Shown piece after piece: positions 1 through 64,000 of a stretch of 64,000 nucleotides of DNA (its first letter is position 1; every line of letters starts with the position of its first letter). Under the pieces are notes generated by a model. It saw nothing but the letters and a program-made list of their open reading frames with translations, ran no database searches and was not told the origin of the DNA. The position numbers and the translations under genes are program-made. This DNA is from Tubulanus polymorphus (Eukaryota > Animalia > Nemertea), in assembly GCF_964204645.1 (NCBI RefSeq), contig NC_134025.1:22610299-22674298 (forward strand). The letters run 5' to 3'.

Positions 1-2118
1 CCTGGCCGTTATCAAATTCTAGAACTACTTTAAGCATGTCCTGCACTGTAACCAAGTTAGTTAGGTCTAAGTTTAAGTCTGTACGATCTGTTTGAAATCT
101 TGTCATGAAAGTGTGCAGCTTTTTTTCTGGTTTCAAAATGAAGCCGAATCCTGTTTATGCCGAAATCCGAATCTGTTTTTCTTGAATCCATGCTGATGTA
201 CATATCACATCCTCATCTTCGGATTGTTGAACTTTTCGGAGTCAGTGAGTGCATATTACTTGTATATATGCAAACAGCTCACATGGCAATACCGGTCTGC
301 GGTGTATTATCTATATACATACTGATTAGATATGAGCTTTGTGTTTTGGCTGAGCTATGTTCACGATTAAATGATTTTGATTTTGATAACTAAATCAATT
401 TCCGTGCTCTCATATAATAGTTGTGTAAACACTAGTTTTACTGAATGAGTTAGCCGGAGACCAGGCAGCTTGAGTCACGCACACGCGCGCTCGCACACTG
501 CGGGCAGGAGCGGAGAATTCCTCACAATCCGTGTCTGTTTTTCCACCTATAAATATTTACGTTCGTGTTTCTGGTTGTGTTCTTTGCGCGTCGGTATATA
601 AAATCTCGGACGATCTGTTACGCATATGGCGCGGTGGCGGCGTAGTAGCGTAAACCAGTGGAATTTAGATATCTCCGAGATGAGGAATGGCTGAATTATT
701 GGTAGCAATCATCGGTTTTCAATGAGGAAACTCCCTTAGATGTAAATAGCGTGCGGCGTGTAAGATTGCATACCATCGGCTCCTGGTGTTATACGTGCTT
801 AGCTGCCTTCACGATTGGACACAGTGTTTTCCACAACAGGTTTTAGAGGGGCGGCCACCCCTTTCATTTTTACATGTACCCCTCTGAAAATCAGCCACCC
901 CTTATGAAATATATGCTACTCCTACCAGAGTGGATGTCACCAAAATATGGCTTGAATTTTCTGTAGTTTTTGGGATCAAAGGCTTAGCTTTTGCCGAAAT
1001 CCGAAAAAAAGGACTTTTAAAAAGGACTTTTTTGTATCCCTCAACTTACTGAGGACCTGTCGGGGATAGGCCTATTATATGATCTTGAAACAGGGATTAT
1101 CCCTGTTATTTATTTGATTGGTATGTAGATTTGGTTTGATTTGGTATCCCTTACAAACCCACCACACAGCGAAACAGGTTCGATTTTGAAATCACTAATC
1201 AAAGTATTAAGATAGTTGTGTGATAGGCAGTCAAAATTACAGGAATTTTTTGTTTAAATCGTAGTACGTAATCGAAAATATCGGTTCCAGCTCGTGGAAA
1301 CAATCGTCCAACCAGCCTGAACCGGCAAGCGGTTGAAGAGGTTCGACGTCTCCTTATAAAGAAAGAGAACCCTTGACCAAGAAACGCCGACGAATTGAAC
1401 CATGGATTGATGGTGACTCGTGCGAAAGCGTCAAATGCACTCTTATCAGCTCGAAAGTTCCTTCCATAAACTCTTATTAGTCACCCAAACCGGACAGCGG
1501 CAACCCCTTAAACGTTTTAGATTTGTCAAAATAATGCAAATAAATTATTCTGCTATTCGCACTTTTTGCTGCGATTATCAAAGATCTCGAGGCCTGTCCG
1601 ATCTAGATATATTGAGCCCGAGTGCGACGACCGTGGATTAGTCAGAGCTCGCGCGCGCGTTTTATCAGCGATGAAATGCGCTTAATCTCTCTCCACTAGT
1701 TGCTGGTGACATGATTTTGTTGCTGATTCATCATCACAAGGGTCGGACATTGAAACGGAGATCGGCTTTAGATTATACGGCGGTGATTCAGTCGGGTTCA
1801 TCGGCGGGTTCAGTCAAGTGGAGCGAGAACTTCGCGTCTGGAAATGGCGTTGGAAATTGCACGGTTTTCAGAATGCGCTTTTTCAGTTTACCGATATCAG
1901 GAAGCCATTGAAAACGAGCTTCCATAGATGAACCTCCTAGAAATCAGTTTTTCGATGTTACCTTTGTCATAAAAAGCCACTTATCGAATAAATTCGCCGC
2001 AATAAACTTCCTCCTACAGGCAGCACTTTAACGGCACTCGGGGGGCGCATTTGTAAATGGGTCAAAATCGTTCGTTAAGCTATTCAATATTTTGAGTAGC
2101 GTTGCGAATGTGGAAATA

Positions 2119-2231
<113 letters not shown>

Positions 2232-3375
2232 AAGCTTCCTTCATAGCATTTCTATAAATAAGTCAACCGTGTTTAATTAAATAAATAGATTTCATTTCAA
2301 TGAGCTGGTGCTCTCGTTCAGTTTAAGGGCATGTAAATTTTGATTTTGAGCGTGTTCGTTCGTATTGTAGATACTTGTCGAGGTCTATCGCAATACACCT
2401 GTTAAACTCTTGAATTCAGTTCCACACAGCTATGTTACTGCGGATCTCGCGGCGGCAGATCTAAGATTTCTTCAAAGAAGAAGGGCAACCATTATGCTTC
2501 ATAGCTGGCCCAGTAAACTTTGCATATCTAAACTTATTTCAGACTTTTCGGGGCATCTGAGGAATGGAAAGTGTGAGACTATAGATGTATTCATCGAAGC
2601 ATGTTTTTAAAAATGGGGCCAGGAAAAAAGGCACATGGAAAGTTTTAAGGGGTGGTGCGCACCCCCTGAACCCCTCTGGATCCGCCCCTGACTTAGTCAT
2701 AGGGAATCATTTTAGATGGAACCATGAACTAATGATTTGTTACTGAAGTTTCAATGAAAACTCTTCAAGTTAGAGCCAAATAGAGGCCTGTACACTTTCG
2801 TGATTAAGCCGGATCATCCCTTCATTCAGGCTTGTGATCCAACACAATTGGGAGAGTGTGAACTTGATCTTAGCGTTTAAAAATTATCGGACTGGTTGAT
2901 AAAGCAAAGAACTGCGAAAGTGTGGTGGGCTTTAAAATCAATAGATTATCATCAGATTCAGTGTATCCAATGTATCCTGGTATAACTGTCGTCGTGTTAG
3001 TGTAACCTCCACCGATCGAAATATCGGTCCAAATAATCGTCGATATTCAACAGGCCGATCAATCATATACGTAAATCGTGATAGTGTTCGGTTTGGTGAG
3101 TAATCAGATCAATGCATCACCAGTTCAGTAAAAATCTAATTACACACGAGATACTCGTTTCACCGGGGCAATACGTCAAGTATTCTATACCCGGGCGTAT
3201 ACAGGGAATCTCGAGACGTTAATGAAATTATGTCGAAGGGTACTAGCATCTCGTGTTGGTGTATGAAGCTTTTAACGTTACCTAACATAAGGTGGTCAAA
3301 GTGTGCCGGAACATGGTCGTAGTGCAAGTAGATGTCTTATTGCATTTATTGGTTGTGAATCATTATTGACTGTAT

Positions 3376-3693
3376 AGCCGCGATCTCACATGAGCATTTT
3401 TGGCCCGTGCCAAATTTGGCCTGGAACGACTATTCACGCGGGTGCCAAATGGGCCCGAGCCTGTTTGGCCTGACCAAAAATGTCAAACCAGGCCCATGCC
3501 AAATTTTAGCACCAGATGTTTGAATTTCAACTGGCACCGTAAATGATCCACTTCGCTTTGTTTGTGCATTGTTTAGTATCGAGTGAATGGTTTGCGTGTG
3601 AACGCGCTCTCTAATAAGCATGGGCCAAATTTGGCCTGAGCCTGATCCGTGCCAATTTAGCCCGGGCTAAATCGTATCCGTGTGATCGCGGCT
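3376..3693. mobile_element. MITE family A (PIF/Harbinger-like, 3-bp TSD), copy 1
   Basis: TIR AGCCGCGATC..GATCGCGGCT, flanked by TAT/TAT, with internal GGCCCG/GCCAAATT subrepeats. Confidence 0.8.
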
Positions 3694-3800
3694 TATATCT
3701 GTATGGTGCTCCAATGCAGGGTCAGAATCTGATAACATTGTGAGACTCTGCTATTTCCTTAACTTGCAAGGTCTTTCAAGGGTTTGAAGCTGATGGCATA

Positions 3801-4211
3801 AGCCTAACTCAGGTTTCACTAAGATCCGATCTGATCCAATCGTCTTCTGTCTTATGAACACTGATGTTACATCATGAGGTCGAGTCGCCGATTCCACCAA
3901 GACTTGTTCTTCAGATCTTAGCTACACTCAAGTCGCCTGAGATCGACGATGATTTTGCACCGAACGCTTTAAGTCATGTGATATGTACATCGCTCGCTAC
4001 GACCTTACGATCGTTCGTAAGTACGCTCGGGTCACATAAGATCTGATCCAAATGTCATAAGACATAGAACATGTCCGATCGGCTTACACGACTGATTTGC
4101 GATCAGTTTTAACGATCTTAAGTGCACTCACGTTGCAAAAATTCCCCGACTGAAAAATCGGCGACTGGTTTCCGACGATCGGGTCAGATCTTATGCAATC
4201 TGAGTTAGGCT
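3801..4211. mobile_element. MITE family B, copy 1
   Basis: TIR AGCCTAACTCAG..CTGAGTTAGGCT with internal TAAGATCCGATC/GATCTTA motifs. Confidence 0.75.
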
Positions 4212-5866
4212 TTATGTGACTGCGACATTGCTCTCACGCTCCACAGATAGCGTTGTTCTACTCTTTGCAGTGCAACGATTTCAAAACTGGTAATATTGTG
4301 AAACTTTGTAACAATCTTCCCCAGCTGCCGGTATTCTTACCTGGCTCAGCCATGTGACTTGTAGACAAGTGATCAGTGACGGTTACTAAAAGGAGAATGA
4401 ATCTGAACCTCCATTACGAGAAGTGGCTGTGTCGCAGTGTCAGCCTCGACAGTAGACTGGCTGAGTGATTGATCGACTAGTTCCCAGACAGATCAACTAT
4501 AACTGTCTGACTGAAAAATCAGCCGGAACAGCTCTCTCTAATAGCCTTATCATCTCGAAAACTGAAGAAATACTAAGAAACTGGTGAAAATATAGATAAC
4601 CATTTTTCGACTAGATCACTATTTATTCGTAGACCTTTCTAGGATTCTATCAGCTGCAATGCAACTGGATTCAGTTCCACAGATGAGTTAGAGTTAACTC
4701 TGAGTTAACATTAGTTCATTTTCGACGAGTTAACTCTGAGTCGAGTCTAACACAGAACTGCGGAATTGGGTCCTGTTATAAATCACGTCTAGCATATTAA
4801 CATAGATGTTCTAGTATTTTAAATTTACAACCGATGTCTCGTGCCGCAGCATGCGGTAAGAGCTACTTCAAATATGTCATATTACTCGGTCCCTGTCTAC
4901 GATGAGATGACGACAATGTCGACGTCGTCGTCGTTTTCGTTTGCAATATTTTCTAGACCGACATATTAGTGTACAGTTCGCAAACTAGATTGATTAGCGG
5001 CATCTTGCTGATTAGAAAATAATACAAGGGGATGATTCATCTTGCAAATAATCGTAGGCACTATATACCACCGCTGTGGCCGCGGTGCCATCGATGTGGC
5101 AAGCTGACTGACATTAAATGATCTAAAATACATATGATTAAGTCTGATGTATTACTAGATATAGCCGGATCGTTCGGAATGTAACTCGACGGCCTCCTGT
5201 GACATCTATTTGTTTAGTTGTCATTCTGCTCAATTAACGCGTATAAAAACTAGCATTTTATGGAAGTTTTTTCCCCGCGTATGTCCGAGCGAAATATGGG
5301 GTTAATTCCAACGATTATCGGCACAAACTCTGATTCCCGGTGTCGTGGAAAATATCTTGTTGATTACCATTGAAGAAACGCTATTCGGTGTTGTGACGAT
5401 GAATAGAGAATCCCGCGCTGATATGACGAAAGATGAAGTCCAAAGAGTTTCCTTAAAGCTAGAAATTAATTGATTTGACGTTTTGACCGGTGTCACGGTA
5501 TCATATATATCTCTGCAAGTTTCCTTCCCCCATTTCTCAAAGACTCTTTTCCAAACCGAAGTTTTACATAGCCTACAATTTAGGATATTACAATATAGAT
5601 CATCCGAAAGAACCTAACCTAACTTGCGGCACAAATATATTTGAACAGTGTTGTTACATGTCAACTATTCAATACTGTATCTAGGATAGTACACGATTAT
5701 GCAATCTCATTATACCAGGGAAAAAACAACAGCAGCCTGTTCGCACAGTAAATAACTTGCACCTATTTACGTCACGTCGATGCATTTCTGTTAACCTTCT
5801 TCTATACGCTTGTAATTGTTTAGGTATCAATGGCTATGTGGTGGTTCTTGAAAACCAGCATATATA

Positions 5867-6161
5867 AGCTGCGATCAGATGATCTGGCCCCGGCCAAATT
5901 GGCATGGATCAGGCCCACGATCAAGTCAAATTTGGCCTGTGCCAAATGAAAGAGCACGTTCACGTTTAAACCACCTTTAAACCACTCGATACTGAATAAT
6001 GCTTAAACGAGTGAAACACTCCCGGAACCAGTTGCAATAAGTTGACCCGCGCTAGAATTTGGCTCGGGCCTGGTGCGACGTTTTTGGTTTTTGACACCCG
6101 CGTGAACAGTTGTTCCGCGTCGAACTTGGCACGGGCCAAAAAGGCTCGCGCAATCGCGGCT
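5867..6161. mobile_element. MITE family A, copy 2
   Basis: AGCTGCGATC..AATCGCGGCT; shares the ACTCGATACT/TTTGGC core with copy 1 in the opposite orientation; flanks ATA/TTA. Confidence 0.75.
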
Positions 6162-6702
6162 TTAGTCACGGCGCTTCCTGGAGATATTTTCTTGCATACT
6201 AGTGATGCATCTTATTTAACTGTGTGATGCTTTTCATTTGCTATGTTCCTCATCCTCGTGTCGAGGTTCATTTCTCCTTCCAGCTGATCATCCATCTTCA
6301 GACAGTAAATGTATATATATATATATATATATGTAAATATCCATCCGATATGAATGTATATTGATTGTGCGAACGTTAAAATCCCCCGATGCGGCTGCGG
6401 TGTGTAAACAAGTCAGACAAGTCGCGTTCAGAGCGTCGCACTTCGTGTCTGACCAGTGACAGCGCCGGTTCGTCGACGAAGACACAATACTTCAAATGAA
6501 TACCCTAGGCCGTAATAGAAATGATTTGGTATATATGCTAGAGATCGAGACGTAGAAATAAGCGTCTTTTCATGTATTGTTGAGAATATCCGCTTTATCT
6601 GTTTTTATGTTCGTATCAATTATATTGCGGGCACAAGACTGGCCCCAGTTATTGAGCTGGAAAGCCCAGTTTCGCCGTTGGAGTGCTTTCATCGAAATGA
6701 AA

Positions 6703-6900
6703 GAGAGGCAAGTGGCTGATTGGTTTAAGCCGCCGGTCACTGGTCTCGTCAATCCAGGGTTTATGGGTTCAAACCCTTGTGACGACAGAGTTTCTTGGTC
6801 GAAGGTTCTTCTCTGGTCTCTCCCCCATCGGGAAAAAGAAACATCGAACCCGCTTATAATGCCCACTGCGTGGCGCTTAGCGGGAAAAATCGAAATGAAA
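6703..6900 (+). mobile_element. tRNA-derived SINE-like element
   Basis: Pol III A box TGGCTGATTGG (6713-6723) and B box GGTTCAAACCC (6766-6776), followed by about 120 nt of body ending A-rich. No proper acceptor stem or cloverleaf. Confidence 0.5.
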
Positions 6901-7785
6901 ATACGATCCTGAATTATGAATCTGTTCCACATTATGAGAGGTTTCTTAAAATAGGCTGAATGTAGACTTTTATCCCCGATGTAGGACATACAACATCGGT
7001 AGAAAGTTAAGAGACGAAAAAATGCGCTTGGCTGATTTATGAAATGTCACAGATACAGATGGATCTAGCGGTTGCCGATATATTAAGGCCACAATTACAC
7101 GGATACTGGTATTTTTCGCTTCATGACAAGCGCGTTGCAATAAATGTAAATTGGTCCGTTGTTAGTGACTGTGTCAATATGAGAAGTAATTGATATAGCG
7201 ATGGATGGTGTCGAGTTTGGCCTACAATAAATATGTACGCGTCGGGGCGAAGAGCATCTGAAGGGTTTCAATTGTAACTCGGGGGTGTGTAAGGGATTTC
7301 AGTGCTAGGCTATGATATGGTGATGGGTTGAGTGAAACAACAGAAATGAAAGACAGGATGAAAGAGAATTTGTTTTATAGATTTCAGTCAGGAGAAGAGT
7401 AACGGTACCTGACCCTGACCCCATCCTAATGCCTGAACCCAACACTCCCCGAGCCATCAAACCCCCGAAAATATTGGTTATGGTAGACCTAGCTAAAAAA
7501 GAAGGTCACGTTCAGAAAATTCAGGAAAATGCTAAAAAAAGATATTCAATTTGATTGAAGTTGAAATTTGTTGTCTCGATATTTAAGTCAAAATGACTTC
7601 AGTCCGTGAATGTGCATTATGTCAAAAAACCGTCAGTCCTTTATGTTAATAGTAATGTTAATAGTAAATGTTAATAGTAACTGTATCTACTAACTGGTCC
7701 TTTTTATAATATGTAAATTCTCCCTTATCAATTATTTTGGTGAACTGATGATATATTCATAAATGCGCTTGTATGTCGTTTACAG

Positions 7786-10700
7786 AAATAGCGATGGACT
7801 GGTCGGACCACGCCCTTTGGTGGCCGGACAAGAACATGTGGTTGAAACATACTCGGTCGACGTTGGATCAGTGCGGCGTTCAGGCCGATGCGAAGCTGCA
7901 GTTTACACCTATGCATAAAATCGTCAGCGTTCAACTGCCCGACTTACAAGTACGCGAAATGAGAGTGGACTTTTCGGTGGATGTTTTTAAATCGATCATT
8001 CAAGTTAGCAAAGAATTAGGTAAGAATACTTTAGCATTCAATATTTTTGCTGCTTACTCCCATAAAAGAGATGTTTTCTTTTGTATGGAACGCCTTCGGA
8101 CCACTAGATTGACCATCGCCACGTATAGATGAAACTGGGGTGTACTCTTTTATGACCTCTGAAGTCTCCAGCCAAAATCTCCAGTTTGTCTCCACCCAAA
8201 ATCCGAATCACACCACCTCGACGGAAAGGAGGTTTTGGACTCTTATGTGACAGGCCCATGATGCTTTGGGTGCACCTCCCCACAAGATCCCAAGTTCCAC
8301 TTTTTGGTCTTAAGAAAATTTTCAATGATTTTGTAATATGAAATATTCTCTAACATTGGCTGGAAATGCATCTTAAACGCTTAAAATATTCAAAATTTTC
8401 TTGGAGGACCCCAAACCCCTCGCAGGGGACTTCACACCGACAGCGCTCGCGATCACCAGCTACACCATCAAATAAGTTCCAGCTCATCTAAATTTGCACC
8501 CACGCAAAAGAGAGTCTGCATACGGGCCTGCGTGACCAATGATAGACTACGATTGAAGGCAAACTGATTTTCCGTTCTGTTACTGTCCATTTTCCGGAAG
8601 GGGCGGTAGAAACCTGCTGCTTTTCCTAAAAACCGGGTTAACACCTATATGACTAACGGCCACCGTTTCGTACAAATTTATGCCGAATAACGGATATATT
8701 CATCGCAATAAATATCCTTTCATTTCTACATAGTGGGTGAGAATGAGCAACTATAGCTCTCATCGGAACGTAAGCGTGAACATGCCCACATTGAATCATC
8801 GTGGTTACGTGTGGTTGTTTACGAATATTCAAATGTCCGGCGCTCACTGTATCCACACAATAGTTTATTCTATTATGTTTACGGATACAGGATATTATCA
8901 ATAAATAGTAATCTAGTTGCGGCTCATGAACGTAGAATCATGAACGTTAAATTACACAATAATGTTAATGTTAAATTCATGAGTACCACCCGTTAGTGTA
9001 ACGCATATTTCATTCATAAACCATATTCCGGTTGTTGGAATGCACGCCCCGGCCAACTACGGATTCAGGAATTCATGCGGCTAGTAAAACGTAGATGTTT
9101 GCGGTGATAGTAGTAGTAAACAGAATCACACTTTAATCAGATTCGTTTCATCCTAGCATTCCTCCGCTTTTCTCGATACTACTATAGCGCGATATCTATG
9201 ATAAAGCATGTCGACTGAATAGTGCCCCTTCCAGACATAATTTGTTTGCTATATATTCATGAATTTTGGCTGGCAGGATGAAGTTGAATCACAACATTGG
9301 CAAATTGCTGCCCATCGTATCGAATATAAACTCAGGGCGGCCCGTTCCAAACAATCTGTTTTAAAAATTCAGTCAGCAGTTCAGTTTCTTCATTTGTTCA
9401 TTAATCTATCATTTGACCATCCTCCCTGGGCAGGGATTCAAACCTGATGGCATTACTAGACTCGGCCACGGCGCCAAACCCTGCCACACTAGACGGGGTG
9501 TGCAGGTTTGCCGAACGAAAAAATCAGCAGCACCAATGTGATTGCATGTTGTATGATTGCTGAGGCAAATTTCTTGGATAGACTCTAAACTGCACACTCG
9601 GGCTGGTATGGCAGGGTTTTGTACCATGAGTTTCGATGCCATCAGATTCAAATCCCTGCCCAGGGAGGATATAGTTGGACTAAAATCCGAATTTTTGTAC
9701 TCGGCTCACAATTTTCAAACCTCACCACTGCCTCCTACATCGTTATCGCATTCGATCTGATTTCAGGTATCCGACATCCGGAAGAATTGTCGTTTCATCG
9801 AAAGCTCGAAAAAGAGGATTTGAAACGCAACAATAACCTAGCGAAGGGAATCGTGCGTAAGAAAAAACGTGATCCGAGCAATCAGAACCGCACGTCGAAC
9901 GGCTCGAATTTGAGTAATAACAGCGGTAATTTAAACGGCGATGGATCGGGAAGTCCGTATATATCGCGATCTCCAGCCACACCCTCCACACCACAGGTTT
10001 GTTTATGCAGCATACATATCTATTTTATATTGGGAGTTTGTATCAGAATTATTGCCTAACTCGGGTCGCACTTTTAAGATCCGATCCGATTGTCTGCAAT
10101 TCGGTCTTAAGAACACTCATGTTAGACTGGTTTGTCCATCGGATCTTAGCTACACCGGGTCACCTGAGATCCATGATCATTTTTGCCCGATTGCTTATAT
10201 GATGTGTACATCACCGTTCATTGGCTACGAACTTACGATCGGTCATTAGTACACCCAGGTCACATAAGATCCGATCCGATTGTTGTAAGACATAGAACAT
10301 GTCTGATCAGCTAATGACTGGACTGCGATCTTAAGTACACTCGTGTCGCAAAAATTCCCGATCTGAGTTTAGCTTAAATGGTGATGATTTCTGAAGAAAT
10401 TCTACCCTGGTTAAGAGCAATATGATAGCTGTATTTGTGTTAAAATAAGTTCATTTCATATATTAGGCTATAACTTAGTCAAATCTTAACTGACTATTAT
10501 GAGACCTGTATTTCGTCTACTATAAGCTCAGGGACAACCCAGACATCAATCTGTTGCCGGGACCCAGCCTCTTAAGAAGTTTCTTATACAATTCTTCAAA
10601 TCTTGCCCGTATAAGCTTGCTTCGCTATATCCATCGCGTCACTGTCCAACGCAGGTTTTGCTAGCATGATCGATTTTGTTCTTCATTTTAGGGAACTCTC

Positions 10701-13700
10701 CTACGGACGCCTGGTACGCCGGGTAGCAGCCCGTGGTCTACCTACAACGGTACAATGTCTCCGAGTTCAGTCCACAGTTTGTCATTTGTCGACGCTACGG
10801 ATTACCAACTAGTCAACAGTCCTCTGACTCCTACACGGGTCGCTCTCGATGTTCTTCCACGCCCAAAGTCGTTTTCGGAAAAAGCTCGAATCAACGGAAG
10901 GTAAGTTACACGAGTGAGTGACATAAAAACGCAACCAAAATACATCCTCATACGCGGTATAGGAATTCCAAGCGTGTGCATTCATTGCCTTGGCTGTTTT
11001 TGTTGGAAGCTCATATTTTGTTGCGGAGAAGTCAATGAGATGATGCCAGTACAGTTGGAATTTGTGTTTTCTACCAATAAACCATCAGCTGGTCAGGCGA
11101 AGAATGCCTAAGCTTAATAGAATAATATTCATTCTGCCAATCGTATCTATGGCGGTTTAGTTTTAGTTTAGGTAGTAAGAGACATTATAATCGGCTGGCT
11201 CATCGTGAGTTTGGGATATTCACTGATATTTTTTTATTTCATCGTTTTCAGTTGGATGGATTCCTCGCGGTCTCTATACGAACAGGAAATTCGCGAGAAT
11301 GACGTTGTTTGTTTGAGATACAAATTCTTCACATTTTATGACTTAAATCCTAAGGTAACTGAAAAAATATAGGTATCTGCTCCAGTTTCTAAGTATCCAG
11401 CCATTGTGTTAACCGATGTAACAGCTATAAGTGGACGTGAAGAAAACATTTGGGGGGGACTGGAAGTGAACAAAATTTTAGCCATTCAGTAAGCGGGGAT
11501 TTTTATACAGGCTATTATAAACAGTGAAAAAATGTGTATACATATAAAGTGGCTCAGTTGATACATCACATGTCTAGCACACAGATCAGAGGTTCAAGCT
11601 CAACATGGGAATTATTATATTTTTCTCATGGAATTGATGGCGGCAGATATAAAGTTTTTATATCGTAATGTTTTATTTCAGTATGACGCCATCAGAATAA
11701 ACCAGATTTATGGACAAGCGAAATGGGCGCTTATCTCAGAAGAGATCGACTGTACTGAAGAAGAAATGATTATGTTCGCTGCATTACAGGTTTGTATATA
11801 CGGAACACAGTATTGTGATGTGAAACGCCTGATAGAAAAGTAGAGCACATGGATGAAAGAATGCAAAGATTTGATCTAACTGAATACTATTTTCTATAAG
11901 TCTGTATCTTGACTATGATCTGCTTCCGCCTTCTAAATAAGAAAAACATCTGGAACACAAACTGAAAAAGATTTTTAGTCCGCATGAAATATCGGGTTTT
12001 AATATCAGATCTGATCATACCTACCGCGCAGTTAAAAGAAAACCCGCGTTTCCGCGCATTCTTTCTCTATCTCTTACGTAAATATCAACCTATGCCGTGA
12101 TCTTATTTTTTACTGTCACGTTGTTTTCGCAGCTTCAAGTGAGTCTACAGTCGAAAGAGCCGCAAAATGATACCCTCGACAATAATCACATGGAGGAAGA
12201 CGACATTGATGCCGCTCTAACCGATCTACAAATATCGTTGGAAGGGACGAGCGTTTCGTCTCCCGGTGATATTACGCATATACCAGAATTGTCGGACTAC
12301 CTCAAATTTTTTAAGTAAGTAGTATTTTTTTGCCGCCGCCGGAAATATGTCTGGGTGAATAAGCAATGAATCATACCTGACGATCATGGAGTGGTTCGAC
12401 TGGTCTAGCGTTTTGCGACGAACGCAAGGCACGAGAACTAAGAAAAGTTATATTTGGATCCGCTGTGTAAGGTCTTGTAACCAGCTGTAGTACGGTGTAC
12501 TTCGGAAGAGAGTAATGGTTATTCAGTTTTCGCTACGCTGAAATATTTACGCGCCGAGTAAAACATTCATCGGGAATTTTTTCACGTTTCAGGCCGAAGA
12601 AGTTTACATTAAAAAGTTTCAAGCGGTGTTGGTTTACGTTTAAAGACACGCACGTTGCTGTTTACAAAAGTAAAGAAGATGCAAACGGTACCGCGTTGAT
12701 GAGAGTCAATCTCAAAGGTGAATAAAAGATCCCTATCTAATCACTATTTGACCACTGTTGTTGACATAGTATACTTTTTCTAATATCAAAGGGTTATGAA
12801 ATGAGATTTTTAAAAGTACTGTACATAAGTTATATCTGGCGCTTGATTAATGAACTATTACTACAAAATGATTAATGAACTATTAACCCTTTCAGTGCAT
12901 CTACACCGCAGTGCGGTGTACGAATCAGTGATGGATTTTGCTAGTACACCGCACTGTGGTGTATTGATTTAATTAGTAATTACTAATTATCTCTTCTGAA
13001 AGATGGCAGCACCTGTCAAACATAGTGAAATGTTAGTAATTAACGATATACCGCGCCAGGGTGTAGACGCACTATAGTGCTATTCCCGTTATTCAACACA
13101 ATAGAGTGGAATTTTTCAGAATTTTCAAATTATCTTCAGCACTATAGGGTATTAATTAGCCAGCACTGAAAGGGTTAAATATGAAAGACCTGCTATTGCT
13201 TGCTTATGTTCATTTCTTATTGGCTGTCAGCAGACATTTCAAAACACCAATCGTTATTACATTTTCTAGTATTAAGTCACTCTATTTACCAATCGACAAT
13301 AAAATATCTTAAAAATCTCTCGAAACTGTCAGAAAAATTAATCAGTTTATGATTCGTATGTGTTCAGGTACTGTGCAACACGTAAACAAGCGCGATACAG
13401 ACGGTGTGCATGTAATCAATGAATCTTGTTTTTCAGGCTGTGAAGTATCACCAGATGTGAATATAACTAATCAGAAGTATGGAATCAAACTGTTCGTGCC
13501 TTCATCAGATGGAATGAATGAGGTCTGGATCAGATGCGATACAGTAAGTATTAATTCTTGTTCACTGATGGCAGCACCTCCTTCTAATCAATCCCTTTCT
13601 ATTAGTAATACACTCTAGTATTGTAATATACATGTACAGTGCATGAAGGGTCTTGGCCTTGCTACCGTTAAACTGCATGAATGATTTCACTTGCTGAAGT

Positions 13701-15039
13701 AGTAGCAGTGGCTAGGCTAATAGGACCCTGCTTTACCTCAAGATACCAATCGCTGAAAAGTGAATTCTATTTGACCTAAATCTATATAATGATTTTCACA
13801 TAAGGAAAGGACTAATGTCCCAATGCTTGATGAAAGGCAAATCCCCTGTGTAGACACTGTATTGGAAATAGTTAGTTGATCTCATTATTTGATACGTAAT
13901 ATTTCAAAATCATAGCATAGCAATCTTTGCACTTTCAGGAACATCAATACGCCCGATGGATGGCGGCGTGTCGTTTAGCGTCGAAAGGAAAAACGATGGC
14001 CGATAGTTCCTATGACAGCGAAGTTCAGTCTATAACCGCATTTCTCAGCATGCAACATACGCCGAAAGACCCAGTTGTTACGCCTTCTCAGATCAACTTC
14101 AACGCTGAAGACTTCATCGCTCCTCGATTCCTGCGAAAACTGAAATCGAAACAGGTACATTTGCAGCGATCATAAGAATATCTTAAACCCATTCCAATAC
14201 CTGAAAGCGCTGGCATTTTTAAAAATTCCATCGAATAGCGGGCATACCGCTTTAGTGCATCTACACCATGGTGTGGTATATTGTTATATTTCACTATGTT
14301 TGACAGGTGCTGCCATATTTCAATACAGATAAAAACTAACTACTAATGATATCAATTTCACTGTGATGTGGTGTACTAGTAAACTCCATCACCGATTTAT
14401 ATGCTGCACTGCAAGTGTAGACACACTGAAAGGGTTAAAAAGCTGCTATTGCGTTCATTTCTTCATTTTTCGGACAGATTATTTCATTTATCTCTACTAC
14501 TTATTTCATTTAGTTGGCTACGAAGATTCTTGAGGCGCACGCTAACGTCAGGCACTTGGCGCTTGTCGATGCGAAAATGAGTTTCATCAAAGCTTGTCAA
14601 GCGTTGCCCGAATACGGGATCACGTATTTCATCGTCAAGTTCCAGGGATCGAAAAAAGAGGTTCGCGCATAATGAAACCAACGCGAGAACGAATTAATTT
14701 CAGCAACTGAATATGCAATCATAGCCTATGATATATTTTGTTTTGTAGGAATTACTGGGAATCGCTTCGAATCGAATAATGCGAATGGATTTGAATAGCG
14801 GCGACGCGCTGAAAACCTGGCGTTACAGCACGATGAAATCGTGGAACGTTAACTGGGAGGCGAAACTCGTGATCGTGGACTTCGAGGAAGAAAAGGTCGC
14901 GTTTGCGTGTTTAACGGCCGACTGTAAAATCATACACGAATTCATCGGCGGTTACATATTCTGTTCGATGCGATCGACGGACAAAAATCAGGCTTTAAAC
15001 GAAGAGATGTTCCACAAATTGACGGGCGGCTGGTCATAA
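7786..15039 (+). CDS. FERMT: Kindlin / fermitin family homolog (UNC-112-related FERM-PH integrin co-activator), 5'-partial
   Basis: Exons with AG/GT ends and consistent phases: 7786-8019, 9767-9996, 10692-10900, 11252-11354, 11682-11789, 12133-12314, 12593-12717, 13437-13543, 13939-14154, 14514-14660, 14749-15039 (TAA). Kindlin motifs: [26 protein letters not shown] (F0), GIRHPEELS, basic F1 loop [28 protein letters not shown] domain [12 protein letters not shown] and [24 protein letters not shown]3 MKSWNVNWE and [17 protein letters not shown]. The exon encoding the first ~50 aa was not found in 1-7785. Confidence 0.95.
9419..9670. mobile_element. MITE family C (long TIRs), copy 1
   Basis: ATCCTCCCTGGGCAGGGATTCAAACCTGATGGCAT..ATGCCATCAGATTCAAATCCCTGCCCAGGGAGGAT. 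Confidence 0.75.
10054..10374. mobile_element. MITE family B, copy 2
   Basis: GCCTAACTC..CTGAGTTTAGCT; shares GGTCACATAAGATC..TAAGACATAGAACATGTC..GATCTTAAGT..GCAAAAATTCCC with 3801-4211. Confidence 0.75.
12887..13174. mobile_element. piggyBac-type MITE (TTAA TSD)
   Basis: TTAA|CCCTTTCAGTGC..GCACTGAAAGGG|TTAA. Related partial copies at about 14250-14438 and 53265-53388. Confidence 0.85.
14250..14438. mobile_element. piggyBac-type MITE, degenerate copy
   Basis: TTTAGTGCATCTACACC..GTGTAGACACACTGAAAGGGTTAA, similar to 12887-13174. Confidence 0.65.
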
Positions 15040-16986
15040 TGTTTCGTTTCGTCGGGCTTCGTCGCACTCTGTTACGATATGTGTTGTTAAAACAATGCCG
15101 CGGCAGGAATTCGAAGGATCTATCCAGCTTTCGACAAGTACTAGAATTTAGTGGTCGTGTATCCGAAAATCGCTTTTTCATTCGCACAATGTGGGACGAA
15201 AGTCTACGTACATTACGTCGTAAGTGGATTAGTTAGCAATCCCGATGTTACTGCAATGCACGCGTAGCCACTGACAGTGCAATTTGGGCTTCGAGCTGCT
15301 TCACGGATCCATCGTTTTGTACTATAGCATCTACCTGTTAATATTAAAAAGTAAATGGGGCTGAAATAAATCTTACGCAAATCACTAATTGCAAATGTTA
15401 TACGTATATATTATATTGTTGAATATCTTGCCTGTGCTCTCTAATGTTTACCAACTTTCTATATATAAATCTGCTATCAAAGGTGCTTCAAAAATGGGCA
15501 TTGAACATGTCTGAATTGAATATGATGAATCGAATGTAATGATATAAGGAAATGCACTGAAAGAAATTGAATCTTTGATTGACATTCTGTTTGAAGACAA
15601 GATGTTGGTTATTACCTTCAGCACCTGGTTATGACTCAGTTGTGAATTGGATCAATCAGCTATTTGACAAATTTTAATGCAAAACAACTGCGGAACTAGT
15701 GCCAGGATAAGTGTATGAACATTGTAACTGAAAGGCTGATCTCAGCGATCTGAATTTTGATGTTATGAAACAGATATTCATTGTGTATGATTACTCCTGT
15801 GATAGGAAATATACTTTTGCGTTGTTAATACAGTGATGGTTGATGATGCCAGGGACTCGTAAGAATTTCGTTGTAGAGTCCATGATGATGCAAAGGGGGT
15901 TTTCCTCCGAATATTAATGATGGGTGCAATTTGTACATAGCAATTGGTATATACCGGTATTATCTCTAATTACCATTGGTACAGTAGGCTCTGCAAGTGA
16001 TGCAACAGATCTAACGTACCAGTACGTTTTTGGCAGGCAATGAGTTAAAAACGTTGGAACTGTAAATATTTTACTGAGTTGACCAGATACATTTAAGAGA
16101 TACTTAGGAAACGAGCAAAGTCTTCGCGATATTTATCTTTACTGATAAGAGAGGGTGAGTTTATAAGCGCGAAGTGAAAAAGTGTCCTCTGTATTTATGC
16201 AGTATCCCTGTTCAGTTTGAAAGTTGAAAGGTGTTGTGGGTCTAATGACTGAGCTGGGCATTTACGAATTTCCTTTTAATGCAAAAATGACTGTAAATAG
16301 AATTTTATCATTGAATATGTAAAGCGTTATTTTGTATTCATTACGAGAGTTACGTGTACGTCCCGAGTTGTTACCTAAACTATATATGGAAAAAAACATT
16401 AATTACAGAAGATTTTAATGTCTATATTGTAGTATACATGATTAATTATTTAGTTGTTAAAAATGCATGACCGATTAGAGATTTGTAGTTTATTGTCGAA
16501 ATTAACCCCTTTGATGAAGTGAGGTAATTTTAGCAGCCTTTTCTGTGCTGCTTGTTTGCGTGGAATATAATTTCACCCTTGCCAACGAATGATTAAAGCC
16601 AGCATATGCCAGGTTTTAATCCTGCTTTCAACAATTTTTCAGTTGGCTTATGATAAACTTGCTGTGACACATCAACACATCATGATATGCTGTTTAGTGT
16701 TTGCCTTACGTTTTTATGTTAAAATATGTTATGTACTAGAGCCTATGCAAGCACAGATTTTCTCTTCTATTTGTTCTTATTTTTCGAGAATATCCAGGGT
16801 GATTTTTAGATTGTTGGTATATTCACCGATGGTTGTAGGGCTATTTCATGCTACCATATTTCTGGATGTGGATCTGGATATGGTACGTCGACAGGAACCA
16901 ATTTTGGCATATGGTCGACGGGTATTTTATTTCTTTTGAAATTATTGCTGCTTTCCAGTTGGTACTATATTCTTGTATAAAAGTGA

Positions 16987-16992
16987 AATAAA
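16987..16992 (+). terminator. Candidate polyadenylation signal of kindlin (3'UTR about 2 kb)
   Basis: AATAAA followed by T-rich sequence (tttgcttgtcaatttttc) at the end of an AT-rich UTR-like tract. An earlier AATAAA near 15365 is an alternative. Confidence 0.4.
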
Positions 16993-17679
16993 GGGGAATT
17001 CAAATTAAGACTACCTAGTTTGCTTGTCAATTTTTCATATAATTTCTTGCTTAGGTTGAGACTGTTGAGGATGGCATGGAACATGATGGATTAAAAGGTG
17101 AATATTTATTAAAATCACATAAGTGGTACATTAATGTACACTGCAGCAAATGTACACTAACACTGCAGCAAAAACATTCTGTACAAAATTTCCATGCAAT
17201 TAAGAGATCGAATGGATAGACCAAGCATTTTGCGAATGGATCAAACAATGTGATCGTCTCTACCGCGAAATGAAGAAATCTGGCCAACCTAAGCTTAGAG
17301 TGAAATTAAGACAACCAAGAGATAAGAATTTACTAAGTCATTTCGGGACGAAAACGATGTGGCTTGATGAGAGACGATGAAATGGAAGCTTCTTGTTTAC
17401 ACTAGTTTTAAATCACATTAATTGCTGACATCTTTTACGACTATATATTTAGTATGAAAAAAACATCTTGATAAACCTGGCCCTTGAGGATGATAATACA
17501 AAATCAGTTCAACTGGCTTTTGGACTATGATGAACTATTTGGACTATATTTTGCTTCTAGAATTATTCAGATGTGAGTGCAGATTATCAGTCTGAACCGC
17601 TATTAAGCCATTTCCGTGTTTTATGGCTGATTCATTCCAAATCCTATACCGTATTTTATTTGCACGAATTTGATCACAT

Positions 17680-17852
17680 GACCATTCAAAATGGCGACTG
17701 ACCGTCGTGTTGGCACTTTTCGAAAAATATGTAACGATAACATGACTCAAAGCTAATCCTTTTGACTCTGCGGCAAAATATTGACTCCAAAAACCCTTAG
17801 CCCGACGCGATACAACATCATTTTGAAAATAAGAACGCGTTAGAAACGAAAA
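17680..17852 (+). promoter_or_regulatory. Probable TRIP11 promoter / 5'UTR with YY1-like AAAATGGCG motif
   Basis: CAAAATGGCG at 17687-17696, about 160 nt upstream of the TRIP11 ATG; this motif is common at housekeeping-gene start sites. Confidence 0.35.
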
Positions 17853-20800
17853 ATGTCCTGGTTAAGTGGTGGAATTTCATCACTGACTGATCAAATTTCC
17901 AATTTTACGAAAGAAGTGCTGACAGAAGGTACAGAGGAAGTCAGCGGTATGTAATTTTGGTAACTACTCGACGATATCACATAGTCATAGACTGCAAACC
18001 AAAATCATTTTGGCCAAACCCAATCTCTAGCAACAGCGGCGGGTTCAGCAAGCAGTATCCGGTCGGTCCATATGCCGGCCCTAATGCCCAGGGTTCAGAC
18101 TCACACGGGCCCCTATTATATTATATTTTGTCGAGGTCCCTTCGAGATTCCATCCTCATAAATTCTGAACTGAATATTTTGTGAAGAAAAATCAAATTAA
18201 GTAAGCTTGACGATCTGAAAAAATATCAATATTTTGTTGATCAGCCTTTAACTATGTAGTCTGTCTGTCAATAGTTCCTTGCCTGGTTTTAAAAGATGTA
18301 TTTTTGATCAACTGACTTGTATACCTACACAAAATATACTACATTTTCTTCACAGTCTTTCCTTCGTGCCTAAGATCCTCCCACAAATGGCCTATGATGT
18401 CAAGTTGTAGTTAGGCCTACCTAAACTTTGGTGATAAGCTTTTTTAATCGGATGGGTGGTTTTTGAAAATATCCGATCTTGAAACCACAGACAGGTTTCA
18501 GACTACTAGTAGACCCCCCACCCCCTTCCGCGAGTTATTCTAGTCAAGAAGTAGCCCGCAAAATCCATCATTTTCACATCTAAACCAAACCTCTTCCTCC
18601 TAACATGTTTTATTGTCAATATTATGTCTGTAGGTCAAGTGCTTGGCACGTAAAATTGTAGAATGAACATTTGTTTTTAATTTCTAAGATTGAAATATTG
18701 AAATTGAACTAATTCAACTTGAGATGTAGTTGATGCTTGATTTAATTCTAAAGTGGGTATCATTTGTCAGAACGAATGAATAACTGTTAGGCCTATAGGC
18801 CTATAGCTTTCCTTCTACAATTAAACTTGCAGAAGTTGGATTGTTCTAAATCTGAAAATCAACCAAATTGACCTTTATATTGAGGTCCACAATTTTCCGG
18901 TTCATTTTCCTGGTAAATTGTGTCTTAATCAGATTTTGGAAGTCAAAAACTCGCCTTCCTTCATAGGCCTACACAAAAAAGGGGCAACTTTATAAAAGCA
19001 ATTAATCCAAAATGGACAGGTAAAAGGTGCTTATTGATTTTCTAATTAGAGATACCACGCTTCAGATTTTTATTCATCAAAATCAGATTTTTTCAAAAAA
19101 AAGTCTGTTAACCTGACTTAATCATAGTGAGATTTCTCCCAGGTTGTCCGACTTAGCGACAAGATTTACTGTTATAAGAAGTGTAGTAAAAGTCATTAAT
19201 GATCCACTCCTTGCAATCGTATATTGGATACTGGTCTCACTTAATCGGAGAGATTTTTTGGAAATAACATTTGGTCTAGGTCCTCTCTTTCTGAGAATAA
19301 GATTGAATTGGAATTAAACCTCGATTCTAATATGTATGGATATGTGCGCGAAAATATTTCACTTTCACATCACGAAAAATTTCAATCAAGTGGATCGAAA
19401 GCTCTGGCAGGTTTTCAATTGATTCTGTATTTTCAGCGTTAAAAAATCTAACTTTATTGGATTATTATACGTATAAGAACTTATTTCAACAACTGATTGG
19501 GTTCAACTCTCTCAATACAGTCTTATTGCTGGAATATATAAGGCTATAATATCCCCAAATAATCCCTATTATTGTAAAAAAAAAACATGGGAATTTTTCC
19601 CACTCTAGTTCTACTCTAGACTGTGCTGCCATCTCTACAATTTCGTAATTTGACCGGAGAACGTATACCTAGTATACATTTCATAGCGTGATCACGATAA
19701 CCGTGCTCATTAAGCATCGAATTGAATTAAACCAATACGAAACCTTTTTCATCCCATAGCATATTAAGTATTCTGTTTGATCGTCTACTACGGATACAAT
19801 GCCTAATATTCGCTTTCATTGCAATTATTGATCTCATTTTCTCTGGGGTTTTCAACCTGCCTAGCCTTTAGGGTGAACAGACAGACAAAAATAGGGTTGT
19901 AATGAATTTCGCCCACAATGAAATATGCTACAGGAAGAGTTATAATCGACATTTATGTTGAACTCGTGTTACAGGATACAGAAAATAAGTGATCGGTAAA
20001 CTTGATTAAAGATGATATTTTCATTTTCAATATTGTTCGTCATCAGTTATATTTGAACTTGCCTGTCGAGCATTTGCCTCGTGGTATAAAAAGGGGTATG
20101 GGTAAGGTTTTCGACCATCTTGTGATACTGATATCTGTTATATCAACAGGAATAGGTATGTGCCAAATGCTGGCATAGATTGTGTCTTATCATATTTCAG
20201 CAGAGTCGAAAACTAGGATGGGACAATATATATTTCCAGGGGCCAGTTGCTCAAAAATTGGGTAGGGTTAACCGGTGGATAGTTGACATAGTCACAATTA
20301 CAATTCCATTGTTTCCACAGCATTTATCCGACAGTTATCTTTAGATAACATTTGAGCAACTGGTCACTGTCGGATATAGAAAATCATAGATTTAAACTCT
20401 TTAAAGGTTAACATGATATTATTCATGCTAAGAATGTCATGCTAATTGAGTAGTATTCATTGTGCCACTCCCTAATAAAATGATGAAATGTCTTGAACAG
20501 ATACAGCAGTATATATAGCGTATACATGTGAAGGTGATGAAGGTGAATTTTGAACAATTCTAAGAATAGAACGTTTGATACAATGCCAGGGTCTCTATGC
20601 CTCCTTGATTCTTTAAAGACTCCTTAACGGAAAATGCTACCTTCCTTTGATTTTAGCAAAATGCTCGAAACTCTTTTAAAACTCCTTCAATTTTGAGAAA
20701 TAGGCAACTAGAAATTTTTGTCTAGTTTGTAGTTGCACAGCCCAGGCTATGCCTAGAAATTGGTACAAATGGGACCCAGATTTTTTTACCCAATTAGGCG

Positions 20801-21358
20801 GTTACAAAATTAGAAACCGAGTTTAGATAGTGTATAGATAAAAATTTGCATACAAAACCAACGAAAACGAGGTGTAGGAGGAGTCTACTGTAATTTAGAT
20901 TTGAAAGTGATGCAAACACTTCCTCGGAATTAGAAATTTTCTTCTTTAAAAGTCCATGAAAACTCCTTATATCCAGGAATAACTGATCCGTAGGGACCCT
21001 GAATGCTAGTTGAAGAAATCTGAGCGTCTGCTGCCAATTTTCTCCACCACGTCATGATATATATACACGAAAGTGAATGTGCTATTTGTATATAGCCTAC
21101 TGATTTCACATCCTACTCAACGGAAGGAGATTTCATTTGTATTTGCAGACCATGTCACCGAACTCAAAGTTGCCAAGTCAAAGATCACCGACTTAGAAAG
21201 CCAGAATAATTTGCAAAAAAACGAGGTAAGTTGTTTTTTCTGAATCGCCGCCTTGGAACGTAAAAAATGTTTTGTCATTCACATTCGCGTATGTAAAAGA
21301 TAAAAGACATTTGATCCGAGATGAACAACTGGAAGTTTTCAGAAATTGATGCGAGTTG

Positions 21359-21392
<34 letters not shown>

Positions 21393-24300
21393 CGTATATG
21401 TACAATATGTATCCTTTGAAATGCCATATGTTTGAATAATGAGGGGCACATATTGATTTTGAAGCAGATGCAGTTTGATACTTGACCAATTTCCAATTCT
21501 GGCATATGATTACATGCGCTTTCCCGCACATATTTCTCATCTCATTTCGGTATCATAGTAGAATTTTTAATTAATTAATGAGCGCCATTTCGCTTAACCC
21601 TGGAGTTTCCGAAAAAGACCGTGTCTAAAAACTTCAAAGATCTCATTTCATTGGCTCGTAGCTTTTATTAGATTATGCGGTATAGTTCCTTGATTACGGG
21701 TATATATCAATTCAGTGCATTGTAGAACCCGGTAGTTTGCGCATGATCAAGATAAAAGTTTTAGGATATTCCGGTTTTTTTTCACCAGCAATCTCAATTA
21801 ACTATAAATACCCAGTCATTGATACTTGTCGGCATTTTATTAAATATTCTGTTCATGAATGAAATTGAATAAAGCCCAACGGACCTCAAAAATATTGTTC
21901 CCAAAACCACGTTTTTCGTTTCTGGAAAAACGCGTATGACACAGAGAAAGGCTAAGAAATTTGTTTCCTGCTTGTGTATTCCCTGTTTTGTGTGCGCTGG
22001 GCTAAAACTATCAAATTTTGAGACTTTTCAATAAGAATGAATAATCAAGCGTGCCAGCATTTGTTGCGTTTTTAAGCGTGCGCGTCGTGTAACCAGATGT
22101 TAACGGTTTGCAAGTTTGATTCTTAATTGCAGAATGAAAGGTTGAAACATCTGATAGCTGAATTGGAAGTGAAGAATCAGTCTCTTGAATTACAGAATAC
22201 CCACATATCTTCGGAGTACAGAGCGATACTAGATAACAAAGAGGTATATATCAAGGGCGAATTCGCGTGTGAAGTCACTGAAACAGAATTGATGATTTCG
22301 GCTGATTGTTTCTTCTCACGCCCACCTGCCTTGACAATCTTGTCCAGTTCAGCAATACCATCACAGAACTGGGCGATTAACCCCTCAAAATCTTAGATGT
22401 TTTCAAAATGCACTTTACTTTAAAAAGTTTCTTGAGGGTGGACCAATTGTGTCCTCCAGTCACAAATGACCAGATACACTGCTGTATGTGCATTGAATAC
22501 TGGTCATTCTTAATTATTGATTAATTTACTTCTGCTTTTCATGATTCTTGACTCTCGAAATGGCTCCTGCCTTGAAATTGTGCATCTTCAGTTATTGCTC
22601 TCCCAGTAATCGCTCTCCTTAAAGCGGAAAAACTGCTTGATTCGAACTGGAAATTTGCTTCAGAATTTTGTTACCATGATATGATAGGCCTTATGTTTTG
22701 AGTTTAAAACCATATCTTCTATTCCACATTTTCTTAAGGCGCCTGTTCGGCCCATCGTCGATGCGACGCATCTCGTTCGAAAAACCCATAGCATAACCAG
22801 ATCGTGGGCGTCCCTGACCTTGGGGTTAATGAATGAGATCTGTAGTCAGGACATTTCTCGTTCATTTGGTTTGCCTCGCGTATTGCCACGTGACACCTTG
22901 TGTATGACTAATTCCTGGAAATTTGTATTCAACGTATTAAAAATCGTGGACCTTGGCGCCTATTCGGCGAAATTCAAGCGTTTTCGACGACGCCGTTTAT
23001 TCCATCGGCGATGCTTAGCAGCCGAAACAAACTCGAACCGATTTTTTACCGACGGTAGTCACTATAAATAAAGACAAGCTTTCAATTGAAATATAAAGAT
23101 TCTTAATTTAGTTCTCGTTCTGGGGAATGAATCACGAAAAGTGTGTATGCTTTCATATCTTCGTTAGAATTCGACGGGTTCAATCGCAGCTGCACGGGAG
23201 TTCCGCGATGAAGATTTTCTTCTTTCATGTTCACGATTTCTGGACTTCTCTCGATAATCTATTTGCGATAACTTGCCTAGTAACCGAGTAACTCTTGATA
23301 GTTCAATGGTGTTTGCATGAACCGGTAAAATTTGGTGCCTTTTTTCATGGATTCGATGGTAGGAAATTTGCTACAGATTTTAGAAAAAGGTCTAGCTTCT
23401 CAGTTTCCATCCAAGTGTCTGGTGAAAACTCACAATATAATGAAAAAACTAGATGAGAATTTGATGTTTCGGCCATCTTTTTGGACATTTTTAGAATATG
23501 GTGCATAGAATTGGGTCAAAAAATCACATTCTAAAGGGCACAAATTGGCGCAAGAGAAGAAAGTAAACTTAAATGTGCACTGTTTTCATAATCAAGGGTA
23601 TAAAATGTGTGATGTTTTGATCAGTGAAGGGCATTCGCCTACTATCGAATTTCACCATGAGATTTTCTTTAGCCATTGTCTTGCCCGCATGTGAAATTGG
23701 CCTTTTGCCTAGGTTTGGACCTGCCCTTTAGAAATCCTGGCTATGAGCCAGTTATACCATTTCGGATGAGTTATTTCATTTGCCCGCAAGTCCTGTTTCT
23801 TATTTCATCGCATTTTGACCACATTTAGCGTCGTTAGAGATGATTTCTCTTCTTGAAAACGTTACTGAAATAGCCACGGATAAATGAGCAAGATTTGATT
23901 AAACTGTTAAGTGGCTTGATGCACAAAAGTTGTGGCCTATTGGATATTTTGGACATATTCTAGCATTTTTCACACCTGTAGCCAATATTTATGGTAATTC
24001 CGCATTCATCTGTCTTGGCAATTATCGGATACTTCACATTAAATCCGATATTGAAATAAATTATTTTCATTCTATAATTGTGTCAATTTTTATCAGCAAT
24101 TTAATCCATTTGTAAAACGCAGTTGAGTACTTTTAATTACAAACAGATGGGGCCTACGTTTTGGATTACTGTCTGTCACCTGCTTCAAGGCATCTCTCTC
24201 TCTCTCTCTCTTCAAACTTGGAACTGCACCTGGTTTTTGGTAATAGAAATTCTAATTAAAACGTAAAAATTACGGAGGACACTAATGGTCTAGAATTTGA

Positions 24301-27300
24301 TAACGCTCGTAACGAATGGATTTTCTCATCTCCCCTCTCCTTGCTCTTTCTTCTTCGCTTCTCAAATTATGGTTTCCGTTTACATTTTTAACTCTGCCTC
24401 CTTTAAGTCTATGAATGTTAAGTCGCGGTCGTCTTCATATTTTCAAGTTGAAACCACCATTCAAACCCTGAAACTGCCATTATAGTCTCACTGCCCTTAG
24501 CCTCACTGCCCGGTTCAATTTTTCAATTTGATGATAAATTCGAGTTGATAAACGATAGAATGAATAATCATGGTCATGAAACTTCACCATGCATAAGACC
24601 TAAATCACCTTTGCGAGGATACAATGGTTCGTCTTGAACTTTGAAAAAAAAACTCAAATGGACAGTGGTGAACATACCAAAGATGTTTCATATATAAAAC
24701 CTCTGATGAATCTTTGAATTTCAAGTTTTCAACTGGATTCAGCGTGCTTCAACTTCTGCCTCATTTACTGAATTTAAGAATTTTAAATTCAGCAAATGTA
24801 AAGTCGCAGGAATCTCTTACCGACAATTCTGCACGTTTGTTTTAAAGATTTCATGAGGTCAAAAGTAGGAATAAGAAAAACTGAAGACCACTGCTTTAAG
24901 TTTGGATGAGGTCTTGAGATTTTCTACGTATTTCTCTCAATTTGCATGCATGTATCTTTTCACGCTAATGGTAAACTACACATTGTAAAAAAAAAAATGA
25001 TATGCGTCCAAGAGAAGTATTTTCGGATATGTAATCAAAGTCGCGAAATGAGGTCGCATTACAAAGGCGGCAGAATGTATCCCTTAGGCTGTGCATTGAA
25101 GCACTTCCACTTTATTCAAGTATTTTATTTGTGTTCATAATTGGACATTTGGATAATCGCATTTGAAGCGATTATCGGAAAAAAAATGAGACGTTTGCTT
25201 TCTTTAGTCTGGTTCTTTTTTTGGGAGGGGGATAGTTTACGGAATGTTTTACTTCTACTCCGGTGCCCGTGTGACGATATTTTGGCTTGTTTGATTTTCC
25301 CATATCGCGACGCGTCATTTCTTGTATGTAACTATAGCAGCGGCGAAGCCACGATACCTTCGGGCCTGTCACTGACGATGACAACGACGGAGTTACTCGG
25401 CGGGTATGAACCATGTCATCTGATTGGTCGAATGTCACTTCCCACTGATATCGAGTTAATCTTAGAGCAGGTATAAATACTCACCCGACTCGTGCTGGTT
25501 TTGCAGTGGTTTTAATTTTTTTCATCGGGACGAGACGCATCGTCGTTTCGCGTTGTTCCGTTTCTATCCGTAGTGATTACGTTTTTTTTTCAACTTATTG
25601 TCGTCGCTGATGTTGTCGGTTGCAGGTTGAATTGAACTTGTTGAAACAGCAACAACACGAACTGCAAGAACAACAAAAGTTGGCGTCGTACTCCAGTCAT
25701 CATCATCATCATCAAGCCCAGTTCTCAGAAGATGAGCCCTACCAGTCTGACTACGGTGAGTATCATTGATTCCTACAATAGCTGTACTACTGCCCAACTC
25801 TAACTCAATTGAGTGAATTCTTTTTTTCTAATTTTCATTTTGGATGTTGATTCTCAATTCTGTATTTAACATTTCTCAATGTTATCGATGAATTGAACAG
25901 ACCTCTCCTCTTAGACGTTCTTTCTTAATCATTAATAGCCATTACATGACTTTTCATTCGACGCGGGTAACCTGTTTGTTGCCTACGAGAATATTTGGTA
26001 CAACGAAATTTGGCTAGAGCCGGTTATGAATTCGTGTGGGTTGACCATCAAAGACAGAATCACAGTTTAGTACCGGTAGTTGAGGTATATCGCCCAGGGG
26101 AATGTAGAAATTATTTTTCAAAATATCCAACGCGGATCAGCACTGTACTTTCATTTAACGTACGATAATAACCTTTTCGAATATGAAGATTCAATTGAAG
26201 GTTCAATAATTCGTAATGATTACGATCGGATCAGCACTGTACTTTCATTTAACGTACGGTAATTACCTTTTCGAATATGAAGATTCAATTGAAGGTTCAA
26301 TAATTTGTAATGATTACGATTGGATCAGCACTGTACTTTCATTTAACGTACGGTACTTACCTTTTCGAATATGAAGATTCAATTGAAGGTTCAATAATTC
26401 GTAATGATTACGATCGGATCAGCACTGTACTTTCATTTAATGTACGATAATTACCTTTTCGAATATGAAGATTCAATTGAAGGTTCGATAATTCGTAATG
26501 ATTTCGATAGGACAGAGCTGATGAAAATTTTCTATCTTTTTTTTTCTATCTTTGAAGAAAACACTTTGTGGGAATATGTCATTGGTCCTCGCATTTCAAG
26601 TTTTAATGATCATGAAATATGCAGCAGTGTATGAGAGACATTAATAAAGCACGCATTTCTTTACTAACTAATCACGTCTTAAGAAAAGATATCGTGTCAC
26701 AAATGCAAATGATTTCTATTATTTATCGAGAACTGAGGCCGGTTTTGTGTTGTAGATTGGCCATTAGTTTGTGTATCACTTTGTCGCAAATTTTTTTAAA
26801 GTTATTCTCATGTTACCATGGCAGTAAGCCCTATGGTATGTAGTTTACTCTGTGGCATAATGATAATATACCTGTCTTGAAAATTAGCTCTTGTATGTAT
26901 ATATAGCACCTTTGAATTCTGAGTCACGTTCAATTCCCATCCTCAGTGCGAATTTTATGATTCTTGAAAAATCTACTGATTACATTCATCGGAAGAGTGA
27001 TACTACTACGTCGTGTATCAGAAAATTGATTTCATTTTCCAAATTAGATCGAAATGAGGTACGAAATTATCTAAAATATCTTTTATGTTTGACAGTGCCA
27101 GTCATCGTATTGGGTTCAAATCCAATTGATATTGAATTTTGCTTCAACTCAAACAAATTAGAAGTTGTGCTAGTCATATCATATCAGGCTTGAATCTCCC
27201 TCCGATAATGAACCATTTTTTTTTCAATTCAATGATATTCCCTTTAATTTGCATATCAAGCCTAAGAGTTTTTAGGCAGAAAACATGTTATCGCTGCTTT

Positions 27301-30300
27301 GCAGCTATATTGTATTTCACCTGCATGTTTATAAGTAGTAGTTCATTGCAGCGACAGGAACTAGAGTATCATTTTCATCTTTGAATTGATTCGGCAAGTT
27401 TCGAATACTGTTAGTGCGACATTTCTCATAGATTTCATTTGACAACGCAGTTGAAGGATGTTGATGCCACCCTAATTGTGATTGTGTATCGTATACTTAG
27501 CCGGCCATCGTGGTGTAAGGAAAGAAAAATTAACACTATCTTGGCCTAAATTGATTAGGTACGGGCCGCCTACCTGACAATTTCCTGTGCTTTTTTTTCT
27601 GTTCAATTAGGGCGCCGCTTATTCATAAACCGTGTGCGTAGCTCAAAGCATTGGTTTTTCATTTCCTGCCCGGTTATGAGAGATATGTCGGTGATAGTAA
27701 TTAGTTTGAATAATGCATGAGTATTAGTAGCAAAATGATTAATACTGAATCGGTTTTTGATCTCAAGATTTTCGGGTCGAATTCGAAATTTTAAAGTCTG
27801 AAAATATCGGCCATAGGCTAAAACCGTAAGAAATACGTCATTTGCCGAAATAAGCCTTAAGCTGGGGATACGCTGACTATTTTTTGTTTTATCAAAGTGA
27901 TCATTTATGAATTGTGCATTGAAAGATTTTGTCAGATTTTGTTATTTGCTCTTTTTGTTTTTGAAGTTAGACGAATGCAATATTTAACGCGATGCTTGAC
28001 CGTAAGCGAATTCTACCTTAGTAGACATTAGCCGCGATGACGCGGAGACGATTTGGCCCGGGCCAATTTGGCATGGAGCAGGCCCGAGTCAAATTTGGAA
28101 ATCGTGTTCACACATTAATCACTAACTCGATACTAAACAACACTTGAACATAGTGAAATGAGTCACTTCCGGAACCAGTTGCAATTCACATGCAATTATT
28201 TGACCCGTGCTAAAATTTGGCTCAGGCCTGGTCTGACGTTTTTGGTGGGGCCAAAATTGGGGCGTGTGTGAACAGTTGTTGCGGGGCCAAAAATGCTTGT
28301 GTGATCGCGCGGCTATTGGCATTTTTGTTGCAATATCTGTGGCAATGCACAACGACTATTTTTAGAAACGTATTTTTAAATGGAGAAACTCTGAATGGCC
28401 TATGATGTTAACTAATCTAATGAATGGAAAACTGTACATATAGACATATCTGTGTAGTGTGTGGCCAATATGCTGCCAGTGCGACAAATGTTGCCTCCAA
28501 CACTTTGGAAATTGGCAGAATTTATGGTTGGATAATAGCGGTTTTCAGGAAAATTTCAACCAGCTGTTAATATTGCGGGACAAAGCAGTTAACTAATAGC
28601 TACGCATACACCGGTGTAGGGAGATTTAATTGCGCCTTATTCCAGCCTGAATTGAATTCAATACAGGGAGTAAAACAGAACCGAGCTTCGACGTCGTCGA
28701 ATATCAGCTGCCCAGGTGAACTCACCACTTCACTACGACGACTACCATACATACACGCGCCATCCAACCTTCTAGACTCTACCGATGAAATAATGTTTAC
28801 TATTCAGTTCGTTTTTTCATAATGAACATAAATTTAGACGTTATACCACCCTCCTCTTTACTATATATATTTCGATTTAAATTTTCGCTCAATTCTTATC
28901 AAAATGAAATAGGCAGTCGATTCCCCAGTTGTTTATTGATTTTAAGAGTTAATATGTCTTATTCTCTTTCTTTCTCTGAACGTGGCCATCTATATCCATG
29001 ATCTATAGCTGCGATCACAAGAGCATTTTTGGCCGGGGAATTATGTCCGCCCAGGTCTGAGCCAAATTACGGGTCAAATTATCGAAATTGCTGCAGGTTC
29101 TGGAAGTGACTCACTTCACATTGTCGAAGCATTGTTTAGTATCGAGTGAGTAGTTTACATGTGAACGCGCTCGCTAATTGGGCTAGGGTCAAATTTAAAC
29201 TCGGGCCTGTTCCGTGCCAATTCGTCCCGAGCCACGCCGTCTCCCGTGTGATCGCGGCTTATACATGATTCTTCGAGTTTGAAATCTATTTAGAGAAGAT
29301 CCATATCAATTTGATTGTACTTATTTCTGATGTCTATGTGTGTGTGCGTGTGCGTGTTAAAATACATGTATATGAATTTAGAATTGCAATTCAATCAACC
29401 ATCGATTGAATATCGTGCTATATATATTTATATAAAGCCGCTTGTGCTTTTTGATGATGAACTGTAAATCTAATTTCCACATGTTCACCACGGTAGAGAA
29501 GATATATTCGTATTTTTGCGCTAAATTTATCGATGAACTGTCTCGTGTGTCGGCGTTCTGCCATCAAGTCGTTGTTGGGTCTTATTTTACCTGTCCTCGG
29601 TATTTGGTAACACGTCGCTCTCGCGTTCAATTTTTCTGCAGTTACCTCTGAACTAACTTCGACGGTACCTAACAACCGGTGAATTATTACTTTTAGGCTG
29701 TTTTCTTTTTATAAGTTTGGTTACGGATCCGGTTTCTAGGATAAAAAGAAATCTACTTTTATTTTTTGTTTGTTTTTTTTTAAATTATTTTCCGCGCCCC
29801 CTTTTTTGAAACATGAATATTGAAATAAAGATGAACATTTATAATTTTTCCACTGCTACATCATCTTTTGACATCACAAAAAAATGACCGTGGATTATGG
29901 TGTTCTAATGGATATATGTTAATCGGGTTCATTCAGTATATTAGTGCGACTTGCATAAATGGCGACAAAAAAAAATAATTAAAAAAGAATTTTTTCCCCT
30001 TCACAATTATTTCATGTCCATTAAATCCATAATCCAACTTGAAATAAAAAGCGGCCAAACTGTGTAGTCATCATTTTATAGCGAAATTATGTTTAGTGAC
30101 GATAACTTGCACTGAATTTTTATGGTTTTAATATTTGCAATATATGCCAGGTCAGGAGTATATATTTTCATGCTGCGTAGATGAAAATAATATGGGACTC
30201 AGATGTATGTCTCATCTTCGAAGGGGTCATTAAGAGTTTGTCATAGTAGGTTGGATCTTTTTCTCGTGATATGTAACTTTACTCTCATAAGCAAGGCAAG

Positions 30301-33300
30301 TGATAGAATCAGTTCAGATTTTGTTACTTTCAACCGCTGCTGCTGCTTCTGGCCCTGATTCGGATCATGCCATGTTTCGTACTCTGTTTTTACAGTTAGA
30401 ACATCTATGCGCATCTGCGATCAGGGATATTAGCCCTCTTTGTGCGTGGGCGGCTTGACGTTGGCTCAGCGGCTAACGTTTGATCTAATTTTAGCGTCAT
30501 GCGTCTTTTCTGAGCAGTGCAGCGTATAAATAGCGTGACATTTTAGTATTTTGCCCACAAAATAAAAAGCGAAACATGATGAAAAACACGGCACGTGTAT
30601 TTACGAAATACCGGCATTCACGGTGAAGGGCATCGGGCTGCAGAGATGCATATGGTATGAAGTGAATGATTCAACAAGTGTGTCAATAATTAAACATGCA
30701 CGCGTTATTCAAATTTGCCTTGGATTTAAAATGTTGCTCAGTGTAAGTACACTTGTGTATACAACTAAATGTATATATTGTCTTAATTATAACAAAACAA
30801 CAACTTATGATTCTTATGCCTTGACCAATCATATTACTACTAGTTCCAACGGGTAAGCAAACATTTGCTGTTATCGGGAAGACATTGATTCCTGCTTGTT
30901 CTTTAGAAATATTATGAACCTATTTCTAAGTTACGTTGGGTCTGCTGTGAATAAGATTGAAACTTTGCATTCGATGTTTTTTGAAAAAAAGTGTTTTTTT
31001 TTTATTACTTGAACAACATTGAAATAACAAGTGAATATAGATTGGCTTTCAGAATTTTAATGGGCTCGAATTTATTGGCCTACTATCCTTCTGACATTGA
31101 AGAATTTTCCTGATATTTTTGGCAAGTTAGGATTTCGAAAAACGAGTGAGGAGACTTGCGATAAACGAATCTGACGATGAACGAAAGATATTCTACACGA
31201 AAGTGTTCTTCAGACGCGCCTTAAAAGCGCAATAACGCGTAAGAAAATGACTCAATATTTGTAAACGTTTGAGCATAAAAGGCATCCCCCTTTCATCATC
31301 GGTTTATTTTAAGCTATGCCGTAATGGCCTAATACATTTGTACGATGATAGTTTTCAAAAAAAACTATCTCATATTCTCTCCTCTGGGCTACGTGGCATT
31401 GTTTTTACCCAATACTTGGTATCTATTGATATTTCATTTGTACCATTTTCTTCGGCAGTACGCTAAGAACTATGCATATACATGAGCGCTTCTTCGAAGA
31501 ATATTTCCATTTGATTTTCAATATGTAGGAGCTGAAAGGTGTATTTCGTTGTGCAATAGAACGTCGTTTAGAAACTGACCCCCCTGATATAGATTCCGAT
31601 ATTCAATGCGTATTTCTCATTTTCATCCCGATATTGCGTTCATGTATATTCCCCGTACTAGGCCTGCACGTATGTACGGTAAATTATTTAGTGCCTAGGA
31701 AAACATTTGAGTGTATATTTTTTTACCACCGATTTCGCAATTTTTATTGGGCAAACACCAACTCGATATGACGATGACGACGCCATTAGCATAACACCTG
31801 TTGATATCACGCATAGTTCAACCTACCCACCCCGATCGGGAACAGTCTACGCAATCCAATTGCGACAGCATGTGTGGCGCTTGTCGCTTTAGTTGATCTT
31901 TTCATTCGAACCGATGTGGCAGCACGCATTATGGGGCTGTGCGTAAACCGTACCTAGAATTGATGCGAACATTTTTCGCCGTAGTCGGCAATATTTGTTT
32001 CGAAAAGTTTTTTCGCCAGAAAAATGCGAGGGAATACGCGCGATAACGATGAGGTAGGCTTTTCGAGTGATGATGTGGCAATAGCAGATGTTTTTTTTTT
32101 AAATTTTTCAAAGCAAATGAAAGTTTTTGTCATTACCAACCATTTTCGATATCTGTATTGAATATAAAACTATAAAAGCAATGAAAAAGAAGAAATATCA
32201 TTTTTGGTATAAGTAAAAGATTTCGATAAGTGAATTTCGAAAATTGAGGAATTTCTAAAAGGAGTAGCTTTTCGATTCTATAAACGAATATATGCCATTT
32301 TTTCTGCGAATTTCCATCGATTTTCAGATGCTCTTAGAGATAGAATTCGTAAATCCGATGAAACGAAACTTATCTTTTTAGTTTTTTTTTTTTCACGAAA
32401 GCAGCGTTCGAAAGCGATGGTATGGACTTCGGCGACGTCATTTCGTCGCAGCACGAAATCAACCGGCTACGACAGGAAGTCCGGCGTTTGCAGACGGAAT
32501 CGGATCGTTGGAAGAATCTTGCGTCGTTGGAATCGCAAGTAAGTCGTAATCAGTTAAATTTATATGCCGCATTCGACTATCTTGGGAAATCTAGTTAGTA
32601 GAGCGGGCATCTGTCGCAATTAACAATGCTGCCTTCATTCTGCAATGCCGATAAACCGATGAATATTGGATTATATGTTTTGTTAAATCGGGCCCTTTTT
32701 TTCCTGTATACATGTACGTAATTTGTATGAGTAATTTTGATTTAAATAGTTGGAATTGCGACCGATAATTCTTCCCATGAATAGCCAACCACGCTTAACA
32801 ATCGTGGAAAATCGCGCATTTTGTTTAAATCATCAAAATTGCTAAGAAATACAAATGAAGCCTTTTTGAAAAATCTGTTTTCCATGCATATCATACCATG
32901 CCATTTTCTACATTGTGCAGAGTATTGAGGAAAAATGCTATAAGCAATTTTTTTAATGATTAACTTAACAGGATTGTTTGATCCTGTAATGACAGTTTGC
33001 ATATACGGGTATATTTTCATATAATGCGATTGCGCATTATCATAATCATTGGCCTATCATTGAAAGTAAAGATGAATTATGATACTGTTTTAGTTCACTT
33101 GAGTTCGTGTACATATCCCGTGACGAAAAGCGTGACGAAACACATGTTTGATTATATTTAACGGTCCAAAGTGAAAAAACGTAACCCTTGCATCCATTTC
33201 GGCTGAGACTCACGTGGTCTCGTGCAGCTGTCCATATATGTACATATACCATAATTTATGTGCTTCTATGGAATATTGACAGATATGGAATAAAAGCTAA

Positions 33301-36300
33301 CCAAGCAGGTGCAGTGGAGAGCTGCCACATCATATTCTATACAAATTAACCCTTTAGTCATTTGTCTTTGATCGCGCAGAAATCGAACCATTGTTTTTAT
33401 CGTTTGATGTTCTTTTTACGGACCTGACAGAAAAGAAAGTGAACATTCCGACAGCGCGCGCTGCTAGTACACGATGTCTTTCTGGTTTTGTAAGGAATTT
33501 CATTGATGTGCTCGGTGGATTTTCATCAAAAGAGACCATTTGACTTGACTTGATTTGACGTTATAAGGCGAAATGTGTTCAAGTTTTATCCACTAAATTT
33601 AACCAATCCCGACCATCAGTCATCCTCCCTCAGTAGGGATTCAATCCTGATGGCATCGCTAGATTCAGCCGCAGCTCAAAACCTTGCCACACTAAATCGG
33701 GTGCGCAGGTTCGCCACAACAAAACTTGTGGTGCCAATCAGATTGCCTGTTGTGTAATCGCTGAGGCAAATTTCATGGATAAACTGTAAATGGAAAGACC
33801 TAAGATAAAAAAAAACAGAATTTCTGATAGGCAAAAAATGACATCACCTAAGCTGCGCACTGGGTCTAGTGTGGCAGGGTTTCGGTACCGTGGCGAGTCT
33901 CAATGCCATCAGGTTCGAATCCCTGCCAGGGGAGAAGGATGACTATCAGTATTCAACAGATTGAATCAAACCTGATATGAAATAGTTATTTGAAAAACAG
34001 GCGTTGTATTCCTATTACAGACATACGATAACGTGCAAATTCGTGTGGGCTTCGGGTACTAGACTTGTGGGGGTGGTTTTGTAATCTGGATATGATGAAT
34101 GTTAACCTGATGCTCACATGTTTAATAAGAAGTTTGCAACTAAAGTAGCAACCGGTAAACAAAATCGTTGTAATAGCTTTTATTCAAGAAAATGATTAGA
34201 AGATTGTAATTCCCGGCAATGCCATCAACTTGTACACTGCATTCCTATTTTCTGAAGCCCAATTTTGAATAGCGATATGTCTAATTTTGGCCTAAGTAAC
34301 ATGAAAAAGCAGCACATTTTGGCAAACTTTTTTGGGCATGAGTAGCCAGCCTATTCTCTGGCTCTATGGTTCCCAACAAGTAAACCATACTTCAGCATTA
34401 CTACATAGTACTATGTATAGAAATCCATTTCTTTGTAGTGTCATAATTTCATTCTTTGTTGTCGTAATCTTTTTTTTAAAGAATAACCAGCGAGAAAATG
34501 AGAAAGGTGGTTCTAACAGTGTTTCCAGTGTGAACGATGACGGCAGATTACGGGACCAGATTAAGGTAAACTTAACCGCACTCTCGAAGACCCCATGCCC
34601 GCTCCGCTTTAGGCGGTACTTTAAATGATTATTTACATTCGGATTGGTCTTTGTTGTGAAATATGTCTTGTTAGACTTGCTATTTAAATATGCAGAGCAG
34701 ATCGGCACACAAAATGCTATAAAAGCCTTAAATATTTGCTCGCGGCTCTTGACGCGTCATTGGAAAACATGTAACTTCAAACATATTGTACAATTATGCA
34801 AGAAAATGGATAGTCTTGGGATTTTGCGAAATGATAAATCAGTCTAATAAACGATAAATGCTCTTATACGCATTGGCCGAGTATTTAGTAATCAACGCTA
34901 ATGAGTATGGATAAATATAACAACTCAATTAAGCCCAGCTATGCAACTAAATGGCTGTGTATGAATTCATTTTTTTCCAGTTTTTGTCGGATATCTACTA
35001 CAATTATACGAAGATCAAGGGCTACTTTTATCGGGGGAGCTTGATAATGTCCATAGAAAACGCATACCACTCATGAGTTATGTGGGGGCTAACCCCATCG
35101 TCCCAGAACAATCGATAGGTATATCGTAGTCGTTTCGTTTTCAGGATCTTCAACAGCGACTGAACGGTCAGATAGACGAACATCAACAGGAGCTATCAAC
35201 GCTTCAGAACGTGCACTCGCAGAAAATAGCGAATTTGAAAAAGCGCCATAAAAATGAAGTCGTCGAGTACGAAGATAAAATCGCCGAATTACACGAATTG
35301 CTCAATGGTAAGCTCAATTGTTACATTTCGCAAATGTGATTATTCGCTTACGTATAAACTACCTGTTGCTATTGATCGCTAACGTACGTACACGTTACAC
35401 GTTTTACTTGCCCTCACAAATAATTCATCGGCTCCACTTTCGTGACCGTGGCAACTTTGAGAATGTATTTTTTTCGCCCCTCTCGTGCGTCGAGAATAGG
35501 CGATCAAGTATTAATGCACAGGCGTGTAATTACCGGTGTTCGAAGGAAGAAAAGGCGTGCAAGGAAGGAAATTTGTTCTGTTCTATAGGGTAGGGTCATG
35601 CAGGAAATCAATGGTGTATGCCATTAGTGAAATTGCATTTTATTTTCGAACACACGGAAGTTTCATTCTTTGTAATTATAGCTTTTCATGAATCATAGCA
35701 ATGATATCATATTTACACACTACAAACCCGGACGGTTTTTGTATTATTCATAGATTCGCGTAGACAATGATTTTCAACGATGTATATTTCCTGCTTGCGT
35801 TACCGAAATTAATTTTCATGAACTAATTCTAGCTGGGCGTGCGATTGAATCGCGTGTAATACGATATAATGATTCCGTTTTTTCATGGCGTTTTCGCTGT
35901 CGACAGATGACGATGCGAGCAACGTGGGTGAAGACGACGGCGGTACACGTTCGAAACTGGTGCACGAGTTGCAGAAACTGCGAGACGAAAACAAGGCGTT
36001 TCTGGCGAAAATTGATGACTCGAACGACGACCTTCGAGGAGCGAGAGATCAGCTGCGGAATGCGATTGAAGAAAACGAGGCGACGCAGACGCAATTGAAA
36101 GAAAAGGAAAACAACTGCAAACAGCTGGAAGATGAGTTGAATGTCTGTAAACGGTCGATCGAAGAGCATCAACAGATGCGCGCGGAGCAAACGGTTCAAT
36201 TGGAAAAGTGTCGAGAACGACTTGACATCATCTCGTCGAAATTACGCGACAACGAACTGGAGTGGAACGCGGAAAAACATCTGTTGACCGATAACCTTAA

Positions 36301-39300
36301 ACGAACGCAGGAATCATCTGAGCAACTCGCGCGCGACATCGAACTAGTCATTAAACAGAAAGAAGAACTTCACTCGCAACTACGACTGCAGCAAGATAAG
36401 TCGGGCGAACAAGACATCTCGACTAATCAGCTTAAGTGTCAATTGGATCTTTCCGAGTCTGAGAATACGAAGGTGCGCATGCATTCAAAGAATCTATTTA
36501 TTACGTTGTTGTTAATCTATTCAAATATTGTTGCCATAAAATTCGCTCTTGAGTGCATTACTTAACGAATTCATGCTAAGCCCGTGAAACATGTGTGGAT
36601 GTATTAATCTACTATTTTTGTTCGATTAATATCCTTGCCTTCAGTTGGTGTCGCAGAATGCTGACCTTCACGCCGAAATTCATCGCTTGCAGGAAGAGGA
36701 AGAACAGTTGATACAGAGTAATCAATGCCTCGAATCTGAACTTCAAACTCTCAACGACCAACGAGAAACTTGGACGAACCACGCGTTAGAAATTGAACTA
36801 TTGAAGCAAACTATATCAGGTAAAGATGAAAAGATAATCTAAGATCTTACACTCAGAATACAGTCATTCGGTGCAATTTCGGTGAAAGCCGAGCTGATGA
36901 ATATGATTATAGATGAATATCATCATAGATGATTACATTTATATCTTAATTTCGATTGTTCACATCATGAAGACAGGTATAGGCCAACATATGTCACCTC
37001 CCCGTGGTATTCTGCGTTATACAGTTAGTCCGCCGCCTCCAAAAGTATGACTCATCGTTATCAAGATGGCTGACTGACTACGCAACACCTGGTACATGTG
37101 ATCGTATTTAAATTGTTCAATACAATATACATATGAGCACATTACTTTTACTATATGCAAATTCAACAGCTGTGCCTTAGATTAAAATTTATCTAGAGGT
37201 TTGTGCTGACTGCGTAGCACATTGAAAAAACCCCTTACTATTAGATGCATAGAATCATCAATGAATACAGAATTTTGTACGTCCAAATTTAATGTTGCGT
37301 GATTACGTAGGTGTTCCAGTGATGCTATAGAAATGACAAGAGTTCTTGGGACTGAATTAGATCAAACAAAAAGATGAAAACTAATTTTTTGGGCCTAGTA
37401 ATTCATTCTAATTGCCAGTAAATATAATACTTTATTCAAAATGAATTTCAATAGATCAAAATTCACATTCGGTGTGCTTCAATTATAGAATTCTAGTATT
37501 TTTACTTTTGGAAAAGTCTCTCCACAATCAACCGATTGAGAGTCATGATAGTTGACATGAATTTTCCAAATTTAGTAAATTAGTATGCGACGTACTGCAG
37601 TGGTCTGCACACAGGTGTTTGGATTAAGTGGTTGCAGCTGTACCGATATACATGTAGACTGTACATGTTGCTATTGAAGTGTCCCATTCTCATTGGCTGC
37701 CACGATTCGCGATATATTTGCTACTAGGCAAAACTGTCATAGACGCCTGACTGTTACGGAAATATAGATTTCCCATTTGAAATATATTTTTAGATCCGAT
37801 GCTTCATTCTATATGTATTATAGACATATTTATTTCATTGCATGTTCAACATATCTTTTTTTTTCTCAACTGCCTATAGTAAATAAGTGTAGGAGTTATA
37901 GATTATTTACAGTCTAGGTGAATCAATATCCAATTTGCCGCAGAAATTCAATTTAGATTTTAAAAAGATATTTCAATAAAGTACACATTTTTTCTAATCG
38001 ATCGATCTAAGGAACCAAATACTTTCAGTCGTAGACCTGAATTATCTGACTACTGTCGATGTTTGACATTACCTTATCTGATGGTACATTATGTTCAGTG
38101 CTCATTCTCTTTTTGTTTTATCCCAAATATAAGAGAACCTCTTTAAAATCACTGCCATTCATTGGCGTAGCCAGTATTCGAAATCCGCGTTGCGCTAACG
38201 ATGACTTATATGAATTTCGGTCTTGATTTTTCAGAAAACGAGGCGACTATTGGAGAATTGGAAGCATCTTTACAACAGGTGGGCGACGAATTGACAGAAA
38301 CACGTGTCAGACTCTTGACTGAATTGGATGCAAATCATGTATATACACCTGAGTTATATTCATATCTGTTTACACACGAGCTACCACTTACTACACACCG
38401 CTGCCCCATTCAAATGCCTGGCTTTATAAACTCTTTTGTGGATAAATTCTTATTTATTTACACACAGCAAACTTTCAGCAAAATTTTCATAGTTTTTAGA
38501 ATCTGCTTAGTCGGTTTTAAGCATTGACAATGCACTAATACGTTATTATTCATGTTTACTCTGCATTATTTCTATCAAAAGCAGATGAACCTTCATATCT
38601 AGAGCTTATCAGACTTAAGTTGAAATGAAATCAGGTATTTTTTGCTGATTGATATCGGTTTCTTCAATCATGAGCTTCTGTGATTTTGAGTTGCATTGTT
38701 TTCAGTTTCATAGCGATTACTGCATACAATTACTGCACAAGCCTGTGACTGCATCGCTTGAACTACTGTCACACTTTCTGGTCAACAGCCTCCATGTATT
38801 GACCGTGGTTTGTTCCCTATGTAATTAATCAGATTTTTTAAAGGAAAATTTATATTGGATCATACATTTGTATCAATCGAGCACATGTCAACCTATTATT
38901 ATTAAATCAATCTCTTTTGATCATAAGCGAATTGATTATCCCTAAATTCACGAAATGATTTATCGGGTTATAAAGAATCGTCAATGACAAGCTCGAGTTC
39001 AAAGCGAATATTGCCTAGAGTTTTAAGTTTTATGGCATTACAATTGACAAAAGACTGTCTGCTATATAAACGGTTTGATGCACGCGGTCTATGCCCTGTG
39101 GAAATTTTTCGAATCGTTCTATTTAGATGTGGTTTCCATGGTGTATCTCTGTGAAATCTCATTCTGTGACAAAATGTACATACTATTTTGAATGAATATA
39201 TCATGTGTATATATTATATATAACATGAAATCGAAATCGAAGAGATTTTAAATGGGGGTATATATTTCAGCCTTGCACAGGCGTTTCATGAATTGCATCC

Positions 39301-42300
39301 ATGAAAGTATGAGTACGAAATATTCTATTCAAATTTATTGCTCCAATGTCAATCATAGCTTCACATACTCCTCCCTGGTTTTGGTACTAATGCCGAGTAC
39401 ATAATTGTAGTCTCGCGTGCTGCTTTACTAATTAATAACAGTCAAAATTACTTGCGTTTCAATCATTTAGATTCTCACTTTGTGAGAAACGCGAAAATCA
39501 GTAACATATATGTAATTAAGTCTGTAGAGATATTTTCTATTCAACATGCTGAAATGTTTAATATTTCTCAAAAAATTTACCCATCCTTATTTTACCAGAC
39601 GGATTTTATTGATATTGATGAATAGATGTAAAAAATGTTCAGAATTCATGGCGGAATTCGTGGAAATTACGGTGTTTCATGAATTAATAATGTTTTACAG
39701 TCTGTTGCGTCGAGCACTTTGAAAGACATACAAGATGTTAAAGACCGCTTGGAAACGGACATGCTACAGCAACGCTCGCAAATTGCCCAGGAGAAATCTG
39801 AAATTATCAATCAACTCTGTGACCTAGATGAGCAGGTAAAAATGATTTAATCATTTTCTGGTTCAGTTTAATTCCTGGTCAAAAAGCTGGGGATATGTAA
39901 TAGGCAGTAGTGCGCTGATCATGGCTTTTTCTGTAAAACTCTAATAGTTACCACTTGAACACTACTACAGCGATTTAACTACTAGTAATACCTGCTCAGA
40001 TGAAGTTTTGACCAATTTTTGGATGGATAGGAATTTTTTACATTGAATTTGTCGCCTGAAGCTCGCAACATTGACTTTTTGTATTTGATGCGCAGAAAAC
40101 TGGACAGAAATTCCAAATCGAAGCATTAGACGCAGAGAAACAGTTAGTTTTAGATGAAACGGCGCAGTTGGTTGAAGGTATCGGAAATGCCGGTATGCAG
40201 GACGTCACGCAAAATCTCATATCAAATTTGGAAAATGAAAACACTTTGCTCAAGGATCGAGTGTCGGATTTGGAAAAAGTTTTGGCCGAATTCCAAGGAG
40301 ATAAAACCCGATCAGGTGAATTTGATATTTGATTTCGAACTCGAGAAATAAATCACGCGAGGAGTGTTCATTGCGTTTATATAAGTCCTTAAATGTTTGA
40401 AATAAATCAATGATCCCTCATTCATTGTTGAAGCGGAAAGAAAGATCTAATTACTTACATAATTTGATTTCTTTCAGATTCTAATCTCACTGTCTCGGGC
40501 TTCATTGATGAAAATATTGAACAACAAAGGTAATCATCCGAATGAATGTCATTGAGTCGGGATAGACAGTTTTAACTTAAACACTGAGGTTTACCTAAAT
40601 AGTGACTTCAGTTGCGATGGCAAAAGCATTTTTGGCCCAACCAAAAATGTGTGACCAGACCTGAGCCAACTTTTAGCACGGGTCAAACTATTGCGTATGA
40701 ATTTTAATTGGTTCTGAGGGATTCTCACTAAGCTTTGTCACAGCATCATTTTGTATTGAATCAGTGGTTTACATGTGGATACGCTCCGGGCCAAATCAGC
40801 TTTAATCCCTGGGTTAAAGTTAAAATTGTTGCCCGTTGTTCTACAGCCTTGTTGGAAGTCAATAGCTCGGAAACTAGACATTTCAGGTTTAGTTTCTAGG
40901 TCTGACAGCTTTTGGACTGGATGAGAAAGAGTTAAAAAGTTTAGAATGCGTAACCAGGAATATACTGATCATGTATTTCTCGATTCATGTTTTGCGTTTC
41001 TTTATTATTTAAGTGAATTTATGAGTACTCCCATTGGAAAGGGCAACTTGCCACTGCCGCTGCCACCTTCAAGCGACAATGATTCCTCCAACGGTCAGTC
41101 ATCGGTTGTTTCCGAACATTCATCGGATATTCGCGGCAACCATTCACTTGACGGACATGTGCGAGTTCTTGAGAACCAAGTGGAGAAATACGAACAAGAA
41201 ATTGAACATTTCGAAATGGTGCGTTGCGACTGGCACAGCGAGAAACAAGCGTTGGAAAACGTGTTGAAGCAATTGCAAAATAAAATTCGCGAAAAACAGG
41301 AATCTCTCTCTGTCGCTCAAGCGGAAAAGGTGAGCTCTACAGGAATATATCAGTGTATCATATGATAATTGTTGTAACTGCATCTAATAGCAATATCCAT
41401 AATACCTCATAAACCTTAACTACCCTTAAAAGTTTTTCTAAGATAGTTTTTAAACAAGCAAAAAGATATTACTTTTCCTTTCCTCTAATTCACTAAATCT
41501 GTCTTCGATTGTTCTCAATGATTTTAATTAGGAGCTGTACATTTCAATTACTGCTTTTTAATGCTAATGCTTCAAAAAAGTTTATTGCGTTGATGATTTA
41601 TGAAATTTTGGCATCTGATTACAATTTCGCACAATGTATTTGTTCTGTGTAGGGTCTTGTCACGGTAGAAAGTAAAGCGAAAGAGAGGAGGGGCCGCAAA
41701 AGAACGGGCTCCAAGCCGCAAGACGATTTGGTACGGTTCGCACCTTGTTTTCACTTTCTTAGATATGTCTATGAAAAATATCTCATTATAAGTTTTATTT
41801 CTATCTACTACGCATGAAAGAAAGTGAAAAATCTAAATATTTTTGTGGAATAAAGTAAAATTAGTTTGTTATGCCAATTATAAAAGGTCATGGTTATTTT
41901 TGGCATGAGCTCCTCAGGAAATTGAGTTACCTTGACAGACGGTATATTTAGATGTTTACTTAAGTTTGTGCGTATGATTTCAACATAAAAATGCTACTTT
42001 ACTACTGATTTAGACGCATTAGAAACGTAAAAATAGTTTTGTCTTCGCGATTTTGAAGTCCATTACCATAGTAACACAAAATAAATTTAGAGTTTAATTG
42101 AATGGTGCGTACGTATTCTTATTACTTGACTCTCTTCAAATAAAAAAAAAGAAGGTGACGATTGTGACAATTGCACGTGTAAAATAATAACAATTCAATC
42201 AATCAAACTTTACATTTCTTCCTTTCGAAAAGTGAAAATACATAAAGGTTTTCTTTGCTTTCTGTCGCTAATGTCTTTGTATGTGTTAAGCAACAATTTT

Positions 42301-45300
42301 AATGAATTTTAACAATTTTTCTTTCTTTCGTTGCTTTTGCTGAACTAATTAATGCATGTTAGAATGTGTATGTCATCGTATAAGTCATTTTAACCGAGGT
42401 TTATTATATGTATATCGATTGATTGTTGAGCACGTTGCATGTCTGCTTTTTACAGAATCTATCGGACTTAGATCAAGATTTGGAGCCCGTTGTTGATGCC
42501 AGCGATGGCTTCAGCGATTTCAGCTCGGAAATAGATGAGTTGTATCAGCAAATCCAATTACTAACCGATTCGAATGCCCTGCTTGAAAATGAGCGTGATA
42601 TACTTTCCTCAGAAAAGGTTCGATACAATTTTTGCATTTTCATATACATGTATCATAGAATATTCTAATCATGAAGAGTTCTGAAGTTATTGCATCTTAT
42701 TGCATGTCACTTAAGGATATAACCAACCGCAATAGACATACTAAAAGAAAGCATTAAAGATTTCTTTATTTATTGATAATTCATCGTACAGATTTATATC
42801 GAATAAGTGTGTCATGTATTTTTAGGAGTTACTATTGAAAGAAATGCAAGATTTGAGAAGAAGTAATGATAACTTGAAAGCTTCATTAGCTGATAAAGGT
42901 AAATAGATAATACCTATTTGATACAAATGAATTGTGAATGAGCGTTTATGGAAAAATGTTTCCGGTAGAAATTGCGATACCTACTCATTTTCAATTTCTC
43001 AATTTCAGATCCGCTGGATGAACTGCAAAAAGAAATCGATGACCTCAGCCAAAAACTTCACGACAAGGAAGCTACTGTCAATGAATTGACTAGTGAAAGG
43101 GATGGGCTAATGTTGAGTTTAGAAGAATTGGACACACAACATCAAACAGTCATCGACAAATTACTGGAAACGAGGGACAGTCTTTTGAAAAACAACGAAA
43201 ATCTGTCCCAGCAGGTTGTGTTTCTCGAGGAGCAAACTGAAAAATGTGAACGGCGCATCAACGATCTTAAACGCGAATGTAACTCATTGCGTTCGGAACG
43301 AGAAGTTCTGCAGAAAGATTTACACCAAGCACAAACTGAAATCGAATCATGTCATCAGGAAATATCCATTATCGGCAAAGATAAAGACGAACAGTGGCAG
43401 CTGTTGAAGGATCGTAACTCTGACCTGCAGCAGCAGATATTAAACTTGAATGACGATGTAACGCGTGCAAAGAAAGATAAAGAAACTTTGAAATTGCAGC
43501 TTGATGATACAAATAAACTCGAAACGGAAGATCGGCAAAAAATTGATTCTCTAGTCGATAAATATACCTCGCTCAAGTCAGACAGGGATGATCTCATTAA
43601 GGAACTGACCTCGATGAAGGAAGAAAATGATGTCTTGAAATCGGAGTGCGCAAAGCTGAATATTGAAATTCGTAACAAAAACGATGCTTATGACAGTTTA
43701 GAGATGATAAAGAATGATCTTGAAATCAGCGTTTCTGTCCTCGAAGATGAGGTTACTCAGGCGCGAAGCAGACAAGAAGATTTGGAGATGGAAAATATGC
43801 AATTGCAGTCAAGTATGCAAACGTCGTCTGCTGATAGCACATCAACGAAAAATACATCCGCAGATTTTGAGTCTCAGGTACGGAGTTTAAAACTCGAATT
43901 AGATAGGAGCTTAACCGATAACGCTGAGTATGAAACCAGAATCAATGAGCTCGAAACGAGCATTTCCAGTTTAAGCAGCCAGAATGAAAAACTGAATGAG
44001 GCACTGAATAATATGGCAGATTTGCGCAAAGAGGAGTGTTCAGTTGATTACACAAAGCAAATTAGTGAATTGAAAATGATCATTGATGCCCTGAAATCTG
44101 AGAAGATGACGTTAGAAGGCGATGTATTTAAAGCAGAACAGAAGGTGTCCGATACCACAAAGCATTTTGAAAATTATATACAGGAGATGAAAGAAATCCG
44201 CCAACTCGATACGAGTTCATTGGAAGGGGAGGTTGATCGTTGGATGAATTTACACCATGAGAAAGAACTTGCAATTAGTGAATTAGAGGGTAGAAATGAT
44301 CAATTAGAATCAGATTTAGCAGACAGCAAAGAGCTGTTGCAGTCGACAATAGATGGACAACAACCATTGACCGATCTTTTGAATGAAAGAGAGTTGGAGA
44401 TAACAGAACTTAAAAAGGATAATGGGAAACTTATCGCAGATCTGGAACAGAAGGCAGAGAGAATGGAATTGCTGATGAGTGAAGCAACAGCCAGCAAAGA
44501 TCTCGGTAAACAAATCATCAACTTGAAAGAGGAAAATTCGAAACTACAGCAACATCTAAATGAATTGTTATCAGAACAGGACTGTGAAAAACTTGATGCT
44601 AAGACACTGGATATTATAACCGATTTAGAAAGTGAAATAACGAAGTTGAATTCTAAACTAGTAGATAAAAACAACGAATTGCAAAAATCAACTGAGTTAG
44701 TGAATGATTTGCAGTCTGATTTGTTGACTCTTGATGAACAGAAGGAGGAATCTACAGGCCAGATCACTAAGTTACAGAATCAAATTGCTCAACTGCAAGA
44801 AAATCTTATTCAAAAAGATGAGGAACTCGATAACATTAGTATTGAATTAACGAAATACCAGAAGTCTGCGGTCTCATCGCGTGAATCCATATCATCTGAA
44901 AATGGTGTTATCTGTGATAATGATATTAACACTGAAGCTGTTTGCAATGGAGATCTTGATGATGATGATGATGATGATATACATCTTTCTAAACATGATA
45001 ATTCGTCTCTGCAAAAGATAATAGCTGACCGTGATGAAATCATTGCCGAATTGAAAAACAATAATTCATCGTTGTTGCGAATGCTAGAAGATAAATCTCT
45101 ATCACACGGGAACAAATCATTGCTCGAAATTCATAAACTGAATGAACAAGTGAGACTCTTACAGATGGAGAAGGAGCAGATGATGTCTGTCATGACGGAA
45201 AAGTCTAGAGAAGCTAGTAAACTGAAAGGTGAAGTTCATCGTTTGATGAATGTTGTGTCAGCGGAGAAGGTCGCGATCGAGAAATTGCAAAAAGACAACA

Positions 45301-48300
45301 ACGAAATCATGAATCGTTCAAATCCAAATGAAGACATGCAAAAAGAAACGGTGAAGAAACTCGCCCAGATAATCCGTGATAAAGATTTAGAGATCGAATC
45401 GTTAGCGCAGAAAAATGACACACTGTTACAAGTGCTGCAGGAAAGTGGCGAAAATAAAGACGGTGCCAGAATCAACGATTTGATACTCGAGCGGGAAAAT
45501 CTGTCAAAACAGTTGGCACTGTATCAGCAGGACCGGGAACAAATTATAGCAGCGTTGAACCAGAAACACCAGGAGAGTTTGGGATATCACGCCGAGGTGC
45601 AGAGGTTGTCTAATGTCATATCAGCGGATTCAGAGAAACATGATAAACTCGAACAGGATTATGCGAACTTAAAACTTCAATACGAAGATAAGCAACAAAC
45701 ATTGCTCAAAGCTCAAAACGAGCTGATAAACTATAAACAGAAATATTCAGAACTCGAAACTCGATTCAAAGAGTTAGTGTCTAGTCAGGATGGTCAAAGC
45801 GTCGATATTCGATTATTCGATGAAAAATGTGGTGAAATCAATGAATTAAGTCAGTGTCTCAAGTCGAAGGATATTGTGATCTCAGAGAAGGATGATGTAA
45901 TCATGGAAAAGGACAAGGTTGTCTCCGAACTCAGTAAAAAGATTGAGACTGTTGAGTTGAAGGTGAAAAATAAGGAGAATGAGATCCACTCGTTAAAAAA
46001 ACAAATAGAAAAACTGAATTTTGAGTTGAAAGAGCTGGAAATAAAGTTAGTAGATTCTAATAAGGAAATCGAACACACTCAAAAAAGATCTAATAGTCAA
46101 ACGTCGGAGGTCTCTGCTTTAAAAGAAAGTCATAATAAATTAACAATGTTGCTGCAAGAGAAAGAATTCGAAATTCAGGCTTACAAAGAAAAGCAGATGA
46201 CTTTAACTCAGTTGTTTGAAGAGAAGGGCGAACGTCATGGCAACAAGGAGGACATAGAACAATGGATGAAATCAAATGAAATTTTGCAGGAACAAGCGAA
46301 AACATTCCAACTTGAACGGGACCAAATGAGTTTAAGCCTTCAGCAGAAGCACGCTGAACTTATTGAACTTCAAAATAAGGTTAGTCAAATGATTGCGAAT
46401 TGATTTTCAATGTTGTCATAATGTATCTAGTACGATATAATTTTATATGTGGGTTTAAATGATTGGAAAAAGAACTCTTATCATAAAACCTTCGATTTGC
46501 TATTGAATATTGACCTGAAATCTGTAGATTTCTTGAAGCTTTGCTGAATTAACTCTATAACATGTTTTTGAATACTATTTCAAGATGAGCTTTAAGAAGG
46601 GGTTTTTATCATTACAGGCACAATTCCATGTCGAACGAGAGCAAAAGTTAACAAAGGAATTGGACAGGTTGCGCACCCACCTAATACAGGTATGCAAAAT
46701 AGTAATTAATTGAATATACGATATGAAATGTAAAATATGTTTCAAGCAAAAATTGATTTAAATTTTAGAAATTGAGGTCGCCGTAATTTGAAATTTTGCT
46801 CTATTTGTTAATTCACCGGAGACGAATTGATATATGGAGCAAAAGTTTATCCATGGTGATACAAACACAATGCGCTATTTCTGGAATGGATATTACAATG
46901 AGCCTTTTTTTCTGATAGATTGAAGAGGGATACACCCAGGAAGCCTTAGAATCTGAGGAGCGAGAAAAGGAACTGCGCAATAAACTAGCGATGGCTGAGG
47001 ATCGAGCGCAATCGTCGTCGTCAGCGATCCAGTCGGCCAATCAACACGCTTCAGAACAGGTCGACGGTCTGCAGCAACAGCTACATCTAGTTATTGAACA
47101 ACGAGATACCGCGTTGCACCATCTTGCTCAGCGAGAAGAGCATCTAAAACAGTACGCCGCTTCACTCGCTAATCTGCAAATGGTTTTGGAGCAGTTCCAA
47201 ATAGGTGAGTGCATTCATTGTTCTTGCATTGAATTAGTTGTCAAACTGTATTACAGGTACAGTATAAGGTGAAGGTCACATTGAAGTTGGCTGAAGTGAT
47301 AAATTTAGATTCGAATTGATAGAAATGTCAATTTATCATTGCTCGGTGGTAATAACGTTACAAGCAGACATAACCGTGGGTGGGAATCTACAGATACCAG
47401 TCGCGTGCCATTTTATCACAAATATGAAACATCTTCTTCTTTTCAGAAAAAGACGATCAACTGGCTGCTGAAGTTGAGAAACATCAGCGCGAAATTGCTG
47501 CCAACATTAAGGATAATAGATGTTTACAAGAACGTATAGTTTCACTTGAAGTACGTTACCTGATTTTATATTAAGTTAGTAGCTTATCGCACATAACCTA
47601 ATGTGAAACCGCTATGAATCAGTTTTTCATTTTCATAACAATAATTTCCATTCGTATTTATCTTGAATTATGTATCGCAAACAGACTTAAATGCAATGAT
47701 TCTGATAGGGGTATTTGCGAATGAGTACAAAAGATAATGAAAGATATCAACTTCCTCTTCATCATTATGTTTTTGTATGTAAGTTTTGCCATCATTATTC
47801 GTAGGACGAAGTCAGAGATGCACAAGATGCATTGGAGGCTGCTTCCCGTATTAGCGAACAACTTGATAGAAAAGAAGAAATCATCGGTGCCTTGAAAGAA
47901 GAAGGTAAATTTATGCTTTTCTGCGTATGCTTTTGTGCCTGTCATCTAGCCAAATTAACATTTACTCGCTTAGTATCTTGAACTATTTTAAAATCCTAAT
48001 AAGACTAACAGTTACAGAAAAACTAATGATTTAACTCAGATATTTGATTTGAAGGGAATATTTTATGTCAAATCCATAATAACAGTATTTTTATTGGCTT
48101 AAGAAAATACTTGAGTTACAAACTTTGAATATAGTGTGTTTCACATGTACAGGGAAATTTCTGGTCTGGTAGGACTAACTTTTGTATGAAGTACTTAACT
48201 GCTTTGTGCGTACGCGGGGACATGTACTTGGCAGTTTGGATTGTTCAGATATGAACTGTGGATGCGTGGATGCGACTAACCTTACCAATGTTAGTTTAAT

Positions 48301-50669
48301 CTCAGCTGGTAATTCGGAGTGATCGTCGAACTCGCAATTGCCCGCCGAGGTTTCATTAATGTCGGCTTCTAACAACATTAATTCGTAGCGCTGATAATAT
48401 ACATATTTATTCTGCATATCATTTAACCGCTTAGAAATATATTATATTCGTACTCGGCAAGTTTCTGCTCACACTGAGAGTGAGCTCGGATACGCGTTCA
48501 GGATATTGATGAGGATGCTGTTCTATCTATTATGTGTGTTCTGTTGCTTTGTGTGACTGCTATTCGCCCATGTGGCTTGTAGTTATTAGCTGCCAATAGT
48601 TGTGTAATCTCAGCTGGTAATATTGAGTAGAAAACGCACATGTCTGCTCAGGTTACTGGTTGGGATTCTACAAATGTTGGCTTTCCCAGCATGCACAATA
48701 ACACGATGCACTACTTTACTACTTAGACAAAAAGCTTGCTCAAAACTAATAACAATGATCACGTTGTTCGAGGGACTGTTTCTTCGCGCGACGTGGATGT
48801 GAATTCGAGCGCCGCTGATTTGAGGATGGGACGATGTTCCCACGCTGTGAGTATTACATCAGGTACTGATACCACTTCTCAGTACCTTTTGTGATATTCA
48901 TAGTATGGTGAGCAATTAACAGCATGATGATGGCGAATATGCATGGATTTGACGAATTTAATTGAAGTTATATTCGAAATCGTTTTTGTTCTTTTTTCAT
49001 TCACACGAGTGTTGATATTTATATTATTCGACTTCCTTTCTTTGCTCTGTGCTGCTCAGAGCAGCTTTCAATATGCCCATCTTTAATAACTGTCATACTC
49101 TTTCAAATTGCAGTTCAACTTCGAGAAGCTGCTGCTAAACAGGCTGAAGAAGAAATACGAAAGCTGAGTTCGAATTCAGAAGCCAAGGTTGATAAGTAAG
49201 TTGAAATGTTATCGTTTTGAAAGACCAGATTCACATTTGTGAAAATATGAATTATCTGAGCATGGTTGTAGACATTTTATAGACTGGTATCAACTTAAAC
49301 CTGAGGGGATTAACTCAAATGAAACTGAATTAAGTTAACCCCCAGGTTAAAGTTATTGCCAGTCTATGAAACTTGACTCTGAAGACCGATAAGCTAAGAA
49401 TTGGCCCATTTATCTGATCCATTTCAAAGTTTTTGGCCCTGTGAATCTTCATGTCATTTGATTCTCATTCTTTTCAGGACAGTCATAAAGAATCTCTTCA
49501 TGGGATATTTCCACACTCCGCAAAATAAACGTCAAGAAGTTCTCAGACTGATTGGCAGTATCCTTGATTTTACTCATGATGATATGCAGCAGGTATGGAA
49601 ACACATTCATATTGAATTGATATGTTAATGTAGTTAAGTCGGTTGTGGGTGCAATTTTGGACAGTGCTGCCCTTGTTTTCTTGACTCTATATTGAAATTC
49701 ACAACCCTGGTCTAAATGATATATCCTTTTTTATCTTAACAGTTACATTGTTAAGTCTAGTAATTTGATTAGTATGCTTTCTTCGGAGTTCTAAAGCGCT
49801 TATGATATTAATATCTTTCGCATTTTATATTAGATTGGAGCTGAATCAGGTGGTGGCTGGTTACCAAGTTGGATGCGTCGTTCACCTGCACCTAGTCCTG
49901 TAACGCCTATCCGGACGACTCAACGAACCAACAGGTCTCTAGATCATGTAAGTGTTATCTGTAATAAGCGTTGGATCGAGCGACCCTTCAAAAGTTATAC
50001 GTGTACTTCAGAATTATTGCCAAATCATGAATGTGTAACTGTAAATTATTATGAACATTCACCCAGATTGCAGCATATGGCATAGCCGAATTTAACCAAT
50101 TTATTCTGCTTATCCAACAATTTACCTTACCCATTAAAATTCATAGAATTTATTTGTGCTAAACATGCTGTGTGCCATCATGGAGATTCATGTTGGGTTT
50201 ACTAACATGGTAAATATGATATATGATGATATTTGATATATATATTCAATATATATAGATATAATGTTTCGTTTTGCAGTCATTCTCAGAAATGTTCATC
50301 AAGTTTCTTGAAAATGAATCAACTCCGAAACAAAATATTCGCCTTCCCGCCGAGGAAATGGCAAAAGACGTACAAAGAATGCACCAGAAACACCATCGCG
50401 AATCGCATTCTGTGTCTCAGTTACCTCAGCATAAGCACCAACAGCCGGCATTCAATCCATTCTCCGCTCCACGCCACGCGGCCATGCCGATTCAAATCGG
50501 TATGAATTCGTCAACCTCTCACGATTCTCACATATTAATCAATGCCGAAACGCCGTCGTTTTCGATGACGCCGCTCGCACCGGCGGCCGACAACATTCCG
50601 GGCTCGGGTCATTCTCATGCGGCTACGTCGAGCAGTCATATACTAAAAGACGTGCTACAGAAGCAATGA
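17853..50669 (+). CDS. TRIP11: Golgin GMAP-210 / thyroid receptor-interacting protein 11 (cis-Golgi coiled-coil tether), about 2435 aa
   Basis: Exons: 17853-17946, 21149-21225, 22133-22243, 25626-25755, 32405-32538, 34482-34565, 35145-35307, 35907-36472, 36645-36819, 38235-38338, 39701-39835, 40096-40315, 40478-40529, 41014-41329, 41653-41730 (less certain), 42456-42617, 42826-42898, 43009-46379, 46618-46689, 46919-47204, 47447-47550, 47805-47904, 49114-49195, 49478-49592, 49834-49947, 50280-50669. They join in frame (7308 nt). Motifs: N-terminal MSWLSGGISSLTDQISNFTKEVLTEGTEEV, MDFGDVISSQHEINRL, long coiled coil, GRAB domain [35 protein letters not shown], GA1 motif SFSEMFIKFLENES, C-terminal ILKDVLQKQ. 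Confidence 0.93.
20243..20363. mobile_element. Short palindromic MITE
   Basis: CCAGTTGCTCAAA..TTTGAGCAACTGG. Comparable 90-120 bp palindromic elements occur at about 4667-4772 and 49275-49371. Confidence 0.6.
20587..21001. mobile_element. Non-autonomous DNA transposon with CAGGG/CCCTG ends and 5-bp TSD (family F, copy 1)
   Basis: AATGC|CAGGGTC..GACCCTG|AATGC; reverse-complement similarity to 54074-54414. Confidence 0.75.
26133..26508. repeat. Minisatellite, 4 x 94 bp
   Basis: Near-identical units (CGGATCAGCACTGTACTTTCATTTAACGTACG..TAATGATTACGAT) starting at 26133, 26227, 26321 and 26415. Confidence 0.95.
28030..28314. mobile_element. MITE family A, copy 3
   Basis: AGCCGCGATG..GATCGCGCGGCT, flanked by ATT/ATT. 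Confidence 0.8.
29007..29259. mobile_element. MITE family A, copy 4
   Basis: AGCTGCGATCAC..GTGATCGCGGCT, flanked by TAT/TAT; opposite orientation to copy 3, about 700 bp away. Confidence 0.8.
33618..33944. mobile_element. MITE family C, copy 2
   Basis: AGTCATCCTCCCTCAGTAGGGATTCAATCCTGATGGCAT..ATGCCATCAGGTTCGAATCCCTGCCAGGGGAGAAGGATGACT; shares internal GCTGAGGCAAATTTC with copy 1. Confidence 0.75.
40610..40795. mobile_element. MITE family A, degenerate fragment
   Basis: AGTTGCGATG..AGCATTTTTGGCCC..CTGAGCCAACTTTTAGCACGGGTCAA matches the left part of copy 4. Confidence 0.6.
43009..46379 (+). CDS. TRIP11: Giant 3371-nt coiled-coil exon of TRIP11/GMAP-210
   Basis: Lies inside ORF 42972-46403; acceptor aatttcag at 43001-43008, donor AAG|gttagt at 46379. 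Heptad-rich E/K/L/Q sequence with TRIP11-like segments IIRDKDLEIESLAQKNDTLLQVLQ and ALNQKHQESLGYHAEVQRL. Confidence 0.92.
48285..48365 (+). ncRNA. mir-216: microRNA precursor, miR-216 family (first copy)
   Basis: 5p arm TAATCTCAGCTGGTAATTCGGAG at 48297-48319 has the miR-216 seed AAUCUCA. It pairs with CTCGCAATTGCCCGCCGAGGTTT (48331-48353); basal stem CCAATGTTAGT/ATTAATGTCGG. Sense to the host TRIP11 intron 47905-49113. Confidence 0.9.
48592..48681 (+). ncRNA. mir-216: microRNA precursor, miR-216 family (second copy)
   Basis: 5p arm TAATCTCAGCTGGTAATATTGAG at 48605-48627 pairs with CTCAGGTTACTGGTTGGGATT (48647-48667); basal stem GCCAATAGTTGTG/TACAAATGTTGGC. Confidence 0.9.
48836..48913 (+). 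ncRNA. mir-12: microRNA precursor mir-12
   Basis: 5p arm TGAGTATTACATCAGGTACTGA at 48848-48869 matches mature miR-12 as I recall it. Star arm AGTACCTTTTGTGATATTCATA at 48881-48902; basal stem GTTCCCACGCTG/TAGTATGGTGAGC; CNNC (CAGC) at 48920-48923. Confidence 0.93.
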
Positions 50670-51225
50670 CGCTAGTTCACCGCACTGGTAGTTTTCAAAG
50701 AAAATAATCGTCGTTCTCATATCATTTAAAAAGACCACAATTCGAATATCATCAATAGTTGTACTTTTGTCACTTGCATTTTGGGCCTGGCTCACGAATT
50801 ACCGGTTAAGTTATTAACGTAAGCACTGATGATTTGTAAATATGGTGCAAAAAAGCAACGGCCAGTATGTGGTGGACCAGTGGTGTGTGATAGCTAAATG
50901 GTAGATTTCCCATAGTTTTAGACGTAAAGCTTGAAATGATGATCTACCTCTGGGTACAGAGTCTAGTTGTATTAATGTGGTTAATCTGCTTGCCATAATC
51001 AAAATTACATAAAATGGGTTTCGAATGGGGGTTATGTTCGTTTGCTTGTTTTTGATAAATTCTTGGATGTTTTGTCTTGGTTTGTTTTACAATGCAATTT
51101 TGGGCGAGATTTCTTCAATGTCTTAAAAGGTTGAAGCTATTGAATATATTATTGTAAATTCAAATATATATATATATAAAATCTATTTATTGCTGTAAAT
51201 TTGTACATAACGTGTTATATCAAAT

Positions 51226-51231
51226 AATAAA
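51226..51231 (+). terminator. Candidate polyadenylation signal of TRIP11
   Basis: AATAAA about 560 nt after the stop codon, preceded by TGTA elements and followed by GT-rich sequence. Confidence 0.45.
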
Positions 51232-52809
51232 TGAATATTGTACAGGGTACAGCTCTTAATTTCATACAGTTAGTTGTTCGGTATCTTTGGTGGCTTCTGT
51301 TACTTGAAGGACTTCAAGGGGTCGTCTTGTTGTTAGGATTAGCAGGGATCATATGAAACCTCTTAATGACATGATTGCAAGCTATATGTTTCCCGGAGAT
51401 GTGTTTAAGCCAAATTTGATAAAGATATCAAGGGCATTAATTGCATCCCTGGGCGAAGAATATGATCATCCTTAGATAACCAGGCATATTGAAAATATCA
51501 CATTTCAAGTACCGTTACCTTCCCTGTTTTCACAGCATCAAAGATGATGGTATCGTAATTGTAATGAAAATATCTTTAGTCATGTTGCGGTAATAACAAA
51601 CCTATCAACATTTTTGGAATTGCCCCTATTCACCATTGTGCTAATGCATGATGATGTCTTAGCAATCGGATGAAAAAATATCTGTTAAGTCCTGTCGTTA
51701 GTGAGTACCTAACCTTGAGTATGTGATTTAAGCTAGTATCGATTGTCCTAGTGAAGGGGGATAGTCCTTTGCTGATTGATACCTGCTTCAGTTCCTGACA
51801 TGGCATCAAGCCCCTTGCTGACCTAATGACCCGGGATATCCTCTCGGCTACCATCCAAATACAGTATAGACCAAAACAAGAATTTGATATAGGAAGATGC
51901 ATTTAGACATATCTACACAAAATGCTTTTTGTAACGAAAACAATAAATACTTCTTATAAGCACATATGTATAATTACACCAGATACATCAACATTTGTGA
52001 ACCCATGTTCTAGTGTTGACTGCCAGCCACACAGACACAAGCCGAACCTACAGAACCTTTTAGGTTCCGAGGCACAATAAAAAAGTACGGAAATCTGAAA
52101 GGACATGCTGATTGCTATTTGTTGATGTCAAATGCCTGCTGTTTGCCTATATTGCATTGAGCCATTCTGTGCATGCCTAGTTCAGTCGTATGATCCAAAA
52201 TAAAATCTATTTCAATTCTAAAAAAATGATAGGCCTACTCCCATTATCAACACAACTTTCTAAAAAGTTGACGATAAGGAAGATCAACAAGATGGCTTTC
52301 TAGTATCTTTTAAAATTTTTCTATCTATCAGTACTGCCGGAGAGGAGGTCGAGCCAGAGATATAGGCAACAAATTTTGTTTGTACGACATCGACAGCTAG
52401 CAATCGGCATGTCCCTTCTGATATACTGTAAAAGAGGGTCGATAAACGGTATCCTTTTTTGGGGAAAAAACATTATGCACACAATTGCAAACAACATAAG
52501 ATTCAATTGAAAACAAAACAATAATAACAACTTACATTTGATTTTCGGGAAATTTAAGACCTGTGGTATACTATGTATACAGGAAATCAGATCTACTGAA
52601 AAGCTTAATACAATATCTATAATATCAGTCAACGTCTTGATTAATTGGCACCTGCTTTAGGATAATTAAATACATATATCATTTAATCAAATCATAATCG
52701 ATTATAACGTAACTTAAAATTGTAATCATTTCTCATTGTCAATACTGCAGTATAATACATGAAATATGCAGTACGTAGCATCCCGGAAAAAGTTAGAGAC
52801 CACCGTATT

Positions 52810-52974
52810 GGGATCGTTCATTTAATACGTACGCATAAAATTTGACTTTTTCAAACCCGCCCTCACCCCTGTACGCAAAAACCGCCATTTTTTCATATAC
52901 ATTAAGCATTACAGTACACAATTGCATTGACTCCTCCCCCTCCCCCAATGCGTACGTAATGAATGGATGATCCC
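52810..52974. mobile_element. Short MITE with 3-bp TSD
   Basis: ATT|GGGATCGTTCATTTAATACGTACGC..GCGTACGTAATGAATGGATGATCCC|ATT. Confidence 0.75.
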
Positions 52975-53664
52975 ATTTCAGAAAGCTCCCAAAAGTTTGG
53001 ATGCATTATACCATAGAGTATGCTGGAGAAACTGAAGAAACTCGAAAATACAGAGTCGAAATATCAAGGAATATTCAGAGAAGTTGTGAGTGAATAATTT
53101 GATTATTACCCAGTACTCTCAATGAACAGCTTAAGTTTTATTGTAGTTACATGAATATTCGAAAATATAAGTTAACACCGGGAGAACACTGCTGGGCAGT
53201 ACACAAAATACAGTAAATCATTATAGTACCAACTGAATTAACAAATATTTATGCATGGTTAAATCACAGTGCGTTGTAGACACACTATAACTATGTGCCC
53301 ATTATTCCCTGGGGTGGAATTTTTTTTTCAAATCTTGAATTATCTACAGCACTTTAGGGTATTAATTAGTCACAACTGAAAGACTTAAGAAATAACCAAG
53401 AGCTGATAAATGGCGTACCGGTATTTTCATAGATACAATATCGAGCGTTGACGAAACATTCCACCTTTCAGCAGCAATAAGGGTACTTAAGTAAATCAGA
53501 ATGTTGGAGGGAGAACCGAGACCCTTTTTTGCTCAGCATTCATACTAGGCCTACTACATGTATCGGGGTCTAATGTATTTTTCAGTTCAAACGTTGAAAG
53601 TGTCAAATGCAGATATGACCCTGGAAAAACAATGAAACATCTGTGAAGACGCGACTATATAACT

Positions 53665-56600
53665 CTACATAACAATACAACAGTTTGATTGTCGCTGATG
53701 GAGGGCAATATCTTCAGCAGACAAAATTCCGGGAGTGGGCTCCGAGATTAATCCGCGATCACGCGTCGGTAACCGACGGTAACGTTTTTTCATGCGAAGA
53801 GACAATCGATGGCACTCGTGCACGTATTCGGCGTAACGCGAGTCGAGTTCGTGAGCGGTGGCCATCTGTCGTTCGCGGGCCGGTAACTCAATTGCCGTAG
53901 CACAGTCCATCGAACACGCCCAATGCTGGAACGGTACACACGTGTTGCCGAGATATGGATTGCGAAATGTTATCACTCTGTAACCTGAAACAATAAACAT
54001 CAAATGTGAAATCAATTGACGAAATTGGTTTAGATACTTAAGAGAGTTTATTCAGTGATGAATTATCAAAGTCCAGGGCCCAACAGATTGGTCATTCCTG
54101 GATATAAAGAGTTTTCATTCAAAAAGAACATTTAATATTTTCGAGGAAGTGTCAGCATCACTTTCATATCCCAATTGCAGTAGACTACTCAATCGGTACT
54201 GTTTATCTTGGTAAACCAGTAATTCGGTTCCAACTTGTCCAATTTAGGCGAAGTTTACCTTACAACTATAAACATTTCTAACTGTCTATTTCTCAAAATT
54301 GGTGGAAAGGAGTTTTGGGCATTTTACTCAAATTAAAGGAGTTTCGAGAAACTTATTTTTTTGTATTTTACTGTCTAGGAGTTTTTAAGGAATCAAGGAG
54401 GTGTATGGACCCTGAAGTCAATTGCCTGATTTAAGTGAATGAATTGTTTCAGTCGGCAATTTTTTCATTCATCCCAAAGATTCAGTTCCAATATTGGTTT
54501 TAACCGAAGACTGTTCTTGAACTTTTGATTACAATGGCTATAGAACCAGAATTAACCTAGACTGGGTATTCATTTTATATAGCCTTATAGGGTGGAACAC
54601 TTAATCTGGATAATTTGAGATCAATGAAAATTCTTCCAGTTAAAGAGAAATCTGATTAAATATCAAATTTTGCATACATTTATGTACAGGTAGACCATGA
54701 AAGGCATCTGGATTACATCAAAAACCGGATTAAGATCTGGAGTGAGCAAATAGTTGTGTGCACTATCATGCCAAGAAGTAGAATATATCAATCAAGATTC
54801 AAACATTATATTTTTGATCTGGCCTATAATATTCATTTCGAGAACATTCACCAATCGCTTGTATACTACTACTACCACTGCAACTTACCCGGTTGATTAA
54901 AAAATGTCGCCGAATTACAATTCTCGCAAATGTTGAACAGCGCGTAAATATCCGATAGATAGTCTTTTAATAACGAAGGCACATCGTCGTTGCAGAAGAA
55001 GTTCCACTTCGACGTGATCACAGATTTCGCGGCCAAAAACTGCAGCGTGTTCGGAACTTTCAACGGGAAATCCGAACCGGTGACGTTCAGCACGCGTTCG
55101 TTAACGTCTGTATGATACCACATAAACGTCGATTTGAAATAGTTGTGATTGCCATGGCGATAAACGGTTTCCAACGACGTGATCTGTTGCAGAAAACCGG
55201 GCAACGCGTCCAATAGATTATAGTCTAGAAGCAGCGTTTTCAACTGAGTGCAGAACGTCAGCGTGTACGGAATCGATTTGTTCTGCAGTTTATTGTTCGT
55301 CAACGCTAAGTATTGAAGTTTCGTCAGACGGCCGATGTCCGGCGGTATCACGTGTAGACAATTGAACCTCAGAGATAATCGCTCGATGCTCGTACACCGG
55401 AATATCTGAAAAGGGAAACACGAGAAAGATGGATATACGTACCGGAAAAAAACCTGTAACAGTGTAATCTAATAATAACACGGTCCCTAGAGTTAAGTCA
55501 TTCCTGGGTATAAGTTTTGAAGAAAATTTCATCTGCATCACTTTCATATCCCAATTACTGTAGACTCCTCTTAAATAGGCTACTACGTACTGTTTATCTC
55601 AGTAAACCATTAATTTGGTGGTTTTAAAAGCAAATTTTCATCCTTTCAAGACTACCTAAACTAGACTTCTAATTAGGCAAGAGCCTATTACTACAAGCTA
55701 ATTGCCTATTTCTCAAAATTGAAGGAGTTTCAGGTATTTTGCTCAAATGAAAGGAGTTATCTTATTGTTATGCACGCCATCTGGTGGTGCAGGGTCTTCA
55801 CTGGACCCTGTATCTTTCCAGGTTGGGAGTAAAGAAAGATTTATTTGTGCAATATAGATTGTTTCCTAAAAAGTAAGAAAATTCTTAAGTTTGACTCAAT
55901 TCTTGAAGGGTATTAATTCTACCATCGCTCACCTCAGTTGGCACAGTACATTCTTCTCTGTATTTTGCAATACCATCGAGATGCAGTTCCGTGAACTGAT
56001 GAGCATTCAGATAGTTGATCAGTAAATTTTCTGAAAAGAATTTTTCATATATAATTTTCAGCGAGTCGTCCATCAATCATCAAAGATGGATAGAACTTAT
56101 GCTAGTTTCGGTTAATTCTCTAGGCCCTATCCTTAAACAAGAAACATCTGACATTAATAAAGAGTTTGGTACAGGAGTCTGGTTACAAGTCAAAAATATT
56201 GTATTTATTCAATTTGCACTTCGTGACTCTAGCCAAATTATTATCATTTTCTTAGAAGATCCGAGCATATAAAACATACCTCTTATTCTGTGGAAAGCAA
56301 ATGTATTCTTCTTACTTTCTTCGACTTGTTCTTTAATGAAATTTAACAATCGGTCTCTCTTGAAGTCGAAAGCGACGGCCAAAAACCACAAACACAACGA
56401 AACATCCTGAAAAATACGAACGAGTCAAAAACCAATAATCGGTCATTCTGGTTTTATCACCAGCTTAACTTCAATTGATAATCATGTCAGTGGTACGAGC
56501 AACCTTGGTTAATCCACATCACTCGGGACTGAGATTTTAAGTAAGGATTAAGTGATATACAGATAGCAGATAATCCATCATTCAACAAATTAATTATATT

Positions 56601-58420
56601 AACAAATCCATATAAACTATAATCTAAGCACATAAACCAGTACAATAGTTGATTTACAGATGATTAAATTGTCTACTTAAAATGTGGCTACAATTAGGAC
56701 ACTTGCAAGCAATATAAAAACCAGGTACCATCAATAAATGGAGGAGCTTGAGACTATGACATTTATGGATTACTTCAGTGTTGTCGGAAGTTTCTCATAT
56801 TTCCCACAGACCCCAGATTACAGTTGTTTATATTCTTTTCACTACAAATGTATGTTCCCGATACAGCTAATATGGATTACATAAGGTCGAAATTGGACAA
56901 CAGGGCCGCGTATTTGTCTACGGAATAAGTGAAAATACTGATTATGGAGAGTACGGATTAGACACAGAATTTTAAAGGGAATAACGTAAAAACGTGACCA
57001 ATTTATGTAAACAGAATATCCAACAAGCAAATAAGCACTTATACAGTTCAACTAGGGACGGATTAACCACGGTTGACCGTACAAGTGCTCTACATTACAA
57101 GTATAACGAAAGCCAGGGATTATTGGGAACTGCATTATTTCTTCTAGCGGGTTTTATTTTTCTGAAACAACCTTGTTTCAGGGGTTTTAACCCAAGTCTA
57201 GTAGAGATCATTTGATTTGGTATTCAGACGACACAGAAATAGCATAATCCAAACTCTGTCTCACTCCTTGGGCTTTAGAAATTAAGGATAGTGGGCATTA
57301 CCTATAGACCATAGTTTTAAGGTCACCACTATAATATTGACTAATGTCGCAAGAGATGATATAACGAATCAATGCCTTAACTGGGGACTACGGCCGAGTG
57401 GTGGTTTAGGGACACGTCAACTCAGGCCTTTTTGAGCCGCAACAGCCGTTTTAATGACAGCACAGTTTGAGTTACAAGTAAGAAGTAATCTGCAACTCAT
57501 CAAAGAGAAAACAACAAGTAACGGACTATCGAGCTCGTAGCAAGATTGTGTTGGTGAGATTATTGGCATCGATGAGTCGAAACGAGGAGGAGAGTACCGT
57601 GACATCTTTTTTTAACAAGCATCACTGTCCATCACTAGCCTAGTTAGACTAATGTCTATTTATTAATTGATGAGACCTGTTTTTCTTGGATATTTTGCTT
57701 ACTTTTTGGGGTACATACCTCATTTATGTCTTAACAGAATGCCAAAAATCGCGGACAACAACTGAATATCCGATATATTTCCAGTTCTGTACCAATTAGA
57801 TGGATTGGCAAAAAGACTCCTTAAGTCCAGTTGAATGAGAGAGAAAATCCTCCATTTTGTCAAATTTCTTGGATTTGAACATTGTTACCATGCCTACGCC
57901 ACCCTGATTTAGTTGTTGAGACCCCACAAGAAAAATAACTTCATTTCGTAGGCATGGTGACAATGTAAAAATTCAAGAAATTTCACAAAATGGAGGATTT
58001 TCTCTCTCATTCAACTGGACTTAAGGAGTCTTTTTGCCAATCCATCTAAATGGTACAGAACTGGAAATATATCGGATATTCAGTTGTTGTCCGCGATTTT
58101 TGGCATTCTGTTAAGACATAAATGAGGTATGTACCCCAAAAAGTAAACAAAATATCCAAGAAAAACAGTTCTCATTCATTAATAAATAGACATTAGTTAG
58201 TATCAATCACTCACACAGTCAAACTGAAACTTACTGCGGGCAGAGACATTCCCGAACGTTCTTTCAACAGATCATATTTGTTGATCCATTCAAACCAGAA
58301 ATTTATGTCTGTTTTAAGCTTGACTAAAAGAAGTAGCTCGTAGCCTTGTAAATCCACCGAGCGGTGATGTTTGGCAGTAATATTCGTGTCATCTTCCTCA
58401 ACCTTTTCGAGTTCTGCCAT
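53665..58420 (-). CDS. Leucine-rich-repeat protein, LRRC58/LRRC28-like (LRR + BC-box-like + Cys motif) with C-terminal CaaX, about 415 aa
   Basis: Minus-strand exons 58420-58235, 56406-56280, 56030-55933, 55405-54889, 53984-53665 join in frame (1248 nt). LRRs IERLSLRFNCLHVIPPDIGRLTKLQYLALTNNKL and LKTLLLDYNLLDALP; VPNTLQFLAAKSV; CENC..VPFQHWACSMDC; ends SNCCIVM-stop. Confidence 0.85.
54074..54414. mobile_element. Family F, copy 2 (5-bp TSD)
   Basis: AAGTC|CAGGGCCC..GGACCCTG|AAGTC. A third, degenerate copy at about 55480-55810 shares GTCATTCCTGG and GCATCACTTTCATATCCCAATT. Confidence 0.75.
57648..58197. mobile_element. Fold-back element / long inverted repeat (251-bp arms, 48-bp spacer)
   Basis: 57648-57898 is the near-perfect reverse complement of 57947-58197 (ACTAATGTCTATTTATTAAT..CATGCCTACG / CGTAGGCATG..ATTAATAAATAGACATTAGT), with TAG on both flanks. 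Lies in intron 1 of the LRR gene. Confidence 0.9.
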
Positions 58421-59012
58421 TTTTGTGATTTTTGCCGTACGCTGCTGCCACCTATATGGAATACACCAATTAAGTATCGACATAGACCGTCTTGCATGTT
58501 GGCTAACGGGCGGGCCGCACGCGCCGGGACACTTAGTAGCACACGCGAAAAACTTCCGAACTAGTTTTCCTTATAATAATCTTATGAAACCTCCAAATCA
58601 TATAAAGTTGTGAACATTTAGGCTATTGTCTCTAATCAACATGAGTTTAAGATTACCAGCTGCCTCGGGGCTCGGCCCGGGCTCTTTTACAGCCCCTTCG
58701 TGTGGCCCAAAGGGCCGTAGTTATTGACTCGATTATCAAAAACCTGATATTAATTTAATTCGACCTTGCTACAGAGTATATTAGCTCGGAGAGAAAATGT
58801 CTTTTTAGAACTCAAATCGATCGTACGTCACCCGCGCGCGCCGGGGCCAAGTTCGGAAATAACCTGAATATCAGCTTGATTTCATGTGACTGAACTCAAC
58901 ATTGCTTTTGTCACAACACGGCCAGCAGGTACGCGTGTACTGCACTACAAGTAAGGGCCTTAATCACCTGATATCGCAGTGGTCATATCTAATCTTTGTT
59001 ATGCCGAATGCG

Positions 59013-59047
59013 TATAAATATATCAGTGCCAGGGAAATGATCCACTT
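59013..59047 (+). promoter_or_regulatory. TATA box and Inr-like element of the PLB1-like gene
   Basis: TATAAATA at 59013-59020; CCACTT with its A at 59044, 31 nt downstream and 62 nt before the ATG at 59106. Confidence 0.55.
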
Positions 59048-59105
59048 ACATAATCTGGACGGCCTGACCAGGATATTTCAGAAACAACATAAGAAGAAGT
59101 AAGAC

Positions 59106-62100
59106 ATGGTACGGCGTTTCCTGATTTTAGCAGTGGTGATAGCCGTTTGGACACCCGTATTTACCAGCGGTAAGACAATATACAATAATTACATTCAAAA
59201 TCAAAATTACTGGCTTTTTAGGCTTATTTGCAATATCACTTCTTGTTTGCCGTATTTGAGTGTACAAAGCTATAGACTACGGTGTCAGACTATTCTTTTA
59301 GACCGGTCTGGAAAGCGTTCTCATTTTTAAAAGTCAATGTAGAGCGTTGCTCAATTGTATCCGTTCACGCGCCTGCAAAAAATGACAGTAAAAAATTATC
59401 GCAGATATTCAAAAAATTTTCTCAATCTAGATTCATTCTCACGAAAGCTGCTATTGGCTTTGGAAAAAATACAGAGCAATGATACTTTAATTGACGCGTT
59501 TGAAGCACACGTCCGATTAGGTCAAGAAAAAAAACGCCAGGTACGTATTCCAAAAAAATTGATTTACAACCTTCGCGAAAATGAATAGTTAAGTTTCAAC
59601 AATTTTCTCTTAAATTGTCTAAGCTAATGTAATAAAATCCTTCAAAATATGAAGATTGATGGCTAACTTCTCTAAAAGAAAAGCTTTTCCCTAGATTTTG
59701 TAATAAATTATTCGTAAGTGGACGCTCTCACTTTCTCGATTCCAATCCAAGAGGTCAATCGTTCTTTGTGCAAAGTATATTCGTTACGTTTCAAAAGATT
59801 GAATCCGTAAGAGCGACCTTGAAAATTGTTTGAATGAACTCGTTAAAATCTTGTACGTTGGATTCACGCCAAATATTTTTGCGCACAAACATGCATTGCC
59901 TTGGTCGCGGGTAAATTTACGGTTGGACACAGTTGGACAGTTTAGAAAGAATTATAAGCTTTTAAGCCAAGCTTAATTTAAAGATCGAATCTACATTGGT
60001 TTTCTGCATTCGCCCACATAAATCTTATCAGAAAGAAACAATAGGTAGATAAGATCACAACTTTGATGACCGAAAATCAATTAAAGGTCATCGAATATCC
60101 AAAGATATCTATCATCAGGCGGAATTAATAAACACATGCTAGTGTAGTAGTTTTTGTCTAAAATTGAACTCTTAGAAATCAAAATCAATTTGCAGACCAG
60201 ATTGGTAGCGGCTAATACGTGGCCATGTCCATTACCGAAAGACCAAAGTGATGTTCCTACATCAGGTATAAACATATTATATGCATTTCAATAACATATA
60301 ACAGCGTCCATGTAATTCTTCACCTTCCGTTTCTGGTAATTTACATTCTAGATCTGATCTAATTTCAATATATCATCTTTCAGTTCACAGACTCAAACCC
60401 CGTGATGTGAAAGTGATCGGGGCTATAGGTGATTCTATCACCGCCGGAAACGGACTCAATGCTTGGACCGTTATCGGCCTTCTTATTCAATACCGGGGAT
60501 ATTCCTGGAGGTATAGTATTCGCGTACTAGAAACGATCGATTTTTAAGACAGTTTATGATGAAATATTTCAATGAAGTTATTAATTTCTAGCATTGGTGG
60601 TGATAAGAAATATCCATCCGTCCCAACATTGGCAAGTACGTCTTCAGATTTGATATACTGAAGTGATTCTCAGTGAAGAAGTTGTTATGATATGATCCAA
60701 ATGTGTTCGTATCAGATTAGATACATTGATCAAAATTGATAATTTATGGAATAATTTCAGATTTTCTACGACTTTATAATCCGGATATCACGGGTTACTC
60801 GCTGAAAACCGGGAGTGCTACTTCTAGATACGCCAATTTGAATGTCGCCGTTCCTGGATCAAAAGCCATGTACGTCTCAGATTATCATCTTTCACAGAAC
60901 TTATTTCAGTTTTACTTTGATGCAACAGCGGGGTGGATTCAGGGGGTGGTCTCGGGAGTCCAGACCCCTGCCTGCCCAATGAGTTAGCCTTTTTCGTAAA
61001 GACCGAGATTGTCAAGCAAATTTGACAATCATTCTCACGCGGGATATTGCATCTCTTCTCCGATGGATTTCTTAAAGAATATCTAGCCCCAAGGGTGGGA
61101 ACCACCAAGTGCATTACAAATGGCTGCTTTATCCAAGAAATACCTCTTCCCGCTTCCATGTCTAGAACCGCCTCTGTAAACCGTTAACAAAAATCTAATT
61201 CGCAAGTAATCATTCGCTTATTTTCTACTTAAGTGACATGCCAGGCCAGGCGCGAGTGCTCGTCGACAAAATGAAAAGGGACTCTTCAATAGACTTTCAG
61301 AACGATTGGAAAATCATTACTTTATTCATTGGCGGTAATGATTTGTGCGATTCGTGTGACGACAAGGTAATGATGTTGAAATCGATGTAGCGATTTCGAT
61401 AAATTGTTTATATTTATGTTCAGCGTTAGTTTTTTTTCGGACGACATATTGAAATTGTAACATTTTTTAGGATATGTACGCCCCTGCTAAATACATCGGC
61501 TATATTCGAGACGCGCTGGATGTATTTCACGCGGAGGTCCCGCGGGCATTCGTCAATCTGGTTGAAATATTAGATGTGTCGGCCCTGAGTGAAGTACGCA
61601 ATGGACTTATTTGCCCGGTCCTCCATTCGTAAGTATACCCTATGGCATCGACGAGGACCGAGATGGATTACAAATCTTGTCAAATATTCAATATTCAAAT
61701 ATTCAACTGTTGTAGAATAATTATATTTCAAACGAAATTAGTTTCTTTTTAGTAAAAAAAAAAAAAATTATTAAAAAAGAAAAAAGATAATTCTTAATGA
61801 AAAAAATTATTCCCGTGGTCTACGTAATCATTCGGATGTTATACTGGGTAGCTTCCGATGATTATTGTCACTTATCTCAAACTTTACTCTTTCATGTATA
61901 CGCAGATTCCTGTGCGCCTGCGCTTCATATCCAGCCAACGCTCAGGCCGAGGAAGACCTTAAGAATCTTGTAAAATCCTACCAACGGGAAACGCGGGATC
62001 TAGTCGCGTCCGGTCGCTACGATACGAAGGATGATTTCACGGTGGTTCTGCAACCATTTTTCCGCGACACGAAACCGCCGCTGAATTCCAGAGTAAGAAT

Positions 62101-62877
62101 TTGTCAGTCTACCAACAAGATTCGTGCCGTTGCAATTTTCGACGCTTCTTCCTGCATTTTATACGCATTTTCTCCATTTCAGGGCAAACCAGATTTGTCG
62201 TATTTTGCGCCCGACTGCTTCCATTTCAGCGATTTAGGACACGCCGCTGCTGCCGAGGCTTTGTGGAATAACATGGTATACTCGCTTGAAAAAATGCTGA
62301 AAAGGTTTTTTTCCATATATAGATTATTCATATATCCCCCTTCCATTTCTTGATAGGTTGAACCGGAGGGTGAAAAAAGAACTGACTGGAAACTCGGAGA
62401 ACCATTGGAATGCCCGGAATCGGTAAAGTTCGTTCTAACCAGAAATACGCAAATGATTCCTCATAATCCTAAGCTTACAATCACTTGGAAAAACTTAGCA
62501 ATTTTCTGCACTAGAAAAGTCGATATATTCATTTGAAATGTTTGTCCGTGTTTCAGAGTTTTCCGTATTTTTCCACATCGAAAAACAACGATCAGGTGAA
62601 GGCTGCCCGAGCGGCTACTGTCGCCGCTGGGAAATTCGGCGTTTCTCGTAACGCCAGACCTTCGCTATTGCGCGCACAACAGGAATCGTCCGAATCCACC
62701 GATCACTCTTCGTCAAGCTTTACCGGAGGCGTAATAGGCGGGGTAGTTCTTCTCGTCTGTCTGGCCGGAATCATTTTCGGGGTAGTTTTGTACCGCCGTC
62801 GAACGAACCGCGCGAGGTCGTCGTCGATCTTAAAAGATTCGGCGGCGAATACCGTTACATATTCTAATTTCATGTGA
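59106..62877 (+). CDS. PLB1: Phospholipase B1-like, membrane-associated (single SGNH/GDSL lipase domain, type I membrane protein), about 493 aa
   Basis: Exons 59106-59169, 59431-59540, 60196-60265, 60384-60510, 60592-60635, 60761-60869, 61234-61366, 61471-61628, 61906-62092, 62183-62275, 62357-62422, 62557-62877 (1482 nt, in frame). Signal peptide [15 protein letters not shown]; [25 protein letters not shown] (catalytic Ser), [51 protein letters not shown] (Asp/His); TM helix [23 protein letters not shown] followed by RRR. Confidence 0.93.
60926..61176. mobile_element. Degenerate MITE with CAGGGGCGGATCCAG-like ends in a PLB1 intron
   Basis: CAGCGGGGTGGATTCAGGGGG..CTAGAACCGCCTCTG; related terminus CTGGATCCGCCCCTG at 2676-2690. 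Confidence 0.5.
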
Positions 62878-64000
62878 ATATAATAAATATTGTTGTGATA
62901 TATATAATCCGTGTAAAATCCTGTTATGTTGATCTACATTTCATATGGTGCTAGGAAATTTAGCATTTATTATTTCAATGTCATGTTAACTTTGTGTTTA
63001 TAGATCTAAATTTTGTATAAATTTCATTTCGAAGATCGGTTTGCGATATCATATCATTTCAACGTGTCCGACTAGAAGACACTTGTATTTGAAACCATTC
63101 GATTATTTAATAAATACTAAAAATCTACGAACACTGTGCCGTGAAGCTTATTTTTTCGGAATTTCATTATCAAAGTGGAGTTTGTGTTCATCAGTCTTAC
63201 GGTCAGTCGCACCTGACAACGACCCGCTGCATTTATTTGTTTCTTTTTAAAAAATGTCACTACTCTCTGATCTAGTGTTATGTAAAACAAACAAACCAAA
63301 AATATTTTGTGAAACTAAAAAAGCATTCTTGTTATATAACACTATATATTCAAGTGTTCTTTTACTTACGTATCTCTAGTTTTTTCAAAAAAAGTGTATT
63401 GCTTTTCGAAACCATTTATCCGAGATACGGATGTTTATTTTCTCGAATTCCCGTCGTGACAATAAATTCATATCTGTCACGACACGGGGCGATTTATAGG
63501 TCGGAATTTGAACACATCGAGACAAGTGTTTCTCAACAAAAAGGACGAAATAAAACCTGTCGGATGTAGGAAATGTATTAGTCGAAGGATTAACGCAAAA
63601 CAGAAAACTGTCGCGCGCGCAGCCATGGTGACATGTATCTATTCTACTTTGCCGACGAAAAGTAAACGTGTTTTCACCGAGTCTATACACAACGACTCGT
63701 TACTAATCGACTTAAGCGGCTCTTGTCGCGTAAATATGACAACAGCTGTATCACGTTAAAGAATGGCACCGAGAAAGAAACATATCTTTTTACATTGTGA
63801 CCGTAATAACGGGAATTAATTTCACACTGCGTCGCTCATATTCATGTATTTTGACGTATTCGCTTAAGTAGCGGTGACGAATGCACATTAAATGTCTACA
63901 GGACTGGTACTGGCGTGTAGTTTCGGCGCGCGATCGCGTAGCCATGTGTGAAATCAAACATATCTAAACACGGTACAAGTCCGCGCACAAGCTGCCGGTA

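What the first reader, a model, noticed from the sequence alone, without database searches (positions are those of the whole stretch)
48285..48913. Intronic mir-216 / mir-216 / mir-12 cluster inside TRIP11 (GMAP-210), invisible to the ORF track
Seen: three sense-strand hairpins within 630 bp of the 1.2-kb intron 47905-49113, just before the GRAB-domain exons, with 5p arms TAATCTCAGCTGGTAATTCGGAG, TAATCTCAGCTGGTAATATTGAG and TGAGTATTACATCAGGTACTGA. Known: in Drosophila mir-283, mir-304 (both miR-216 family) and mir-12 form a cluster in an intron of Gmap, the TRIP11 orthologue. Inference: the same order (216, 216, 12) in the same host gene in an apparent spiralian suggests the cluster-host linkage dates to the protostome ancestor, coupling these miRNAs to transcription of a Golgi tether.
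Basis: partly seen in the sequence, partly recalled or inferred. Interest (0 to 1): 0.85.

Follow-up and report, generated by a model that had tools for sequence, protein, structure and literature searches.

The report
Ancient microRNA trio inside TRIP11 intron
Three microRNA-like hairpins (two miR-216, one miR-12) lie in one intron of the Golgi-tether gene TRIP11 of a likely annelid worm, where they are likely cut out of the host transcript; this arrangement is already published for molluscs and arthropods, and the only fresh lead is that miR-12 may be the same gene as chordate miR-217.

Summary
Rfam models of mir-216, mir-216 and mir-12 match the three hairpins on the sense strand, they fold far better than shuffles, and spliced contigs skip intron 47905-49113 of a TRIP11 gene. 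The evolutionary inference is right but already published: PMC11848845 lists mir-216 and mir-12 inside trip11 in oyster, limpet, fly and tick, and mir-216/217 inside trip11 in amphioxus, hagfish and lamprey. I add that the host intron is the same phase-1 intron in 11 of 11 metagenome loci whose upstream exon was found, that two lineages seem to keep mir-12 elsewhere, and that this animal lacks the mir-283-type seed. Remaining lead: mir-12 and chordate mir-217 share 16 of 19 arm letters and the same last slot in trip11, so they may be one seed-shifted gene; my searches did not find this in print. No small-RNA reads were available.

The parts
48285..48363 (+). mir-216-family hairpin 1; predicted precursor 48297-48355, 5p arm 48297-48319 (seed AAUCUCA)
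   Evidence: Rfam RF00654 E 1.5e-5; z -3.8; geometry; covered without other letters by a contig of run X4
48373..48376 (+). CNNC motif 18 nt behind predicted 3p end of hairpin 1
48592..48681 (+). mir-216-family hairpin 2; predicted precursor 48605-48670, 5p arm 48605-48627 (same seed AAUCUCA)
   Evidence: Rfam RF00654 E 8.3e-8; z -7.9
48687..48690 (+). CNNC motif 17 nt behind predicted 3p end of hairpin 2
48835..48914 (+). mir-12 hairpin; predicted precursor 48848-48902, 5p arm 48848-48869 (seed GAGUAUU)
   Evidence: Rfam RF00751 E 2.6e-7; z -8.4; 5p arm identical to the sequenced Platynereis Mir-12 5p (supplement of PMC12257675)
48920..48923 (+). CNNC motif 18 nt behind predicted 3p end of the mir-12 hairpin
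47905..49113 (+). host intron, GT..AG, phase 1, 1209 nt
   Evidence: exon chain; skipped by a spliced contig of run X2
47805..47904 (+). TRIP11 exon before the cluster (ends ...LKEE plus one base)
49114..49195 (+). 82-nt TRIP11 exon after the cluster (ends ...KVD, phase 2)
49478..49592 (+). TRIP11 exon with the GRAB/GRIP-like Golgi-targeting domain
   Evidence: Pfam PF01465 E 4.8e-6, PF10375 E 1.4e-5
17868..51150 (+). TRIP11 (GMAP-210) host gene as far as mapped; stop codon at 50667-50669, transcript contigs end near 51150; true 5' end not determined
   Evidence: tblastn of named TRIP11 proteins; homolog searches; contigs

Best explanation
This is the conserved protostome mir-216/mir-216/mir-12 cluster in the sense strand of a TRIP11 intron of a likely annelid, and its three hairpins are likely cropped from the TRIP11 pre-mRNA by Drosha/DGCR8 and diced into 5p microRNAs. 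Shown: hairpin sequences and folds, family matches, host identity, the spliced intron, and the same intron position in other protostomes. Inferred from established microRNA biology: the hairpins lie 384 nt and about 200 nt from the splice sites, so they are canonical intronic precursors, not mirtrons; the CNNC motifs would aid cropping; the products would silence mRNAs through two seeds (AAUCUCA from both mir-216 copies, GAGUAUU from mir-12, perhaps also mir-12-3p as in Platynereis). The host likely supplies transcription rather than a Golgi-related function: the cluster stayed put for the whole protostome history but survives without the host in some lineages.
For: Rfam matches and folding. 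Splicing of 8 of 8 modelled introns in contigs of run X2, and of 7 of 8 in X3, another study, which ends loosely at the host intron's acceptor with the upstream exon's letters. CNNC starts at +16..+19 in 46 of 65 distinct hairpins of the cluster, against 87 of 325 control windows; all 3 in the window have it. In 18 aligned mir-12 hairpins 4 of 19 pairs show two-sided changes that keep pairing. 20 of 47 metagenome loci with the mir-12 arm show TRIP11 exons by profile, all on the same strand and in the window's order; L009 adds one by motif. 11 of 11 loci with the upstream exon found have the donor one base after the same Glu codon. Published: trip11 host in oyster, limpet, fly, tick; mature and star reads for the Platynereis orthologues (Mir-216-P1 19,576/53; P2 157,818/2,972; Mir-12 4,961 5p and 5,383 3p).
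Against: No small-RNA reads from this organism, so 5' ends, star strands and expression are untested. All three Rfam scores are below gathering. Hairpin 1 is the weakest and refolds differently in a 141-nt context. 26 of 47 loci show no TRIP11 exon: 9 are short or share the hairpin of a positive locus, but 17 do not fit (L033, L047 and a 15-locus group). The loci are not independent: the 21 positives collapse to about 13 groups by hairpin. The annelid placement has SH-aLRT 83 only, from a quick tree without brachiopod, nemertean or phoronid rows. An internal promoter was not excluded.
Confidence: 0.92

Rival explanations
1. The microRNAs are genuine but come mainly from their own promoter inside TRIP11, so the intronic place is historical and they are not coupled to the host.
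For: Fly mir-283 does not correlate with mir-304 (r 0.04) or mir-12 (r 0.02) (passages of PMC3150300; that paper reads it as post-transcriptional). Fly cluster fold change -1.1 against -0.3 for Gmap (table in PMC4043116). The cluster works without the host in jawed vertebrates.
Against: Sense orientation in 21 of 21 host-positive loci and in all published trip11 rows seen. Nothing here shows an internal start; contigs cannot show starts.
Confidence: 0.2
2. One or more hairpins, most likely hairpin 1, are decaying and no longer processed in this species.
For: Lowest score and stability; alternative fold in longer context; same seed as hairpin 2, so redundant; copy number varies from 0 (L020) to 3 (L025, L043).
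Against: Seed and positions 1-16 intact; the arm differs by one letter from the first copy in L024, L025, L043; lower stem and CNNC at +18 kept.
Confidence: 0.07
3. The shared location with fly Gmap is coincidence.
For: 17 of 47 mir-12 loci lie away from detectable TRIP11 exons.
Against: Same gene, strand, order, intron and phase in annelid-like, mollusc-like and arthropod-like loci and published rows for 4 protostomes and 5 chordates.
Confidence: 0.01

Closest known systems
Oyster and limpet Mir-216/Mir-216/Mir-12 in trip11 (Dataset S1 of PMC11848845, rows seen)
   Same: Three members, same order, sense strand, mir-12 about 2.1 and 2.6 kb from the host's 3' end (window about 2.3 kb).
   Different: Spans 1.4 and 3.6 kb against 0.63 kb here; that dataset gives no intron position and no annelid locus row for Mir-12.
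Drosophila mir-283/mir-304/mir-12 in Gmap
   Same: Two MIR-216 members then mir-12, sense, near the 3' end of the trip11 orthologue.
   Different: Arthropod-like and most other loci carry one copy with the mir-283-type seed AAUAUCA; the window has none. The fly intron itself could not be fetched.
Platynereis and Capitella '12_216' cluster (supplements of PMC12257675)
   Same: Annelid cluster with mir-12 last; Platynereis Mir-12 5p equals the window's 22 letters; read support published.
   Different: Capitella has three mir-216 copies, Platynereis two with different seeds; trip11 is not named in those 5 supplementary files.
Chordate mir-216/mir-217 cluster, in trip11 in amphioxus, hagfish and lamprey, outside trip11 in jawed vertebrates
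   Same: Host gene, strand, mir-216 first and a different family last; the last member shares 16 of 19 arm letters with mir-12.
   Different: Filed as a separate family of chordate origin with another seed; intron identity in chordates untested.

Membership tests
MIR-216 family (Rfam RF00654, clan CL00094) | Conserved 5p arm with family seed on a hairpin | tested here: met
   positions 1-16 equal Platynereis Mir-216-P1
MIR-216 family (Rfam RF00654, clan CL00094) | Score at Rfam gathering threshold (53.5 bits) | tested here: not met
   38 and 46.4 bits. A curation cut-off, not a biological trait: in 20 loci scanned only 7 mir-216/283 matches reached it
MIR-12 family (Rfam RF00751) | Conserved 5p arm on a hairpin with compensatory changes | tested here: met
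   identical to sequenced Platynereis Mir-12 5p
MIR-12 family (Rfam RF00751) | Score at Rfam gathering threshold (55 bits) | tested here: not met
   42.5 bits; none of 20 loci with the exact 21-nt arm reached it either, so the model is too narrow
Canonical animal microRNA gene | Precursor of about 55-70 nt with 16 or more duplex pairs, a lower stem and a CNNC motif | tested here: met
   predicted 59, 66, 55 nt; CNNC at +18, +17, +18
Canonical animal microRNA gene | Mature and star reads, homogeneous 5' ends, 2-nt 3' overhangs | not testable with these tools
   only assembled contigs were offered
Mirtron | Hairpin ends coincide with a splice site | tested here: not met
   nearest hairpin ends lie about 380 nt from the donor and 200 nt from the acceptor
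TRIP11/GMAP-210 golgin (host) | Long coiled coil with C-terminal GRAB domain; best hits TRIP11 | tested here: met
MIR-217 family (Rfam RF00673), for the mir-12 hairpin | MIR-217 seed and model score | tested here: not met
   22.2 bits of 70, E 0.071; two changes fall in the stretch that would be the mir-217 seed (mature start recalled)
MIR-217 family (Rfam RF00673), for the mir-12 hairpin | Common descent: arm identity plus same slot in the same intron | tested here: inconclusive

The most novel reading that the evidence does not exclude
Protostome mir-12 and chordate mir-217 are one ancestral gene whose processing register slid by 3-4 nt, giving a new seed. The whole '216 then 12/217' cluster would then sit in this TRIP11 intron since the bilaterian ancestor, instead of two families arising separately in the same slot as catalogued (PMC11848845 Table 2; separate clusters in the PMC12257675 table). 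For: 16 of 19 identical letters on the same arm, matching 3' arm, one two-sided change that keeps a pair, 2 of 100,000 shuffles against 219 for mir-305, same last slot and host in 4 protostomes and 5 chordates, and no species listed with both. Against: mir-577, mir-960 and mir-305 models outscore mir-217; a 3-4 nt shift is large; only the Rfam consensus was compared; sea urchin and hemichordate names gave no Mir-216 rows and PMC11521371 says ambulacrarians lack MIR-216, so no intermediate is at hand.
Probability: 0.55. Interest if true: 0.5.

Novelty: new member of a known kind. Interest (0 to 1): 0.25.

Why it matters
The mir-12/mir-217 lead would matter to people who use microRNA families as gained-once characters: it would merge a 'protostome' and a 'chordate' family into one bilaterian gene, give the pancreas-associated vertebrate mir-216/217 cluster (association as stated in PMC2728532) a full invertebrate counterpart, and settle the origin of a cluster that PMC4238352 calls ambiguous. 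It can be tested quickly with public amphioxus and lamprey genomes.

Tried and rejected
No whole genome is held for this window, so copies elsewhere in this genome were not checked. No RNA holder was listed as such; runs X2 and X3 nevertheless gave spliced contigs; X1 may be the source of the window and X2 = X4 are one sample. Rfam gathering scans miss the cluster. A fourth hairpin in the intron: none. Further microRNAs in the window: only weak or repeat-like matches. A richer TRIP11 profile on the 27 loci without profile hits found nothing better than E 1.6, with reversed-sequence controls from E 18. Self-targeting: no 7-mer site for either seed in the host 3' UTR, one 6-mer at 51106; not pursued. 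Minus-strand reading rejected by scores and folding. The primary Platynereis expression paper was not held under the id I tried; a secondary source says ciliated cells (PMC4156656) while I recall gut, so tissue expression is left open. L012 and L031 were dropped from the tree for too few columns, and the careful tree search did not finish. Searches for a mir-12/mir-217 link in print gave listings without such a claim; most listed papers were seen as listing only.

Full report
Observation. The three arms stand at 48297, 48605 and 48848 on the + strand as quoted. Rfam matches them to mir-216, mir-216 and mir-12 with E 1.5e-5, 8.3e-8 and 2.6e-7, each better on + than on - and each below its gathering score. 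They fold as single hairpins with z -3.8, -7.9 and -8.4; 0 of 200 shuffles fold as well. Of 38 sliding windows over the intron only these three fall below z -3. Predicted precursors are 59, 66 and 55 nt, each followed by CNNC at +17 or +18; that this is a Microprocessor motif is established knowledge, recalled.

Host gene. An open GT..AG exon chain runs from the 3.4-kb coiled-coil exon to a stop at 50669. Exon 49478-49592 matches GRIP/GRAB. The best named hits are TRIP11 of abalones at 66-67%, and named TRIP11 proteins map from 17868 to 50660. One contig of run X2 skips all 8 modelled introns, the 1209-nt host intron among them; X3, from another study, shows 7 of the 8 joints and a loose end at the host intron's acceptor. 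In a quick tree of 35 rows the window groups with Capitella and Ridgeia at SH-aLRT 83, apart from molluscs (98); no brachiopod, nemertean or phoronid row was named, so 'likely annelid' is the limit.

Other animals. A scan of metagenome contigs for the 21-nt mir-12 arm gave 47 loci. A TRIP11 profile found same-strand exons in the window's order in 20 of 47, and a motif scan added L009. These 21 fall into about 13 groups by hairpin, so they are not 21 independent cases. In 11 of 11 loci with the upstream exon found, the donor follows one base after the same Glu codon (10 as in the window, L020 with another base); 9 of these also show the matching acceptor on the same contig. The tree puts L027 with molluscs and L024, L025, L043 with annelids; L004 and L013 carry Rfam mir-283 matches and fall outside both groups, which fits arthropods. 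The remaining 26: 9 are short or repeat a positive hairpin (L001, L002, L005, L010, L015, L018, L034, L037, L042). L033 and L047 lie in gene-dense DNA beside an opposite-strand homeobox gene, with no TRIP11 exon in 10 kb upstream (L047) or 8.5 kb downstream (L033). A group of 15 related loci shows no mir-216 and no TRIP11 exon, with reach up to 10 kb upstream (L008) and 10 kb downstream (L035), most members far shorter; in 3 of them a glutaredoxin/Cys-rich gene ends 1.2 kb downstream on the other strand. These look like relocations or host-less duplicates, but a very long intron is not excluded for the second group. CNNC sits at +16..+19 in 46 of 65 distinct hairpins against 87 of 325 control windows. 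18 of the 48 mir-12 hairpins, picked for diversity, were aligned; 4 of 19 pairs show two-sided changes.

Mechanism. Shown: sequence, structure, host, splicing, conserved position. Inferred: Drosha/DGCR8 crops the three hairpins from the TRIP11 pre-mRNA, Dicer cuts them, and the 5p arms guide silencing through two seeds. In Platynereis the orthologues have mature and star reads, and Mir-12 gives both arms about equally (supplement rows). The host most likely lends transcription; nothing here ties the microRNAs to Golgi function. Fly data show uneven coupling within the cluster, and jawed vertebrates keep the cluster without the host.

What is known. PMC11848845 (abstract, first part of section 7, passages and supplement rows seen) lists 216~trip11 at Bilateria, 12~trip11 at Protostomia and 217~trip11 at Chordata, with loci in oyster, limpet, fly, tick, three amphioxus species, hagfish and lamprey. 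PMC3763532 (table passage) dates 283/304/12 to protostomes. PMC4238352 (passages) calls its origin ambiguous and compares mir-12 with mir-496, not mir-217. PMC12257675 (section 14 and supplement rows) tabulates a '12_216' cluster across protostomes and, separately, '216_217' in chordates. Passages only: PMC4043116, PMC3150300, PMC2486268, PMC1388199, PMC12553114, PMC4156656, PMC11521371, PMC2728532 and bioRxiv 10.1101/2024.12.01.626237. The shared intron and phase is a detail I did not see in the parts of these papers that I read.

Remaining lead. The Rfam mir-217 consensus aligns to positions 5-23 of the mir-12 arm with 16 of 19 identities, the 3' arms also match, and one pair changes on both sides and stays paired. 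Shuffled motifs reach that in 2 of 100,000 trials; mir-305, the look-alike control, has 14 identities and 219 of 100,000. In the published coordinates the last member of the trip11 cluster is mir-12 in the protostomes and mir-217 in the chordates, and the family lists share no species. Against: three unrelated models outscore mir-217 on this hairpin, the shift would be 3-4 nt (mir-217 start recalled), no real chordate sequence or intron was examined, and ambulacrarians lack MIR-216. Six literature searches did not show the idea; MirGeneDB itself and subscription papers were not searchable.

Verdict. Real, canonical, and a new instance of a published arrangement. Interest 0.25. The mir-12/mir-217 reading has probability about 0.55 and would deserve about 0.5.

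Noticed in passing
window 48297-48319 and 48605-48627: Both mir-216 copies carry the seed AAUCUCA. All 12 distinct loci with two or more mir-216-type arms have at least one mir-283-type seed (AAUAUCA), as does Platynereis. This animal seems to have lost or converted that copy; no remnant hairpin lies between the two.
   Followed up: partly
L020 (mir-12 at 1544): mir-12 sits alone in a roughly 520-nt version of the host intron; no mir-216 found.
   Followed up: partly
L025, L043: Three mir-216 copies before mir-12, like Capitella's four-member cluster.
   Followed up: partly
L033 (8459-8538) and L047 (9995-10070): mir-12 without mir-216 or TRIP11, about 250-300 nt from an opposite-strand homeodomain exon in gene-dense DNA.
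   Followed up: partly
L008, L030, L035 and 12 related loci: mir-12 convergent with a glutaredoxin/Cys-rich (GRXCR-like, name recalled) gene in 3 of 15 loci; no TRIP11 or mir-216 seen; L040 has two mir-12 arms 427 nt apart.
   Followed up: partly
window 49275-49371: Short inverted repeat (33-nt arms, 82% complementary) in the next intron, hit by many unrelated contigs: a dispersed MITE-like element.
   Followed up: no
window 57648-58197: Long inverted repeat, 251-nt arms, 96% complementary, 48-nt spacer; gives a sub-threshold Rfam MIR2670 match; likely a foldback element.
   Followed up: no
window 54875-55468 (-) and 61862-62350 (+): Exons of a leucine-rich-repeat protein and of a GDSL lipase downstream of TRIP11.
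   Followed up: no
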